A DNA stretch of 52,513 bases from a candidate division FCPU426 bacterium (GTDB lineage Bacteria > Oederibacteriota > JAAXVQ01 > JAUVAV01). The notes beneath the pieces are model-generated. The model worked only from the letters and a program-made list of their open reading frames with translations, searched no databases and was not told the DNA's origin. Location of the stretch: NCBI GenBank assembly GCA_030637655.1, contig DAOWGI010000032.1, positions 1 through 52,513 of the forward strand, read 5' to 3'. Both the position numbers and the translations under genes were made by a program. Below are positions 1-52,513 of the stretch, piece by piece; the stretch's first letter is position 1, and each line of letters begins with the position of its first letter.

Positions 1-125
1 GTAAAAGCACTCAAACGATCTTTTATTACACCTATTACTTTATCCAGTTCGGTTCCAACAGCACCAACTAATCCAATAACCAATTCAGAATCAATGAATT
101 TTTGGCCCACAGCGTCACTTGACAT
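1..125 (-). CDS. 5' part of probable anti-phage dCTP deaminase (Dcd/AvcD-like), runs off window edge
   Basis: Manual translation from ATG at 125: MSSDAVGQKFIDSELVIGLVGAVGTELDKVIGVIKDRLSAF. ELVIGLVGAVG resembles the N-terminal P-loop-kinase-like motif of anti-phage dCTP deaminases; the deaminase domain is not in the window. Confidence 0.55.
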   Translation of the reverse strand, partial: MSSDAVGQKFIDSELVIGLVGAVGTELDKVIGVIKDRLSAF

Positions 126-315
126 TGATAGATTCCAGCTTTATTGTTTTATTAATAACTTTCACCTTGATAATCATAATAAGTTTTGAATTTTCAGCTT
201 TTGTTAGTTTATGAGAAATTTTTAAGATAGGCAACCTTAATTTGAGCAAATGTCGCAGCAAAAGTAACTGATCACTGAGAAGCTGTAAAACAATCTCATA
301 AATATCCACTTTTTT

Positions 316-786
316 TTATTTTTGTTTGAGCAGTTCCTGGATACGGGCTATGGTCAAACGCTGCATTTTCTGCAACAAACGGAAGGCCGGCAGTAAGGCT
401 AAAATCATAAATTCAAAAATAAAGAGATTCTGCGCCACTGGCAACCAAAAACGGCTCTCTTTTGGAATGACAAAAGCCCACAGTGTGGCTAAAACAAACA
501 AAGCGATAAAACACTGCCAGGGCAGGAAATTCAACAGGCTGGCAAAGGCGCGATCACGCCGGATCATATAACTCACAATTTGATAGATGTCTTTCCCCGG
601 ATAGACGCGGGTAAAACGGTTTTGCGCTTTTTTTAGATTCCAGGTAGGCAGGGTTTTTTGGACCTGGTTAACTAATTTTTGTAGCAAAAAAGTAATGACC
701 ACAGCCACCGCCAGGGATATAAAACACCACAGCAGCAAACTTTTAGGGGTCATGGGCGTCAGCATATTATTATTTCTTGCCGGCAA
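316..786 (-). CDS. hypothetical membrane protein
   Basis: 156-aa ORF with three hydrophobic segments, overlapping the stop of the upstream GT4 gene; true start may be a few codons downstream. Confidence 0.6.
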   Translation of the reverse strand: MPARNNNMLTPMTPKSLLLWCFISLAVAVVITFLLQKLVNQVQKTLPTWNLKKAQNRFTRVYPGKDIYQIVSYMIRRDRAFASLLNFLPWQCFIALFVLATLWAFVIPKESRFWLPVAQNLFIFEFMILALLPAFRLLQKMQRLTIARIQELLKQK

Positions 787-1930
787 TGACAGTTTTGTAG
801 GTCTCGATCATTTGCCGGGCCTTATTTTCTGCTGACCACTCCTTGGCTTGCGCGGCCGCTTCTTGCAATTTTTCTTTATACAGAGCTTTGTCAGTTAATA
901 ATCTATTGACTGCCTGTGAAAATTCATCCACATTCAAGGAAACAGCGATACCGCCGCCACCGGCCATTACATCCCGTACTCCCATGGCCGCTACGGCCAC
1001 ACAGGGCGTGCCGGCAGCCATGGCCTCGGTCAGCACCAACCCTTGAGTTTCTGTCACAGAAGCCAGTAGTTGTAGATCAGCTGCAGCATACAAGTCCGCC
1101 CAATCACGACGATTCAACAAACCGATAAAAACTACTTTGTCCGCAAGCCTCCTCTTTTTACACTCCGCTTTTACTCCAGCCAAAGCCGGACCTTTGCCCG
1201 CAATCACCAAACGTGCCCGAGGCTGATCTGTTTTAAGCTTTTCCAAAACGTTAAAGAGGAAAGGTATGTTTTTTTCCCTGGCTACCCGGCCCATACAGAG
1301 CAGCATTATATCTCCCGAAGTGAAGCCCGTTTGTTTGCGCATGCGTTCACCGTCCAGTTTGGCAAAAGGCTCGACATTGATGCCGGTGGGTAATACCGTA
1401 ACCGGGGTTTTTATCTGATACCGTTGCATGACTTGCCGGATTGAGGTGGACGGCACAATTATCTGATCATGTAAGTGACAGAACCGGCGTGAATACCAGG
1501 CTACCAGCGGCTTATCTAAAAACCGCGGCATAATCGGAAAATAATGCGGCAGGTAGGCTTCAAATAGGGTGTGATAGGTATGCACAGACGGGATATTCAA
1601 TTGTTTGGCTCTTTTCGCAAACATAAAACCCAAAGCAAACGGCGTTTGAGTATGGATGATATCCAGTTTTAAATCCGCGACTTGTTTCAGCTTTTTCCGG
1701 GATGCGGCGGCATAGGGATTGGGCAAACGGTCTTCCGGATTAAAAAAGAGATAAATCGAGGGAAATCGCCAAACCCCATTTTCCTGTTCTTTTTTTATTT
1801 CCGGAAACCAGGGCGCAAAAATAGTTGCCTGATGTCCCAATTTACGGTATTGCTCCGTAAATGTCATAATGGATTTCATGACACCATTCACGCGCGGCAA
1901 AAATGTATCCGTGACTACCCCAATATGCAT
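770..1930 (-). CDS. GT4 glycosyltransferase (diacylglycerol glucosyltransferase-like)
   Basis: N-terminal DTFLPRVNGV, HTYHT, GRVAREKN, ETQGLVLTEAMAAGTP (EX7E). Start moved to ATG 1930 behind GGAGG. Confidence 0.9.
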   Translation of the reverse strand: MHIGVVTDTFLPRVNGVMKSIMTFTEQYRKLGHQATIFAPWFPEIKKEQENGVWRFPSIYLFFNPEDRLPNPYAAASRKKLKQVADLKLDIIHTQTPFALGFMFAKRAKQLNIPSVHTYHTLFEAYLPHYFPIMPRFLDKPLVAWYSRRFCHLHDQIIVPSTSIRQVMQRYQIKTPVTVLPTGINVEPFAKLDGERMRKQTGFTSGDIMLLCMGRVAREKNIPFLFNVLEKLKTDQPRARLVIAGKGPALAGVKAECKKRRLADKVVFIGLLNRRDWADLYAAADLQLLASVTETQGLVLTEAMAAGTPCVAVAAMGVRDVMAGGGGIAVSLNVDEFSQAVNRLLTDKALYKEKLQEAAAQAKEWSAENKARQMIETYKTVIAGKK

Positions 1931-1998
1931 ATTATGTGTCCTCCCGCGCGGCAGCACTGTTGCTTACAGTCTAAACGCCTTTTTTATATAAGTATTTT

Positions 1999-2212
1999 GT
2001 AACTACTCAGGTCTGCAAGGAACAGGGCGGTTTGGTCTTTTTTCAAGCGCAGCAGCGGTAACTGCGAAGATGTGGTTTAGAAAAGCATATCCCCCTATTG
2101 CCCGTTACCAGCCTGGACCTTGGTTTTCCGCTTTGCAATGCTTGAAAAAAGACCAAAGTGACCTGCCAGACGTAAACATTTGAATACTTTTTTTACCCAC
2201 CTGAGTAGTTAC
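1999..2212. mobile_element. 214-bp MITE with 14-bp terminal inverted repeats and 8-bp target duplication
   Basis: GTAACTACTCAGGT (1999-2012) / ACCTGAGTAGTTAC (2199-2212), flanked by AGTATTTT at 1991-1998 and 2213-2220; internal perfect 18-bp inverted repeat 2031-2048 / 2140-2157. Confidence 0.9.
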
Positions 2213-3354
2213 AGTATTTTTTGATATACACTCATTAATTGTTTGGCGCGTCGCAAAGCACTATTCTTGCCGGCTATCTTTAGCGCTTCTTCCTGTTTTT
2301 CTCTCAGCAATTTTCTGTTTTGCAGTAATTTGTTGACAGCCTCGGCAAATTGATCTTCTTTGGGGGGCACCATAATTCCGCCTCCTTCAGACATAACGTC
2401 CCGCGTACCCATGGCCCCAACAGTCACACACGGGGTTCCGGCAGCCATGGCTTCGGTAAGCACCAATCCCTGCGTCTCGGTTTGAGAAGCCAATAGATGT
2501 AGATCTGCTCCGGCAAACAGATCAACCCAATCCTGACCTTTCACATAACCCACAAACAACACTTTGTCCTGCAAACCGCGTTGTTGACATTCTTTTTGAA
2601 TCGCTTTTATGCCTGGTCCTTCTCCGGCCAATACCAAACGCGCTCTGGGTTGGGTGGCTTGCAGTTTTTCCATGACCCTGAATAGAAAGGATATATTTTT
2701 CTCTCCGGAGATCCGTCCCATGCTCAACAGCATGGGGTCCTTGTTTCCAAACCCCAACTCCTTTCGCATGCGCTGAGGATCCTGTTTTTTGAAAGGAGCC
2801 AAATTAACTCCGGTCGGCACCACTTCGATAGGCACATGTACTCCATAGGTACGAAGCACTTTCTCCATGGCACGCGAAGGAACGACAACCTGTTTGTGTT
2901 GATTGCAAAAGGTTCTCGACCCCCGCTGTACCAGATAGCGGCCAATTCGTTCTGGAATGGCTTTGGCATAATGCGGAACATACATCTCAAATAAAGTATG
3001 ATAAGTATGCACGGTTGGAATTTTCTTCCGGCGCGCCCAGGCCAGCATGGCAATCCCCAGTGGATACGGAGTATGGGTGTGCATAATATCCAGTTTAAGT
3101 TCCGGGAGTTTGCGGAAATGTTTGAGAGAACCGATCCTAAACGGATTGGTCAAACGGTCCTCCGGATTGTTGGCGGAATAGTGCGAAGGAAAACGCCAGA
3201 CATCCTCATCTTCCGCCTGGTACTGCGGAAAAGCCGGTGCAAAAATAATTACCCGGTGTCCCATCCTACGTAATTCCCGTGTAAAGATGTTGATCGAATG
3301 TACGACACCGTTGATGCGGGGTTGATACGTATCCGTTGCTATGCCAATATTCAT
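2209..3354 (-). CDS. GT4 glycosyltransferase, tandem paralogue of 770-1930
   Basis: DTYQPRINGV, HTYHT, GRISGEKN, ETQGLVLTEAMAAGTP; colinear with the neighbour. Confidence 0.9.
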   Translation of the reverse strand: MNIGIATDTYQPRINGVVHSINIFTRELRRMGHRVIIFAPAFPQYQAEDEDVWRFPSHYSANNPEDRLTNPFRIGSLKHFRKLPELKLDIMHTHTPYPLGIAMLAWARRKKIPTVHTYHTLFEMYVPHYAKAIPERIGRYLVQRGSRTFCNQHKQVVVPSRAMEKVLRTYGVHVPIEVVPTGVNLAPFKKQDPQRMRKELGFGNKDPMLLSMGRISGEKNISFLFRVMEKLQATQPRARLVLAGEGPGIKAIQKECQQRGLQDKVLFVGYVKGQDWVDLFAGADLHLLASQTETQGLVLTEAMAAGTPCVTVGAMGTRDVMSEGGGIMVPPKEDQFAEAVNKLLQNRKLLREKQEEALKIAGKNSALRRAKQLMSVYQKIL

Positions 3355-5076
3355 TTAAGCTCCTGCACTCAGCATGTCCGCACACAACATTTTTATTCGA
3401 GCAACAATTCCTAAGCGCGGGACTAATTCCGCCTCTTTTTGATCTCGGCGTTTCAGCTCTATTTTGTTTTCCGCCACACTTTTACCGAATGTCAAGCGCA
3501 GTGGAATCCCGATCAGATCCGCATCCTTAAATTTAATCCCTGCCCGTTCATCGCGATCATCCAACAATGCCTCCACTCCGGCAGCTTGTAATTCCGCATA
3601 AACGGCTTCTGCCATCTCCCTGGCCTTGGGATCTTTAGGCGCCACCGGCAACAACACAACCTGATAAGGAGCCAAAGGCAATGGCCAGCAAATGCCGAAT
3701 TCATCATGATTCTGCTCAATCGCGGCAGCCGCGATCCTGGAAACTCCAATCCCGTAACAGCCCATAACACAGTACTGTTCTTTGCCGGCTTCATCCAAAA
3801 AGGTAGCTTTCATGGCCTGTGAATATTTTAGCCCGAGTTTAAATACATGTCCAACTTCTATCCCCCGCTCAATGGTCAAGGGCTCCCCGCAACTTGGGCA
3901 CAAATCTCCGGCTTGAGCAACCCTCAAATCGCACACTTCAGTCGGAGTAAAATCCCGGCCTAGGTTGACTCCGGTCGCATGTGTATCTGCCTGGTTTCCG
4001 CCGGATACCAAATTAACGGCACCTTCCAATGAATCATCCAGCAATACTTTCTCAATACCCTTCAGATCAAAGGGTCCGGCAAAACCAACCGGCGCGCCGG
4101 TTGCTTGCTTAATTTGTTCCGGATTGGCCAGAACCAGTTCCGTGGCAGCGATAGCGTTTTTTAATTTGATTTCATTCACTTCCCGGTCGCCGCGAATAAC
4201 CACAGCATATAATTTTCCGTCCGCAAAATAGAGCATGGTTTTGGCCAAACGAGTGATCGGAACCTGTAAAAATTCCGCGACTTCTTCCACCGTGTGTTTT
4301 CCCGGTGTCGCAACCAATTTTTTTTCCTGTGGAGCTTCTTGAATATTGGGGGAAGCAATCCGTCCCTGGGCTTTTTCAACATTGGCAGCATAGGAACACT
4401 TGGTACAGCTGGCAATGGCTTCTTCTCCGGTATCTGCCAGCACCATAAACTCGGAAGAAAAAGAACCGCCAATAGCCCCGGAATCCGCTTCCACCGCTTT
4501 GAAGCGTAATCCGCAGCGCTTAAAGATGCTCTGGTAGGTCTCAAACATTTTTTTATACGCATCTTCCGCGCCCTTATCATCCCGGTCAAAAGAATAAGCA
4601 TCTTTCATAATAAATTCCCGGGCCCGCATGACACCAAAACGCGGACGGATCTCATCACGGAATTTGGTATGCATTTGATAGAGATTAATCGGGAGCTGAC
4701 GATAGGAGCGCACGCTCTTGCGCACCATATCCGTGATGATTTCTTCGTGCGTGGGACCCAAGGCGAAATCCCGTTCATGCCGGTCCTTGACTCGAAACAA
4801 CTCAGCTCCGTATTTGGACCAACGCCCGGTTTCCTGCCAAAGTTCTGCCGGTGAAAGGATGGGCATCTGCACTTCCACGGCCCCGGCGGCATCCATCTCT
4901 TCACGCACGATTTGTTCAATTTTGCGTATAACGCGAAATCCCAGAGGCAGGTAATTGTACAAACCGGCTGCCAGTTTCCGAATAAGACCCGCCCGGACCA
5001 TCAGCTGATGGCTGACAATCTCCGCTTCGGCCGGCGTTTCTTTCAATGTTTCCAATAAAGTTTTACTCCACCGCAT
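3355..5076 (-). CDS. proS: proline--tRNA ligase (bacterial type with editing domain)
   Basis: SHQLMVRAGLIRK, LGPTHEE, KFRDEIRPRFGVMRAREFIMKDAYSF, GIEVGHVFKLG, MGCYGIGVSR. Confidence 0.97.
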   Translation of the reverse strand: MRWSKTLLETLKETPAEAEIVSHQLMVRAGLIRKLAAGLYNYLPLGFRVIRKIEQIVREEMDAAGAVEVQMPILSPAELWQETGRWSKYGAELFRVKDRHERDFALGPTHEEIITDMVRKSVRSYRQLPINLYQMHTKFRDEIRPRFGVMRAREFIMKDAYSFDRDDKGAEDAYKKMFETYQSIFKRCGLRFKAVEADSGAIGGSFSSEFMVLADTGEEAIASCTKCSYAANVEKAQGRIASPNIQEAPQEKKLVATPGKHTVEEVAEFLQVPITRLAKTMLYFADGKLYAVVIRGDREVNEIKLKNAIAATELVLANPEQIKQATGAPVGFAGPFDLKGIEKVLLDDSLEGAVNLVSGGNQADTHATGVNLGRDFTPTEVCDLRVAQAGDLCPSCGEPLTIERGIEVGHVFKLGLKYSQAMKATFLDEAGKEQYCVMGCYGIGVSRIAAAAIEQNHDEFGICWPLPLAPYQVVLLPVAPKDPKAREMAEAVYAELQAAGVEALLDDRDERAGIKFKDADLIGIPLRLTFGKSVAENKIELKRRDQKEAELVPRLGIVARIKMLCADMLSAGA

Positions 5077-5184
5077 TTTTCTTCCATGGCCTTTCCTAAT
5101 TTATTTTTAAGCTTTTAGATTTTCTCATAAACTATAACTTCTTACAAGCGTGGTACTGACAGCTTACCTCTTTACTTTTTTAGA

Positions 5185-5943
5185 TTATTTTTGGGCAACA
5201 AAAAATTCGTATCCAAAATAGTCTGAATATTTATGAAATAGCGTAATCTCATTCTCAAAGCACGGCATCATGTCCATGGCTTCCGGATCAGCTTGATATC
5301 GTTCTTTGACCTCAGCTATCTTTTCTTGCATAGGCGTATAGAAATCATCCAGCCACGCCTCTTGGGGCAAGGTAAAGTTTCCTTGAATTCGATACCCGCA
5401 ATTATTTATTCTCGCGAGACATTCACTCACATCGGTCATGGCCGGATATTCCGCTGCCCAATTATCCTTAATTTCCTGCGGCGGATCGGCTTTCAACCAC
5501 ACTGCTTCTGTGACTGCCAAATAACCGCCCTTTTTTAGGAACTTACCCAATGTTTTCAATCCGTTCTCAAATCCCATTTGATAAATCGCACCTTCGGACC
5601 AGAGCACATCAAAGTACTCGGTTGGGAAATCCAGTTTGAACATATCCGCATTTTGCGCACGAACGCGGTGCTCCAAACCCGCTGCCTTCGCAGCCGCATT
5701 GAGGCGATCCACAAAGGGTTGATGATTGTCCACCGCCATTATTTCACCCTTGCTTATGCCGGCCAGATCCAAGGTTTGTTTTCCCGGACCGCAACCAATA
5801 TCCAATATTTTCGGATTCTTGGGCAATGCCGACATTAAGGCATAGGCTTTTTCGGTCGAAGCATAATTACCCGGACCGCCACGCGGCAGGTCATTATAAA
5901 TCGCGAAGAACACCTCTTTAAATTTCGCATTACTAAAATCCAT
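5185..5943 (-). CDS. class I SAM-dependent methyltransferase
   Basis: ILDIGCGPG motif I, FDVLWSEGAIY. Confidence 0.85.
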   Translation of the reverse strand: MDFSNAKFKEVFFAIYNDLPRGGPGNYASTEKAYALMSALPKNPKILDIGCGPGKQTLDLAGISKGEIMAVDNHQPFVDRLNAAAKAAGLEHRVRAQNADMFKLDFPTEYFDVLWSEGAIYQMGFENGLKTLGKFLKKGGYLAVTEAVWLKADPPQEIKDNWAAEYPAMTDVSECLARINNCGYRIQGNFTLPQEAWLDDFYTPMQEKIAEVKERYQADPEAMDMMPCFENEITLFHKYSDYFGYEFFVAQK

Positions 5944-6023
5944 GGCAAGCTCCCATTGTTTCTGTGAATATTGTCAAAATATTTTATCCTCATTTTTTTG
6001 TAATAAAATATCTTAAAAAGATC

Positions 6024-6160
6024 CACCACCAAGACACAAAGGACACTAAGGAACACTAAGGAAAAATTAAGTTAAAGTGTAAAACAATAAACATTAATAA
6101 AACATTAATATTTTTTTTGTGTTTCTTTGTGAACCTTTGTGCCTTGGTGCCTTTGTGGTG
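6024..6160. repeat. intergenic inverted repeat built of 9-10-bp ACAC(A/T)AAG tandem units
   Basis: CACCACCAAGACACAAAGGACACTAAGGAACACTAAGG (6024-6061) faces TTGTGTTTCTTTGTGAACCTTTGTGCCTTGGTGCCTTTGTGGTG (6117-6160) across an AT-rich spacer. Confidence 0.7.
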
Positions 6161-6196
6161 TATCCTTTTACAAAATTATTTTATTTTTCTTTCAGG

Positions 6197-7180
6197 TTAT
6201 TTTTCCATCAACTCGTCAGCTTTCAGTTTGTGGATAACTACTGCTTGTTCTTCTTGGCAGGCTACATATACCCGGGTTCCGTCCGGTGACACCGCCAATG
6301 CTTGCGGATTTTTTCCGGTTTCTTTTTCCAACAACTTCACACCGGTCTTCACCGAGATAATCATGAGGTGTTCCTCATCAATCACATAGAGATTTCTGCC
6401 TTTAGGCCCTAATACAAAATCACGCGCACCCGTTCCTGCCTGCCAGGTCAAACCTGCGGTCTGATAAAAAAAGTCGACCAATTGAATCACACTAACTGCC
6501 GGCTCCGCGTTTTGGCCTGAACACAAGACAAATAATTTATCTTCCAATGGTGAAACGACCAACCGCCGGGGATTAGGCCAAACCGGCACCCGTTTGACCA
6601 CTTCGCTGTTTTCCAAATTCACGATAACCAGTTCCTGCGCTTTGTGATTGGCCACCCAGAGCAGATCAGTCTCCGGCTGCAGTTCAAGATCAATCGGAGC
6701 AGCACCAACTTCAACCACGGGCATAGGATTTTTACCCACATACGGACGGAGCACGTTGGATTCCGCGCTACAAAAAAACATCTGCTTTTGCTCAGCGCGT
6801 CTCAAAAAGGCCGACGGACCGTCCGGCAAGGGAAAGGATTCTAATAATTTCATATCCGGAACATAATATTTGTATACCACACGATCGGTCTGACACAACA
6901 CATACAAGGTCCGATTGTCCTTCTGCAGATACAGACGCAGGGGTCCGGTCTCTACATTAGCTTCCCCAATTCGGGCTTTTTGTTGAATATCCCAGACCAT
7001 GATCTTTTCCGCGCCTTCGCAGGCAATATACAAATATTGACCCCGGGCATCCAAGACCAGGCTCGTGGGATCAGCATCGGTCTCGATCATTTTTAACTTG
7101 CGACCACATCCTGCCAGACTCAACCCCACACCTAGCAGCACTACTATTAAAAGCAGCCTATCCAAACGCTGCTTTTTCAT
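6197..7180 (-). CDS. YncE/YVTN-like beta-propeller lipoprotein
   Basis: Lipobox LAGC; repeated GxxP..LxxxxDG..LYV blades. Confidence 0.75.
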   Translation of the reverse strand: MKKQRLDRLLLIVVLLGVGLSLAGCGRKLKMIETDADPTSLVLDARGQYLYIACEGAEKIMVWDIQQKARIGEANVETGPLRLYLQKDNRTLYVLCQTDRVVYKYYVPDMKLLESFPLPDGPSAFLRRAEQKQMFFCSAESNVLRPYVGKNPMPVVEVGAAPIDLELQPETDLLWVANHKAQELVIVNLENSEVVKRVPVWPNPRRLVVSPLEDKLFVLCSGQNAEPAVSVIQLVDFFYQTAGLTWQAGTGARDFVLGPKGRNLYVIDEEHLMIISVKTGVKLLEKETGKNPQALAVSPDGTRVYVACQEEQAVVIHKLKADELMEK

Positions 7181-8259
7181 CTTTTACTCACTACTGCCAG
7201 TTTCTTTACTTCTTTCAACAATTCAGTCACTGCCCCTTTTTCCGAAACCCGGCGCAAGAGACGTCCTTGGGAAAACAGCATAAAGGCTCCATCCGGAGTC
7301 CCGGCAATGCCCACATCCGCGTGTCGCGCTTCACCCGGCCCGTTCACAACACAACCCATCACAGCCACAGTTAAGGAGCGAGGTTCATTCGTTAATGCCT
7401 TTTCTACTTGCTCTAGTAATTGATTTAATTTGGAAACCGTCCGGCCGCAGGTCGGACATGATATGATATCTACCCCGCGTTGCCTCACTCCGGTGGCAGA
7501 AAGCAATAGATTGGCAACTGTGATTTCCGTTACCGGATCAGCGGTCAAGGAAACGCGGATCGTGTCTCCTATCCCTTCGTACAACAACGGACTTAATCCC
7601 GCAGCGGTTTTAACACTCCCACGCAGCACTCCGCCGGCTTCGGTTATTCCCAGATGCAAAGGCCACTGGCATGTCGCTGCCAGCGCTCGATACGCCGCTT
7701 GGGTGGTTGCGGTATCCGAAGCTTTCACTGAGAGCACCATTTTCCGCACTCCGGCTTTTTCAAAAGCCTTGGCATAATGCAAGGCAGTACTTGCCATAAG
7801 ACGCCCCAAGGCTCGCGGCCCTTTGGCCGGTTGGCGCAGCTTTTCCGGTAATGATCCGGAATTTACACCTATTCGTATGGCTACTTTCTTTTTCGCCGCT
7901 GCCTGGGCCACTTCCAAAGAACGGTCCAGTCCCATATTTCCAGGGTTAATCCGTATTTTGGCAACCTTGGCGGCAATAGCGCCAAGCGCTAAAGTATAAT
8001 CAAAATGGATATCCGCGATAATAGGCAAGGTCGTGCCTCGCACTATTTTTTCCAGCGCCTTGACCGCCTTGGCATCCGGCACTGCCACCCGCACCAATTC
8101 ACAACCCGCTGCTTGCAGACGCTTGATCTGCTGAAGCGTTGCTTTCACGTCCTGGGTTTTGGTGTTGGTCATGGATTGCACTCTGACCGGCGCTCCGTGA
8201 CCCAGGCGTACAGAACCGATACGCACGGATCGCGTTCTGTTGCGGTGCGGATTTCTCAC
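7177..8259 (-). CDS. ispG: HMBPP synthase IspG
   Basis: VQSMTNT, ADIHF, RINPGN, RIGVNSGS, GDTIRVSL, CPTCGR, AVMGCVVNGPGE. Confidence 0.97.
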   Translation of the reverse strand: MRNPHRNRTRSVRIGSVRLGHGAPVRVQSMTNTKTQDVKATLQQIKRLQAAGCELVRVAVPDAKAVKALEKIVRGTTLPIIADIHFDYTLALGAIAAKVAKIRINPGNMGLDRSLEVAQAAAKKKVAIRIGVNSGSLPEKLRQPAKGPRALGRLMASTALHYAKAFEKAGVRKMVLSVKASDTATTQAAYRALAATCQWPLHLGITEAGGVLRGSVKTAAGLSPLLYEGIGDTIRVSLTADPVTEITVANLLLSATGVRQRGVDIISCPTCGRTVSKLNQLLEQVEKALTNEPRSLTVAVMGCVVNGPGEARHADVGIAGTPDGAFMLFSQGRLLRRVSEKGAVTELLKEVKKLAVVSKR

Positions 8260-9617
8260 GTTGCCCCGCTGAAGAAGCGAACCACGATTTTATAAATATC
8301 ATTGTAGGTCGCAAACACCATCAATGCGATCAATAATGTAAAACCGATCTGTTGGGAAATTTCCTGCACTTTCATGGAAAGCGGTTTGCGCAGCACACCT
8401 TCAATTAAAAAGAAGACCACACTGCCCCCGTCCAATACCGGAATGGGCAGCAAGTTAACAATAGCCAGCATTATGGAAATACCGGCCAGGAAAAATAAAA
8501 AATCTTTGGGCCCTGATTTAGCTTCTTCACCAGCCATCCGCATAATGGTAATCGGTCCGCCCAGAGAATCTTTAGCTGATATTTGTCCGCTGATCATCTG
8601 CCACAAGGCATTAAGAATCATTTTGGAAATGTTATAGGTCTGCGAAAAACCCAATCCAACCGCTTTGAAAAAGGGATACTGCATTCTTTTTTCCTGATCG
8701 GATATTTTGAAATTCACTCCAATGACTCCTACCCTTCCTTGACCAGGCAATTGCTGAGTCATGGGTTTGGCTTTTAAGACCAACACATCTTCTCCACGTT
8801 TTACCGTAAAATGCGTTTCCTGATCAGCCCGTGGCCAGACCGATTTCTGAAAATCATATTTGGTCCAGATCGGCTGTTTCTCAACTTCCACTACCAAATC
8901 TCCGCTTTGAAAACGGGCCAATTCCGCCGGTGTGCCTACAAAAACCCGATCAATAATGGCGGTTCCAGCCGGCGCAATTGTTACACCCAAAAGCCAACGT
9001 CCGGATTTTTCATCGTACTTGGGAACCACAGCGCGAGTGAGTGTCTCTCCCTGGCGCTGCATGGTCAAATTCAATACTTGTCCCGGTTTTTGACTGCTCT
9101 GTTCATTAAGTTGATCGGAAAACACTTCCCAATTTTCAGTGGAAAAACCTTCCAGGGCAGTGATAATATCCCCAGACTGAATATCCACAGCCCGAGCCGG
9201 AGAATCTTTGGCAATCTCAATAATTTGGGGTGGCGCAATCGGAACCTGAAACCCGATCCAATACAACCCCCCCAAGATAACAATCGCGGCAATAATGTTC
9301 ATCAAGGGACCGGCCAACAATACCAGGATACGAACCCACCACGGCCGCGAAAAATAATCACCTGGCTTGATCTCATTTTTATCTTTTTCCTCGGGATTTT
9401 CACCGGCCATTTTCACATATCCGCCCAAAGGCAGGGCGGAAATTAAATACTCAGTCTCACCGTGTTTAAAGCCCAAGAGTTTATGTCCAAATCCCAAAGA
9501 AAATTTCAATACACGAATTCCGGCAGCTTTAGCAACTAAAAAGTGCCCTAATTCATGGACAAAAACCAAAATACCCAATGCTACTAACCCTGATACCACT
9601 ACCATCACGACCTGCAT
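8256..9617 (-). CDS. rseP: RIP metalloprotease RseP with two PDZ domains
   Basis: HELGH, GGYVKM, AGPLMN, NLLPIPVLDGG; start at ATG 9617 after AGGAGG. Confidence 0.95.
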   Translation of the reverse strand: MQVVMVVVSGLVALGILVFVHELGHFLVAKAAGIRVLKFSLGFGHKLLGFKHGETEYLISALPLGGYVKMAGENPEEKDKNEIKPGDYFSRPWWVRILVLLAGPLMNIIAAIVILGGLYWIGFQVPIAPPQIIEIAKDSPARAVDIQSGDIITALEGFSTENWEVFSDQLNEQSSQKPGQVLNLTMQRQGETLTRAVVPKYDEKSGRWLLGVTIAPAGTAIIDRVFVGTPAELARFQSGDLVVEVEKQPIWTKYDFQKSVWPRADQETHFTVKRGEDVLVLKAKPMTQQLPGQGRVGVIGVNFKISDQEKRMQYPFFKAVGLGFSQTYNISKMILNALWQMISGQISAKDSLGGPITIMRMAGEEAKSGPKDFLFFLAGISIMLAIVNLLPIPVLDGGSVVFFLIEGVLRKPLSMKVQEISQQIGFTLLIALMVFATYNDIYKIVVRFFSGAT

Positions 9618-10777
9618 TCGATCGCCTCCTCTGCGGTTTTTCGCGCCCATCTATCCGCGCGCATAATCTCATTTAATCCGACTTTTTTGCTTCCCTGGTA
9701 TTGCTTTATCACCTTGGCAATCGTGCGGGGAATACCCAAAAAATCCAGTTTCTGATCAAGAAACGCCTGCACGGCAATTTCATTGGCTGCATTCATTACT
9801 GCCGGCGCAGCCCCACCGGCTTTACCTGCTTGATATGCTAAAGCCAGACAGGGAAACCGTTTTGAGTCCGGCGGTTGAAAGGTCAAATTCATTCCAGCCT
9901 GAAAATCCAAGGGATGGATAATGTGCCGAATCCGTTCCGGTTCTGTCAGGGCGGTCTGAATCGGCAAGCGCATGTCCGGATTCGACATTTGAGCCAAGCA
10001 GGAACCATCCACATACTCTACCAAGGAGTGCACAATACTCTGCGGATGCACGGTGACTTCAATTTGTTTATACGGCACCCCAAACAAATGATGTGCTTCG
10101 ATGATCTCCAAACCTTTGTTCATTAAGGTGGCGGAATCAATGGTTATCTTCTTTCCCATAGACCAGGTGGGATGTTGTAGCGCTTGTCGCGCGCTGACTT
10201 TGGCCAATTGTGCTTTTGTCAGTTTTACAAACGGGCCGCCCGAAGCGGTAAGTATCAGACGCCGCACCGGAATATTGCCATGCCCACGCAGACATTGAGC
10301 CAGGGCTGCGTGTTCTGAGTCCACAGGCAACAGTTTTACTTTGTGCCGGCGAACAGCAGCCATGACAATATCTCCGGCCATAACCAGGATTTCCTTGTTG
10401 GCCAAGGCAATATCGCGACCGGCTCTAATCGCGGCCAGGGTTGGCAGCAATCCAACACTGCCCACCATGGCTGTCAGAACCAAGTCCGCTTTGGGAGCAA
10501 CTGCCGCGCGCCGAATTCCTTCCAAGCCTGCCAGCACCTGAGGCCGCTTTTTTAATTTTTTTACCTGACTTTTAATCTGCCAGGCGGCCTGCTGATCCGA
10601 AAGCGCGACCAACGATGGTTTGAATTGAACAATTTGACGGTATATACGTTGCACGCTACGATTAGCAACCAAGGCTTCCACGCGAAAACGCGACGAATGG
10701 CGTGCTATGACATCCAAAGTAGAACGACCGATGGATCCGGTGGAACCTAACAGAACAATATGTTTTTTACGACTCAT
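9605..10777 (-). CDS. dxr: 1-deoxy-D-xylulose-5-phosphate reductoisomerase
   Basis: LGSTGSIG, LANKE, PVDSEH, LTASGGPF, HPTWSMGKKITIDSATLMNKGLE; start 10777 overlaps the cdsA stop (ATGA). Confidence 0.97.
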   Translation of the reverse strand: MSRKKHIVLLGSTGSIGRSTLDVIARHSSRFRVEALVANRSVQRIYRQIVQFKPSLVALSDQQAAWQIKSQVKKLKKRPQVLAGLEGIRRAAVAPKADLVLTAMVGSVGLLPTLAAIRAGRDIALANKEILVMAGDIVMAAVRRHKVKLLPVDSEHAALAQCLRGHGNIPVRRLILTASGGPFVKLTKAQLAKVSARQALQHPTWSMGKKITIDSATLMNKGLEIIEAHHLFGVPYKQIEVTVHPQSIVHSLVEYVDGSCLAQMSNPDMRLPIQTALTEPERIRHIIHPLDFQAGMNLTFQPPDSKRFPCLALAYQAGKAGGAAPAVMNAANEIAVQAFLDQKLDFLGIPRTIAKVIKQYQGSKKVGLNEIMRADRWARKTAEEAIECRS

Positions 10778-11616
10778 AAAGGCATCAACCACCAAGCAAT
10801 AGCAAAGAGTACTGGCGCTGTGAAACATAAATTATCAATCTTATCCAAAACGCCGCCATGTCCGGGAATAATATTGGATGCGTCTTTGATTCCAGACCAC
10901 CGCTTTACCATGGATTCCATCAAATCTCCAGTCTGTGATAAAAGCCCCAGGATAAAGCCTAAAGCCATAAACCCAGGTAACGAAAAGCCCATGGACTTGG
11001 GAAACCAGGTAAAATAAACTACGACTGCCACGATGACATTAATAAGCAGACCGCCGATCATGCCTTCCTGGGTTTTAGCCGGAGAAATGGTCGGTGCCAA
11101 TGCCCGGCAACCAAAATATTTCCCGCAAAACAAAGCGCCGGCGTCATAAATCCAATTGAAACCAAACAAAATCAGCCACCAATACGACCCTTGCGGCATT
11201 AAGCGCAGCAGAAAAAGAAAGGTTCCGATTCCGCCGAGGGCAAAGATCGTCAACAAACCGGCACTGATGGCAGGAAAGCTGGTCTTCTCTTTAAATCCCA
11301 ATAAGATCTCATGGGTTCCCAAGAGCAGCATGGCTAGAATGCCGGCCAACCAAAAAATCGCCAAGACATTGCTTGGCCATTCGCCGGACAGGTGTTTGGA
11401 AAAGGCAGCCGCCAGACACATGAATAAAACCAAGGGAAGAGTCACCCACCAACGAAAAGGAATCTTGCGGTGTTGAATCATTCTGCCTAACTCCACCACG
11501 GCAATCGTCAAGGCCAGGAATGCGAAACCAAATAAAGGCCAGGGATTGGTTAAAAAAATCAACCAGGTAAATAAAGGCAAAAAAATCAAGGCGACAACAA
11601 TTCTGGTTTTAAGCAC
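10774..11616 (-). CDS. cdsA: phosphatidate cytidylyltransferase
   Basis: Multi-TM; ISPAKTQEG, GDLMESMVKR..IKD...IPGHGGVLD; likely GTG start at 11616. Confidence 0.93.
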   Translation of the reverse strand: MLKTRIVVALIFLPLFTWLIFLTNPWPLFGFAFLALTIAVVELGRMIQHRKIPFRWWVTLPLVLFMCLAAAFSKHLSGEWPSNVLAIFWLAGILAMLLLGTHEILLGFKEKTSFPAISAGLLTIFALGGIGTFLFLLRLMPQGSYWWLILFGFNWIYDAGALFCGKYFGCRALAPTISPAKTQEGMIGGLLINVIVAVVVYFTWFPKSMGFSLPGFMALGFILGLLSQTGDLMESMVKRWSGIKDASNIIPGHGGVLDKIDNLCFTAPVLFAIAWWLMPL

Positions 11617-12343
11617 TTTTCGACTCCACTCCCCCAAAGCGCCGCTCACGTTTTTGAAATTCCGCGATGACCCCTGCCATTTCCGTCTCACGAAAATCCG
11701 GCCACAATACCGGACTCACCACAATTTCAGCGTAAGCCAATTGCCACAGAAGAAAATTTGAAATACGCATTTCTCCGGAAGTTCGAATCAACAGATCCGG
11801 ATCCGGAATATCAGCGGTATATAAAAACCCGGCAAAACTCTCTTCTGACAGTGGCGGCCGGGAAGGTTGTTGGCAGAAACGCTCTATAGCATCCAAAATT
11901 TCCCGTCGTCCACCATAGTTAAAGGCTAAATTTAATTGCAAACCCCGATTATTTTGCGTCATAGCAATAGCCTGATCAATACTTTTTAATACTTTTTCCG
12001 GAACACGTTCGCGAGTTCCCAGCATGCGTATCCTGACTCCCTGCCGGTGCAGCTCTGCCAATTCTTTTTTTAAATATTCAATCAATAGATTCATAAGGAA
12101 TTGTATTTCCGGACCAGGACGTTTCCAGTTTTCCGTTGAAAACGCGTATAAAGTAAGGTAGGAAATACCCAGTTCACCGCATTGGTTAATTATACTGCGA
12201 ACCGAATTCATCCCTTCACGGTGTCCTTCCACGCGCGGCAACCCACGTTTTTGCGCCCAGCGTCCATTTCCATCCATAATCACAGCCACATGAACAGGCA
12301 TTTGATCTCTATCCAATTTAGATTTTCGCGCAGTATCTGACAT
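11609..12343 (-). CDS. uppS: undecaprenyl diphosphate synthase
   Basis: IMDGNGRWA, YAFSTENWKR, NYGGR, PDLLIRTSGEMRISNFLLWQ. Confidence 0.97.
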   Translation of the reverse strand: MSDTARKSKLDRDQMPVHVAVIMDGNGRWAQKRGLPRVEGHREGMNSVRSIINQCGELGISYLTLYAFSTENWKRPGPEIQFLMNLLIEYLKKELAELHRQGVRIRMLGTRERVPEKVLKSIDQAIAMTQNNRGLQLNLAFNYGGRREILDAIERFCQQPSRPPLSEESFAGFLYTADIPDPDLLIRTSGEMRISNFLLWQLAYAEIVVSPVLWPDFRETEMAGVIAEFQKRERRFGGVESKSA

Positions 12344-12353
12344 GTATTCACCT

Positions 12354-12391
12354 AAAAAAAAGCCCCCACTTCAGCGCTGGGGGGCTTTTTT
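12354..12391 (-). terminator. rho-independent terminator after frr (likely bidirectional)
   Basis: AAAAAGCCCCC-loop-GGGGGCTTTTT with an A-run giving a U-tail on the minus strand. Confidence 0.75.
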
Positions 12392-12422
12392 AATATTTCC
12401 GCTTTCAGACCAAACAGCAATT

Positions 12423-12992
12423 TTACACTTCCATCAATTCATGTTCTTTGGTCTTGGTTATATGATCCGCTTTTTCAATATACTCATCAGTTAATTTCTG
12501 CGTTTTACCTTCCGCCGCCTTTTCCTCATCTTCGCCAAGCGCTTTCTCTTTTTTTAATATTTTCAAGGCTTCCATGGCTTTACGGCGATGATTGCGAATC
12601 TCAATCTTCATATCTTCCGCCATCTTATGCACTTGTTTTACTAATTCTTTTCTGCGTTCTTCGGTTAACGGCGGAAAAGATAAACGAATGACTTTACCGT
12701 CGTTCATGGGTGTGATGCCCAAATTAGCTTTGAGAATCGCTTTCTCAATATCTGCTAAAATATTAGCATCCCAGGGTTTGATTTCCAAAGTTCTGGCATC
12801 CGGCGTACCCACAGAAGCCACTTGATTAATTGGCATCGGACTACCGTAATATTCCACACATACCGCGTCTAAAACGGCGGCTGAGGCACGGCCGGTGCGC
12901 ACAGTGGAATACTCGCGTTTCAGCGCCTCAATAGCACGATTCATGCGGCTAACAGCTTCTTGTTGGATTTCCTGGGTTGTACCGGCTGACAT
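12423..12992 (-). CDS. frr: ribosome recycling factor
   Basis: VRTGRAS, PMNDGKVIR, PPLTEERRKEL; follows pyrH. Confidence 0.97.
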   Translation of the reverse strand: MSAGTTQEIQQEAVSRMNRAIEALKREYSTVRTGRASAAVLDAVCVEYYGSPMPINQVASVGTPDARTLEIKPWDANILADIEKAILKANLGITPMNDGKVIRLSFPPLTEERRKELVKQVHKMAEDMKIEIRNHRRKAMEALKILKKEKALGEDEEKAAEGKTQKLTDEYIEKADHITKTKEHELMEV

Positions 12993-13007
12993 GGAGCACC
13001 TCCTGGT

Positions 13008-13733
13008 TTAATGAACCAGCGTTCCTATTTTTTGTCCAAATACAGCTTTTTGAATATTTCCCGTCTTGTTCAAATCAAAAACAACCAAAGGCAATTTATT
13101 TTCCATACACAAGGTAATGGCAGTCACATCCATAACCTTTAATTGTCTCCGAATGACTTCCATGTACTTTAACTCTTTGAAAAACTTGACGTTTTTTACC
13201 TTGCGCGGATCAGCCGAATAGACACCACCCACATTGGTGGCTTTGAAAATAACGTCCGCCCCTATCTCAATCGCGCGTAATGTCGCGGCTGTATCTGTCG
13301 AAAAATAAGGACTGCCGGTCCCGGCCGCAAAAATAACCACACGTCCTTTTTCCAAATGGCGAATAGCCCGTCTCCGAATAAAGGGCTCTGCAATTTTTTG
13401 CATTTCTATTGCCGTTTGCACCCGGGTCGGCACTCCCACAGTTTCCAAACGTTCCTGCACTGCCAATGAATTGATAACCGTTGCCAACATACCCATATGA
13501 TCTGCCGCCACCCGGTCCATACCCAGAGCTTCCGCGGTCGCACCGCGGCATATATTCCCGCCACCGATCACCAGCGCAACCTGAACTTTTTGTTTGTTCA
13601 GTATTTTAATCTGTTCAGCGACCCACTGGATTTTTTTATGATCAATACCAAATTTGGCATTGCCGGCCAGTGCTTCCCCGGATAGTTTTAGCAAAATACG
13701 CCGGTATTTTAAACGCTTAGGCGTCTGCGGCAC
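13008..13733 (-). CDS. pyrH: UMP kinase
   Basis: [35 protein letters not shown]. Confidence 0.97.
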
Positions 13734-13741
13734 GTTGCGAA

Positions 13742-14338
13742 TTACTCCTCTCCTACTTTAAATCGGGCAAAACGACGTACTTGAATATTTTCTCCAACTT
13801 TACCTACTGTCTCCGCAACCAATTGACTCACTTTTTTCTCAGGATCTTTGATGTGCGGTTGCTCCAACAGGCAGGTTTCAGCATAAAATTTTTCCAATTT
13901 TCCGGCGATAATCTTCTCCATAATATCCGCCGGTTTCTTGGAATCCGCCAGCTGTGCTTTATAGATGTCTCTTTCCTTCTGAATCACATCATCCGGCACA
14001 TCTTCACGTTTCACATAAGATGGTCCGGCTGCCGCAATATGCATGGCAAGGTCTTTAGCCAGAGCTTGAAACTCATCGGTTTTGGCCACAAAATCAGTTT
14101 CTACGTTAACTTCCACCATCACGCCCAATTTTCCACCAGCATGAATATAAGAAGCAATGGTACCATCTGCCGCCACACGCCCAGAACGTTTGGCCGCGGA
14201 TGCTAAGCCTTTTTCACGTAAATACGTAATGGCTTTCTCCATATCTCCATCAGACTCTTTGAGTGCTGTTTTGCATTCCATCATTCCGACACCGGTTTTA
14301 TCCCGCAATTCTTTCACTACAGTTGCTGAAATAGTCAT
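13742..14338 (-). CDS. tsf: elongation factor Ts (short form)
   Basis: [34 protein letters not shown] upstream. Confidence 0.97.
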
Positions 14339-14395
14339 GCCCAATCTCCTCCTAAATAAATACCAGGTATATTTTTTTACGCTTACTCGTAGGAT

Positions 14396-15256
14396 CTATT
14401 TTTCCGCTTTTACTTCTTCAACCGGAGCAGTGGTGGCTTCCGGCACTTCCGGAGTTTCATCTGCTGCTAATTTAATATCCCCTTCAGGCGTTTCCACTGT
14501 TGCCTCGCCGCCCTCGGTATCAGCTGCTTCTTGCTCCGCGGCTTCTTTTTGCCGGCGTTCCATTTCCAGACGATGCACTTCAGCTCCTTCGAGAGCTGAT
14601 TCAGCCATAATGCTGGAAATCAAACGCACTGCGCGGATAGCATCATCATTTCCAGGAATAATATAATCCACTTCATCCGGATCACAATTAGTATCCACAA
14701 TACCGACAATGGGAATACCCAATTTACGTCCTTCCGCAATGGCATTGTGTTCCTTTTTAGTATCCACCACAAAAATCGCGCCTGGCAATTCATCCATATC
14801 CTTAATGCCACCTAAAGAGCGCTCCATTTTCTCTAATTCTTTTGAAGCTTGCAAGCGTTCTTTTTTGGGCAGCGAATCCATGGAACCGTCTGCCAACATT
14901 CGCTCCAATTCTTTCATACGCTTGATGGTCTTTTTAATGGTCTGGAAATTGGTCAAAGTTCCTCCCAACCACCGTTGATTCACAAAAAACATATTACAGC
15001 GTTTGGCTTCATCCATAACCGAATCCTTGGCCTGTTTTTTTGTGCCGACAAAAACAATTTTTTCCCCACTGGCAGCTTTTTCTTTGACAAAACGACTTGC
15101 TTCTTTTAATTTTTTTACTGTTTTCTGGAGATCAATAATATAGATCCCGTTTCTTTCTCCGTAGATGTAACGTGCCATTTTCGGATTCCAGCGCCGAGTC
15201 TGATGTCCAAAATGAACACCAGCCTCCAGGAGTTGTTTCATTGAGATGTTAACCAT
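14396..15256 (-). CDS. rpsB: 30S ribosomal protein S2
   Basis: [43 protein letters not shown]. Confidence 0.98.
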
Positions 15257-15274
15257 ATACTTCCTCCATATAAT

Positions 15275-15368
15275 TAGTTTTTTCCGCCGCTGTTATCAAC
15301 CTGACTTGGAACCGATCCGGTCTCAGACCAAAATCAGCAACTCCCAAGACAGTCCAACAGCGTGAGAA
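15275..15368 (-). promoter_or_regulatory. probable S2-responsive rpsB leader structure
   Basis: On the minus strand CGCTGTT...AACAGCG closes a stem followed by GCGGAAAAAAC, in the rpsB 5' UTR where S2 leaders occur. Confidence 0.5.
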
Positions 15369-15380
15369 TTTGAACGTAGG

Positions 15381-15409
15381 ATGTTATCATAAAGGGATTT
15401 TTATCGCAA
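15381..15409 (-). promoter_or_regulatory. sigma70-type promoter of the rpsB-tsf operon
   Basis: TTGCGA-17 bp-TAACAT with TG extended -10. Confidence 0.6.
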
Positions 15410-15522
15410 GGGTATAATACGCGACATATTTTGGGGGACGGTGAAATGCAGCAGTTGAAATTATACACACCAAACCTCTATGAAATTTGATCTGGAAATT
15501 TGCATATCAATTATTTGTTTTT

Positions 15523-16575
15523 TTATGGTATCAAACCGGTTCGGGGTAATCCCAGCCCCTCATCCAGACCCAGCATCAGGTTCATATTCTGGATGGCCTG
15601 ACCGGAAGCGCCCTTGATCAGGTTATCAATGGCGCCGGCCATAACCGCCAGGCCGGTCCGGGAGTCAACACTCGCTTTGACTACACAGAGATTGCCGGCC
15701 ACCACACTGGCGAGATCCGGCCAAGGTTCCGTCTGTCCCAAAACCCGTACAAAATCTTCATTTTCATAGGTTTTCCGGAACACAGCCGAGACCTCTTCCG
15801 AGGTCAGAGGCTTGTGCAATTTCCCATAGGCAGTCACCAAAATGCCCCGCCGGGCAGGAATCATTTGCGGCGAAAAGGTAATTAGCACATCCTGTCCGGT
15901 TGCCTGCGAAAGCGCCATTTCCATTTCCGGCGTATGCTGGTGTGTTCCAGCCATTTTGTAGGGAATAATATTCTCAGATATCCGGTTAAACTGAGTTTCC
16001 GGTTTGGCTTTTCGACCCGCACCGCTGATCCCGGACTTGGCATCCACAATTATGTTATTGGTTTCTATGGCACCGGCTCTCACCATCGGATACACTGCCA
16101 GCACCGCGGCTGTGACATAGCAGCCGGGATTGGATACAAAAGATGCGGCTTTTATCTGATCCCGAAATAATTCCGGCATTCCATATACTGCGTTGGCAGC
16201 CCACTCTTTGGCTGTGTGTTTGTGCTGATACCAGGTCTCATACTGCGTTGTATCATGAAAACGAAAATCACCGGACAGATCAATCACCTTTACTCCGGAT
16301 TTTACTACTTTTGGCGCTACTTTCATGGCTTCACCATGAGGCAAACCTAAAAACACCAGATCCACGCTCTTGGGTGATAAATCCGCTTGGGTCAACGGAC
16401 ACAACACTAATTCACCGTTTGGGCCTAAAGCCGGATATATTTCCGATAATTTTTTATTGGCAAAGGTCTCCGAAGTTGCCACTGTCACACGAACCTCCGG
16501 ATGTTGGGCTAACAAACGAACCAATTCCGCACCCGTATACCCGCTGGCACCGACAATACCGACTTTTATCATCAT
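15523..16575 (-). CDS. argC: N-acetyl-gamma-glutamyl-phosphate reductase
   Basis: GASGYTG, IDLSGDFR, NPGCY, SGISGAGR, IDNLIKGASGQAIQN. Confidence 0.96.
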   Translation of the reverse strand: MMIKVGIVGASGYTGAELVRLLAQHPEVRVTVATSETFANKKLSEIYPALGPNGELVLCPLTQADLSPKSVDLVFLGLPHGEAMKVAPKVVKSGVKVIDLSGDFRFHDTTQYETWYQHKHTAKEWAANAVYGMPELFRDQIKAASFVSNPGCYVTAAVLAVYPMVRAGAIETNNIIVDAKSGISGAGRKAKPETQFNRISENIIPYKMAGTHQHTPEMEMALSQATGQDVLITFSPQMIPARRGILVTAYGKLHKPLTSEEVSAVFRKTYENEDFVRVLGQTEPWPDLASVVAGNLCVVKASVDSRTGLAVMAGAIDNLIKGASGQAIQNMNLMLGLDEGLGLPRTGLIP

Positions 16576-16602
16576 ACTCACCTTATCTTTTGAAACATTT
16601 TT

Positions 16603-16630
16603 GTAGGGGCGACCAGCCGGTCGCCCCTAC
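16603..16630. repeat. GTAG-type REP palindrome
   Basis: GTAGGGGCGACC-AGCC-GGTCGCCCCTAC. Confidence 0.8.
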
Positions 16631-16633
16631 TTT

Positions 16634-16772
16634 GTAATATGTCAGTGAACTGCGCAGTTAAACAAAGATTGTCATTCCCGAGGGTTTAATCGGGAATCTG
16701 GTTTTTTAAACCGTATCCCCGATACAAGCATTCGGGGATGACAAACAAAAAAAACCATGACTGATCTGTTAC
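16634..16772. mobile_element. 139-bp MITE (GTAA-N4-TCAG ends) with 8-bp target duplication and internal ATTCCC-N-GGGAAT hairpins
   Basis: Ends GTAATATGTCAGT / ACTGATCTGTTAC; CCTACTTT at 16626-16633 and 16773-16780; internal GTCATTCCCG..CGGGAATC...TCCCCGA..TCGGGGATGAC (16671-16742). Confidence 0.75.
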
Positions 16773-16778
16773 CCTACT

Positions 16779-17879
16779 TTAGCTTTTGGCCTTGGCATGT
16801 CGAACCTTAAATTTCTTTTTCAAGGTTTCCAACCAGGCTTTATACCGCTTATCCGAACTCTCTGCCATCATTTCTTTTCGAATGCGTCCGCGCACTTCCT
16901 CAAAAGGCAACTGACCGCCAGGTTGTTTATCCAACAATTGGATGATAAAAAAACCACGCACCGTTTCTACCACCTCGGAATATTTCCCTACGGCCAAGGT
17001 CTTGAACGCAACCTTCTCGAATTCCGGCATACCAATATTGCCTTCCTCGACCCATCCGATATCGCCGCCTTTTTCGGCTGTTATTTTGTGCTCGGAATAC
17101 TGACGCGCGACCTCAGTAAAGGGTGTGCCGGCCTGCAAGGCATTCCGGGCTTGCCGGATTTTAGTCCGCGCGGCCTGGTATTTTTGTTTGAAAACGTTTC
17201 CCGGCAGATTCACATCAGGCCGAGCCACAAAAATCTGGCTCAGATGCGCCCGGGAGGGCTGTGTGAATTTTTCCACAGCTTGCTTATAATATTCCTGCAA
17301 TTGCGTATCTGTTACTTCAACGCCGGTCTTAAATTCCTGGATCTTGGTTTGTAACAATCGTTGCCGCAATAAATTCTCATGCACCATCTGTTTACGTTCT
17401 TTACGAAAGTCCGTCTCGTTCAAGTGTTCTTTGGCAAGTTCAGCCTTAAACGCCTGGCGCGAAGGGAATTGCGAACGCATATTTTCAATCTCTTTATCCA
17501 CCTGTTCATCCACAATGGTATCGCTCAAGTCATATTCCTGTTCACGTGCTTCGAGCAGCAATAATTTCCCTTCAATCATGCGTTCAATATGCAGCTCGCG
17601 GGTTTCTTTCAGCTTGGCTTCCAATTCCGGGCCGCGGTGTTTCAAACTTAAATGCTCCCGATACTGTCTCATTGGCGCGGTAATGTCTTTTGTTGTTATA
17701 ATTTCATTGGCTATCCAGATTTCGATGCGGTCGATCTCTACCGCGGGACCGGAGGCAACCACTTGATTTGCCTCTTGGATGACTTCTGTGGCCGGGATGA
17801 CTTTATCCGTTGCGGACACCTGCGTGACCGAACCGAACAGCAATCCCGGAATGATGATATAACAAATTGTATTTTTCAT
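16779..17879 (-). CDS. SurA-like parvulin peptidyl-prolyl isomerase
   Basis: Signal peptide, SurA N-domain, FTEVARQYSE..KGGDIGWV..PEFEKVAF..GFFII. Confidence 0.85.
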   Translation of the reverse strand: MKNTICYIIIPGLLFGSVTQVSATDKVIPATEVIQEANQVVASGPAVEIDRIEIWIANEIITTKDITAPMRQYREHLSLKHRGPELEAKLKETRELHIERMIEGKLLLLEAREQEYDLSDTIVDEQVDKEIENMRSQFPSRQAFKAELAKEHLNETDFRKERKQMVHENLLRQRLLQTKIQEFKTGVEVTDTQLQEYYKQAVEKFTQPSRAHLSQIFVARPDVNLPGNVFKQKYQAARTKIRQARNALQAGTPFTEVARQYSEHKITAEKGGDIGWVEEGNIGMPEFEKVAFKTLAVGKYSEVVETVRGFFIIQLLDKQPGGQLPFEEVRGRIRKEMMAESSDKRYKAWLETLKKKFKVRHAKAKS

Positions 17880-17881
17880 GC

Positions 17882-18826
17882 TTACTTCACTCCTCGACGA
17901 TTATTTATTTGGATATTGGCCTGCGTCCGCAAATTTTCCAACCACACGCGAAAGGCCTGGTCTGTTTTCTGCAATCGCAGGTCTTCTTCAATCTTTTTTT
18001 TAGCTTCAGCTAAGGGGATTTTCCCTCCCCGCTCACGCTTTTCCACCAAGAAGATATGATACCCATATTGGGTTGCCACCGGATCACTCGGTGTATTGGA
18101 TCGCATTTGAAACAGTACTTTAGTAAATGCCTGGGGCAGGTCACTTTTTCCCACCCAACCCAGATCCCCGCCTTGATCTTTTTCAGGTCCGCGCGAGTAT
18201 TGTTTGGCCAATTCCTGGAATTCCATCCCTTCAGCCAGTTTCTTTTTCAAGGTATCAGCCTGAGCTTTAGTCTCAACTACAATTTGCCGGGCGCGTAAAC
18301 GATCTTGCCGATAAAACTGAAGCAAGTGTGTCCAATAATATTCCTCCACTTCATCAGCCCCTACCTGCACGTGCGCTTCAACCGCTTTTTTTATAGTTTG
18401 CTCCACCAATAAACGTTTACTAACGAGATCCCGCCATTCTTTCCACGATAGTTGCTGCTTTTTTAATATCTGCTCGATTTCTTCCTCAGCATATCCTTCC
18501 CAAAACCGTTTCAAATATTTTTCTATTTTACTGTCCGGAATGATAATCTGCAAACGAGCTGCTTCCTCAACAATCAAATAATCGTTAATCATCCGGTCCA
18601 ACACATCTTCCCGCGTGATGTCGGAAAAAGCTATGTTCTCATTGACTTGCAGAAACTGCATTTCACGTTTGAGATCAACATCCAAAATCTCATTGCCATT
18701 CGCCGTAACCAACACGCGGGGCTGGTAAAAATGCCTGGTCAAATACTTTGAGAAAAATCCTGATAAAAACAAACCTATGCCCAGAACCACTACGCCTATG
18801 ATCAAAAGTATTCTTTTCATGGTCAA
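17882..18826 (-). CDS. SurA/PrsA-like parvulin peptidyl-prolyl isomerase
   Basis: N-terminal TM, FQELAKQYS..GGDLGWV..TQYGYHIF. Confidence 0.85.
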   Translation of the reverse strand: MTMKRILLIIGVVVLGIGLFLSGFFSKYLTRHFYQPRVLVTANGNEILDVDLKREMQFLQVNENIAFSDITREDVLDRMINDYLIVEEAARLQIIIPDSKIEKYLKRFWEGYAEEEIEQILKKQQLSWKEWRDLVSKRLLVEQTIKKAVEAHVQVGADEVEEYYWTHLLQFYRQDRLRARQIVVETKAQADTLKKKLAEGMEFQELAKQYSRGPEKDQGGDLGWVGKSDLPQAFTKVLFQMRSNTPSDPVATQYGYHIFLVEKRERGGKIPLAEAKKKIEEDLRLQKTDQAFRVWLENLRTQANIQINNRRGVK

Positions 18827-18859
18827 AAACCTTTGGTTAGAAGGGATGAGTGCTGCAAA

Positions 18860-19546
18860 CTATTGCGTGGCATCCTCGATAATAACATCTTTATTCTCAT
18901 CACCGTATATTTCACGGAATAAGGTCTCCTTAATTTCAACTGAACTCTGTTTTTCCAATTGCTTAATCAACTTTTCTTCCACCAGTATGGCCTTGATCTG
19001 TTTGGCCACTGTTTTTTGCTTTGGCACCTTGGCTGCCGGATTTAAAATTTTCAGTTTACGGGCATAATCCGCGTAATACTCGGCAATATCCGCTTGGCTG
19101 ATATTCACACCTGCCAAACCTTCTTTTTTTAAATGTGTGTTCAATTCATTCAGCATTATATTTTCATACACTTGCTGCTCTATAAAGTCCCGCTGATCCC
19201 GCAAGCCCGCGATCTGTTTATCCATTTCTTTGCGCGTCTTGCTCTTGACTTCACTGATTTTCTTTTTTAACGTACTGTCTTTATGATATTCCCGGCGTTG
19301 TGCTTCAATCACTAAAAGCTCTTTTTTAATTAAATTATCGAGTATTTTGTGTTTGCCTTTATAAGACTCCGCCAAAATTTTATAGTTCTCAGGAAGATTC
19401 CGTAATGCTCTTTCAAAATCATTGGTGGTTAGCCTGCGTTCACCCACAATGGCCAGTACTTTTTCTCCTTTTTTTCCACAACCCACAGTCCCTGTCATAG
19501 AAATAATCAGACTTATTAATACTGCGATATAGATAAAACACTTCAT
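18860..19546 (-). CDS. lipoprotein with SurA/PrsA N-terminal-like chaperone domain, no recognisable PPIase core
   Basis: VGC lipobox-like; VLAIVGERRLT..F, LDNLIKKELL..EA; first of three foldase genes after mfd. Confidence 0.6.
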   Translation of the reverse strand: MKCFIYIAVLISLIISMTGTVGCGKKGEKVLAIVGERRLTTNDFERALRNLPENYKILAESYKGKHKILDNLIKKELLVIEAQRREYHKDSTLKKKISEVKSKTRKEMDKQIAGLRDQRDFIEQQVYENIMLNELNTHLKKEGLAGVNISQADIAEYYADYARKLKILNPAAKVPKQKTVAKQIKAILVEEKLIKQLEKQSSVEIKETLFREIYGDENKDVIIEDATQ

Positions 19547-19653
19547 TGGCTTCTCCTGGCGAGTCTCTGATAATAAAAAATAGGTTTTGCAGTTAATTTA
19601 TCCCCGTAAATAAAAATTGCAAAAAAAGGAGAAAAAATAGCTATATGTTTATA

Positions 19654-22600
19654 TCACATGGAAATTAATTCAGACAAGAACTTTTTAACCCCGGAAAGCA
19701 AATCCTTCGCCGGCATCCCCACTTCCAACCCGGGTTGCTCGCCTGGAATAAAGCGTAATCGACGCTTTGCGGTTCCAAATAAGCGTTTTACCCAATCCGC
19801 GGCCGGTTGATAGTAACGCGGCCAGAGCAACTTCATGACCTGTTGCCCAACCTGGATTTCCCGGATATTGATTTGCAAGGCTAAAAGACGAATTTCCGCG
19901 ACCTGGACCAGGGTTTGGGCCGGTATAGGCAAAGCGCCAAAACGAGACTCTATTTCTTTGACTAAGGCCTGTAAATCCTGAGTTTTCTTCACACCGGACA
20001 ATCGCTTGTAGAGATTAAGCCTGGTCATGGTATCCGGCACGTACTCCGGAGGCAAGAAAGCATCTTCCGGGATGGATATTTTCACTTCCCGCGGTCCTTC
20101 CTGCCGTTGGCCGCGCAGTTCCTGAACCGCTTCTTCCAGCAGACTGCAATAGGTCTCAAAACCCACAGCTGTAACCTGACCTGATTGCTCAGCTCCCAAG
20201 ACATCTCCGGAACCGCGAATTTCCATATCCCGCATGGCGATCTTAATTCCAGATCCCAATTCAGTAAATTCCTGGAGTGTAAGCATCCGCTTTTCCGCGT
20301 CCCCGGTCACAGCCCCGCCCACTGGATAAAACAAATACGCATAGGCTTGGCGATCCGCGCGCCCGACCCGGCCACGCAGTTGGTAAAGCTGAGCAATGCC
20401 AAGGGCATCGGCCCGATTGATTAGAATCGTGTTTACGTTGGGCATGTCCAAGCCGGATTCCACAATCGTGGTGGAGACCAGAATATCCTCGGTTTTGGCA
20501 ATAAAGCGTTCCATTACGGGCTCTAGTTGGTCCTGCTTCATTTTTCCGTGGGCAACAGCCACCCGAGCTTCAGGCACCAACCGTTTAATTCGTTCTGCCA
20601 TCTGACCAATATTGTGTACTCGATTATGAATAAAAAAGACTTGTCCGCCCCTGGCCATTTCCCGCAGAATGGCTTCCCGGATAGCAGCCTCAGAAAATTC
20701 CATGACATAGGTGCGGATGGGCAAACGATTCAGCGGAGGTGTTTCAATAATGGAAATATCCCGAATTCCGGACAAAGACAAATAAAGCGTACGGGGAATT
20801 GGCGTAGCCGTTAAAGTCAACACATCCAACATGGTCCTTATTTTTTTTAATTTTTCTTTTTGCGCTACCCCAAAATGCTGTTCTTCGTCCAAAATAAACA
20901 GACCCAGTTTGTTGAAGGTTACTTCTCTGCCCAGCAATTTATGCGTGCCAATGACAATATCAACAGCTCCCTGGGCCATATCCCGGAGCACGTTTTTTTG
21001 CTCTGTTGGACTCTTAAAACGGGATAATAGTTCAATTCGGATGGGATAGGCTGCCATCCTTTCCTGAAAGGTAGCATAATGCTGGTCTGCCAATATGGTA
21101 GTAGGTACCAGCATCGCGACCTGAAAGCCATCCTGTGCTGCCTTGAAGGCGGCACGCATGGCCACCTCGGTCTTACCAAAACCCACATCCCCGCAAATCA
21201 AGCGATCCATGGGTTTAGAGGATTCCATGTCGCTTTTTACCTCAGCAATGGACCGGGCTTGATCCGGTGTTTCTTCATAGGGAAACGACCCTTCAAATTC
21301 CTTCTGCAGCGCTGTGTCCGGTTGGAAAACATGGGCTTGGTGCACTTGCCGGGCAGCATAAATATCGAGCAATTTGGCTGCCATCTCGGTCACTGACTCA
21401 CGAACTCGTTGTTTGGTCTTCTCCCAAGTAGCTGTACCCAACTTATTGATACGCGGCGAATGATCACCACCAATATACTTTTCCACCAGGCGCAATTGAT
21501 CAGTAGGCACATACAGTTTTTCTTCACCGGCATACGCCAGGAGGACAAATTCGTTTTGCTTGCCGTCAATATTCAACTGCACCACACCTTGATAGCGCGC
21601 CACGCCATGGTCCCGGTGCACTGCCAAATCACCCACTTTTAATTCTAATACATCCGAGATAGGTTGCGAGGGATAAAAGCTGCCTTTAACCCGGCGTGGC
21701 TGGGGCCGGCCCAGATGACGATTAAAAATTTCCTGATCCGTAAACAGCACAAAGGCACAGACCGGATACTGAAAACCCTCGCTCAGATGACCAATATGAA
21801 AGGTAAAATGTCCCAGCAGATCAGGATCCTGCAATTGGGTGGCATGTTCCGCCAAAATTTGTTTTAAGCGCTTCTCTTCCGAATGATTGTGGGAGACTAA
21901 ATTCAATTCCAGACCTTTGGCTTTTAGCGCCTGTGCTTCCTTGATCAGCAATTCCAGATTGCCGCGCAATGGATTGGTCCCTTTCACAACCACTGACCAC
22001 TCAGCACAGGAGTCGCTCTCCGGCCATACGCTCTGTTTCAAGCGGCCGGTTTGAATACAGGTCATACGTTCCAAATTTTGACCAACCTGTTCAAAGGGTA
22101 TAAAAAGCTCATGCGGTTTGGGCAACATGCGCTCTTTTATCCGGTGCTCCCCGAATAAGCGCTGGGTACGTGTATCCTCTTGTTCTGCTTGCTTTAAGGC
22201 AGCTCCCGGCGAATCAACTACCACCAGCACATTATCGGAAAAATAATTCAGCAGCCGCGCTGTGGGCATAAAATACGGCATAAAATTTTCCAAACCGGGT
22301 TGTTGGGGCTGATTCTCCATTCTCTCCCGCAGAGTATTGACCTGCTGCTTACCGAATTGGCGATCCAAATCCGCTAATCCTTGTTTTACTTCTTCCGCGC
22401 CAAGCGAGAAAAGCCGGGCCGGATGGATCAGAGCCTGGGTAACCGTTCCGGGCGCAGCAGTGGCTTCCGGCCTGAGATGGAAACGACGGATGCTCACAAT
22501 TTCCGAGCCCTCGAATTCTATGCGCCAGGGCGCCAGATCTGCCGGTGGAAAGCAATCCAAAATGCCGCCGCGCACGGAAAATTGTCCGCGGCCTTCAACC

Positions 22601-23124
22601 ATGGGCTCGCGCACATATCCGCGCTCCAACAAAGAGGCTATAAATTTATCGCGATCCAGATACTCGCCGCGGGTTAGGGTAATGGTTTTTTCCAGCAACC
22701 AGACCGGATCCGGTAAAACTTCACGAACTTGTTCCATGGCAGCGATAACTACGCACTTTTCCCCTTGAACCAAACGATAAAGCACTTCCAGGCGTTCCCC
22801 TTCAATATCCATGTCTGTCAGCGCCTGTTCGTACGGCAGTATTTCCCGGCTGGGAAAGAGAAAGAGTTCTTCGCGTTCTGGATCCGGATGCTCCAAAAAA
22901 AGACGAAAGCGGTCATACAATTGTCTGGCTTCTTCCAAGGTGGGGGTGATCATCAACATAGGACGACGAAGGGTTTCGCGCACTCCGGCCCAGAAAAACG
23001 GAATGGCAGACCCCCACAAACCCGTGACCCGGGCTTTGGCCTGAGCATTTTGCTCTAAGTACTGACAGAGTTCAGTTTGCGCGGGATCTTGACGTAATTT
23101 AATTATTAATGAGCGTAAAGGCAT
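19654..23124 (-). CDS. mfd: transcription-repair coupling factor
   Basis: RGGILD, HRDHGVARY, DRLICGDVGFGKTEV, DEEQHFG, TATPIPRTL, QLRGRVGR, RDMEIRG. Confidence 0.97.
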   Translation of the reverse strand: MPLRSLIIKLRQDPAQTELCQYLEQNAQAKARVTGLWGSAIPFFWAGVRETLRRPMLMITPTLEEARQLYDRFRLFLEHPDPEREELFLFPSREILPYEQALTDMDIEGERLEVLYRLVQGEKCVVIAAMEQVREVLPDPVWLLEKTITLTRGEYLDRDKFIASLLERGYVREPMVEGRGQFSVRGGILDCFPPADLAPWRIEFEGSEIVSIRRFHLRPEATAAPGTVTQALIHPARLFSLGAEEVKQGLADLDRQFGKQQVNTLRERMENQPQQPGLENFMPYFMPTARLLNYFSDNVLVVVDSPGAALKQAEQEDTRTQRLFGEHRIKERMLPKPHELFIPFEQVGQNLERMTCIQTGRLKQSVWPESDSCAEWSVVVKGTNPLRGNLELLIKEAQALKAKGLELNLVSHNHSEEKRLKQILAEHATQLQDPDLLGHFTFHIGHLSEGFQYPVCAFVLFTDQEIFNRHLGRPQPRRVKGSFYPSQPISDVLELKVGDLAVHRDHGVARYQGVVQLNIDGKQNEFVLLAYAGEEKLYVPTDQLRLVEKYIGGDHSPRINKLGTATWEKTKQRVRESVTEMAAKLLDIYAARQVHQAHVFQPDTALQKEFEGSFPYEETPDQARSIAEVKSDMESSKPMDRLICGDVGFGKTEVAMRAAFKAAQDGFQVAMLVPTTILADQHYATFQERMAAYPIRIELLSRFKSPTEQKNVLRDMAQGAVDIVIGTHKLLGREVTFNKLGLFILDEEQHFGVAQKEKLKKIRTMLDVLTLTATPIPRTLYLSLSGIRDISIIETPPLNRLPIRTYVMEFSEAAIREAILREMARGGQVFFIHNRVHNIGQMAERIKRLVPEARVAVAHGKMKQDQLEPVMERFIAKTEDILVSTTIVESGLDMPNVNTILINRADALGIAQLYQLRGRVGRADRQAYAYLFYPVGGAVTGDAEKRMLTLQEFTELGSGIKIAMRDMEIRGSGDVLGAEQSGQVTAVGFETYCSLLEEAVQELRGQRQEGPREVKISIPEDAFLPPEYVPDTMTRLNLYKRLSGVKKTQDLQALVKEIESRFGALPIPAQTLVQVAEIRLLALQINIREIQVGQQVMKLLWPRYYQPAADWVKRLFGTAKRRLRFIPGEQPGLEVGMPAKDLLSGVKKFLSELISM

Positions 23125-23189
23125 AAGCTACTCTGTATTCATATTTGAAGTTATTCTAAAAGCATACTTGTCCAAACAAAGTCAAAACC

Positions 23190-26100
23190 CTATCCAATAG
23201 AATAGGGCGCAGATTGCTCTGTACGTATCTGCTCATAGGCTTGCTTCATCAGGCTTTCTCCGACAATTCGCTGAAATTCCTTTTCATTCATAAACTTGGC
23301 GGTTATTTCCTCATTTTGATCCATGCGCTCGATAAACAATCCTTCCAAAGCTTTCAAAAACACATAGCCAAAATTATCCATGGTATTCGCTTTCGCAGCC
23401 TGGCGGATATTGGAATCTGCTATTGCGTCCTCCATAATCGAGTCAAAGAACAACTGATCAGCAGGCTTAAATTCTGTGCCAAATTGTTCATTCAAAAAAT
23501 CAATTAACTGAGAAAGCTGTATTTTCATCTCATGAATCTTTCCGGTCCCAACATCCGTAGGTCCATATAGCGGACTATCTTCTGCAACCCGAAGATCAAT
23601 TGATCCTTCGCTGATTTTTTGAATGCGGTAATATTTCAAGGATATCTCATCATCAAAATGATAGGCAGGCCCATAATCTCTTTTAGGCAGCTTGGTTATC
23701 AGAAATCGAATATAGGTATACAGTTTTTCCAGGTCTGTATCTTGAAATGGAATGATTTGAGCCAAAAAGGCATATAGGTTTTTAAAAGCAAACAGAACTT
23801 TCCGGAATTCTTCTCTTTCCGCCAAATCCATTTGATTAAAACGACCAACTGTTGGGTCAAGACAGGCATTCATCCTGGCATGATCCTGCGGCATTTGTTG
23901 TCGTTTTGGCTGAAAATAAACTTTGCAGAACTCTTCAACTTCCTGCTTATGATAGACCTGCCAATCATCCAGCCTGGCCTGTATTTCATATAACTGCTTG
24001 ACTGTTACCTGTTCGCCTACATACGTTTCTTCATAATAGGGTTTAAATGCCTCGTAAATTTCCTCCGGATCATTCACAAAATCCAGCACAAAAGTATCAT
24101 CCTTGCCTGAATGTGTCCGGTTTAAGCGGGAAAGGGTTTGCACTGCATGAATGCCGGATAATCGTTTATCAACATACATGGAGTGCAAAAGAGGCTGGTC
24201 AAATCCGGTTTGATATTTCTCTGCTACCAGCAGGACTTGATACTCATCTGTCGCGAACTTCTCCGGTAATTCCTTTTCTTTAATCCTATTATTCATGGAA
24301 ACTTCCGTATATTCCTTACCCGGCAGATCAGGATCAACCACTGTGCCGGAAAAAGCCACCAATGTTTTAATATCTTTATAGCCTTTTTCTGAAATGTATT
24401 TATCAAAAGCCAGTTTGTACCTGACTGCATGTAATCTCGATGATGTTGCTACCATGGCTTTGGCCTTGCCGCCGATCTTGTGTCTCACAAAGGTTCTGAA
24501 ATGCTCAATCATGATCTCTGTTTTCTGGGCAATATTATGCGGATGAAGACTCATAAACCGTGCCAGAGCTTTAGCAGCCTTTCTTTTGTCCACTTCCGGA
24601 TCATCCTCAATTGATTTAATCAAACGGTAATAGGTTTTATACGTGGTGTAGTTCTTGAGCACATCAAGAATAAAATCCTCTTCTATGGCCTGGCGCATGC
24701 TGTACAAATGAAATGCTTCCGGTTTTCCATCCGTACCCGGACATCCAAATAATTCCATAGTTTTATATTTTGGCGTGGCAGTAAAAGCATAAAAGCTGAT
24801 ATTCGGCTGTCTCCCCCGTTTCGCCATGGTTTTTATAATTTCTTCTTCCTGATCTGTTAATCCTTCCTCCTCAAATTCCTCTTTGGCTGCTGCTTTAATA
24901 TCCGCACCGGCTAATACAGCTTTTAGCTCGGTTGCCGTCTCTCCGCTTTGCGAACTATGCGCTTCATCAATAATCACAGCGTATCTCCGCGAAGGCAAAT
25001 CGCCGATCTTCTCGGTAATAAAAGGGAATTTTTGTAAGGTCGTGATGATAATCGGTGTTCCGCCGGACAAAGCATTGGCAAGCTGTGTTGAATCGAGGTC
25101 TATTTTTTGCACCACACCTTGTTTATGTTCAAATTGATAAATAGTATTTTGTAGCTGCTGGTCTAATACCAGCCTATCCGTCACTACCACAATTGAGTCA
25201 AAGACTTTCTCATCATTTTCATTGTGCAAACTGGACAGGTGGTGGGCCAGCCAGGCAATTGAATTGCTCTTGCCGCTGCCTGCTGAATGCTCAATTAAAT
25301 AATTCTGACCAGTGCCTTTTTCCGCGGAATCAGCAATCAATTTCCTTACCACATCTAATTGATGATAGCGCGGAAAAATCATGGTTTCTTTTTTAATCTT
25401 TTTCCCTTCAATTTTCTTTTCTTTGATTCCCAAATGAATGAACCGGGCAAGAATGTCCAGGAATCTGTCTTTTTGCCATATCTCTTCCCACAAATAGGCA
25501 GTCTTATGTCCATTAGGATTGTCCGGATTACCGGCGCCTTTATCCCGGCCTTTATTAAAAGGCAAAAACACAGTGCTTTTTCCGGCAAGCTTGGTAGTCA
25601 TATAGACCTCATCCGGATCAACCGCGAAATGCACCAGGGTTCTTTTCTTGAATTGAAAAAACAGGTCTTTAGGATCACGGTCATTTTTATATTGGTGTAT
25701 GGCATGCTGCACCGTCTGTCCGGTCAGGGGATTTTTTAATTCAGCAGTTACCAGGGGCAAACCATTAAGACTTAAAACCAGATCAATACTTTTCTCGTAT
25801 TTATCGCTGTAATGAAGCTGGCGGGTAACGGTCAGACGGTTATCTTTATAAAGCTGCTGCGTTTCGGGATTAAGACCGCTGGCAGGCGCGAAATAAGCCA
25901 CTTTAAAGGTTTTGCCAAAGCATTTAAACCCATGGCGCAAAACTTTCAAACAACCTTCATGCTCGGAGTTCAATGCCCTACACAGATCATCCAATAGGGT
26001 TTCTTCTGTTTTTTCCTTTTGCAGGTTTTCAAGATAGGCCCATTCTTTGGGCTGAGTTTCCTGGATAAAGGAAAGCAGGATTTTCGGATCAAGACAGCGG

Positions 26101-26228
26101 ATGCGGTCAAAGGCGTCTTTATCTGTAGGGGCGGTTCGCGAACCGCCCCTACAATAGCCGGCCTTTTTGATTAAATAATCTTCAATCACATCTTCAAAAT
26201 CTTTTTCCTGATAAGGTGCCGGCATCAA
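23190..26228 (-). CDS. hsdR: type I restriction endonuclease subunit R
   Basis: ID..LNGLPLVTAELKN nuclease motif, HSAGSGKS, DEAH, FTATP, TGFDQP, QTLSRLNR. Confidence 0.95.
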   Translation of the reverse strand: MMPAPYQEKDFEDVIEDYLIKKAGYCRGGSRTAPTDKDAFDRIRCLDPKILLSFIQETQPKEWAYLENLQKEKTEETLLDDLCRALNSEHEGCLKVLRHGFKCFGKTFKVAYFAPASGLNPETQQLYKDNRLTVTRQLHYSDKYEKSIDLVLSLNGLPLVTAELKNPLTGQTVQHAIHQYKNDRDPKDLFFQFKKRTLVHFAVDPDEVYMTTKLAGKSTVFLPFNKGRDKGAGNPDNPNGHKTAYLWEEIWQKDRFLDILARFIHLGIKEKKIEGKKIKKETMIFPRYHQLDVVRKLIADSAEKGTGQNYLIEHSAGSGKSNSIAWLAHHLSSLHNENDEKVFDSIVVVTDRLVLDQQLQNTIYQFEHKQGVVQKIDLDSTQLANALSGGTPIIITTLQKFPFITEKIGDLPSRRYAVIIDEAHSSQSGETATELKAVLAGADIKAAAKEEFEEEGLTDQEEEIIKTMAKRGRQPNISFYAFTATPKYKTMELFGCPGTDGKPEAFHLYSMRQAIEEDFILDVLKNYTTYKTYYRLIKSIEDDPEVDKRKAAKALARFMSLHPHNIAQKTEIMIEHFRTFVRHKIGGKAKAMVATSSRLHAVRYKLAFDKYISEKGYKDIKTLVAFSGTVVDPDLPGKEYTEVSMNNRIKEKELPEKFATDEYQVLLVAEKYQTGFDQPLLHSMYVDKRLSGIHAVQTLSRLNRTHSGKDDTFVLDFVNDPEEIYEAFKPYYEETYVGEQVTVKQLYEIQARLDDWQVYHKQEVEEFCKVYFQPKRQQMPQDHARMNACLDPTVGRFNQMDLAEREEFRKVLFAFKNLYAFLAQIIPFQDTDLEKLYTYIRFLITKLPKRDYGPAYHFDDEISLKYYRIQKISEGSIDLRVAEDSPLYGPTDVGTGKIHEMKIQLSQLIDFLNEQFGTEFKPADQLFFDSIMEDAIADSNIRQAAKANTMDNFGYVFLKALEGLFIERMDQNEEITAKFMNEKEFQRIVGESLMKQAYEQIRTEQSAPYSIG
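26124..26153. repeat. perfect 30-bp GTAG-type REP palindrome inside hsdR
   Basis: TGTAGGGGCGGTTCG|CGAACCGCCCCTACA, translated in frame as CRGGSRTAPT. Confidence 0.85.
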
Positions 26229-27268
26229 ATCCAGCCTTTTTCCTTAAGACGATCCCAGGAAACATTGATATGACTGGGTTTCATTATCCTCTTTTTGCGG
26301 TTGCTCCAGGCATGGATATGTCGAATAGCCACTTCCGCATCCTGAGCGGCAGCCGGATCTTCCTGCGTTACCCAATGAACACTGGAAAGCAATTCCATTC
26401 CATAAGGTGTTTCAAAACCTTCAATAAGCCCGGTTACTTTTTCAAACCTCCTAAAGGTTTCCGGGTAATCGCCTAAAAACTTTTCAGCTTCTTGTGCAGC
26501 ACCGTCCAGCAAGGATATTTCAACATCCGGCTTATTTTGTCCGTCCCCATAACCACTGATAAAATGCCCGTCCATTACATTTAAAACATGCCGCAAGTTG
26601 TCCGCGTAAGGACCATAGCTGCCTTTCCGGTATTTCAACCGCAATGCCTCGCCGGCTGATTGCAAAAAATAAGCCAATTTATAAATTTCCAATAAGGACA
26701 ACCGGTAGTCATACCCGGGTATTTTGTAGCGGTTCATCAAACCAATAATCGCCGCCCTGCCAATTGTCATTCCTGGTTTTTGAGTACGGTTTTTCATTTC
26801 CTTTGCTTGAGGCGCACCGGAAGGTTCAAAAACAAGCACATTGACGTTTTTCAAAGAAGCAACCGCAGCTTCTATTCTTGGTTTAACCTCAGACCAACGC
26901 AACCCCCCCAAGCCACAGCCCAGCGGCGGAATGGCAATGGATGAAATATTTCTCAAAATGACTTCTTGTGCCAAGGCTTCTAAGCCGCTATCAATATCCT
27001 CAATCCGGCTTTTAGCTTTCCAGTGGCTTTTGGTCGGAAAATTAATAATATACCGTGGTCCGCAAGCCAAATGAGGCTCATAGATAAACATTTTCCCGAT
27101 TTTGACCTTTTTCGCCTCGCATGCTTCTTTATATGCCTCATAATTTTCCGGAAAAGCTTTTTTAAATTGCAAAGCAATCCCCTTGCCCATAATCCCCACG
27201 GTATTTACCGTGTTAACAATGGCTTCGGTATTCGCATCCAGAATATTACCTTTTTCAAACTCAATCAT
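26225..27268 (-). CDS. darG: DarG antitoxin (macrodomain DNA ADP-ribosyl glycohydrolase)
   Basis: NTVNTVGIMGKGIALQFK, INFPTK.HW, IPPLGCGLGGL, C-terminal KLAYFLQ..YGPY..GFETPYGMELL; directly downstream of darT. Confidence 0.93.
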   Translation of the reverse strand: MIEFEKGNILDANTEAIVNTVNTVGIMGKGIALQFKKAFPENYEAYKEACEAKKVKIGKMFIYEPHLACGPRYIINFPTKSHWKAKSRIEDIDSGLEALAQEVILRNISSIAIPPLGCGLGGLRWSEVKPRIEAAVASLKNVNVLVFEPSGAPQAKEMKNRTQKPGMTIGRAAIIGLMNRYKIPGYDYRLSLLEIYKLAYFLQSAGEALRLKYRKGSYGPYADNLRHVLNVMDGHFISGYGDGQNKPDVEISLLDGAAQEAEKFLGDYPETFRRFEKVTGLIEGFETPYGMELLSSVHWVTQEDPAAAQDAEVAIRHIHAWSNRKKRIMKPSHINVSWDRLKEKGWI

Positions 27269-27277
27269 GGCTCCCCC

Positions 27278-27916
27278 TCAAAAATACCATCCCGATTTTA
27301 CCACAATTCGCGGCTTGAAATCAGCCATAGAAATATGTTTCTCAACTTCTGTTGTTGCCATATTATTCATCACAGCAATGGCTAAAACTTTCGACCAAGG
27401 GTAACACTTGTGGACCAAAAATTCCGCCTGCCTTTGGCGTTTGCGGTCGGGAGCATCCGGGGTATCATTCCAATACTTGCTCCGCATCACGTTCCAATTG
27501 ATCTGACTAAGCTGGTTAAGATCATCATAAAACTCGCTTGGCAGCATTTCCGCATGACCGTCTGTAAAGCACCATGCCTGGCCGCAATTGCAGGCTTCAG
27601 TAATATTAGTAATCAAATAAACGACTTTTTCCTGGCCATCTTGATAACCCACAACATTCCCGTGATGAATTGCGCATAACATCGGAGAACGCGGCGCAAA
27701 ATAAAACGGTACATAATCCGCCACCGTTCCGTGGGCAGCTACCGACACCTGTCTCCTAGCCCTGCGATCCTTTATCTCCTGATGGGCAATACTCAGATTA
27801 TTAATCCCTCGGCTTAGCCTTTCATTATCGCAATACAGACCACCGGTTCTTATGATACCAGGCAGATTACGTATATGAGTGATATGGAATATATATTTTT
27901 CACGCGGATGCTTCAC
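27278..27916 (-). CDS. darT: DarT toxin (DUF4433 ssDNA ADP-ribosyltransferase)
   Basis: FHITHIRNLPGI...GL, YVPFYFAPRSPML, FTDGHA, RQAEFLV with catalytic Glu. Confidence 0.93.
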   Translation of the reverse strand: MKHPREKYIFHITHIRNLPGIIRTGGLYCDNERLSRGINNLSIAHQEIKDRRARRQVSVAAHGTVADYVPFYFAPRSPMLCAIHHGNVVGYQDGQEKVVYLITNITEACNCGQAWCFTDGHAEMLPSEFYDDLNQLSQINWNVMRSKYWNDTPDAPDRKRQRQAEFLVHKCYPWSKVLAIAVMNNMATTEVEKHISMADFKPRIVVKSGWYF

Positions 27917-27994
27917 GCCACCTTCTCTCCCCTCGCGTCAATTTTGCCCGTGACTGCGGCGGAAATCAATGCTCACAGTGCCTGGCAGCTATTT

Positions 27995-28600
27995 CTAGCT
28001 TTCCAAATGATTCCCGGTAAATATTTGACTCATAGTGGTACTTTTATTTGGTATAAAATCAATTCCATGCTTTTCTTTAATCTTTTCGGCGAACACTTCT
28101 ATTGGAAATTGAAATTCCTTGGATGCACTTGGGAACCCGTGCATGGGCATATACCTGTTACACCTATCCTGGGTATCCATTGACCTATCCTGGTAGTAAA
28201 ATGAATTTTTATGCTGTTTGACAAACTCATTCATCGCACCGATCGTGCGGCGGTTTTCAGATTTTGCAAAAACCTTCTGGCCACGGCACAAATCCATTAA
28301 TTTGGTTACAGCTTCGCCGCTTAGGCCCTCTATATAAAGAGCCTTGCCTAATCCTTTTTCAAAAATCTCTGACAGACGCTCTCTGATATCTTTACGCGGG
28401 AGGTTTGGAACGCAGAATGTAAATAATGTTTGCGTTTCAACAAATATGATCTGTTTTTTTCGTTCAAGAATAAATACATGGGCATACCACTCCTGAAAAA
28501 TATCAGGTGGATTTTCTAGAGTTACCAAATCTGCCGTCTTTATCCCCAACTCTTTTTGTAATTTTTGAGTGATGCGTATAAGTACCATATTATGCTCCAT
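27995..28600 (-). CDS. hypothetical protein, DUF6933-like
   Basis: IRITQKL..., EWYAHVF...RKK..IFV...TLF, NRRTIGAMNE pattern; coupled to the hsdS stop. Confidence 0.55.
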   Translation of the reverse strand: MEHNMVLIRITQKLQKELGIKTADLVTLENPPDIFQEWYAHVFILERKKQIIFVETQTLFTFCVPNLPRKDIRERLSEIFEKGLGKALYIEGLSGEAVTKLMDLCRGQKVFAKSENRRTIGAMNEFVKQHKNSFYYQDRSMDTQDRCNRYMPMHGFPSASKEFQFPIEVFAEKIKEKHGIDFIPNKSTTMSQIFTGNHLES

Positions 28601-29819
28601 CCCTCACATCAATCTTCCCTGTAACAGCAGCAGAAATTAAAGCTGTGCGGTATTCGCGGAGTAGATCGATGGATGCAGCAACAATTTTGCGAAACTTTCG
28701 CTCAAAGTATACCAATTCAGAGACTTTGTGTTGCGCTGCGATCGGTGGTACAGGGATATTCTCTTTTAGTAGAGTTCCAGCATTTAATGGTCGATTTCTG
28801 CCTGCCGCCCCACGAGAGTGCTCATTAAGCAAGAAGTCTCCCGTTTTGGTTGTGAAAAACGCGAACAAATATGCCGTTTCCATGAGGTTAGGCTTAGCAC
28901 GAAGAACAGGATAACGATGCGAAACTATACAACCGGCATCATCGTCCCTCGCAAGGGCTACAGCTCCTTCCCAAGCAAATTGTCCACTTAGAACCAGGTC
29001 GTTTGATTCGATCCAGAAAAAATCGGAATCTCCCAACTCAGATCCGGAAGTTGCTTCCTTATGAAAAATGCCTCGTCCGTAGTTATACAAACCAATGGGC
29101 GTATAAATCTCGTCATTCTTCCTGTTGATAGGCCGTTTTATTTGGTCAGCGATATAACCTATTCGCAAATCTTTAGTGGCATCATTTTGAATGGCTTCAT
29201 GGATGAGGGCGGCGCGTTTTTCCTCAAGCAATTCGATTTGTTTTTCTTTTTTGGCTATCAGGGAATCAATTTTCGCGGTCTCGCGGTCGAGGAAGGAAGC
29301 GATAGCTTTTTGTTCATCCAGAAGTGGTAATGGAAAATTAAAATTATTGAATTCTTCTCTAGGAAGCCGCCATCTTCCAAAACCGGACACACCTTGCCCC
29401 AAATGATAAAACAATTTGTGCTGGTAACATAATTGCAGAAGGTACAAATTATATTTGGAATCCGATGTTAAATTGTTTTTTATGGAAAACACTCTATAAT
29501 CTGGGCTTGTAACTCCACGGTATAATGAAATATCAACATAACCAGTTAATAAATCCATATGGTTCATTGCAAAATCACCAATATCAACTATTTGATATTT
29601 CGAATAATCCGAGGATAATTGTCCCTCATTACTTTCAATATCCTTGATTTTTATTCCTTGTCGAGTGATTGACAACACATCATAGCCTTCTTGGCCAGCT
29701 ATATTTTTATTAATATTAAAAAGATATCTTAACTTCCTAACATCCCAATGGTCTGGCACTTTGCCTAACCATTCAACCCCAGAGTCTTTATATTTTTGAT
29801 AGGCTTTTATTTGCATCAC
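28590..29819 (-). CDS. hsdS: type I RM specificity subunit S
   Basis: YKDSGVEWLGKVPDHW, PLLDEQKAIASFLDRETAKID.LI, LLREYRTALISAAVTGKIDV; two TRDs. Confidence 0.93.
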   Translation of the reverse strand: MMQIKAYQKYKDSGVEWLGKVPDHWDVRKLRYLFNINKNIAGQEGYDVLSITRQGIKIKDIESNEGQLSSDYSKYQIVDIGDFAMNHMDLLTGYVDISLYRGVTSPDYRVFSIKNNLTSDSKYNLYLLQLCYQHKLFYHLGQGVSGFGRWRLPREEFNNFNFPLPLLDEQKAIASFLDRETAKIDSLIAKKEKQIELLEEKRAALIHEAIQNDATKDLRIGYIADQIKRPINRKNDEIYTPIGLYNYGRGIFHKEATSGSELGDSDFFWIESNDLVLSGQFAWEGAVALARDDDAGCIVSHRYPVLRAKPNLMETAYLFAFFTTKTGDFLLNEHSRGAAGRNRPLNAGTLLKENIPVPPIAAQHKVSELVYFERKFRKIVAASIDLLREYRTALISAAVTGKIDVRDGA

Positions 29820-30457
29820 GTTTTATTACCTTTATTTAATCGTTCAAGAATCCTTAACAAATGGCTTGCAACTAGAAGCATCTCGAATGCTTCATTAAAT
29901 GTTAGTTCAACATCACGATGACTATGTGGATTCTTATAGCAACTTATCGCACCTGCAAATAAATGTGCCATACCCTCTCTTTCAGCTTTAGGCGCCGAAT
30001 TATCTGTGAGTAGGCCTGATTCAATATCAAACGCCTTACGCATCAACGCTGTGCCAACATGACTTGCAGGCAAACCACTTGCTTTACGAACTCGTACTTC
30101 AACAGCTTTAAATGCTTGAAAAACTGCGGTATCAAATTCTTCGCGTTTTAGTGATGGATACGACTTTTTAATGATTAATGGATGAAACAGAAGAGTAGGT
30201 ACAAGAGTCCATTTACCAATCAGACGCTGGAATTGTTCCTCTTTAATCTGAACACCTTTCTTTGTCGGATAATAAACATCCTCTCCATCATCATCAGAAC
30301 CACGCTGAAAAAGACGTAGGTCTATTAATGTGTTAGGATTCTTTGAGTCCTTCACCCTTGTTAAACGAATCATTTTATAGCCTGGACCATATGTCTCGGC
30401 CAATATAGACTGATTTTCTATATCAGTTGGTTTTTTATTCTTTTTCTTTTTTAGCAT
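29816..30457 (-). CDS. fusion of PC4/YdbC-like ss-nucleic-acid-binding domain and TIGR02391 (Ymh) HEPN domain
   Basis: N-terminal LIDLRLFQ...YPTKKGVQI..EQF resembles PC4; C-terminal AVFQAFKAVEVRVR..G..LMRKAF...EREG...LFAGAI..YKNPHSHR fits TIGR02391. Start set at ATG 30457 after AAGGAG. Confidence 0.75.
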   Translation of the reverse strand: MLKKKKNKKPTDIENQSILAETYGPGYKMIRLTRVKDSKNPNTLIDLRLFQRGSDDDGEDVYYPTKKGVQIKEEQFQRLIGKWTLVPTLLFHPLIIKKSYPSLKREEFDTAVFQAFKAVEVRVRKASGLPASHVGTALMRKAFDIESGLLTDNSAPKAEREGMAHLFAGAISCYKNPHSHRDVELTFNEAFEMLLVASHLLRILERLNKGNKT

Positions 30458-30524
30458 TCTAACTCCTTGAGCCAATACCAATGCATTGATTTTCCTAACA
30501 ATTCGCAAAGCATTATAGAACAAC

Positions 30525-30834
30525 TGGTGCGAGGGAGAGGACTTGCACCCCTCTAGTTTCTCTTGGTGCAGGCAAACATCTTTATAAACGATAGTCTCTC
30601 ATCTGGATTGGAAGTGTCCCACTATGGCCCCGCAGAAACGCCACCCCGCACCAAACGCATGATTCAACGAATGAATTGATCATCAGAACCTCCTTGGCAA
30701 ATGCCGCGAAAGCCCCAACCTCCAATCCAAACAAGACACTTACGTTTACTTGGATGCTTACCTTCAGCGCCAAGCTGTTATCCACCTCGCTGCCAAGAAC
30801 CCCTGAAGCTCTCCTGCAAGGGTAGCCGAGGCGG
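30525..30834 (-). ncRNA. putative structured RNA with tRNA-like acceptor/T-arm/CCA end and ~210-nt rod (unclassified)
   Basis: 3' end AGGGG-TGCAAGT-CCTCT-CCCTCGC-ACCA (30552-30525); GCGAGG (30790-30785) pairs with CCTCGC; nested helices from 30774 to 30562 with many G-U pairs on the minus strand. Confidence 0.6.
30582..30683 (-). CDS. possible 33-aa peptide inside the structured element
   Basis: AAGGAGGT (30695-30688) 4 nt before ATG; MINSFVESCVWCGVAFLRGHSGTLPIQMRDYRL. Confidence 0.3.
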   Translation of the reverse strand: MINSFVESCVWCGVAFLRGHSGTLPIQMRDYRL

Positions 30835-30973
30835 TCGCATTTCTTACCATTGATTTTGCAAACCTCACTTAACTTCCATTTACTTATCACATAAGAATAT
30901 CCTTAATTTTCAATATTTTTCATTATTTTTCGACTAAATAAACCTACAAAAAAAACATAAAACAAATACAAAT

Positions 30974-32425
30974 TCAGGCCCAGATCGGGATATATTTCGC
31001 ATACTTTTTTGATTTATTATCCGGGTCGGACTCCTTAATTAATTGATTTTCAATAGTATCTGAAATAACTTTCGAAACAGGAGAATAATTTTTTTCGCTT
31101 ACATTAAATCTTTTTCTCAAGCTTTGATTAGTCATAACCTCGTTCGTTACATACTTTAAGCAGCAGTGCTGATAACACGCTCTGATCTTTTCCGGTTTAT
31201 TCATCTGTTTAAATGACTTTGCGGAATACAAAATTGCTTTAACATAATCATCTCCCTCAATAAATTCAGGTGCGGGCAGCTGATAGACTTCCGTCGAAGC
31301 AACTACTTTATCAATACCACTTCCTCGTTCTTCGCAAATATTTATTCTTCTCATAAATGAGGCCAACTGTTCATTCCTTGAACGTGGTGGATGATCAATA
31401 AATCTCAAGGGATCAATAAGCGGATTTCCGGCATTGCTGATTTCAATCCTGTCATCAAATATTTCAACCATTGGACTTGTTCCGGAAATACTGAAATCCT
31501 GATGTATTAGAGCATTTGCGACCAATTCCCGAATAGCAACTTCAGGATACATTTTGACTTCTTTCCGCAATGCCTTTCCCAAAATTTCATTTGCAGGTAG
31601 TTTGTCATTTATATAATCAACAAGCCTTTCAAAACCGGTTGCGTATCCTTTGCTCCCAATCTGTTCTTTTATTGTTTGAAGTCTGTTTTTTCCTTTATAG
31701 ACAATAACCCGTACAGCCTTACGAGCAATACTTAAAAAACTGCTTAGATCAACTGCAAATAATACTGCGCCCAGATTAGTAATATCATATAAATCTCCTA
31801 ATCTCTTGGTTATCCTCTCTTCCGACAATTTTTCTAAAATTGCCGTTTTATTCTCCGGCAAGGGAATGTTCATTAATCTAAAGTATTTTGGATAATCAAT
31901 AAGTTCTATAACTTCATCACTTGTCACATTATGTTTTGCTATTCCTTCTTCAAAAGATTGCGACAACATTTTCTGCCACAACATCTGCTCTTTTTCCGGG
32001 TGATCCGATAACTTTTTTTTATACGAACCCACACGAATATATTCTTGTCCTTTAAAACTCACAGGCCGATTTTGTGTCGCGTTAATTTCAAAAATAACCA
32101 GGCGTATTTCCTGATAAATATGTTCAATGATGGAAAAATGGACCTGAGGATCGAGAGAATGAATGAGCCAATTTTCTAATTCTTCATTGCCCATTTTTTC
32201 TTTTTTAGGTTGAAATTCAGTGCCTACCGCTTTATGGGTTTGATCTTCGATCCCAAATATTAAATACCCTTTTGATTTCGAATTCAGACAAGCTGAATTG
32301 GCAAGAGCGGAAATATATTCTCCAATTTGCTGTGGTTTAAAATTACTTACTTTAAATTCAAACCATTCTGTTTCGCCTGGCATTCTCCGCATTTCATCAA
32401 TTTTCGCATTGAGTCGCGCGCTCAT
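30974..32425 (-). CDS. Schlafen/AlbA_2 domain protein with HATPase_c_4 (RecG C-terminal-like) domain and C-terminal wHTH
   Basis: ETEWFEFK, ISALANS..GYLIFGIED, YIRVGS; YPEVAIRELVANALIHQDF, RIEISNAG, SRNEQLA, EERGSGI. ATGA-coupled to hsdM. Confidence 0.85.
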   Translation of the reverse strand: MSARLNAKIDEMRRMPGETEWFEFKVSNFKPQQIGEYISALANSACLNSKSKGYLIFGIEDQTHKAVGTEFQPKKEKMGNEELENWLIHSLDPQVHFSIIEHIYQEIRLVIFEINATQNRPVSFKGQEYIRVGSYKKKLSDHPEKEQMLWQKMLSQSFEEGIAKHNVTSDEVIELIDYPKYFRLMNIPLPENKTAILEKLSEERITKRLGDLYDITNLGAVLFAVDLSSFLSIARKAVRVIVYKGKNRLQTIKEQIGSKGYATGFERLVDYINDKLPANEILGKALRKEVKMYPEVAIRELVANALIHQDFSISGTSPMVEIFDDRIEISNAGNPLIDPLRFIDHPPRSRNEQLASFMRRINICEERGSGIDKVVASTEVYQLPAPEFIEGDDYVKAILYSAKSFKQMNKPEKIRACYQHCCLKYVTNEVMTNQSLRKRFNVSEKNYSPVSKVISDTIENQLIKESDPDNKSKKYAKYIPIWA

Positions 32426-34437
32426 TGTTCCGCCACCCCTGCCAACATATTCGCGATTTCTTTCTCTATCTGCTTCAATTCTCCTTCTATTTCCTCTAAA
32501 GGCCGCGGCGGTGTGTATTTATAAAAATAGCGGTTAAAATTAATCTCATATCCGACCTTGGTCTTGCTCTCATCAATCCATGCGTCCGGCACATGCGGAA
32601 GAACTTCGCGCTTGAAATACTCCTGAATATCCTCTTTCAAAGGGACATTTTCATAATCCCGTAATTCTGTATCTGCTTCAGGTTTGCCCTCTTTATCCAG
32701 GCAAACATCCGTGTTTTCATCTCTTTCTGCCAGGGCATTGATCATAGCTTTCAATAAAGCTGCCGGAATTGCAACACCTGATTGCTTGAATAGACTTTTC
32801 AATTCCTCAAGAAACTGTTCTCTGTTTTTCCACACTTTATCTGAGGACATGGAACACAAAGCTTTGATGATTTTTTCCTGCAATCTCCGGCCTTCCTCGA
32901 TCTCTGCTTGTGCTTGCTTGGTTTGCTTGCGTTTTTTGGAGGTTGCCAGATTTTCAAATGCTTTAGTTGATTTCATACTCTCTATCCGTTCAGGGGTCAC
33001 AGCGAAATTAAGGCGCAATGGTCTTTCCACTGTAATCCTACAATATCCAAAATCCTGATTGTCAAATTTCTTCACATACTCGTTTTCTTTAGCATTTCCA
33101 TAGAGCCTGGTTATCTCCGCCCGTTGATTTTCACAGATTTCATTGCGTTTGTTACCCAGGCTTTTCCGCATTTTCTTAAAAAAACTGGCTGCGTTGATAA
33201 GTTGGATTTTTCCTTTTCGCCGGGATGGTTTGCGGTTGGTAATAATCCAGAGATATGTTGATATCCCGGTATTATAGAAAAGCTGGTCAGGCATGGCCAC
33301 AATCGCTTCCAGCCAGTCATTTTCAATAATCCATTTTCGGATATCGCTTTCACCAGAACCCGCAGAACCGGTAAACAACGGCGAGCCATTGAACACAATA
33401 GCCAGCCGCGTACCACCGTCTTTCGGGATTTTCATCTTGCTGATCATGTGTAGTAAGAATAACAGCGAACCGTCATTAATGCGCGGCAACCCGGCTCCAA
33501 ATCTCCCGCCAAACCCTTGCTCTTGGTTTTCTTTCTTTATTTCATGTTCTTCAGGCTTCCACTCCACACCAAAAGGCGGATTAGCCAGCATGTAATCAAA
33601 TTGATGCTGCGGTAACTTATCATTGGTAAAACTATCGCCAAAATGAATATTTTCCATGCTATGAGCTTTGATCATCATATCCGATCCGCAGATAGCATAA
33701 GCATGGTCATTGTAATCCTGGCCAAATACTTCTAAAGTGGCGTCCGGATTTAGTTCACGCATATATTCTTCAGAGATTGAAAGCATACCGCCTGTGCCGC
33801 AAGCCGGATCATACAGTGTCTTGATTATCCCTTTGGTTGTTAAAATTTCATTATCAGGCAGAAATAGCAAGTCCACCATTAAGCGGATGACTTCGCGGGG
33901 AGTAAAATGATCGCCGGCTTCTTCATTACTGGCTTCATTAAAACGGCGGATCAATTCTTCGAAGATATACCCCATTTGAATATTAGGCACAACCTTGGGA
34001 TGAAGATCAATCTCGCAGAATTTGCCGACCAGTAAATATAACCGATTCGCTTCATCCAGCTTGGCAATATGCTTTTCAAATTCAAAATGGTCGATTATTT
34101 CCCGGGCGCGTTTGGAAAAGCTCTTAATATAATGGCTGAGATTTTTTGCAATGTTATTAGGATCGTCCTTTAATTTTTCAAAGGTAAATCTGCTGATGTT
34201 ATGGAATGATTGTCCGGCAACCCGGTTTAAAACCGGCTCAAGATTCTTTACTTTTCCGCTCTTGATGCTTTGGTATTTGGCCAGGACTTTTTCTTTGTTA
34301 GGTTCTAACACACAATCCAAACGCCTTAAAACTGTCATGGGAAGTATAACGTCTTTGTATTGGTTAGGCCGGTAAGGACCGCGTAATAAATCAGCTACCT
34401 GCCATATAAAACTAACTTTTTCGTTGAAATTGTTCAT
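32422..34437 (-). CDS. hsdM: type I RM methyltransferase subunit M
   Basis: FIWQVADLLRG, GDHFTPREV, DPACGTGG, NPPFG; true start MNNFNEK at 34437. Confidence 0.95.
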   Translation of the reverse strand: MNNFNEKVSFIWQVADLLRGPYRPNQYKDVILPMTVLRRLDCVLEPNKEKVLAKYQSIKSGKVKNLEPVLNRVAGQSFHNISRFTFEKLKDDPNNIAKNLSHYIKSFSKRAREIIDHFEFEKHIAKLDEANRLYLLVGKFCEIDLHPKVVPNIQMGYIFEELIRRFNEASNEEAGDHFTPREVIRLMVDLLFLPDNEILTTKGIIKTLYDPACGTGGMLSISEEYMRELNPDATLEVFGQDYNDHAYAICGSDMMIKAHSMENIHFGDSFTNDKLPQHQFDYMLANPPFGVEWKPEEHEIKKENQEQGFGGRFGAGLPRINDGSLLFLLHMISKMKIPKDGGTRLAIVFNGSPLFTGSAGSGESDIRKWIIENDWLEAIVAMPDQLFYNTGISTYLWIITNRKPSRRKGKIQLINAASFFKKMRKSLGNKRNEICENQRAEITRLYGNAKENEYVKKFDNQDFGYCRITVERPLRLNFAVTPERIESMKSTKAFENLATSKKRKQTKQAQAEIEEGRRLQEKIIKALCSMSSDKVWKNREQFLEELKSLFKQSGVAIPAALLKAMINALAERDENTDVCLDKEGKPEADTELRDYENVPLKEDIQEYFKREVLPHVPDAWIDESKTKVGYEINFNRYFYKYTPPRPLEEIEGELKQIEKEIANMLAGVAEQ

Positions 34438-34520
34438 ATTGAGTATCCAATCTTGTGGAAAAATAATGCAGTTATGTTTCGAATTGTACAATTTCCCGTG
34501 CGCTTTAACCAGTAAATATC

Positions 34521-37310
34521 TTAAAAACCAATATCCATATCCAAGGTGAGTAGTAATTCGTCTTCCTGGGGTTTGAAAATCAGCCCGGCATTCAGACGGG
34601 ACGGAACATACCAGAACAGTTCCATATCCAAATGCAGCTTCAGTCCAGTGGAATATACTGATTTTTCCAACCATTGGGCGGTATCAATATAACCATCCCA
34701 GCCTGCTCCCCAATCACAAAACACCTCTGCCCACATATCGTGAAAATAAACCGGCCACAAACCGAGACCATTATCAATATACCACAACGGAAAGCGGTAT
34801 CCGGCAGCAAAGGTCAGGTTGTATCCGGAATTGAATTGTCCTCCGGCATACCCCTGTGGTGTTGTGCTGGTATTCACACTTGGAAAAATACCTGCTTGGG
34901 CCAGGGCTCTGGTACTCAGTGTAATCGCATGTTGAGCCAGAGGCGAAGGCAGATGTAGCATACTGCTGCCGTATAACCGGCGGCCGTCATAGGCTTTGGG
35001 CTGCAAGGCGGCAGATACTTGGCTAAACAGGGAAAATCCTGAGCGCGGAAACAAATCTTTGGGTTGTTGGCAAAGATAACTAAAACTTGCGCCGCCCTGC
35101 CATCCGATGAATTCATCACCCGGGAAAGCGCGCGGATCAGCCTCAAGAATTTTATAGGCTTCATAGGCAGTATTCAGATTAACCGTAATCCGCGTATCCA
35201 ATGCTTGTCGCAACAACAAAGGCAACCGCACTTCCGACCGGAATCCCCGGGTCCGTGCCCAATAACGCGCTGTGTCTTCTTCCACTCCCGGTTGTCCCCA
35301 GCGCGATTGTGGCTGCTGGAAAGCGCTTAGGGTAAGTAAAAAGGGCAATTCTGAATTAAGGTAGGAAATTTCACCATAGACTTGTCCGCTAGTGGGCTGG
35401 CAGAGTATCTGTCCGATCCACCTATGATTCTCCAAAGGATCCTGTTGGCCGGAAGCAATGCCCCATAGCCATCCGTCTTGATCCATACCGGCCATGGGTA
35501 CCCAAAATGACGGGAGCAAATGTTTCCACGCCGAGTAACCCCGGCCCTGTGCAGGTGGCAAATCGAAAAGTTCGGACGCTTGCGGTTGCCTCTGCTTTTC
35601 CGGCAGGTTGACTGCGATCCAAGTACCGGGTTCAAATGGAGCCACTACAATCTGCTGATGATTTCCAGGCTGATACTCGGCAAAGGCTATTTTTTTATTA
35701 TCCGTAGAAATTGCCGGATCAAAAGCTCCCAGATAGGCATCCGTAATCTGATATAGTTTTTCCGCGGCAAGTTCATAAGCAAAAATTTGATGCGTCCGGT
35801 TCCGGTCTGAAACAAATACCAGGTATTTCCCGTCCGGCGACCAGGTAGGATCAAAATCACCGGCTTCATCCCAACCTGTGATCGGCGTGAGTTTGCCGGA
35901 TTGAATATCCACCAGACAGACATCCTGTTTTCCGGCAATCCGAACCACCGCTGCCAATTGAATGCCATCCGGAGACCAGGCAGGAGCCAGATACACAGCT
36001 CCCTTCGGACCGGGTATCAGCTGTACGGATTTGCTCTTGCTATTCACCTTTCCCAAGCGAGTAACTCCCTGCTGATTAACCACACAGACAATTTCCCCGT
36101 CAGAATTGACTGTTGGCGACCAGCAACGTCCGTTTTCAGTAAGGCGCTTTTCCCTTCCCTGTTCGGATACAGAAAAAAGGTCGGCAATATACGCATCACC
36201 ATAAAGCACATCCAACAGCAAACGGGATAAATAAAGAGTTTGCGATTGGGCAGCATAGGTATATTGACCGCGTAATAGATCCGGTTGATACAGCGGCGTT
36301 TCTTTCCCACTGGGCACATCAATAATGAAAAAACCCGAGTCTGTCGGTATGCTCTGCCGATACACCAGAATTTTATTTTCAGCTATCCATTGCGGCTGCT
36401 GATACTGAGTTTCAACAGCAGAAGTCAACGCCACGGCATTGGGCAGGGGCAAACGCGGTTGGCCGTAGATTTTATGAAAATCTCTGGTTTTTTCTATTTT
36501 CAATGCTTGCCATATATCTTCCGGATGTTGATTAGTCACTTGCCGCCAAACATAACCCAAACCAAAAAAGGGCCAAACACTCTGCTCTTTGCTTAGCTGG
36601 TCCAGCATTTTGGGATTGCTGACTGTTCTGCTTAAATAATGAATAAGATCAAATCCCGGCACATAGACCCGATCAAAGGGAAAGGAAAATCTCGGGTACA
36701 CACCAATCTGGCTTAAAGACCAGGGCGCTTCAGAAAGCAGATTGGCAGCCAATTTCATGCGGTGATACGTATTGTGACCGCGTCCGCCCGGCAGCAGCGT
36801 GGATTCTGAATAAATAGCCATTCCCTCCACCCACCAGCGCGGAGCCATAAAATTGAGTCCATGCACTTCACCAAAAAGCGAAGTTAAAATACCGGAAAAC
36901 CCTTCGTCGCGCATACCATGACAGAGATGGGCGTATTCATGATACAGCAAGGATTCCAGCCAGGTGGCATCACCCGGGCCAAACCCTTTACCGATCGGAC
37001 AGGTTAAATAAAATTCGAGCTTGCGGCAAATGGATTGCGCGTAGCCATTGGCCACATCACGCCTGGAATTGAGAACAATTGGGGTTTGTCCAAATGGCGC
37101 GTATCCGAACAAATCGCGTACTTTGGGATAAGCCTGTTCGGCAATAGCAGCAGTCCGCGCCGCGGCCTGGGCGCTGTTTTTTGGATAAATAATAATGAAA
37201 TGCTCGGTCTCCAGCTCCTGCCAATCCTGACCCGGTGTCCGCCGGGCCAGGGCCGGAAGCGCGGAAGCACAAATAAAGCATAACACTAAAAGAATACATA
37301 TTTTTTTCAT
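34521..37310 (-). CDS. secreted/outer-membrane protein: zinc peptidase-like domain, TolB-like PD40 propeller, Omp85-like barrel
   Basis: Signal peptide; HEYAH...WWVEGMA; PAWSPDG and PTWSPDG repeats; aromatic beta-strand C-terminus ending DMDIGF. Confidence 0.75.
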   Translation of the reverse strand: MKKICILLVLCFICASALPALARRTPGQDWQELETEHFIIIYPKNSAQAAARTAAIAEQAYPKVRDLFGYAPFGQTPIVLNSRRDVANGYAQSICRKLEFYLTCPIGKGFGPGDATWLESLLYHEYAHLCHGMRDEGFSGILTSLFGEVHGLNFMAPRWWVEGMAIYSESTLLPGGRGHNTYHRMKLAANLLSEAPWSLSQIGVYPRFSFPFDRVYVPGFDLIHYLSRTVSNPKMLDQLSKEQSVWPFFGLGYVWRQVTNQHPEDIWQALKIEKTRDFHKIYGQPRLPLPNAVALTSAVETQYQQPQWIAENKILVYRQSIPTDSGFFIIDVPSGKETPLYQPDLLRGQYTYAAQSQTLYLSRLLLDVLYGDAYIADLFSVSEQGREKRLTENGRCWSPTVNSDGEIVCVVNQQGVTRLGKVNSKSKSVQLIPGPKGAVYLAPAWSPDGIQLAAVVRIAGKQDVCLVDIQSGKLTPITGWDEAGDFDPTWSPDGKYLVFVSDRNRTHQIFAYELAAEKLYQITDAYLGAFDPAISTDNKKIAFAEYQPGNHQQIVVAPFEPGTWIAVNLPEKQRQPQASELFDLPPAQGRGYSAWKHLLPSFWVPMAGMDQDGWLWGIASGQQDPLENHRWIGQILCQPTSGQVYGEISYLNSELPFLLTLSAFQQPQSRWGQPGVEEDTARYWARTRGFRSEVRLPLLLRQALDTRITVNLNTAYEAYKILEADPRAFPGDEFIGWQGGASFSYLCQQPKDLFPRSGFSLFSQVSAALQPKAYDGRRLYGSSMLHLPSPLAQHAITLSTRALAQAGIFPSVNTSTTPQGYAGGQFNSGYNLTFAAGYRFPLWYIDNGLGLWPVYFHDMWAEVFCDWGAGWDGYIDTAQWLEKSVYSTGLKLHLDMELFWYVPSRLNAGLIFKPQEDELLLTLDMDIGF

Positions 37311-37316
37311 GGGCAA

Positions 37317-37346
37317 ATCATACCATGCCTATTTATCATTCTGCAA
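37317..37346 (-). promoter_or_regulatory. putative sigma70 promoter, possibly leaderless transcript
   Basis: TTGCAG-18 bp-TATGAT with TG extension; -10 ends 6 nt before ATG 37310 and there is no SD. Confidence 0.4.
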
Positions 37347-37588
37347 TATTTGTTCGCAGTAACCATAACAGGAAATATTTTTTTATTTCTGTTTAATGTT
37401 CTTTAAAAAGCGCTTCAGCGACCGGACTTTCATCTATTTTCAGGGGGTCAAACTTGTGTCCAGAGGGGAAGGTTAAAGTAAGTGACCAATGACAGGCCAT
37501 ATTTGGTTAGACGGTTTTTTTGGTTTTCCTTTCATTCTTTTTCGTTTTTTAAGTTACTACCCCGTTCACGTTTATTGTACGGTTGTTT

Positions 37589-40500
37589 TTACGGTTGACG
37601 GCCAGTCTCAACCTTGGTTTTTCCCTTCTCAGTAATTTTTACTTTTCCGACTTTCTTCCCTTCAACTTTCACAACATACTCCCCTATTGGAACAACATTA
37701 TAGTAAATGCTACTGGCATCAATATCACGCAGTTTCCTGCCATCCGGATAATAAAGTTCAACCATATAATTCCCGCGCGGAGATATCCCCAGCTGTCCAA
37801 AGCCTTTTACTTTAAGTCTTGTAGGTTTGCCGTCCTCTACCTCCACCTTTCCAAGATTGATCACTGGATACGGATCCGCCTTCACCTTGACGATATAGGT
37901 CCCGACTGGAACAACCTTGAAATAAATATCCCTTACTTTCAAATCACAAAATTTCGTCCCATCAGTTGTATACAACACGGAATCCCAATTTCCCAATGAT
38001 TCAACGCCAATCTGCCCGAAACCTTTTACTTTGACCCTGGTTTTTTCATAAGCTTTAACAATATATTTACCCAAATTCATTTCAGGATACGGTTCAGGAT
38101 TGACTTTAACAATATAAGTCCCTTCCGGAACAATTGAATACTTATAACTGTCACCTTTGATGGTTTTGAACTCTTGGCCGGCAGGATGAAGCAATAGTCC
38201 GTCCCATTTTCCCGGGGAAGTTATGCCTATCCAACCGTATCCAGGGACCTTTTGTTTCACTACCTGATCTTCTTTTATTATTATTTCTCCAAGATTGATT
38301 TCAGGATATTCTTTAGGATATACCTTTACAACATAGGTCCCGGATGGAACTACCGTATAAGATAGTTCATCCCCTTTAATATCCATAAACTTGCGTCCAT
38401 CGCGATAAAAGAGGGAATAATCCCAATTCCCCGGAGATTCCACACCGATCTTCCCGAAACCGGGCGTTTTGAGTTTAACAACATCATTCTCCTTTATCGT
38501 CACCCAGCCCATATCAATTTCAGCATACTCCTTGGGTTTGACTTTCACGTTGTAAGTACCTATTGGAACAATGGTGCAAAACAGCTTGCCTCCGGGAATA
38601 TCCATTAACTTTTTGCCTTTTGAAGTATACAAGCTGTAATCCCATTCACCAACCGAGCTGACACCGATTTGCCCAAAACCGGTCAGTTGCATTTTTAGAT
38701 GCTCATTTTCTTTCACCATGGCAAAACCCAGATCAACTTCAGGAAAATCAGTTGGTTTCACCTTGACCTGATACATTCCCGTGGGCACCCGGATATATTC
38801 CGCGCCTGGAATCTCACGAAAAAATGTGCCATCCGGATAAAACAATTTTGAAGGATAATTGCCCAGAGAACTCACGCCAATAAATCCCAGCCTAACTGAC
38901 AACTTGATAAGTTTGCGCGATGCGACAAGTATATCCTGATAACGGGTAATACCCTCTGCTTTGCAATCCACTTCAAGCTGATAAAAACCCGGTTCAAGCA
39001 GCACCTCTTGGTTGCATTTGGTATCCGTGACCACCACGTTATTCTGAGATATTTTCACAGAATAATCTTCAGGTGCGTCAACTTGAAGTGTACCTTTACT
39101 TTCAAAATAAATACGTGTTGTTTTACCACCCTTAATTGCCACATTTTCACGAACATGTACCTTAGGACCTTCCGTACTTATTTTATATACTCCAATCGGC
39201 AATTCCACCACATCACCGGACTTGAACCTGGCTTTTTCCTTTAGCGTGGATTGACGGCTCACAACAATGATGTCCCCGACTTCAGCCTGAACTTTAAGTT
39301 TTCCTTTTTTCTCATATCCCATGCGGAACATCCAGAGGTTGTTCTCCAGGTCACTATCCTTGCCCACAGTTTTTGCTACCACAGCGGCTTGATACAAGGC
39401 ACCGTCATACTGAAAAGATAATTTAATGCTGCGGCTGCTCAAGGGAGGCAGGTTGCTGATCCTTGTTTTGGAGCTTAATAAAACGTCTTCTCCCCATGCC
39501 CCTTTTGCTATATAGACTTCTATATTCTTCGCCGTAGCAGCACCCAAATTAAAAACTTCCACTTCCAAAATAACCGGCCCCGGCTGATTTCTTTTTTCAG
39601 GCAGCCCGGCGATTTTATTTCCAAAAACACCCACATCAGGCAGAGCATGATTTACTTGTTCAGGCAGAAGCGTTTGCGCGATTTTATCCGCTTCAGCCTG
39701 ACTGGTCGCAACTACCATCATTTCCTGTTGAGTCATGGATTGAACCACTTTAAATCCATTATTAATATAATAATTTCCGCCGTTCAACTTTCGTGTGTTA
39801 AATGACACTTTGTTTTTCGCCTGTCCGGCAGATGAATATTGAAGCAAGCGTGGATCAAATTCAAAAAGGCATTGCCCTTCCGGGATGGTATTTTCCAGCT
39901 TGCCAATAATTTGGTCATTGATTTTGAAAGTCATGTCATGATTGCTGTAAATACTGCGGTCCCAGGGCAGCTCAAAATTTGTAATAAAATAACTTTTTTC
40001 AACATTATTGGTGATTCCCGGGACGCGGAGCGGTTCGGACCAGTTTATGCCCTGATCTTGGCTTTGGGTAATCCAGGTATAATTCCAGTTAAAGGTCGGA
40101 CTATAATAAAACAATGCCAATCCTTCCTCAGTACTAATAATGCCGGGATACTCGTTATACCGATCACCTTTAATGGCACGAATTTCATCCAGCCACCTTT
40201 TATTGTCAAGACTGGTTCGTGTGTAGATTGCGCTTGGTTTTTTTCGGCTGTCACGCCATGCCACACAAACGCCTTTATCCGAAAGACTCTGCAAAGCTGG
40301 TTGGCCCAGACCTTTTCGGCTTTTTACAATCCTATGTGGCTTACCCCAATTCACTCCTCCATCAATGGATTGCATGGCATATATAACCTGATTTTTTTTA
40401 TTTTTCTCAATCCAGAGCATCCAAAGGTTTTCAGGAGTACCACTGATTTGGGGCCATGAAACCCGGCCTTTGACCAACTGCTTTTCCTGCTGCCAGGTCT

Positions 40501-41377
40501 TGCCTTGATCTGGTGATTTTCGCATAAATATGCCGTTTCTGGCGTTTTCCCAAACGAGCAGCAGGTTTGAACCGGACACCCACAGAATTGGATTATAAGC
40601 GCCTTTGCCATGATCTGTTATACGAATTGCAGATGACCAGGAATTACCGCCATCCTCTGAATATTTGAAATAAATTTCACGTTTGCCTCCAGCCCGGCCA
40701 TCTTCCCAGGCAGCATACAAATTGCCATTCGGATCGCCGGCCAGCCAAGGCCAACAGGATTCGCCTTTTGAATTGGTAAGACGCGTAATGTGAGGCGGCT
40801 GATTCGGAAGGAGTTTCGCAAAACATATTTCCTGATCATCATAATATTGAGAATGCCAGATAGCAGCTGCAATTCCATTCTGTGCTGCAAGAAAAAAGGG
40901 CTCTGGAAAGCTTGATTTCTCCAAACCAGGTCGGATCTTTGCCACTCCCGGTCTTACGATACCTCCCCGAATACCCGGAAGCATAATAGTTTCCGAATAC
41001 CGGGGCAAAACACTGCTGACGCGTTTCCATTTCAAGGCCAGCCTGGTCTGCAAATCCAAGGCCGGATTATTCTGCCCCTCAGCAGTGAATAAATCACGCA
41101 TCGCAAAATCACCTGGTTTATCCAAACGGACAAACACATTACCGTTATCCAAGGCTATTTCGCAGATGGATTCATCACCCAAGCGAATAGTATCGTTCTT
41201 CTGAATTTCATCTCCAAGCTTAACCTCTGATATTTGACCATCAGCAGTAGCTTGTTTCACATCATTGACAATAAAATCCACACGTGGATTGGCAGCCTCG
41301 ACATGCAAATGTGCCCCAAGTACAATAATGTTTGAGAATAGGTAACATATAATGTGCTTTGTAATAATTCTTCTCAT
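37589..41377 (-). CDS. large secreted multidomain protein (FecR-like, Asp-box propeller, CARDB-like, tandem ~73-aa repeats)
   Basis: Signal peptide; Asp-boxes SEDGGNSW, SPDQGKTW, SIDGGVNW, SQDQGINW; VFNLG..A.N...DLENN; six GFG.IG..S.G.W...VP.GTY.VKV repeats. Confidence 0.75.
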   Translation of the reverse strand: MRRIITKHIICYLFSNIIVLGAHLHVEAANPRVDFIVNDVKQATADGQISEVKLGDEIQKNDTIRLGDESICEIALDNGNVFVRLDKPGDFAMRDLFTAEGQNNPALDLQTRLALKWKRVSSVLPRYSETIMLPGIRGGIVRPGVAKIRPGLEKSSFPEPFFLAAQNGIAAAIWHSQYYDDQEICFAKLLPNQPPHITRLTNSKGESCWPWLAGDPNGNLYAAWEDGRAGGKREIYFKYSEDGGNSWSSAIRITDHGKGAYNPILWVSGSNLLLVWENARNGIFMRKSPDQGKTWQQEKQLVKGRVSWPQISGTPENLWMLWIEKNKKNQVIYAMQSIDGGVNWGKPHRIVKSRKGLGQPALQSLSDKGVCVAWRDSRKKPSAIYTRTSLDNKRWLDEIRAIKGDRYNEYPGIISTEEGLALFYYSPTFNWNYTWITQSQDQGINWSEPLRVPGITNNVEKSYFITNFELPWDRSIYSNHDMTFKINDQIIGKLENTIPEGQCLFEFDPRLLQYSSAGQAKNKVSFNTRKLNGGNYYINNGFKVVQSMTQQEMMVVATSQAEADKIAQTLLPEQVNHALPDVGVFGNKIAGLPEKRNQPGPVILEVEVFNLGAATAKNIEVYIAKGAWGEDVLLSSKTRISNLPPLSSRSIKLSFQYDGALYQAAVVAKTVGKDSDLENNLWMFRMGYEKKGKLKVQAEVGDIIVVSRQSTLKEKARFKSGDVVELPIGVYKISTEGPKVHVRENVAIKGGKTTRIYFESKGTLQVDAPEDYSVKISQNNVVVTDTKCNQEVLLEPGFYQLEVDCKAEGITRYQDILVASRKLIKLSVRLGFIGVSSLGNYPSKLFYPDGTFFREIPGAEYIRVPTGMYQVKVKPTDFPEVDLGFAMVKENEHLKMQLTGFGQIGVSSVGEWDYSLYTSKGKKLMDIPGGKLFCTIVPIGTYNVKVKPKEYAEIDMGWVTIKENDVVKLKTPGFGKIGVESPGNWDYSLFYRDGRKFMDIKGDELSYTVVPSGTYVVKVYPKEYPEINLGEIIIKEDQVVKQKVPGYGWIGITSPGKWDGLLLHPAGQEFKTIKGDSYKYSIVPEGTYIVKVNPEPYPEMNLGKYIVKAYEKTRVKVKGFGQIGVESLGNWDSVLYTTDGTKFCDLKVRDIYFKVVPVGTYIVKVKADPYPVINLGKVEVEDGKPTRLKVKGFGQLGISPRGNYMVELYYPDGRKLRDIDASSIYYNVVPIGEYVVKVEGKKVGKVKITEKGKTKVETGRQP

Positions 41378-41395
41378 CCAGGCACCTTGCGCTTT

Positions 41396-41764
41396 TTATG
41401 TTTTCCCAAAATACTCTCGGGTTTCGGCTTTAATCCAAAACAGCAGCAATGGAATACAAACGAAAGCAGTTAAAAGACCGAAAAAACCCAAACCAATCAA
41501 GGCCAAGCCATATACCCATACCCAGGACCGGGGCTTAAGAAAGAGCGGCACAATATAAGCAATTACCGTAACAAACAATGCTATCAGCATAAAAACAGCT
41601 GTCCCAGCTTGCGCCCCGACTTTTCCGAATCCTCCGACATCAACAATTACCCAAGTGCCGCCGGCAAAAAACGCAGTGCAAACAATTGCCATAAATACGC
41701 AAAATACTTTAAACCACAAAACTACGTTTGGTTTTTGATTCGTAATAAGATCAGACATTTTCAA
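41396..41764 (-). CDS. hypothetical membrane protein
   Basis: 122 aa, 3-4 TM segments, GGAG upstream. Confidence 0.65.
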   Translation of the reverse strand: MKMSDLITNQKPNVVLWFKVFCVFMAIVCTAFFAGGTWVIVDVGGFGKVGAQAGTAVFMLIALFVTVIAYIVPLFLKPRSWVWVYGLALIGLGFFGLLTAFVCIPLLLFWIKAETREYFGKT

Positions 41765-41787
41765 TCACTCCTTTTTACCTTCCATAT

Positions 41788-42075
41788 TCACAGCAATTCA
41801 ACAGATATATCATAAAGTCTTTTTCTCGCAGCATTGAATTCATCGTTTTCTTCTTTTAAAGGCACTCCATTTTTATGTAAAACAACATCGGAAAACGAAG
41901 CCATGCCGCGATATTGCCGCAGTATTTTTCTCGCAACATTCTTTTTTATAATTTCATCAGATGTTTCACTAAACTCCTCTAAACATCTTTTAAAAAACAA
42001 ACTCCATTCTTCTTCATCATAATCATTAAGTATTTAAATTATTTCATTTATCAAACTCGTTATTTCATTTTTCAT
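41788..42075 (-). pseudogene. DUF6966-like putative immunity gene with internal stop
   Basis: ATG 42075 after AGAGGA: MKNEITSLINEII*ILNDYDEEEW...YRGMASFSDVVL; in-frame TAA at 42034-42036. Confidence 0.55.
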
Positions 42076-42090
42076 AAAATCTATTATCCT

Positions 42091-42273
42091 CTAATGTTTT
42101 ATATGCCATTTTTCCAAAACTTCTATACCCGGAAGTTCCCACGACTTTCCAATTATTATTTGCTCTGTTTGTCCAACATAGACATCGCCCTGCGAGGCAA
42201 TTTTACCCACATGTATTTTAGTTCCTTTAGGTATTTTTACATTTCTTAAATATTTTTGCCGTACTTGCCGCCC
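42091..42273 (-). pseudogene. orphan toxin-tip fragment
   Basis: Frame without ATG: ...VKIPKGTKIHVGKIASQGDVYVGQTEQIIIGKSWELPGIEVLEKWHIKH*; 5' end replaced by the 60-bp repeat. Confidence 0.45.
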
Positions 42274-42305
42274 TTATCCGATTAACCGAAAGCCGTCCCC
42301 TACCA
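42246..42305. repeat. 60-bp exact direct repeat, copy 1 (RAYT element left end)
   Basis: TTAAATATTTTTGCCGTACTTGCCGCCCTTATCCGATTAACCGAAAGCCGTCCCCTACCA, identical to 48511-48570. Confidence 0.92.
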
Positions 42306-42362
42306 CAAAGTTCATCAACTGATCCAATTGAGCCCTCTTTCTATTTCAATTCTTTCTTCACC

Positions 42363-42665
42363 CTATACTATAGCTCGCACAATGTAGAGAAAATTGATAA
42401 GTACAGAAATAATATAAAAAGCTATTGAAATACCAATAATAATTATTTTTATTCCTAAATCAGGGGGCTTTCCTGACAACATTAGTTTAATGTAAATAAA
42501 AATCAGCGCAACCAAACTCAGTACAAATATTATTCTTACAAAATACTCAAAAAAACTCCCTATTCCCCTAGAAAATCCAAATATTCCAAATAATAAATCA
42601 AGTGTTTTTGGAGTAATGGCACAAATTGCAGGTATTATATAGATCAAATACAAATATATCTTCAT
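42363..42665 (-). CDS. small AT-rich membrane protein, putative immunity protein
   Basis: 100 aa, 3 TM segments, starts 1 nt after the stop of the putative toxin. Confidence 0.55.
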   Translation of the reverse strand: MKIYLYLIYIIPAICAITPKTLDLLFGIFGFSRGIGSFFEYFVRIIFVLSLVALIFIYIKLMLSGKPPDLGIKIIIIGISIAFYIISVLINFLYIVRAIV

Positions 42666-42666
42666 T

Positions 42667-44337
42667 CTACTTTATCCCCCTGATCTTTAAATATATTGAC
42701 ATTCCGGGAATTTCTTCCAAAGCAGCAATTCTCTGTTGTCTAGTTGTTGTATCTTTTGAAGAATTACCATATTCAATCCAAGGCAATACATCAACATTGA
42801 AATGTCCGGTTTTATCTTCTAAAGGAGAAATAAAATCATAGCTACCACTATTTTCTGGAGTTGAAATCAATTTCCCACTACTATCATAAATCGCCTGTAA
42901 TCCTAAAAACTTGTCTTTTCCTCTGTAATCTTTATTTCCTGAGGTGCCTATATTATGCGTTGGAGTCTCTCCCAATGATGTCCAATATTCCGGGTCAATA
43001 TCTTTCTCTGAAAACGGAATTCCGGTCTCATAATTATGTCTGTGGTAATGCAGTTGCTTCTGTTGTTTTGGCGACAATTTATTCCAATATTTTTCCGAAA
43101 TTATATTTGGATCATTAGGTGGACTCCAGCTGCTATTTAATTTCTCTTTTTCAGCACCTTCATGATATTTAATCGGTGTATTACGAATGTGCCCAACTTC
43201 CGGCCCATCACCCGGGGTGTTCAATTCCAGGTCTACATTTTCCCGATTAGTACAAAAATGCGTAGCAGCGGAAGATTGATAAATTGATTGCGTTACCGCG
43301 CAAAAAACCTGTTTGCCTTTTGGCACGACAAACTTAATAGGCACTGTCTGTTTCTTGCCGGCTGCGGATATTACAATCTCACCGGCCAATTCACGCCTGC
43401 CGATCTCCAGCCTGGGTAATACCTGAATCTTTAAATACGCGTTACTTTTTAACAACGCATGATTCACTTCGGGAAGGAATTTCACTTTCCCCCAGAGTTC
43501 CTTACCAGGCTTTATCGAAAAGTCTGTCAGTCCGCCGCCCAGATTCCGAATCTTAATAACCGTACCAAGAGTGACAGGATCAACCTCTCCCAACTCCACT
43601 TGTACGTTAAAGTCAACTTGTTCCACTTTGACCAAAACTTGGGCACTGTCTTTCATTACTTTGCCGGCGAGCGTCTCCAAGTTAATGATAAATGGGTATT
43701 CCTCTTTTTTCGTATCTTGAGCATGCGCAACCAACTCAAGCGTTCTCTTTTCACCTGCTGCGATCTCAATGGTTTTATCGATTGATCCTTCACCTACAAA
43801 CCCAACAATAAAATCTCGATATGGATTAAAAACCGTGGCTTTTAAGCTATGGGATTTGTCATCATTATTGGCGATTTTAATTGCGCAGTGCTGTTGATAA
43901 TCGCGTTTGACATTAAAAACATAGTTTCTCTCCAGGAATACCAATCCGCCTTGGGCAACGGAAAAAGATCGAACATCACCCGCAAAGGGACCGTCTTTCA
44001 AATTGATAACAATGACATATTCTAATTGATCGCCGGGTTTGAGTTTATCGAGTTGGATGGAGTGCATGGTATCAAGAGGACTTTTTACAATTTTCCATTT
44101 CGAGGTATTAATTTTTCGGTATTTGACATAGCCGGCGGAACTCAAACGAGTGGACCAATGAATAATCACACTTTGATTGGGAATAATCATGCCGTCTTGG
44201 GGAGACGCATTTTCAATCGCTACTTTGGCTTCAGCTTTACTTAAATATGCGCCGGGTATGATTTTCTGTTGGCTTTTTCCGAATCCCAAAAGGAAAGGCA
44301 GGATTAATAATACGGCAATACTTTTTCTTTTAAGCAT
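42667..44337 (-). CDS. secreted FN3/Ig-like protein with putative C-terminal polymorphic toxin domain
   Basis: Signal peptide, I.W.T...S.GYVKY FN3-like start, Ig-like middle; AT-rich tip HYHRHN...H...YDSSG.L...NSGSYDF...GHFNVDVLPWIEYGN. Confidence 0.6.
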   Translation of the reverse strand: MLKRKSIAVLLILPFLLGFGKSQQKIIPGAYLSKAEAKVAIENASPQDGMIIPNQSVIIHWSTRLSSAGYVKYRKINTSKWKIVKSPLDTMHSIQLDKLKPGDQLEYVIVINLKDGPFAGDVRSFSVAQGGLVFLERNYVFNVKRDYQQHCAIKIANNDDKSHSLKATVFNPYRDFIVGFVGEGSIDKTIEIAAGEKRTLELVAHAQDTKKEEYPFIINLETLAGKVMKDSAQVLVKVEQVDFNVQVELGEVDPVTLGTVIKIRNLGGGLTDFSIKPGKELWGKVKFLPEVNHALLKSNAYLKIQVLPRLEIGRRELAGEIVISAAGKKQTVPIKFVVPKGKQVFCAVTQSIYQSSAATHFCTNRENVDLELNTPGDGPEVGHIRNTPIKYHEGAEKEKLNSSWSPPNDPNIISEKYWNKLSPKQQKQLHYHRHNYETGIPFSEKDIDPEYWTSLGETPTHNIGTSGNKDYRGKDKFLGLQAIYDSSGKLISTPENSGSYDFISPLEDKTGHFNVDVLPWIEYGNSSKDTTTRQQRIAALEEIPGMSIYLKIRGIK

Positions 44338-44442
44338 TGATCACCTGGATTGTTAGAAATCAAATATACTTCCCCGGCTATTAAAGCATGCATCAATTTA
44401 GCATATTCTATTATGCTTTGTCGGCAAAATATTATGAAGCCA

Positions 44443-44467
44443 GTAGGAGGACGTTGTTCGGCAATAC
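44443..44467. repeat. cassette-boundary motif copy A
   Basis: GTAGGAGGACGTTGTTCGGCAATAC. Confidence 0.7.
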
Positions 44468-44531
44468 TTTGTGACCTGCCTTTGGAAACCGCGAAGCGGC
44501 GGCAAAGGGTCGAATACATTGATTTGTTAGG

Positions 44532-44981
44532 TCACGGTCTTCCTTTTATTGGATACTGTTCCAATATTTTCTTGCATTCTGTAATAACACTTGGTAAATA
44601 ACTTTGATCTATTTCAAATGTAAATTTATGTTGTTGGGATAAATGATCAGGTGTCAAATCCACCTCCATTTCGATATGCCCAAGATTTTTAGCTTCAAGT
44701 TTTAAATACAATTGAGGTTCCATACAAGCTAATTCAGCTTTAGCTTTTAAATCACCATTGATATTCTCAACCCCAGATAAAAATTGTGAAATTTCCGGCA
44801 AATGAATAATGTTTCCTTGAACCCATACGTTTGAGCCTCGAGTTCCACAATGGACAGTAACATTTATCCAGTTCGCATCCCAATAATCGTCTGAATTAGG
44901 AAATTGCCGCTTATGAACCCATATTTGCAGACCTGCTAATTTTAAATCCGGAATTCCCAGTTCATCGATTTTATTTTCCAT
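44532..44981 (-). CDS. WapI-like orphan immunity protein
   Basis: RQFPNSDDYWDANWI...MEPQL.L...G.I....IDQSYL pattern. Confidence 0.5.
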   Translation of the reverse strand: MENKIDELGIPDLKLAGLQIWVHKRQFPNSDDYWDANWINVTVHCGTRGSNVWVQGNIIHLPEISQFLSGVENINGDLKAKAELACMEPQLYLKLEAKNLGHIEMEVDLTPDHLSQQHKFTFEIDQSYLPSVITECKKILEQYPIKGRP

Positions 44982-45012
44982 AATTTTTTCGGACCTAACC
45001 TAAGTTTATCTG

Positions 45013-45049
45013 TAAGTATGCAGTACGGGATATTGTTCGGGAATACATT
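45013..45049. repeat. cassette-boundary motif copy B
   Basis: TAAGTATGCAGTACGGGATATTGTTCGGGAATACATT. Confidence 0.8.
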
Positions 45050-45331
45050 ATGAAACAATTACACGAACCAAAAAAGGATCGGACCATGAGAAGCAGCAAG
45101 AAAAACGATGGAACCCCCTGGGCATGCCCGGGGTATCTCTCCTGACCTCGCCGCATCCTGCTATGGCAGGGCGATATCCCCGGAGCAGAAAGGTCCGCAG
45201 TCCTCCACGCGCATGCACGGGGTCCCCTGCGAAGGGGATGAAGAATGAATTGTATCTCAGGTATATCATAAGGAAGGTAAATCCGGCAAAAATATGGACC
45301 GGCCGGGGAATACCAACGCATGTTTATTGCT

Positions 45332-45766
45332 TCAAGCACTATTAATTCCAACCAGACAGGCAGCAATATCCTGCTCAAATGATTTAAATATCCCTTCAAT
45401 CCCTTCAACCAAAGGTTTGAGTTTGGCAAATTCAAGTTCAAACGCATACCCATAAACAAAAAAGTTGCGAAAGGCCAAATAGCGTTTAAGCCCGTTAGCA
45501 GTCGATTCAGAGATTATTTTAGATTCAACCGTCAATTGGAGCAGATCACGATGCCAGGAAGGACCTACAGGTAATGTCAAACCATAGTGTCGCACTATTT
45601 GTTTAATAATGTTTTCAGTACCGTTATAAAAGTTATGAATCAAGGTGGCAATTCCGGCTATTTCCAGAGCAGAAAGATTGGAACCGGAACAATCCTGCGG
45701 AAATTTCGCAAGTACTTGCTTTATATTATCTAATTCAGCATTAACCCGATCATTGATTTCAGCCAT
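45332..45766 (-). CDS. HepT-like HEPN toxin (RX4H motif altered to RNFFVY)
   Basis: IHNFYNGTENI, P.GPSWHRDLL, YLAFRNFFVYGY; coupled to the MNT gene. Confidence 0.8.
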   Translation of the reverse strand: MAEINDRVNAELDNIKQVLAKFPQDCSGSNLSALEIAGIATLIHNFYNGTENIIKQIVRHYGLTLPVGPSWHRDLLQLTVESKIISESTANGLKRYLAFRNFFVYGYAFELEFAKLKPLVEGIEGIFKSFEQDIAACLVGINSA

Positions 45767-46028
45767 ACAAAGGAATTCCTTCCTGGCGAATTATATTCGT
45801 GAATTTATTTTCAACGTCAAGATCGATAACATCTACTGGTTGCGTAAGATTGAATAGAAGTTCTCCATAAAAATCAAAAAAATATTCAGGAGAAATCCCT
45901 TCTACAGCCAAATCAATATCAACGCCTTTCGTAAGGGCATTCGCATTTGAACCAAAAAGCAGGATTTTTTTCACATGATAGCGTTTGGCCAAATCTATAA
46001 TAATTTCTTTTTCTTCATCCGAGATCAT
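45759..46028 (-). CDS. MntA-like minimal nucleotidyltransferase antitoxin
   Basis: LFGS-X9-DIDLAV, PVDVIDL, I.QEG; ATG 46028 after CAGGAG. Confidence 0.85.
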   Translation of the reverse strand: MISDEEKEIIIDLAKRYHVKKILLFGSNANALTKGVDIDLAVEGISPEYFFDFYGELLFNLTQPVDVIDLDVENKFTNIIRQEGIPLYG

Positions 46029-46222
46029 ATTAACGGCACTCCTGAACAATTTAATTATGCATTTATATTACTTCCAAGCGAATTATATAATCACAAACTA
46101 CAATTGGCAAGGAACATTTGATTTCACTGCTTTAATAAGAATTATTTGGTGTTTCGCCGCAGAATCAACTTGCTTTCTTCCCCACACAGAGCTAATGTCC
46201 ATATCGAGGAATTTCGAGGAGT

Positions 46223-46251
46223 AGTACGGGAACGTTGTTCGGGAATACATT
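46223..46251. repeat. cassette-boundary motif copy C
   Basis: AGTACGGGAACGTTGTTCGGGAATACATT. Confidence 0.8.
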
Positions 46252-46257
46252 TTCGTT

Positions 46258-48072
46258 TCATAAAAGAGCAAATTTCTTTAACCGTGATTCAATCGCTCCG
46301 GAATTTCTCTTGAACACGCGGCAAATGGTCTTTATATCCTTAATCTTTCCGCAAACATATTTCAGCTCCTCATCCTCCTCTTCAGCCCAGGGTTCATAGG
46401 CTCGACGGTACGCTTTTCTGGCGTTTAAAACCGCTTCGTGGTTATAGCCGAAAGTTTCCTTTTTCAAGGAACAGGATTGGTATTTCTCATCGATCAAATT
46501 AATCCGCGGGTCAGCATAGTGTTTTTCGTCTCCGGTTTTCACCTGAGCCTGATCGACAGAATCAGCCGCTTGATATTCCCGTATGGCCTTTAAAAATATC
46601 CGGCCATACTTGGCTAACTTTACTCTGCCAACCCCCGAAACATTCAATAATTCTTGTTCATTATTGGGTTGTTGGGATGCCATTTCCAAGAGCGCGGCGT
46701 CGCTAAATACGATATACCCAGGAACATTTTGCTCATCCGCCAGCCTTCTTCGGATTTTTTTAAGTTGAATAAACAATATGTCATTCAAACCAACCGGCCT
46801 GGTGGAATGAACCATGGCCGGTTGGTTGATTTCTTTGGCAGTAACCAGCTCAGACTCCTGCATCAGAGCTTTCAAGCTGCGGCCGCAGCATACGTCGCAT
46901 GCTGCTCTGCAATCTCCGGTATTTTCATCAAAGTAAGCCAGCACAGCCTTGTGCCGACACCGCTTACTGTCTGCCAATCGAAAAAAGTCTATAGTTTTTT
47001 GGTGGGTGGCCTGCGCCAATTGCGGGTCTGATATTCCCTTTAAAAAATGCTCATAATTTTTCACGTCCACCCAGGAATAAAACAGCAGGCAATGGCTGGA
47101 AAGGCCGTCGCGGCCGGCACGGCCGATCTCCTGATAATAATTTTCAATGGTGCGGGGCATGTCGCAATGAATGATGAAGCGGACATTGGATTTGTTGATG
47201 CCCATGCCGAAAGCCACGGTGGCAACAACTACATCGGCTTTGTCCCGAATAAAAGCTTCCTGATTGCGACTTCTCTCAGAATCCGACAAGCCGGCATGAT
47301 ATGGCAGAACGGAAACCCCGCGAGCTTGCAAAAAGCTGACTAAGCTATCGACGTTTTTCTTGCTCCAGCAATAAATAATTCCGCTTTGCGATGGATTCCG
47401 GCGTATGAAATGTAATACGGCCTGCCGGATGTTCACGCCTTCTCCCTTTTTCTGGAAAGTCAGCCACAAATTGGAACGGAAAAAGGAACCTTTGTAGGCC
47501 TCGGGTTTTACCATGCCCAATTGGTGGACAATATCCTCCGCAACTTGCTTGGTGGCGGTAGCAGTGAGAGCCAGCATTGGAATATTGCCCAACTGGGTTT
47601 TCAAACCTTGCAATTTCCTATAAGCAGGCCGGAAATCATGCCCCCATTGGCTTATGCAATGTGCTTCGTCCACGACCACCATGCTGATGGGGCAGGCTTG
47701 CAGAAAATCGCGCAAAGATCCCTCCAACGCCTCGGGAGCCAGGTAGACAAGCTCATACTTCCCTTTCCGGAAATCGTTCAGGCGTTGGCGGCGTTCCTGA
47801 AAAACCACTGAGGAATTGATTAAAGTGGCTTTAAAGCCGAATGCCAGCAGCGCGTCAACCTGATCTTTCATCAAGGAAATCAATGGTGAAATGACCAAAA
47901 CCGTGCCTGTGAGAATCCGCGCTGGTATCTGAAATGTCAGTGACTTGCCCGCTCCGGTAGGCATGATGCCGAGGCAATCCCGGCTGGAAAGCACAGCCTG
48001 AATTATCTTTTCCTGGCCGGGCCGGAATTCATGATAACCGAATGTGTTTTTTAACACTTCCTGAGGATTCAT
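46258..48072 (-). CDS. recQ: RecQ-family helicase with Zn domain, HRDC and extra C-terminal HTH
   Basis: [56 protein letters not shown]...C...CDVC, HRDC. Confidence 0.9.
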
Positions 48073-48089
48073 TATGCTCTCACTTTCTT

Positions 48090-48123
48090 TAAGTACGCGG
48101 TACGGGACGTTGTTTGGGAATAC
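48090..48123. repeat. cassette-boundary motif copy D
   Basis: TAAGTACGCGGTACGGGACGTTGTTTGGGAATAC; 29/34 identical to copy B. Confidence 0.8.
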
Positions 48124-48129
48124 GCTGAC

Positions 48130-48226
48130 CCACGCGCCGGCCGCCTTTCCCGATCTCGATCATTTTGCTGATGTCAGCAAAATGATCCTCAATACGATGC
48201 CCGCTATTGAAACACGCCATCTTTGA
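48130..48226 (-). pseudogene. dinD: dinD fragment
   Basis: [30 protein letters not shown] resembles the DinD N-terminal region; includes a 14-bp-arm palindrome at 48158-48187. Confidence 0.6.
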
Positions 48227-48388
48227 TAAATTCGCGATAAAACTCAACCGCTTTTGCTTGTTTCGTATGAAAATGTGCCAATATCTCTTTTTTTGCCTGC
48301 CACTCATTCTTTTTCTTCCCTATTAAGACTGCATGACCTGTCCACGGATATTTATCCAATGCTTCAACGGTCTTGATAAAACCAGCGC

Positions 48389-48570
48389 GTACGGGATTGC
48401 CCGGTTTAATCCGCGGGTAATAATATGGTAAACTCCACCAGGTATGCTTAATCGTTTCTGTCTCGCCATACTTCTTATGACAACATCAATCAAAAATAAT
48501 TGCACATTTATTAAATATTTTTGCCGTACTTGCCGCCCTTATCCGATTAACCGAAAGCCGTCCCCTACCA
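48389..48570 (-). mobile_element. internally deleted RAYT/Y1-transposase element
   Basis: Left end TGGTAGGGGACGG, then MARQKRLSIPGGVYHIITRGLNR (RAYT-type N-terminus), then an abrupt junction to ATCCCGTAC. Confidence 0.75.
48511..48570. repeat. 60-bp exact direct repeat, copy 2
   Basis: Identical to 42246-42305. Confidence 0.92.
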
Positions 48571-48615
48571 GTCCCTACCACTACCACACCAAGTAGGTGG
48601 TAGTCCTTATGCTTC

Positions 48616-50400
48616 TTAAGATTCCGGTTTCGCTCCACGGACTATCCACAATTCATTGCCATTATCTTTTGCAATTAATTCCAATTCCGGCAGGCTGGCT
48701 GCCATTTTATTCATTATATTTATGGTTTTATCGTCTCGGGCCACGATATAGTAAATATTTAATTTTTTTAACATGGCATTAAACTTATCCACACTTATAT
48801 TAGCAGCCCCGGTTGAAATATCTTTTATAATATGAAAATCAAAAAAATATTTCTCCTGTGCATTGGACGATCTCGCTGTCCAGCCGCCTATCATTTTATG
48901 CTGATGATGCATTTGATAATACAGTATTTCTAATGCGTTCCAGCCCCAGGGCGGAGCAGGTAAATCCAAAACCACGTTATTTTCATTTGAATCCTGTCGA
49001 ATAATATTATAAATTTCCGGGACTCTCGGTTCATGTGTTGGAAATGGGATTGGCAGATATTCAACCAAGATTATTAACAGCAAAAATATTTGTAAAATTC
49101 TTTTTTTAACCGCATTCACTTTGATATTTTCAATTGTATAGTAGCCGGCAATAGAAACCAATACAGCCGCGGACATAATCGCCATAATAATGAATCTTGC
49201 CGGAACACGGGCTCCATTGATAACAGGTAAATAGTGAATTATTGTATAGGGCATTGGAAAAATTACTTTTATCCCATGAAATGAAAAAAGATGTGTTCCG
49301 GGAATGGCGTTGAGTGAAATACCTTTAAAATTCAAAAACGGTCCCAGGGAAAAAAGAATAAAAACAGCGCCAACAATGCACCAAAACCGCACGCTATTTT
49401 TGGACCAATATTTAACCCCGGCCAGAACACATAGTATAATTACCGAATATCCAACAAACCCGTGCATTTCAGCGCCTGGAAAAGGTATTTTCATTTTAGA
49501 AAACATTTTTACCATAAAATCACCCCAAACAAAATGCATATCCGAAGGCATTACTAAATGCAGGACATCCATTGAAAACCGTTCGGCCATGCCCCATCCT
49601 TCACCATGAATCGACATAATGTTATATTCTTTTATTGCTTTGAAAGCCATGATCCAAAAGGGGGTTAAAACCAGAATATAAACTCCGGCAATCGGCAATA
49701 CTTTTTTAAGTATTTCTTTATATTTTTTTAAGTCTAATTGAGCTTCATATATAACCCAAATACCCAATAGAATAATCAAATAAATAAAAAGCTGATAATC
49801 ACAAAAAAATTGATACCCCAGGAGCACCCCCAATGCCAACAAAGTAGTCCACCTGAATTGTTTCACATAATAATGCCAGAGTAACACAATCCAGGGCATG
49901 GCTTCCGTGCTGATCATATTAAGATGACCATGAGCATGCGCCATTTGATTGGGCGCAAAAGCAAATATAATTCCACTGATAAATGCCAACATGCGGCTGG
50001 GAACATACTGTAATACTAAAAAATATGTTCCCAGAGCGGCCACGATAAAAGAAAACATAAACAAAATATTGTAAGTCAAAATCCAATTTCCGGAACTAAA
50101 ACTCAAAAGGAAAGCAAGCGCAGCTTTGGCAGGTGTCCAAGCATGAAGAAAGAGATTGACTTGCAATGGATAATACATAAAATCCGTAATAAATGGATTT
50201 TGTAATTGAAGAATGCTTTTTTTGAAATGCCAAAATCCCCACAAGAATTGATATACATCCCCGGAAACCCCGGGTAATTTGGCTTCAAAATCCAAAATAA
50301 GCGGATAGGTAAATACAATTGCCGCAACGACAAAACCTACGAGGGCAATAACATCTTTTTTTATCTGAAAAATTTTATTTTTCCCGGTATTATCTAACAT
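48616..50400 (-). CDS. polytopic membrane protein, YfhO/GT-C glycosyltransferase-like
   Basis: GDVYQFLW..W, YYP, IFAFAP....HGHLN, LGP, RVPARF, C-terminal periplasmic domain; AT-rich; probable start 50400. Confidence 0.65.
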   Translation of the reverse strand: MLDNTGKNKIFQIKKDVIALVGFVVAAIVFTYPLILDFEAKLPGVSGDVYQFLWGFWHFKKSILQLQNPFITDFMYYPLQVNLFLHAWTPAKAALAFLLSFSSGNWILTYNILFMFSFIVAALGTYFLVLQYVPSRMLAFISGIIFAFAPNQMAHAHGHLNMISTEAMPWIVLLWHYYVKQFRWTTLLALGVLLGYQFFCDYQLFIYLIILLGIWVIYEAQLDLKKYKEILKKVLPIAGVYILVLTPFWIMAFKAIKEYNIMSIHGEGWGMAERFSMDVLHLVMPSDMHFVWGDFMVKMFSKMKIPFPGAEMHGFVGYSVIILCVLAGVKYWSKNSVRFWCIVGAVFILFSLGPFLNFKGISLNAIPGTHLFSFHGIKVIFPMPYTIIHYLPVINGARVPARFIIMAIMSAAVLVSIAGYYTIENIKVNAVKKRILQIFLLLIILVEYLPIPFPTHEPRVPEIYNIIRQDSNENNVVLDLPAPPWGWNALEILYYQMHHQHKMIGGWTARSSNAQEKYFFDFHIIKDISTGAANISVDKFNAMLKKLNIYYIVARDDKTINIMNKMAASLPELELIAKDNGNELWIVRGAKPES

Positions 50401-50405
50401 GCCTG

Positions 50406-51269
50406 CTAATTTCCAATCGCTATCCAATTCACCAGGCATTCGGCCCCAGCGCCACTTAAATCAACTGATTTAAGTGCAAAACCGGTGGCAGTGATATTAT
50501 AAACACGAACTACAACATTAATATCATGTCTGTTTGGTGTAGCAACAACAATTGGTGGATTGCTAAAACCATATATAGTAACGCCCATATCCCCATATTT
50601 ATCTGTTCCAATCATACCGGTGACAATTTTGGGATTACTAATCCCGCCATTAACTGTCGGCGCCCAGGGCGCTTTGGCTGAGGTTACTTGCCCATCACCA
50701 ATTTCATAACTTCTGATTGTTCCATCGGCGATTTCATTCCAGGTTATATTTTCAGCGGCTATATCTGAACTTATAATGCTCCTGTCTACAATCTTGTTTG
50801 AAGTTATCGTATTATCAGCAATATCTGAATTTGTTACAGCACCATCAACAATTTTTGATCCGGTGATTGAATTATCCGTTACCTGATTCGCATGCTCCGC
50901 CCGCATGGCATACGGTATACTACTCAGCGGTTTCCTCGGTGTCATGGCAGATGGTTCTCCGGAAACCCACATCTCCAAATAGTACTGAGAATTAAAATCC
51001 AATCCTGCTATGGCAAAGGTCGTAATGGATCCCAGCAACGCGGTAAAATAGCCTCTTTTCGTTGTTACAGTGTGGTTTTCGCTCCATAATTGAGTCCCGC
51101 CTGACAAAGAATTCCAAAAACTTATGGTAATGCCATAAGAACTATCCGCTACCGCTATACCGGCAGAATCGGTCAGTCTGCCTTGATAATTAATCGTAAC
51201 CGGCACAGCCGCTTGTACGCTCATGGCCATTGTAAACATTATGATGATAGCACTTGAAATCTTTTTCAT
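50406..51269 (-). CDS. secreted tail-fibre-like protein
   Basis: Signal peptide, INYQGRLTD...LWSE.H...G.F...LG, IT..KI.DG repeats, C-terminal P.VVATP...GF....NWIAIG; ATG 51269 after GGAGG. Confidence 0.65.
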   Translation of the reverse strand: MKKISSAIIIMFTMAMSVQAAVPVTINYQGRLTDSAGIAVADSSYGITISFWNSLSGGTQLWSENHTVTTKRGYFTALLGSITTFAIAGLDFNSQYYLEMWVSGEPSAMTPRKPLSSIPYAMRAEHANQVTDNSITGSKIVDGAVTNSDIADNTITSNKIVDRSIISSDIAAENITWNEIADGTIRSYEIGDGQVTSAKAPWAPTVNGGISNPKIVTGMIGTDKYGDMGVTIYGFSNPPIVVATPNRHDINVVVRVYNITATGFALKSVDLSGAGAECLVNWIAIGN

Positions 51270-51350
51270 TTTTTCCTCCGGCACATTAATGTTTTATTCC
51301 TAAATCCCTGGTCTTTTCATCCCAGAACAAAACCAGGGGGATATTAGTCA

Positions 51351-51980
51351 CTATTTGATTAACGCGATTTTCTTTTTTACAACCGTTGTCTTACCATCAT
51401 TGCTGGTGGCTTTAAAATACAAAATATAGACTCCATTGGCCATATTAGCCGCGTTCCAGATCCAGCGGTTACGCCCGGCCGGCAGCCTGTCCCATCTCCT
51501 GGATAAAACTTCCTGATTCTGCGGTGTGAATATTTTGAGTTCGACTTTTGCCGCAACTGCCAGGTCAAAAACAATATTCCCCCGTGTCCCCCGAATCGGA
51601 TTTGGAGCCACGTAGACCCAATCTTTGTGCATGATTTCTCCGGTAAAGTAACGGATCGCGGTCTGGGTTACGGTTATTGTCCTGGTAAGCGTAAGTGTCG
51701 GAGTAACGGTTACTGTAGGTGTAACTGTTGGTGTGGGGTTGGTTACAAAATAATCATTGAAAAACCCATGCTGAATGGACTTGGTCTCGCTCCATACCTG
51801 CCCAATTCCCAGATCACCCAGGCAATCAATTTTTTTGATATTCGCGCCTGTACAGGTATTGCCCCCGGCATTGATAATCATCTCATCCACACGGTAGTTG
51901 GCGGATGAGGCGGCAAATACGGAGGTACACATATAAAGCAATAAAATGCTACTGCATAAAATAACCGAATAACTTCGCAC
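51351..51980 (-). CDS. secreted protein with Pro/Thr linker and FlgD/T9SS-CTD-like C-terminal Ig domain
   Basis: Signal peptide, PTPTVTPTVTVTPT, YVAPNP...W...MANGVYI...KK.ALIK. Confidence 0.7.
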   Translation of the reverse strand: MRSYSVILCSSILLLYMCTSVFAASSANYRVDEMIINAGGNTCTGANIKKIDCLGDLGIGQVWSETKSIQHGFFNDYFVTNPTPTVTPTVTVTPTLTLTRTITVTQTAIRYFTGEIMHKDWVYVAPNPIRGTRGNIVFDLAVAAKVELKIFTPQNQEVLSRRWDRLPAGRNRWIWNAANMANGVYILYFKATSNDGKTTVVKKKIALIK

Positions 51981-52120
51981 ATGTACTCCTAAAATGATGT
52001 GTTATAACTTCTTTCCAAATATAGCAAAAACTAATTTTTTCTATCTTATTATGCATCCGAAGAAAAATACAGTTGTTTCCTTAGGTCTGCATGAAATATT
52101 TATCTTTTTCCACTTCTGAC

Positions 52121-52175
52121 GGGCGAACACAAGGTTCGCCCCTACGCCATCCGGGCCGACAATAGAATCGACCCT
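52121..52175. repeat. REP-like hairpin doublet
   Basis: GGGCGAAC-ACAAG-GTTCGCCCCTAC followed by a degenerate GGGCCGAC..TCGACCC. Confidence 0.6.
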
Positions 52176-52272
52176 TTCGGTGTGACGTCCCCCTGCATGC
52201 TTCGCTATGTCAATTTTTATTTTTCGTCAATTTGTCAAAAAACAATTCTCACTTTGACGATCGAAGGGAGGC

Positions 52273-52491
52273 TTATTTCTTTTTTCTATTCACAACTTTC
52301 CAGGTTACCTGCGCCAACCCGATCAATGTCAACACCAGACCCACAATTGTCACTGACCTGGTCAATTCCCGCAAATAGCCAAGTACTCCCAGATACACAA
52401 AGGTCGTATTCACTGCGAATCCGCCAAAAAGCAGGATTAATCCGAGCGGCAATAGTATTTTTTTCTTTTTTACTTTTGGTTCATTATTCAT
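52273..52491 (-). CDS. small membrane protein
   Basis: 72 aa, basic termini, two TM segments. Confidence 0.5.
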   Translation of the reverse strand: MNNEPKVKKKKILLPLGLILLFGGFAVNTTFVYLGVLGYLRELTRSVTIVGLVLTLIGLAQVTWKVVNRKKK

Positions 52492-52513
52492 AAGTCACCA
52501 GACTTTTTTTGTA

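Follow-up and report, generated by a model that had tools for sequence, protein, structure and literature searches.

Type I toxins are small hydrophobic proteins, typically under 60 aa, and in the hok and aapA1 mRNAs a 3′ fold-back element keeps the message locked. TYMV-type plant viral RNAs carry a tRNA-like 3′ end that finishes in CCA and whose acceptor arm is built through a pseudoknot, and the RNase P substrates that are not tRNAs include the phage P1/P7 C4 RNA and the 4.5S RNA precursor; bacterial RNase P recognises U(−1)/G(+1), a 12-bp stack and ACCA. Type I toxin mRNAs under long-range 5′–3′ pairing, namely hok/sok and aapA1/IsoA1, are the subject of PMC5416894 and PMC6733600.

The locus that we compare with these systems is a conserved RNA element on the minus strand of the window (the whole 52,513-nt stretch of DNA that was analysed), and it has no match in any described family. 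It constitutes a small, self-contained mobile bacterial gene, the mRNA of which is a long rod with a look-alike of the tRNA top half at its 3′ end (Table 1). As in tmRNA (SsrA), a single RNA unites a tRNA-like acceptor and T-arm with CCA, a long helix and an internal reading frame; it differs from tmRNA in that the acceptor 5′ strand is part of the frame instead of forming the 5′ end, translation of the frame has a start codon and an internal Shine–Dalgarno sequence to draw on, the third acceptor pair is G3–C70 rather than G3:U70, neither ARAGORN nor Rfam recognises it, and it is mobile and sporadic (1/99 genomes of the phylum). As with type I toxin mRNAs, a small gene on accessory DNA gives a structured mRNA whose start codon is buried by a 5′–3′ helix, whereas here no antisense RNA or other antitoxin was identified, the protein shows no relation to the known families of toxins and a pseudoknot ties the tRNA-like minihelix at the 3′ end to the coding sequence. 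TYMV-type ends likewise place a CCA-terminated tRNA mimic with a pseudoknotted acceptor arm on a coding RNA, but the present element is a bacterial cassette gene, mimics the top half only and has its pseudoknot partner within the coding sequence. With C4 RNA and the 4.5S precursor it shares a stacked helix followed by RCCA and U(−1)/G(+1) at the predicted cleavage site, and it departs from them in that the predicted cut falls inside a reading frame. The interpretation we favour, with a probability of roughly 0.4, is that of a mobile gene for a small protein, whose mRNA locks itself and carries a tRNA-like minihelix at its 3′ end, and for which RNase P-type processing would act as the gate. It would bring together small proteins, locked type I-like mRNAs, tRNA mimicry and integron cassettes, topics usually studied apart.

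Table 1. Features of the element in the window, in order along the minus strand.
Feature	Position	Strand	Remark
Mobile unit, 348 nt	30525..30872	-	100% identity in another genomic context
5′ hairpin, window-specific	30791..30834	-	Aligned in no homologue
GCGAGG, upstream candidate for acceptor 5′ strand	30785..30790	-	Pairing not conserved, looks like chance
Rod helix H1, 5′ strand CUUGG, holds UUG start	30770..30774	-	Pairs with 30566-30562
Long reading frame, 63 codons + stop, UUG start (30773-30771)	30582..30773	-	Predicted small amphipathic/hydrophobic protein
Rod helix H3, 5′ strand	30757..30762	-	Pairs with 30576-30571
Rod helix H4, 5′ strand	30743..30745	-	Pairs with 30590-30588
Rod helix H5, 5′ strand, 16 nt	30721..30736	-	Pairs with 30612-30597
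Internal Shine–Dalgarno sequence AAGGAGG	30689..30695	-	Nucleotide-level conservation
Nested short frame from internal AUG (30683-30681), 33 codons + stop	30582..30683	-	20-59 codons in homologues
UGGUGCGGGG, codons Trp-Cys-Gly	30644..30653	-	Complement of entire 3′ tail including ACCA
Acceptor-like helix, 5′ strand GCGGGG, in codons Leu-Arg-Gly	30628..30633	-	Preceded by U(−1) at 30634
Linker with conserved GGGAC motif	30613..30627	-	
Rod helix H5, 3′ strand	30597..30612	-	Nucleotides conserved though read in three frames across the family
3′ strands of H4 (30590-30588), H3 (30576-30571) and H1 (30566-30562)	30562..30590	-	
T-arm: 6-bp stem GAGGGG/CCUCUC, 7-nt loop UGCAAGU	30535..30553	-	
Acceptor 3′ strand CCUCGC (30534-30529), discriminator A (30528), CCA (30527-30525)	30525..30534	-	

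The fold of this stretch is far more stable than its composition would give: its folding energy is −129.9 kcal/mol, against −103.6 ± 5.3 kcal/mol for 100 shuffled controls (z = −5.0), none of which folded as well. Covariation was assessed in 67 distinct sequences (some measures cover 64–66 of them) with 500 shuffles and with sliding of the helix partners as a second control. Across the rod, the T-arm and the internal acceptor helix, 95.8% of cells pair, compared with 41–57% once partners are slid, and changes on both sides of a pair occur in 226 cells against 63.8 in shuffles, a cell count that overstates independent support since the sequences are related. No shuffle of the 500 reaches 226, nor the observed value on any of the five measures. 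Homologues do covary, with both-side changes at 24 of 43 pairs against 13.9 in shuffles, and of the 47 pairs that RNAalifold predicts, 21 show compensatory changes. The nested rod first proposed from the window alone is thereby upheld in the helices CUUGG/CCAAG, GGUAAG/UUUGCC and ACG/CGU and in 16 bp of its 23-nt helix; its inner helix GGCTTTCGCGG/CTGCGGGGCC drops out, being paired in 68.3% of cells both as observed and after shuffling, with no covariation. The basal helix H1 (pairs 29–33 with 297–301) is 97.6% paired and has compensatory changes at three of its five pairs. As had been noted from the window, the conserved helices contain many G-U pairs, and the fold therefore belongs to the sense (coding) strand. 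Along the rod, the first part of the coding sequence is joined to its last part and to the 3′ UTR, with the UUG enclosed in the basal helix, which lies 8 nt from the T-arm. Among 15 sequences the rod conformer is the minimum free energy structure in 6, lies within 1 kcal of it in 9 and within 7 kcal in 14; in one it is 13.7 kcal above the minimum.

The element had been taken for a non-coding RNA, a view overturned by a frame of 52–91 codons with a clear coding signature, to which 172 protein clusters match. The transcript is predicted to encode a protein of 52–91 residues, 63 in the window. Through the 5′ arm the long frame is open in 66/67 sequences and every indel is a multiple of three; the apical lengths of 19, 25, 28, 31, 34, 46 and 52 nt are each 1 mod 3. 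Synonymous changes make up 45% of the codon differences counted from the AUG onward, where the two alternative frames give 6% and 5%, and 30% of those in the 5′ arm, where the alternatives give 13% and 13% and the long frame is free of stops. The position of the TTG codon is conserved in 64/66 sequences, where it has no good Shine–Dalgarno site, and the internal ATG is present in 65/67 with AAGGAGG before it; this conserved in-frame combination could yield a 20–59-residue peptide as a second product. The 3′ arm of the rod is read in three frames across the family, and in divergent members read-through frames spell the T-arm, so that conservation of the 3′ arm and T-arm must act at the RNA level. 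Among representative protein clusters, 172 match at E ≤ 0.001 and 81 at E ≤ 1e-10, the matches listed being 51–168 aa long. Searches of Pfam, NCBIfam, PADLOC, PHROGs, PDB and the ESM Atlas returned no family for the protein, and the family databases searched gave no likeness to known type I toxins or defence proteins; matches to PufX and an enterotoxin were sub-threshold noise. The N-terminal third alternates hydrophobic and polar residues in a pattern nearer to a beta-strand than to a membrane helix, and the C-terminal core is hydrophobic. AlphaFold models one long helix with low confidence (pLDDT 62.6). A promoter scan of both strands found no sites, a scan that is uninformative for this phylum.

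Downstream of the rod, the element ends as the top half of a tRNA, with a T-arm and an acceptor-like helix forming a 12-bp stack that is followed by A-CCA. The tRNA-like T-arm, acceptor strand, A73 and CCA recognised in the preliminary description, with CCTCGC-A-CCA at 30534–30525, are real, and covariation upholds the T-arm, the loop of which is the 7-nt TGCAAGT described; the stem, given there as 5 bp, has 6, with compensatory changes at 4 of the 6 pairs. The loop had also been called non-canonical, which is true of 22/64 homologues (TGCAA or TGCGA) and not of the other 42, which carry the canonical TTCGA. The 12 nt between T-loop and discriminator are all paired in 63/65 sequences, divided 6+6 in 48 and 7+5 in 11. 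U(−1) and G(+1) occur in all 67 sequences, the discriminator is A in 63/67 and at least 61 of the 67 rows retain A-CCA. Within the acceptor helix, pair 223/333 is AU in 33 sequences, GC in 22 and GU in 9, which represents few independent events because the switch from A-U to G-C largely follows two clades; further A-U replacements, in different lineages, occur at 222/334 (1 sequence), 224/332 (3) and 225/331 (2). The third acceptor pair is G-C in 65/67 sequences and A-U in one. One column of the linker co-varies with T-loop position 55 (mutual information 0.68). Folded in isolation, the 3′ domain gives the acceptor helix and T-arm alone, and its consensus fold contains neither a D arm nor an anticodon arm, only an unsupported 3-bp hairpin besides those two elements.

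The 5′ strand of this acceptor is not the one first proposed. GCGAGG (30790–30785), thought to close an acceptor stem around the whole RNA, is present in the window, but the positions concerned pair in 31.7% of cells against 31.2% in shuffles. The conserved 5′ strand is formed by the last conserved codons, Leu-Arg-Gly, and the acceptor helix and the rod therefore form a pseudoknot; lying inside the reading frame and crossing the rod, this strand does away with the tmRNA-like topology that had been suggested. A nested tRNA-like conformer lacking the pseudoknot would cost 12.5–42.3 kcal above the minimum free energy and was rejected, which leaves a pseudoknot on the rod as the only arrangement for the acceptor helix. 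By our own geometric estimate, coexistence of the two asks linkers of 9 nt and 15 nt to span a rod of about 31 bp. An alternative fold is possible in which UGGUGCGGGG pairs with the tail and hides the CCA; this 10-nt complement pairs in 95.4% of cells, with no compensatory change among the sequences aligned. A bacterial mRNA whose 3′ end is a tRNA top half joined by a pseudoknot to the coding sequence of that mRNA would be a novelty, and the precedents for such an end known to us are tmRNA and the tRNA-like ends of plant viruses.

These features suggest, by analogy, that the RNA acts like a type I toxin mRNA, an inert and locked message. Its translation start is sequestered by the fold (UUG in H1), and for size the frame spans 52–91 codons, with a hydrophobic C-terminal core and an alternating N-terminus where type I toxins are small and hydrophobic. 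Enzymes that act on tRNA ends would then set the fate of the locked message. A ribosome reading the Leu-Arg-Gly codons would have to melt the tRNA-like end, while RNase P would cut between 30634 and 30633, within the Leu codon, destroying the reading frame and freeing a 109-nt tRNA-like 3′ piece. The CCA end and stacked helix would block 3′ exonucleases and maintain the lock, and protein would be made only if processing failed or ribosomes outran it. Such control would fit a selfish stabilising role of the cassette, or an abortive one. Processing by RNase P remains a live idea on sequence grounds, with the substrate features given above as general background all present (stack in 63/65, U(−1)/G(+1) in 67/67, A-CCA in at least 61/67). 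If true, this would be a direct case of tRNA-processing enzymes gating translation. More tentatively, the element may represent a new bacterial class of dual RNA, in which ribosomes and the tRNA-end machinery (RNase P, the CCA-adding enzyme, perhaps a synthetase and EF-Tu) would contend for the same nucleotides, or, put boldly, a cassette-borne relative of trans-translation or a sensor of attacks on tRNA ends. At its boldest, RNase P would cut in the Leu codon, the rod would hold both pieces together, and the tRNA-Leu-like 3′ piece would act on the ribosome stalled at the cut end.

The same 3′ end could serve as a protective cap only, a doubtful but quite possible alternative in which RNase P leaves the minihelix uncut, exonucleases cannot attack it, the CCA-adding enzyme can repair it and the UUG is kept locked; activation would require the tRNA-like end to be damaged, as a nuclease directed at tRNAs might do. 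The start codon in the basal helix so close to the T-arm, the retained A-CCA, a rod conformer at or near the minimum free energy in most of the 15 sequences and the widespread pairing of the CCA-hiding complement are all consistent with such a cap. It does not account, however, for the placement of the acceptor 5′ strand, with its U(−1)/G(+1), within the coding sequence, and the CCA-hiding pairing on which it draws has no compensatory change.

The element belongs to a large hidden family, with relatives in 110 metagenome stretches and 172 protein clusters and no entry in Rfam, Pfam or NCBIfam. A pattern search of metagenomes matched 207 stretches, 110 of which encode a relative, and 80 of these were aligned. 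All 80 align by blastn, with homology starting at about 30774–30794 in the fuller matches and ending at 30516–30527, so that it runs through to the CCA and is not confined to the last ~28 nt. Rfam gave no tRNA or tmRNA match for the element in the window or in 16 homologous loci (three matches with E between 3 and 10 were chance), and ARAGORN made no tRNA or tmRNA call for the element in the window or in 60 homologous loci, in line with the novelty claimed for it at the outset. We did not find it in the literature searched, although supplementary motif or cassette lists, such as those of PMC5737381, could contain it. Of 99 genomes from the host phylum, only the one that contains the window has the core pattern, and neither blastn nor pattern search matched the element in plasmid, phage and viral collections, where the Schlafen-like neighbour is likewise without a match. 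At 100% identity the unit recurs in two contigs of RNA-library run X4, with a gap in cover at 30675–30753, contigs that by their nature cannot show transcription, strand or ends. Their homology to the window stops at 30872 on one side and, on the other, directly behind the CCA (30525), which is also the breakpoint in a DNA relative from run X10. GC content is 0.48–0.53 in the element and 0.27–0.36 in its flanks.

Membership of a defence operon, also proposed from the window, does not survive comparison of loci: neighbours vary, the 348-nt unit recurs at full identity elsewhere and locus L059 holds it as a stand-alone cassette. The window copy is an independent insertion in a type I restriction-modification (R-M) operon, where two accessory genes flank it, and no component of the R-M/DarTG defence locus, and at other loci the element is an integron cassette or sits beside other variable cargo. 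In L059 a 413-bp integron cassette contains the element as its sole cargo; two homologous attC sites (cores 4934–4940/5060–5066 and 5349–5355/5473–5479) flank the element, and the gene for an integron integrase (TIGR02249, 480 bits; cut-off 265) is 2.9 kb away. In the L009 group an attC site follows the CCA and the element is again the cassette's only cargo, the attC sites here and in L059 having been identified by eye. Several other groups lie beside GTTRRRY cores, the element beginning 17–40 nt past the attC core site, and GTTRRRY occurs within 60 nt upstream in 16/64 sequences, compared with 6.1% of background windows. Unlike these cassettes, the window copy lies in an R-M operon, homology on its 3′ side ends with the CCA and not with an attC, and no attC-like site was found in the window by a custom finder that failed its reversed-sequence control; this finder reported sites in 17/66 loci against 30 in the control and was discarded. 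The family offers a candidate function for one kind of very small integron cassette.

This setting also bears on the unlikely view that the element is a processing or leader module at the 5′ edge of cassettes, cutting polycistronic transcripts in the manner of tRNA punctuation for the benefit of a downstream gene; translation of the small frame would open the structure and govern how stable, or how well translated, the downstream cargo gene is. The next ORF downstream runs in the same direction in 44/50 loci, its start often falling about 20–100 nt past the CCA (L027, L064, L072, L014), the element starts shortly after an attC core in the groups just described, and in both the window and L014 it lies upstream of an accessory gene within a type I R-M locus. 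Against a leader role, the element is the sole cargo in L059 and the L009 group, where attC follows the CCA, no downstream family is common to the loci (the commonest Pfam family appears in only 2/50), and conservation at the protein level argues for selection on the product itself. A tie to the downstream Hypoth_Ymh gene was rejected, four homologues of that gene (72–74% identity, in other phyla) having no element upstream.

It is quite improbable that the element is a non-coding mimic of tRNA or tmRNA, aminoacylated or acting as a decoy, with an incidental reading frame. The conserved T-arm, 12-bp stack, A73 and CCA would suit such a mimic, as would the covariation of the linker with T-loop position 55 and the last 11 nt, which are identical to the end of the host tRNA-Leu(tag). 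Yet both halves of the frame carry a strong coding signature, the acceptor stem closing 5′ to 3′ end is not conserved, the D and anticodon arms are missing, G-C stands in place of G3:U70 in 65/67 sequences, and the host genome already carries its own tmRNA.

That the tail is a tRNA-Leu 3′ fragment left at an attR site, joined to unrelated island DNA, is hardly credible: the tail does look like tRNA-Leu 3′ ends, homology does stop exactly at the CCA and a tRNA-Leu gene does lie 4 kb upstream in L059, but the T-stem and the acceptor of that gene are both unlike those of the tail, the best match of the tail among 39 host tRNAs and the tmRNA is only 22/32, position 55 of the T-loop is G in 22/64 tails (we know of no real tRNAs with G there), covariation links the tail to a segment 100 nt upstream, and the element sits between attC sites rather than at an island end, so that identity as an att-site tRNA remnant was rejected. 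Very improbable, too, is an ordinary small protein gene whose structure is a by-product of coding or an ssDNA fold for cassette recombination; the frame is clearly coding and, as PMC5737381 reports, RNA-fold finders also pick up ssDNA folds such as attC sites, but the excess of both-side changes (24/43 pairs), conservation of the 3′ arm and T-arm past the stop codons and over three frames, the G-U pairs on the coding strand and the separate canonical attC sites that flank the element all argue against it.

A 102-codon ORF overlapping the element (minus strand, 30525-30834) has nine relatives in the protein collection, and a back-translated alignment of these nine was used to search metagenome contigs, recovering 110 relatives, of which 80 were kept. 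All 80 align with the window at the DNA level, with homology starting at window positions 30774-30794 in the fuller matches and ending at 30516-30527, at the CCA. Removing 14 identical copies left 66 sequences, which together with the window make up the alignment analysed here. The downstream Ymh gene was rejected as an anchor for the element, four Ymh homologues (72-74% identical, from other phyla) being without it.

Codon patterns show that the element is protein-coding. Every sequence has a frame of 20 codons or more, introduced by an invariant GGAGG-type site and an ATG (65/67); synonymous changes make up 45% of the codon differences counted from the ATG, compared with 6% and 5% for the two alternative frames. 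The ATG frame is also open upstream across the whole 5′ arm in 66/67 sequences, where no in-frame stops occur and 30% of differences are synonymous, compared with 13% and 13%; a TTG lies at the same codon in 64/66, inside the basal rod helix (window 30773-30771). The variable apical region takes lengths of 19, 25, 28, 31, 34, 46 and 52 nt, every one of them leaving a remainder of 1 when divided by 3. A search profile built from 50 family proteins matched 172 representative clusters at E ≤ 0.001 (81 at E ≤ 1e-10); among the matches listed, all are 51-168 aa and many begin at profile position 1, and divergent members retain short motifs such as SFGL and VWCG..FLR. The protein has no matching family in Pfam, NCBIfam, PADLOC, PHROG or PDB, and its AlphaFold model is weak. 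Across the family, all three frames are used to read the 3′ arm of the rod, and the T-arm is spelled out by read-through frames; both points show selection on the RNA beyond the protein.

The structured RNA proposed in the preliminary description holds up as an observation, with a fold of -129.9 kcal/mol against -103.6 ± 5.3 kcal/mol for shuffles (z = -5.0), and so does its unclassified status, neither ARAGORN nor Rfam giving a match to the element. Two of the helices proposed there do not: the inner helix is paired in 68.3% of cases, the same as in shuffles (68.3%), and the acceptor stem formed with GCGAGG at 30790-30785 in 31.7%, compared with 31.2%. RNAalifold on the family gives 47 pairs, 21 with compensatory changes. 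A model comprising the rod helices, the T-arm and an acceptor-like helix (alignment columns 220-225 with the tail) is paired in 95.8% of 2863 cells, compared with 41-57% for slid-partner controls; 24 of its 43 pairs change on both sides, and 226 cells are changed on both sides compared with 63.8 in shuffles, none of 500 shuffles reaching 226.

Covariation identifies GCGGGG at 30633-30628 as the partner of CCUCGC in the tail. One pair of this acceptor helix switches between A-U (33), G-C (22) and G-U (9), the main A-U/G-C switch tracking two clades, and three more of its pairs carry A-U replacements, in separate lineages. Between T-loop and discriminator, all 12 nt are paired in 63/65 sequences, split 6+6 in 48 and 7+5 in 11, so that the sum is constant while the acceptor/T junction shifts, the behaviour expected if the two stems stack into 12 bp as in tRNA. 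Folded on its own, the 3′ domain forms the acceptor helix and T-arm only, with no D arm or anticodon arm. Of 15 sequences, 6 have the rod conformer as their minimum free energy structure; it comes within 1 kcal of the minimum in 9 and within 7 kcal in 14, the remaining sequence placing it 13.7 kcal above. A nested fold that gives up the rod for the acceptor helix is 12.5-42.3 kcal less favourable, so these folding models imply that the acceptor helix forms either as a pseudoknot with the rod or transiently.

The whole tail (30525-30534), ACCA included, has a 10-nt complement at 30644-30653, in codons Trp-Cys-Gly, that pairs with it in 95.4% of cells. Tail variants (C to U, A to G) still pair with this complement through G-U, and no compensatory change was seen in this pairing; the complement could hide the CCA.

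By its anatomy the element would be a locked small-protein mRNA, as in type I toxin systems, to which a tRNA top half has been added, with the Leu-Arg-Gly codons as its 5′ strand. Bacterial RNase P uses U(-1)/G(+1), a 12-bp stack and A-CCA, and all 67 sequences have the U(-1)/G(+1). Cleavage there by RNase P would sever the reading frame; alternatively, the tail may simply shield the 3′ end and the rod lock. That the tail is an att-site scar, a tRNA remnant, is excluded because its best match to host tRNAs is 22/32, it differs from the tRNA-Leu of the integron-bearing locus L059, T-loop position 55 is G in 22/64 tails, and the tail co-varies with the coding sequence. We found no published description of such an element in the literature, and the motif discussed in passages of PMC5737381 differs from it.

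Surroundings vary across the family. The window's ten neighbour proteins recur in two of the 80 loci, L014 (hsdM, hsdS) and L009 (a weak Schlafen-like match), and among nearest ORFs the commonest Pfam family reaches at most 2/50 downstream and 2/48 upstream. Contigs from cold-seep runs (X4) match the window at 100% identity over 30525-30674 and 30754-30872, with the match lost beyond 30525 and 30872; in run X10, homology to a DNA relative stops at 30525 as well. The 3′ break falls exactly after CCA, and the 5′ break at a G|TTAAGT site resembling an attC core. The window copy therefore entered the type I R-M operon independently, as did the L014 copy its own surroundings.

Locus L059 has an integron integrase gene (TIGR02249, 480 bits) at the head of a same-strand array; one 413-bp cassette there, delimited by two homologous attC sites, contains nothing but the element. 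Sites resembling attC also flank the element in the L009 group, and in 16/64 sequences the 60 nt upstream include a strict GTTRRRY core, compared with 6.1% of background windows; no attC was found in the window. The L059 integron is complete (949-9161): a tRNA-Leu(caa) gene comes first, then the integrase gene on the opposite strand, then the array, whose homologous attC sites measure about 125-133 nt. Six of its cassette ORFs were scanned, none reaching an NCBIfam family cut-off; one has a weak sub-threshold IscB match. Elsewhere, one subgroup of the family (L024, 5267-5485; likewise placed in L013, L021, L022, L023, L029) carries a conserved small ORF of ~70 codons with a Trp-rich start (MSDEKWW) ~25 nt after the CCA, and a second subgroup (L038, L046, L052, L061, L073, L050) a conserved Cys-rich, zinc-ribbon-like ORF upstream that stops ~15 nt ahead of the rod.

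Immediate surroundings of the element in the window
Feature	Position or length	Strand	Placement
Gap holding the element	450 nt	minus strand	
Schlafen/AlbA_2 + HATPase_c_4 gene	30974-32425	minus-strand setting	upstream of element
Hypoth_Ymh (HEPN-like) gene	29816-30457	minus-strand setting	downstream of element

The element forms a GC-rich island (0.48-0.53 compared with 0.27-0.36 in the flanks), is single-copy in its own genome and was not found by blastn in 60 relatives; among 99 genomes of the host phylum, its core pattern was found in one, the window's own. The surrounding operon (window 23190-34674, minus strand) runs hsdM, Schlafen/AlbA_2 gene, Hypoth_Ymh gene, hsdS, DUF6933, DarT, DarG, hsdR, a type I R-M operon with five inserted accessory genes: Schlafen/AlbA_2-HATPase_c_4, Hypoth_Ymh/HEPN-like, DUF6933 (PADLOC PDC-S63), and a complete DarT-DarG pair between hsdS and hsdR. 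On contig C23 of genome G000 (31175-31251), a tRNA with anticodon ACA, called 'tRNA-Cys' by ARAGORN, has a 3′ half near-identical to tRNA-Arg(ACG) on contig C91 and may be an anticodon-mutated Arg tRNA paralogue.

Follow-up and report, generated by a model that had tools for sequence, protein, structure and literature searches.

How does a bacterium come to carry a row of unrelated accessory genes separated by copies of one short motif? The question is raised by a window of 52,513 nucleotides from contig DAOWGI010000032.1 of a candidate division FCPU426 bacterium. A preliminary description had read the motif as the GTAG-footed end of a REP-associated Y1 transposase (RAYT) and proposed that repeated one-ended events had stacked cargo in an integron-like array. 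Here we follow the motif, the transposase and the cargo through this genome and its relatives.

Motif copies in the window

A sequence search with mismatches and gaps bore out the four co-oriented plus-strand copies, all solo ends of a terminal inverted repeat (TIR) that we call family B. They lie at 44443-44467 (two substitutions and one insertion; degenerate, with the inner 7 nt gone), 45023-45046 (two substitutions), 46224-46248 (one insertion; with the stop codon of recQ 10 nt away) and 48100-48123 (one substitution). Two of them were also found without gaps, against none expected from 100 shuffles. All four diverge from the full TIR at nt 20-21, the copy at 48104 scoring 4/7 beyond that point, and the motif has an internal 8-nt period. 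GTAC stands at the foot of three copies and GTAG at the foot of the copy at 44443 and of 4/4 family-A left ends, and other flanks occur elsewhere in the genome. Co-orientation of 4/4 copies has by itself a p of 0.125. As described before, the first 10 nt of the motif match the left end at 48559-48568 on the minus strand at 9/10. Inspection by eye of the window copies showed no group II intron ends.

The supposed truncated copy at 48389 had to be rejected: 48389-48397 is minus-strand coding sequence for a conserved N-P-V-R of the transposase, inside the middle piece of a family-A gene, with identical bases in the intact relative. Because this is coding sequence, the dinD fragment and the transposase remnant share one interval instead of filling two; the earlier labels of the cargo hold.

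Genome-wide, a 20-mer of the motif gave 37 hits at up to four substitutions and 34 at up to three, with 0-3 hits for six shuffled patterns, and the repeat family comprises closed pairs, solos and clusters. A metagenome scan yielded no loci with the exact motif and two with a looser one, which showed no transposase or array and were read as chance. Rfam gave a single chance-level hit over 41000-52513, outside the array, and a search of the genome contigs for related loci returned only three.

The motif as the end of a TIRtron

On another contig of the same genome (C82), family-B TIRs at 7561 and 8662 bracket an intact TIRYT gene, whose stop codon is overlapped by a TIR. Eight two-ended family-B MITEs of 101-167 bp are spread through the genome, with nine closed family-B pairs overall. 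Family A was recognised in a relative (G007:C8), where TIRs at 77584 and 78693 bracket an intact TIRYT gene; the family-A and family-B TIRs have 18/27 nt in common. A profile search placed the Y1 domain PF01797 above cut-off in both intact proteins, and the C-terminal helix-turn-helix (HTH; Bac_DnaA_C-like, PF08299) gave E values of 1.8e-5 and 2.4e-3, neither of which reaches the curated cut-off. In relatives each TIRYT has its own TIR pair: among 33 near-full-length genes, a script found flanking TIRs at 24 and inspection by eye added six, the other three being unclear or cut. Judged by its sequence, the motif is thus the TIR of a TIRtron/TIRYT element and not a REP. Folding was no better than that of shuffles at 48090-48135 (z +1.49 and +0.02) or at the left end (z +0.10 and +1.03), which rules out a hairpin. 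The earlier view of a Y1/HUH transposase end punctuating accessory genes therefore stands, without the GTAG-footed REP/RAYT identity.

TIRtrons (Di Nocera et al. 2013, PMC3733652) correspond to TnpA-Y1 subclass 2.1 (Quentin et al. 2018, PMC6006769) and to RAYT group 1 (Bertels et al. 2017, 10.1101/119735), and a survey of strains found subclass 2.1 in about 15% of them (PMC6006769). Features in common with the published elements are the Y1 HUH core, the DnaA_C-like HTH, the lack of REP hairpins, and TIRs that start with GGGGAC, may overlap the 3' end of the gene and form singles, dimers and clusters. Both families agree with the published GGGGWSAS, given there as a majority feature, in the first six positions and depart from it at positions 7-8; both patterns occur among relatives.

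Between same-family pairs, the shared sequence stops within 10 nt outside the TIR tip in 133/145 comparisons (the pairs are non-independent), which shows the tip, as far as alignments tell, to be the mobile boundary. By eye, the MITEs had no consistent target-site duplications. Complete MITEs also lie between housekeeping genes on C40 and C98.

The transposase remnant

The remnant consists of a middle piece of a family-A TIRYT gene (48216-48399, minus strand) and a family-A left end (48401-48569, minus strand) with a foot at 48565-48569, a TIR at 48538-48564, a leader and the first 23 TIRYT codons. Both are 97% identical to G007:C8, and the transposase pieces have 59% and 53% identity to the intact C82 protein. 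Alignment to the intact element of the relative revealed two deletions. One, at 48400, took about 297 nt with the HUH and Tyr motifs and left the remnant without its catalytic part; the join to dinD resembles microhomology when the relative's element and the dinD locus are compared. The motif had been taken as the partner, right-hand end of this remnant (48570). This was ruled out, as the cognate element in G007 bears its own symmetric family-A TIR, different from the motif, at both ends. A second family-A left end, overlooked before, lies at 42239-42304 on the minus strand, with a GGTAG foot, the TIR and about 35 nt of leader; it stops after 61 nt and is 100% identical to G007:C8 over 66 nt.

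Cargo modules

All cargo genes discussed here are on the minus strand. Between the second left end and the 44443 copy lies a gene for a secreted protein of 556 aa (42667-44337), which from its resemblance to known ones we take to be a possible polymorphic toxin; the neighbouring 100-aa membrane ORF (42363-42665) may be its immunity partner. Neither has a Pfam hit, and an Atlas search with the C-terminus of the larger protein returned unnamed clusters only. Next come a WapI-family immunity gene (44532-44981; PF24716, E 3e-30), a HEPN (HepT-like) toxin gene (45332-45766; PF20797, E 2e-20) and its MNT nucleotidyltransferase antitoxin gene (45759-46049; Polbeta PF18765, E 2e-8). A search of 98 further genomes from the phylum did not turn up the WapI gene, and one search of these genomes, with the best three candidates per genome, listed no DNA-level relatives of the WapI, MNT-HEPN or 556-aa genes; 104 WapI homologues listed without genomic context were left out of the analysis. 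The recQ gene (46258-48072) is the sole RecQ of the assembly, is patchy in the family (3/10 relatives) and sits tightly between two TIR ends, at 27 nt and 10 nt. An internal dinD fragment (48124-48223; DinD NF008573, E 1.3e-7) between the remnant and the TIR is 76% identical in nucleotides to the intact dinD of G003. A non-coding 135-bp element with hairpin ends (45108-45243), presumably an IS200/IS605-like miniature, has an 83% copy on C47 and 72-84% copies in relatives, and is missing in two related strains (joint 45056>45244 in runs X5 and X6). Secreted-protein paralogues with a C-terminal sorting domain had no significant association with TIRs: they were found at 7/67 TIR gaps vs 60/1073 (p 0.11) and at 3/32 TIRYT loci.

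The WapI module carries integron features when set against the usual attC layout. At 44468-44533 (minus strand) lies an attC-like half site, with the inverse core GACCTAAC at 44533-44526 and a stem, cut by the TIR before its right-hand core. The core site GTTAGGTC, the exact complement of the inverse core, lies just upstream of the gene (44992-44999, minus strand). We infer that the gene is probably a stranded integron cassette. No integron integrase (IntI, TIGR02249) scored over cut-off in the assembly, which is 91.55% complete (best 85 of 265 bits), and a rough pattern search across G000 and a further 19 loci gave 34 hits, of which no other was read as an attC. We propose that the cargo has several origins, with an integron-type cassette beside a toxin-antitoxin pair and a dinD-recQ block exchanged between genera.

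Comparison with relatives and related strains

In G003 an intact dinD, a complete MITE of about 150 bp and recQ (94% nucleotide identity) stand in a row; the downstream end of the MITE is at the position of the 48100 copy and shares its outer flank. This alignment shows the 48100 copy as a MITE end left by deletion. No TIRs were seen in the displayed flanks of the recQ homologues of G001, G008 and G012. The copies at 45023 and 48100 have 11/14 nt in common beyond GTAC, so the join there is not at the tip.

A diverged strain (X5) retains the MNT-HEPN/TIR/recQ junction, with one contig spanning the 46224 copy. It is without WapI, and its alignment resumes at the 45026 tip, so that one edge of the gap is at or near a TIR tip and the other is 81 nt from the next copy (one contig, depth 4.4). 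Modules had been expected to be gained or lost exactly at the motif; this sole loss is not motif-to-motif, in contigs that hide rare variants. At the same resolution, four runs gave neither TIR-to-TIR skips nor backward joints. Uncovered stretches in runs X4-X6 were left out as evidence. For an empty site, the 607-aa gene of the right flank matched 1/10 family genomes at 34%, too distant to serve, and the locus was used in the end census only.

Orientation and arrays elsewhere

Across twenty fetched loci, intact TIRYT genes always follow the G-rich strand (23/23), a rule that is confounded in part by the strand bias which genes in these genomes show in general. In the window 99% of genes are on the minus strand (skew -0.126), and co-orientation of the copies is expected because intact elements follow the G-rich strand; two left ends are on the minus and four right-type ends on the plus strand. 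Solo ends had no global strand bias (39 with and 31 against gene direction). Arrays of one end type were found on C96 (6-7 ends, all plus), in G009:C2 (seven solo ends in a row, all minus) and on C30 (3-4, all plus), so polarity varies between arrays. Adjacent solo ends were in the same versus opposite orientation in 26/7 (p 0.001) or 33/17 (p 0.03) cases with looser end libraries, which gave the stronger figures, and in 12/5 (p 0.14) with the strict library; the 12/17 set includes short palindromes.

Cargo of these arrays is integron-like (TA pairs, Fic, AlbA, ORF6N, BrnT, Nmad2). On C96 a stack of ends of about 200 bp was copied several times, each copy ahead of a different gene; G009 also shows local copying of end stacks, and the copied segments begin at TIR tips. 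No cargo gene was found duplicated along with its end. Family-B copies without the inner 7 nt made up 6/8 in arrays vs 2/10 elsewhere (p 0.054; one weak hit on C118 was excluded before the count). Partial TIR tips are stacked directly outside TIRs at C98 58312, C82 7547 and G007:C21.

How the array may have arisen

TIR ends clearly move and stack. The explanation that we favour, with modest confidence, is an accessory-gene hotspot punctuated and remodelled by two TIRtron families, whose ends mark junctions without demonstrated cassette exchange. A TIRYT, with its HUH/one-Tyr core and C-terminal HTH, would mobilise its own element and, in trans, short two-ended MITEs; the HTH would read the 8-nt repeats in the TIR and, from what is known of the family, single-strand cleavage would fall at the tip. 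Elements would insert so that the transposase gene reads along the strand rich in G and in genes, as the intact genes do, often beside ends already in place. Deletions, in part with microhomology and in part perhaps caused by the transposase, would afterwards strip the body and one end and leave the surviving end fused to neighbouring acquired DNA, a step shown for the 48100 copy and the remnant and inferred for the other three copies. Left ends that survive would then face one way and right ends the other, as they do in the window. Taken alone, this explanation leaves arrays of one end type unaccounted for, and we count against it the stack copying on C96, the bias in loss of the inner 7 nt, the tight fit of recQ and the confounding of the strand rule.

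Those arrays, with their integron-like cargo, varying polarity and solo ends that follow no genome-wide rule, would fit a process in which a trans-acting TIRYT attaches to a solo TIR, cuts DNA in single-stranded form either at the TIR tip or some 18-21 nt further in, and joins in or copies adjacent DNA, repeated one-ended events stacking one module per end. Copies that start at tips, the common limit of the window copies at nt 20-21 and the X5 alignment resuming at a tip point the same way, as does the in vitro activity of TnpA-REP, which transfers strands and cuts to the 5' or the 3' side of its repeat (PMC8266576). Against it stand the MITE origin of the 48100 copy, recQ without a visible TIR in three relatives, the 45023/48100 join away from the tip, the lack of duplicated cargo and of skips or backward joints in the contigs, and the p of 0.125 for the co-orientation alone. 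We regard this process as less likely than not. The capture by one-ended events put forward earlier is likewise undemonstrated for the stacked cargo, with indirect support at other loci for one-ended, tip-anchored copying of ends. The region is a TIR-punctuated accessory island, and its role as an integron-like platform, unproven, seems doubtful to us. The same doubt applies to the broader proposal that TIRYTs run integrase-free stacking, in which solo TIRs would be joining sites served in trans and single-stranded modules, including cassettes of true integrons, would be added one per end to give polar arrays in many phyla.

At the other extreme, MITEs and TIRtrons might insert anywhere, survive only where the DNA is acquired and non-essential, and erode through deletion processes of the host, with the transposase uninvolved in the joins. 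Complete MITEs between housekeeping genes, the arrival of an unrelated miniature element in the region and the microhomology-like remnant/dinD join agree with such passive accumulation, but we judge it unlikely given that stacks of ends were copied locally on C96 and in G009, the partial tips directly outside TIRs and the same inner cut-off of the array copies. Binding of a host regulator near the genes that it controls could account for a genome-wide, intergenic motif with an 8-nt period. The motif forms both ends of MITEs and of an intact transposase gene, where it overlaps the stop codon, and each TIRYT in relatives has such a pair of its own; this paired occurrence largely refutes a regulator site, in agreement with the preliminary description, and makes it very improbable.

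Relation to known systems

Integrons and integrase-less attC clusters share with this locus one-gene modules, TA and immunity cargo and, in one module, core and inverse-core sites; here, however, IntI is not found over cut-off, the punctuating motif is not attC and precise excision was not seen. ISCR elements undergo one-ended transposition, and in IS91/ISCR the transposase body remains with the captured DNA, whereas here the body is gone. IS91 (PMC13181058) also uses a HUH enzyme, and its fixed tip and variable other end fit the solo-end copies, but its oriIS and terIS differ from each other and it lacks TIRs, in contrast to the symmetric ends here. REPtrons with their REP/RAYT (TnpA-REP) pairs (PMC8266576) have a related Y1 enzyme, and GTAG or GTAC also stands just outside the ends in the window; unlike theirs, the motif does not fold, its foot is not kept genome-wide and inverted terminal repeats take the place of hairpins at the ends. 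At prochlorosin loci (10.1101/2020.03.09.984088) truncated copies of tnpA-REP of subclass 2.1 alternate with variable genes and a diversifying role was proposed, but the cargo is one paralogue family, and a later note of the authors reports that the evidence on causation is not strong in either direction.

A literature search, thin on subscription journals, found neither TIR-punctuated cargo arrays nor biochemistry of subclass 2.1 Y1 transposases. Named pairs of enzyme and TIR (C82 for family B, G007:C8 for family A) are available from this locus and its relatives, together with MITE substrates, candidate cut positions and a strand rule, so that the way in which a single-strand HUH enzyme moves an element with symmetric, non-hairpin ends can be tested directly. 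Should solo ends join cargo as well, they would provide a widespread gene-stacking route that is invisible to integron finders; if they do not, such arrays are mimics of cassette systems and a warning. Beyond the TIRtron description, within the accessible text, go the solo ends alternating with cargo, the strand rule, the 8-nt period and the stacking of element-specific TIR families at one locus.

Identity of the motif

The window makes up one entire contig (G000:C100). The motif recurring in one orientation at 44443, 45023, 46224 and 48100 was found at all four positions as described, with 1–3 edits in each copy and no occurrence in shuffled sequences. The reported fifth copy at 48389 encodes the N-P-V-R residues of the Y1 transposase remnant (48216–48569, minus strand) and was rejected, as a relative's intact gene has the same bases unchanged. 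The remnant's left end has a further copy at 42239–42304 that had been overlooked, so ORFs of 556 and 100 aa also fall inside the punctuated stretch. The cargo labels (WapI, MNT-HEPN, RecQ, dinD fragment, transposase remnant) were correct.

The proposed genome scan yielded both the motif and an intact transposase carrying it. A 20-nt form of the motif had 37 matches in the source assembly at up to 4 substitutions, against 0–3 for six shuffled patterns. Eighteen of the 37 form nine inward-facing pairs: eight MITEs (101–167 bp) and a 1102-bp element on contig C82. This element codes for a Y1 transposase of 339 aa bearing a DnaA_C-like HTH, and its right repeat overlaps the transposase stop codon. 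No folding of the motif was seen, and the preliminary assignment to GTAG-footed REP/RAYT ends was abandoned for the TIRtron (TIRYT) layout, described in PMC3733652 and identified with subclass 2.1 of PMC6006769 and RAYT group 1 of 10.1101/119735. TIRYT-type genes were detected in all 10 genomes of the family and in 20 of 99 of the phylum (E ≤ 1e-40). Each has its own TIR; an inverted pair surrounded 24 of 33 distinct near-full-length genes by script and six more by eye, three being unclear or cut. An internal 8-nt period, which we infer to reflect tandem HTH sites, was present in 54 of 74 paired ends versus 15 of 190 unrelated candidates. A regulator site, which could also recur across a genome, is highly improbable. 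The locus is a cluster of TIRtron ends, not a member of the REPtrons, integrons or IS91, and behaves as a non-autonomous IS/MITE system would.

An intact TIRtron on G007:C8, a relative's contig, is 97% identical to the remnant with its left end and has the 48564-type repeat (family A) at both ends. The array motif (family B) has 18 of 27 nt in common with family A and has its own carrier, on C82. The array copies therefore do not represent a succession of right ends belonging to the remnant, and the claimed pairing of the motif with the remnant's left end was not borne out. Missing from the remnant are some 297 nt that include the HUH and Tyr motifs, together with all sequence past 48216, where the dinD fragment is fused on. 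In relative G013 (C4 3016–3078, and C389), MITEs with family-A ends measure just some 63 bp, barely more than two head-to-head TIRs.

Origin of the array

With moderate confidence we read the locus as a hotspot for two TIRtron families with their MITEs, which would insert in one polarity and erode to single ends, among neighbouring genes that would arrive by several routes; some joins may be the transposase's work. TIR clusters are already in print (PMC3733652); arrays alternating with cargo were not found in literature searches, and Figure 9 and the supplements of that paper may show such clusters. The nearest published case found is 10.1101/2020.03.09.984088.

Genes in the window are 99% minus-strand (skew −0.126). 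All 23 intact TIRYT genes (twenty loci) lie on the G-rich strand, a count confounded by general gene-strand bias. Surviving left ends are thus expected along the G-rich strand and right ends against it, and the window ends fit this exactly, two on the minus and four on the plus strand. Taken by itself, co-orientation of all four copies gives p 0.125. At window 48570–48600, C98 58312, C82 7547 and 16247 of locus L071, full TIRs have partial TIR tips or GTAG-type units stacked immediately outside them, hinting that newer insertions go in at older ends.

An integrase-free capture platform, in which ends would carry their cargo, is rather unlikely, and passive decay of the elements is more doubtful still. 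In favour of capture, arrays of one end type recur, on C30 (four family-B ends), C96 (6–7 counted, all plus) and G009:C2 of a relative (seven solo in a row, all minus), with TA, Fic, AlbA, ORF6N, BrnT and Nmad2 cargo. Adjacent solo ends, as non-independent pairs, were co-oriented 26 versus 7 times at a tighter family threshold (p 0.001), 33 versus 17 at a looser one (p 0.03) and 12 versus 5 with a strict library (p 0.14). Solo ends taken together showed no strand preference (39 with, 31 against). In 133 of 145 same-family pairs the common sequence reaches no more than 10 nt beyond the tip, while inward it runs for 19–989 nt; ends are copied from the tip. The inner 7 nt were missing in 6 of 8 family-B copies in arrays versus 2 of 10 elsewhere (p 0.054, after removal of one weak match). 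TnpA-REP is able to cut on the 5′ or the 3′ side of its repeat and to transfer strands (PMC8266576), and one-ended IS91 events move adjacent DNA (PMC13181058). The array, tip-copying and enzyme data together do not show that cargo travels with the ends.

For testing one-ended copying, the C96 array (3400–10800), where ends from four or more TIR families point the same way, is better suited than the window. In this array several copies were made of one stack of ends, each with a new gene after it: the stack, about 200 bp, is repeated together with a REP before AlbA/RecG-like, UPF0158, Mut7-C, VapBC, ORF6N and Fic genes. On G009:C2 (84500–104400), two intact TIRtrons and some ten solo ends, almost all minus-strand and many with a GATNG-like foot, alternate with BrnT, HEAT, ADP-ribosylglycohydrolase, Nmad2 and NucS genes. 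The four co-oriented C30 ends (54855–57989), between comEC and a lipoprotein gene, surround DUF6933 and a SpoIIAA-like gene duplicated over 438 bp; the second of the two copies stops 5 nt away from a tip. On C82 (5065–8662), a solo TIR, a 782-aa LVIVD-repeat secreted protein and then the intact TIRtron look like a composite element.

Comparison with relatives and metagenomes

recQ was found in four genomes at 71–94% nucleotide identity. In G003, of another genus (94%), intact dinD is followed by a complete MITE of about 150 bp and recQ; the MITE's downstream end has the position of the 48100 copy and shares its outer flank. It follows that the window arrangement at 48100 would derive from a single deletion taking the dinD 3′ part, the other MITE end and the MITE body. 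The G003 contig ends within recQ, so the comparison covers the 48100 side. By pattern search and reading, which worn copies can escape, no TIR lay within 200 nt either side of recQ in G001 (85%) and G008 (71%), nor upstream in G012 (82%), where the contig reaches only to the 3′ end of the gene. Beyond GTAC, the copies at 45023 and 48100 have 11 of 14 nt in common, so probably one was copied along with its flank or both bear a stereotyped footprint.

Ten runs, all labelled cold seep metagenome, held part of the stretch, and four were compared as contigs. A diverged strain in run X5 spanned the 46224 junction intact (45720–47220, 56 other letters). In another X5 contig (depth 4.4), 44548 and 45026 are joined through 26 other letters; WapI is absent from it and the attC-like half retained. 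One edge of this loss falls on the TIR tip or close to it, and 81 nt separate the other edge from the 44443 copy. The 45023 and 46224 tips have small indels on or beside them. Among six listed joints in the four runs there was no TIR-to-TIR or backward case, though contigs drop rare forms. X5 and X6 both skip 45057–45243. This stretch holds a separate, strain-polymorphic 135-bp hairpin-ended non-coding element (45108–45243), with copies on C47 and in G003, G004, G006 and G009.

The WapI module and other features

The WapI gene is preceded by a core site, GTTAGGTC, whose exact complement overlaps the stop codon and is followed by a stem cut off by the 44443 TIR. From this attC-like layout we take the module to be a probable integron cassette. 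No IntI scored over the cut-off in the assembly, and a search of 98 other genomes of the phylum did not find the gene; the module therefore probably came from a true integron elsewhere and was stranded here. The 13 nt ahead of the core site (45000–45012, minus strand) presumably resemble an attI layout, with a degenerate left box and a 5-nt spacer.

Past the second left end, 41788–42231 (minus strand) holds a short frame and then a DUF6966 gene. The frame has no Pfam match and presumably resembles a toxin C-terminal fragment; with 42363–44337 the region may form a polymorphic toxin-immunity tail.

Two tandem paralogous genes (395 and 381 aa) lie 1427 nt apart (899–1142 and 2326–2569 onward), with an inverted-repeat element at 1985–2226 between them. 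A 1262-aa BNR protein carries 219-nt (73-aa) repeats at its C-terminus (37665–38680). Many contigs of the source assembly carry large unrelated repeat families of 41 and 16 copies, with GGGACGC common to both, and a frequent unit with GTTTAACTGCGCAG has a window copy near 16662.
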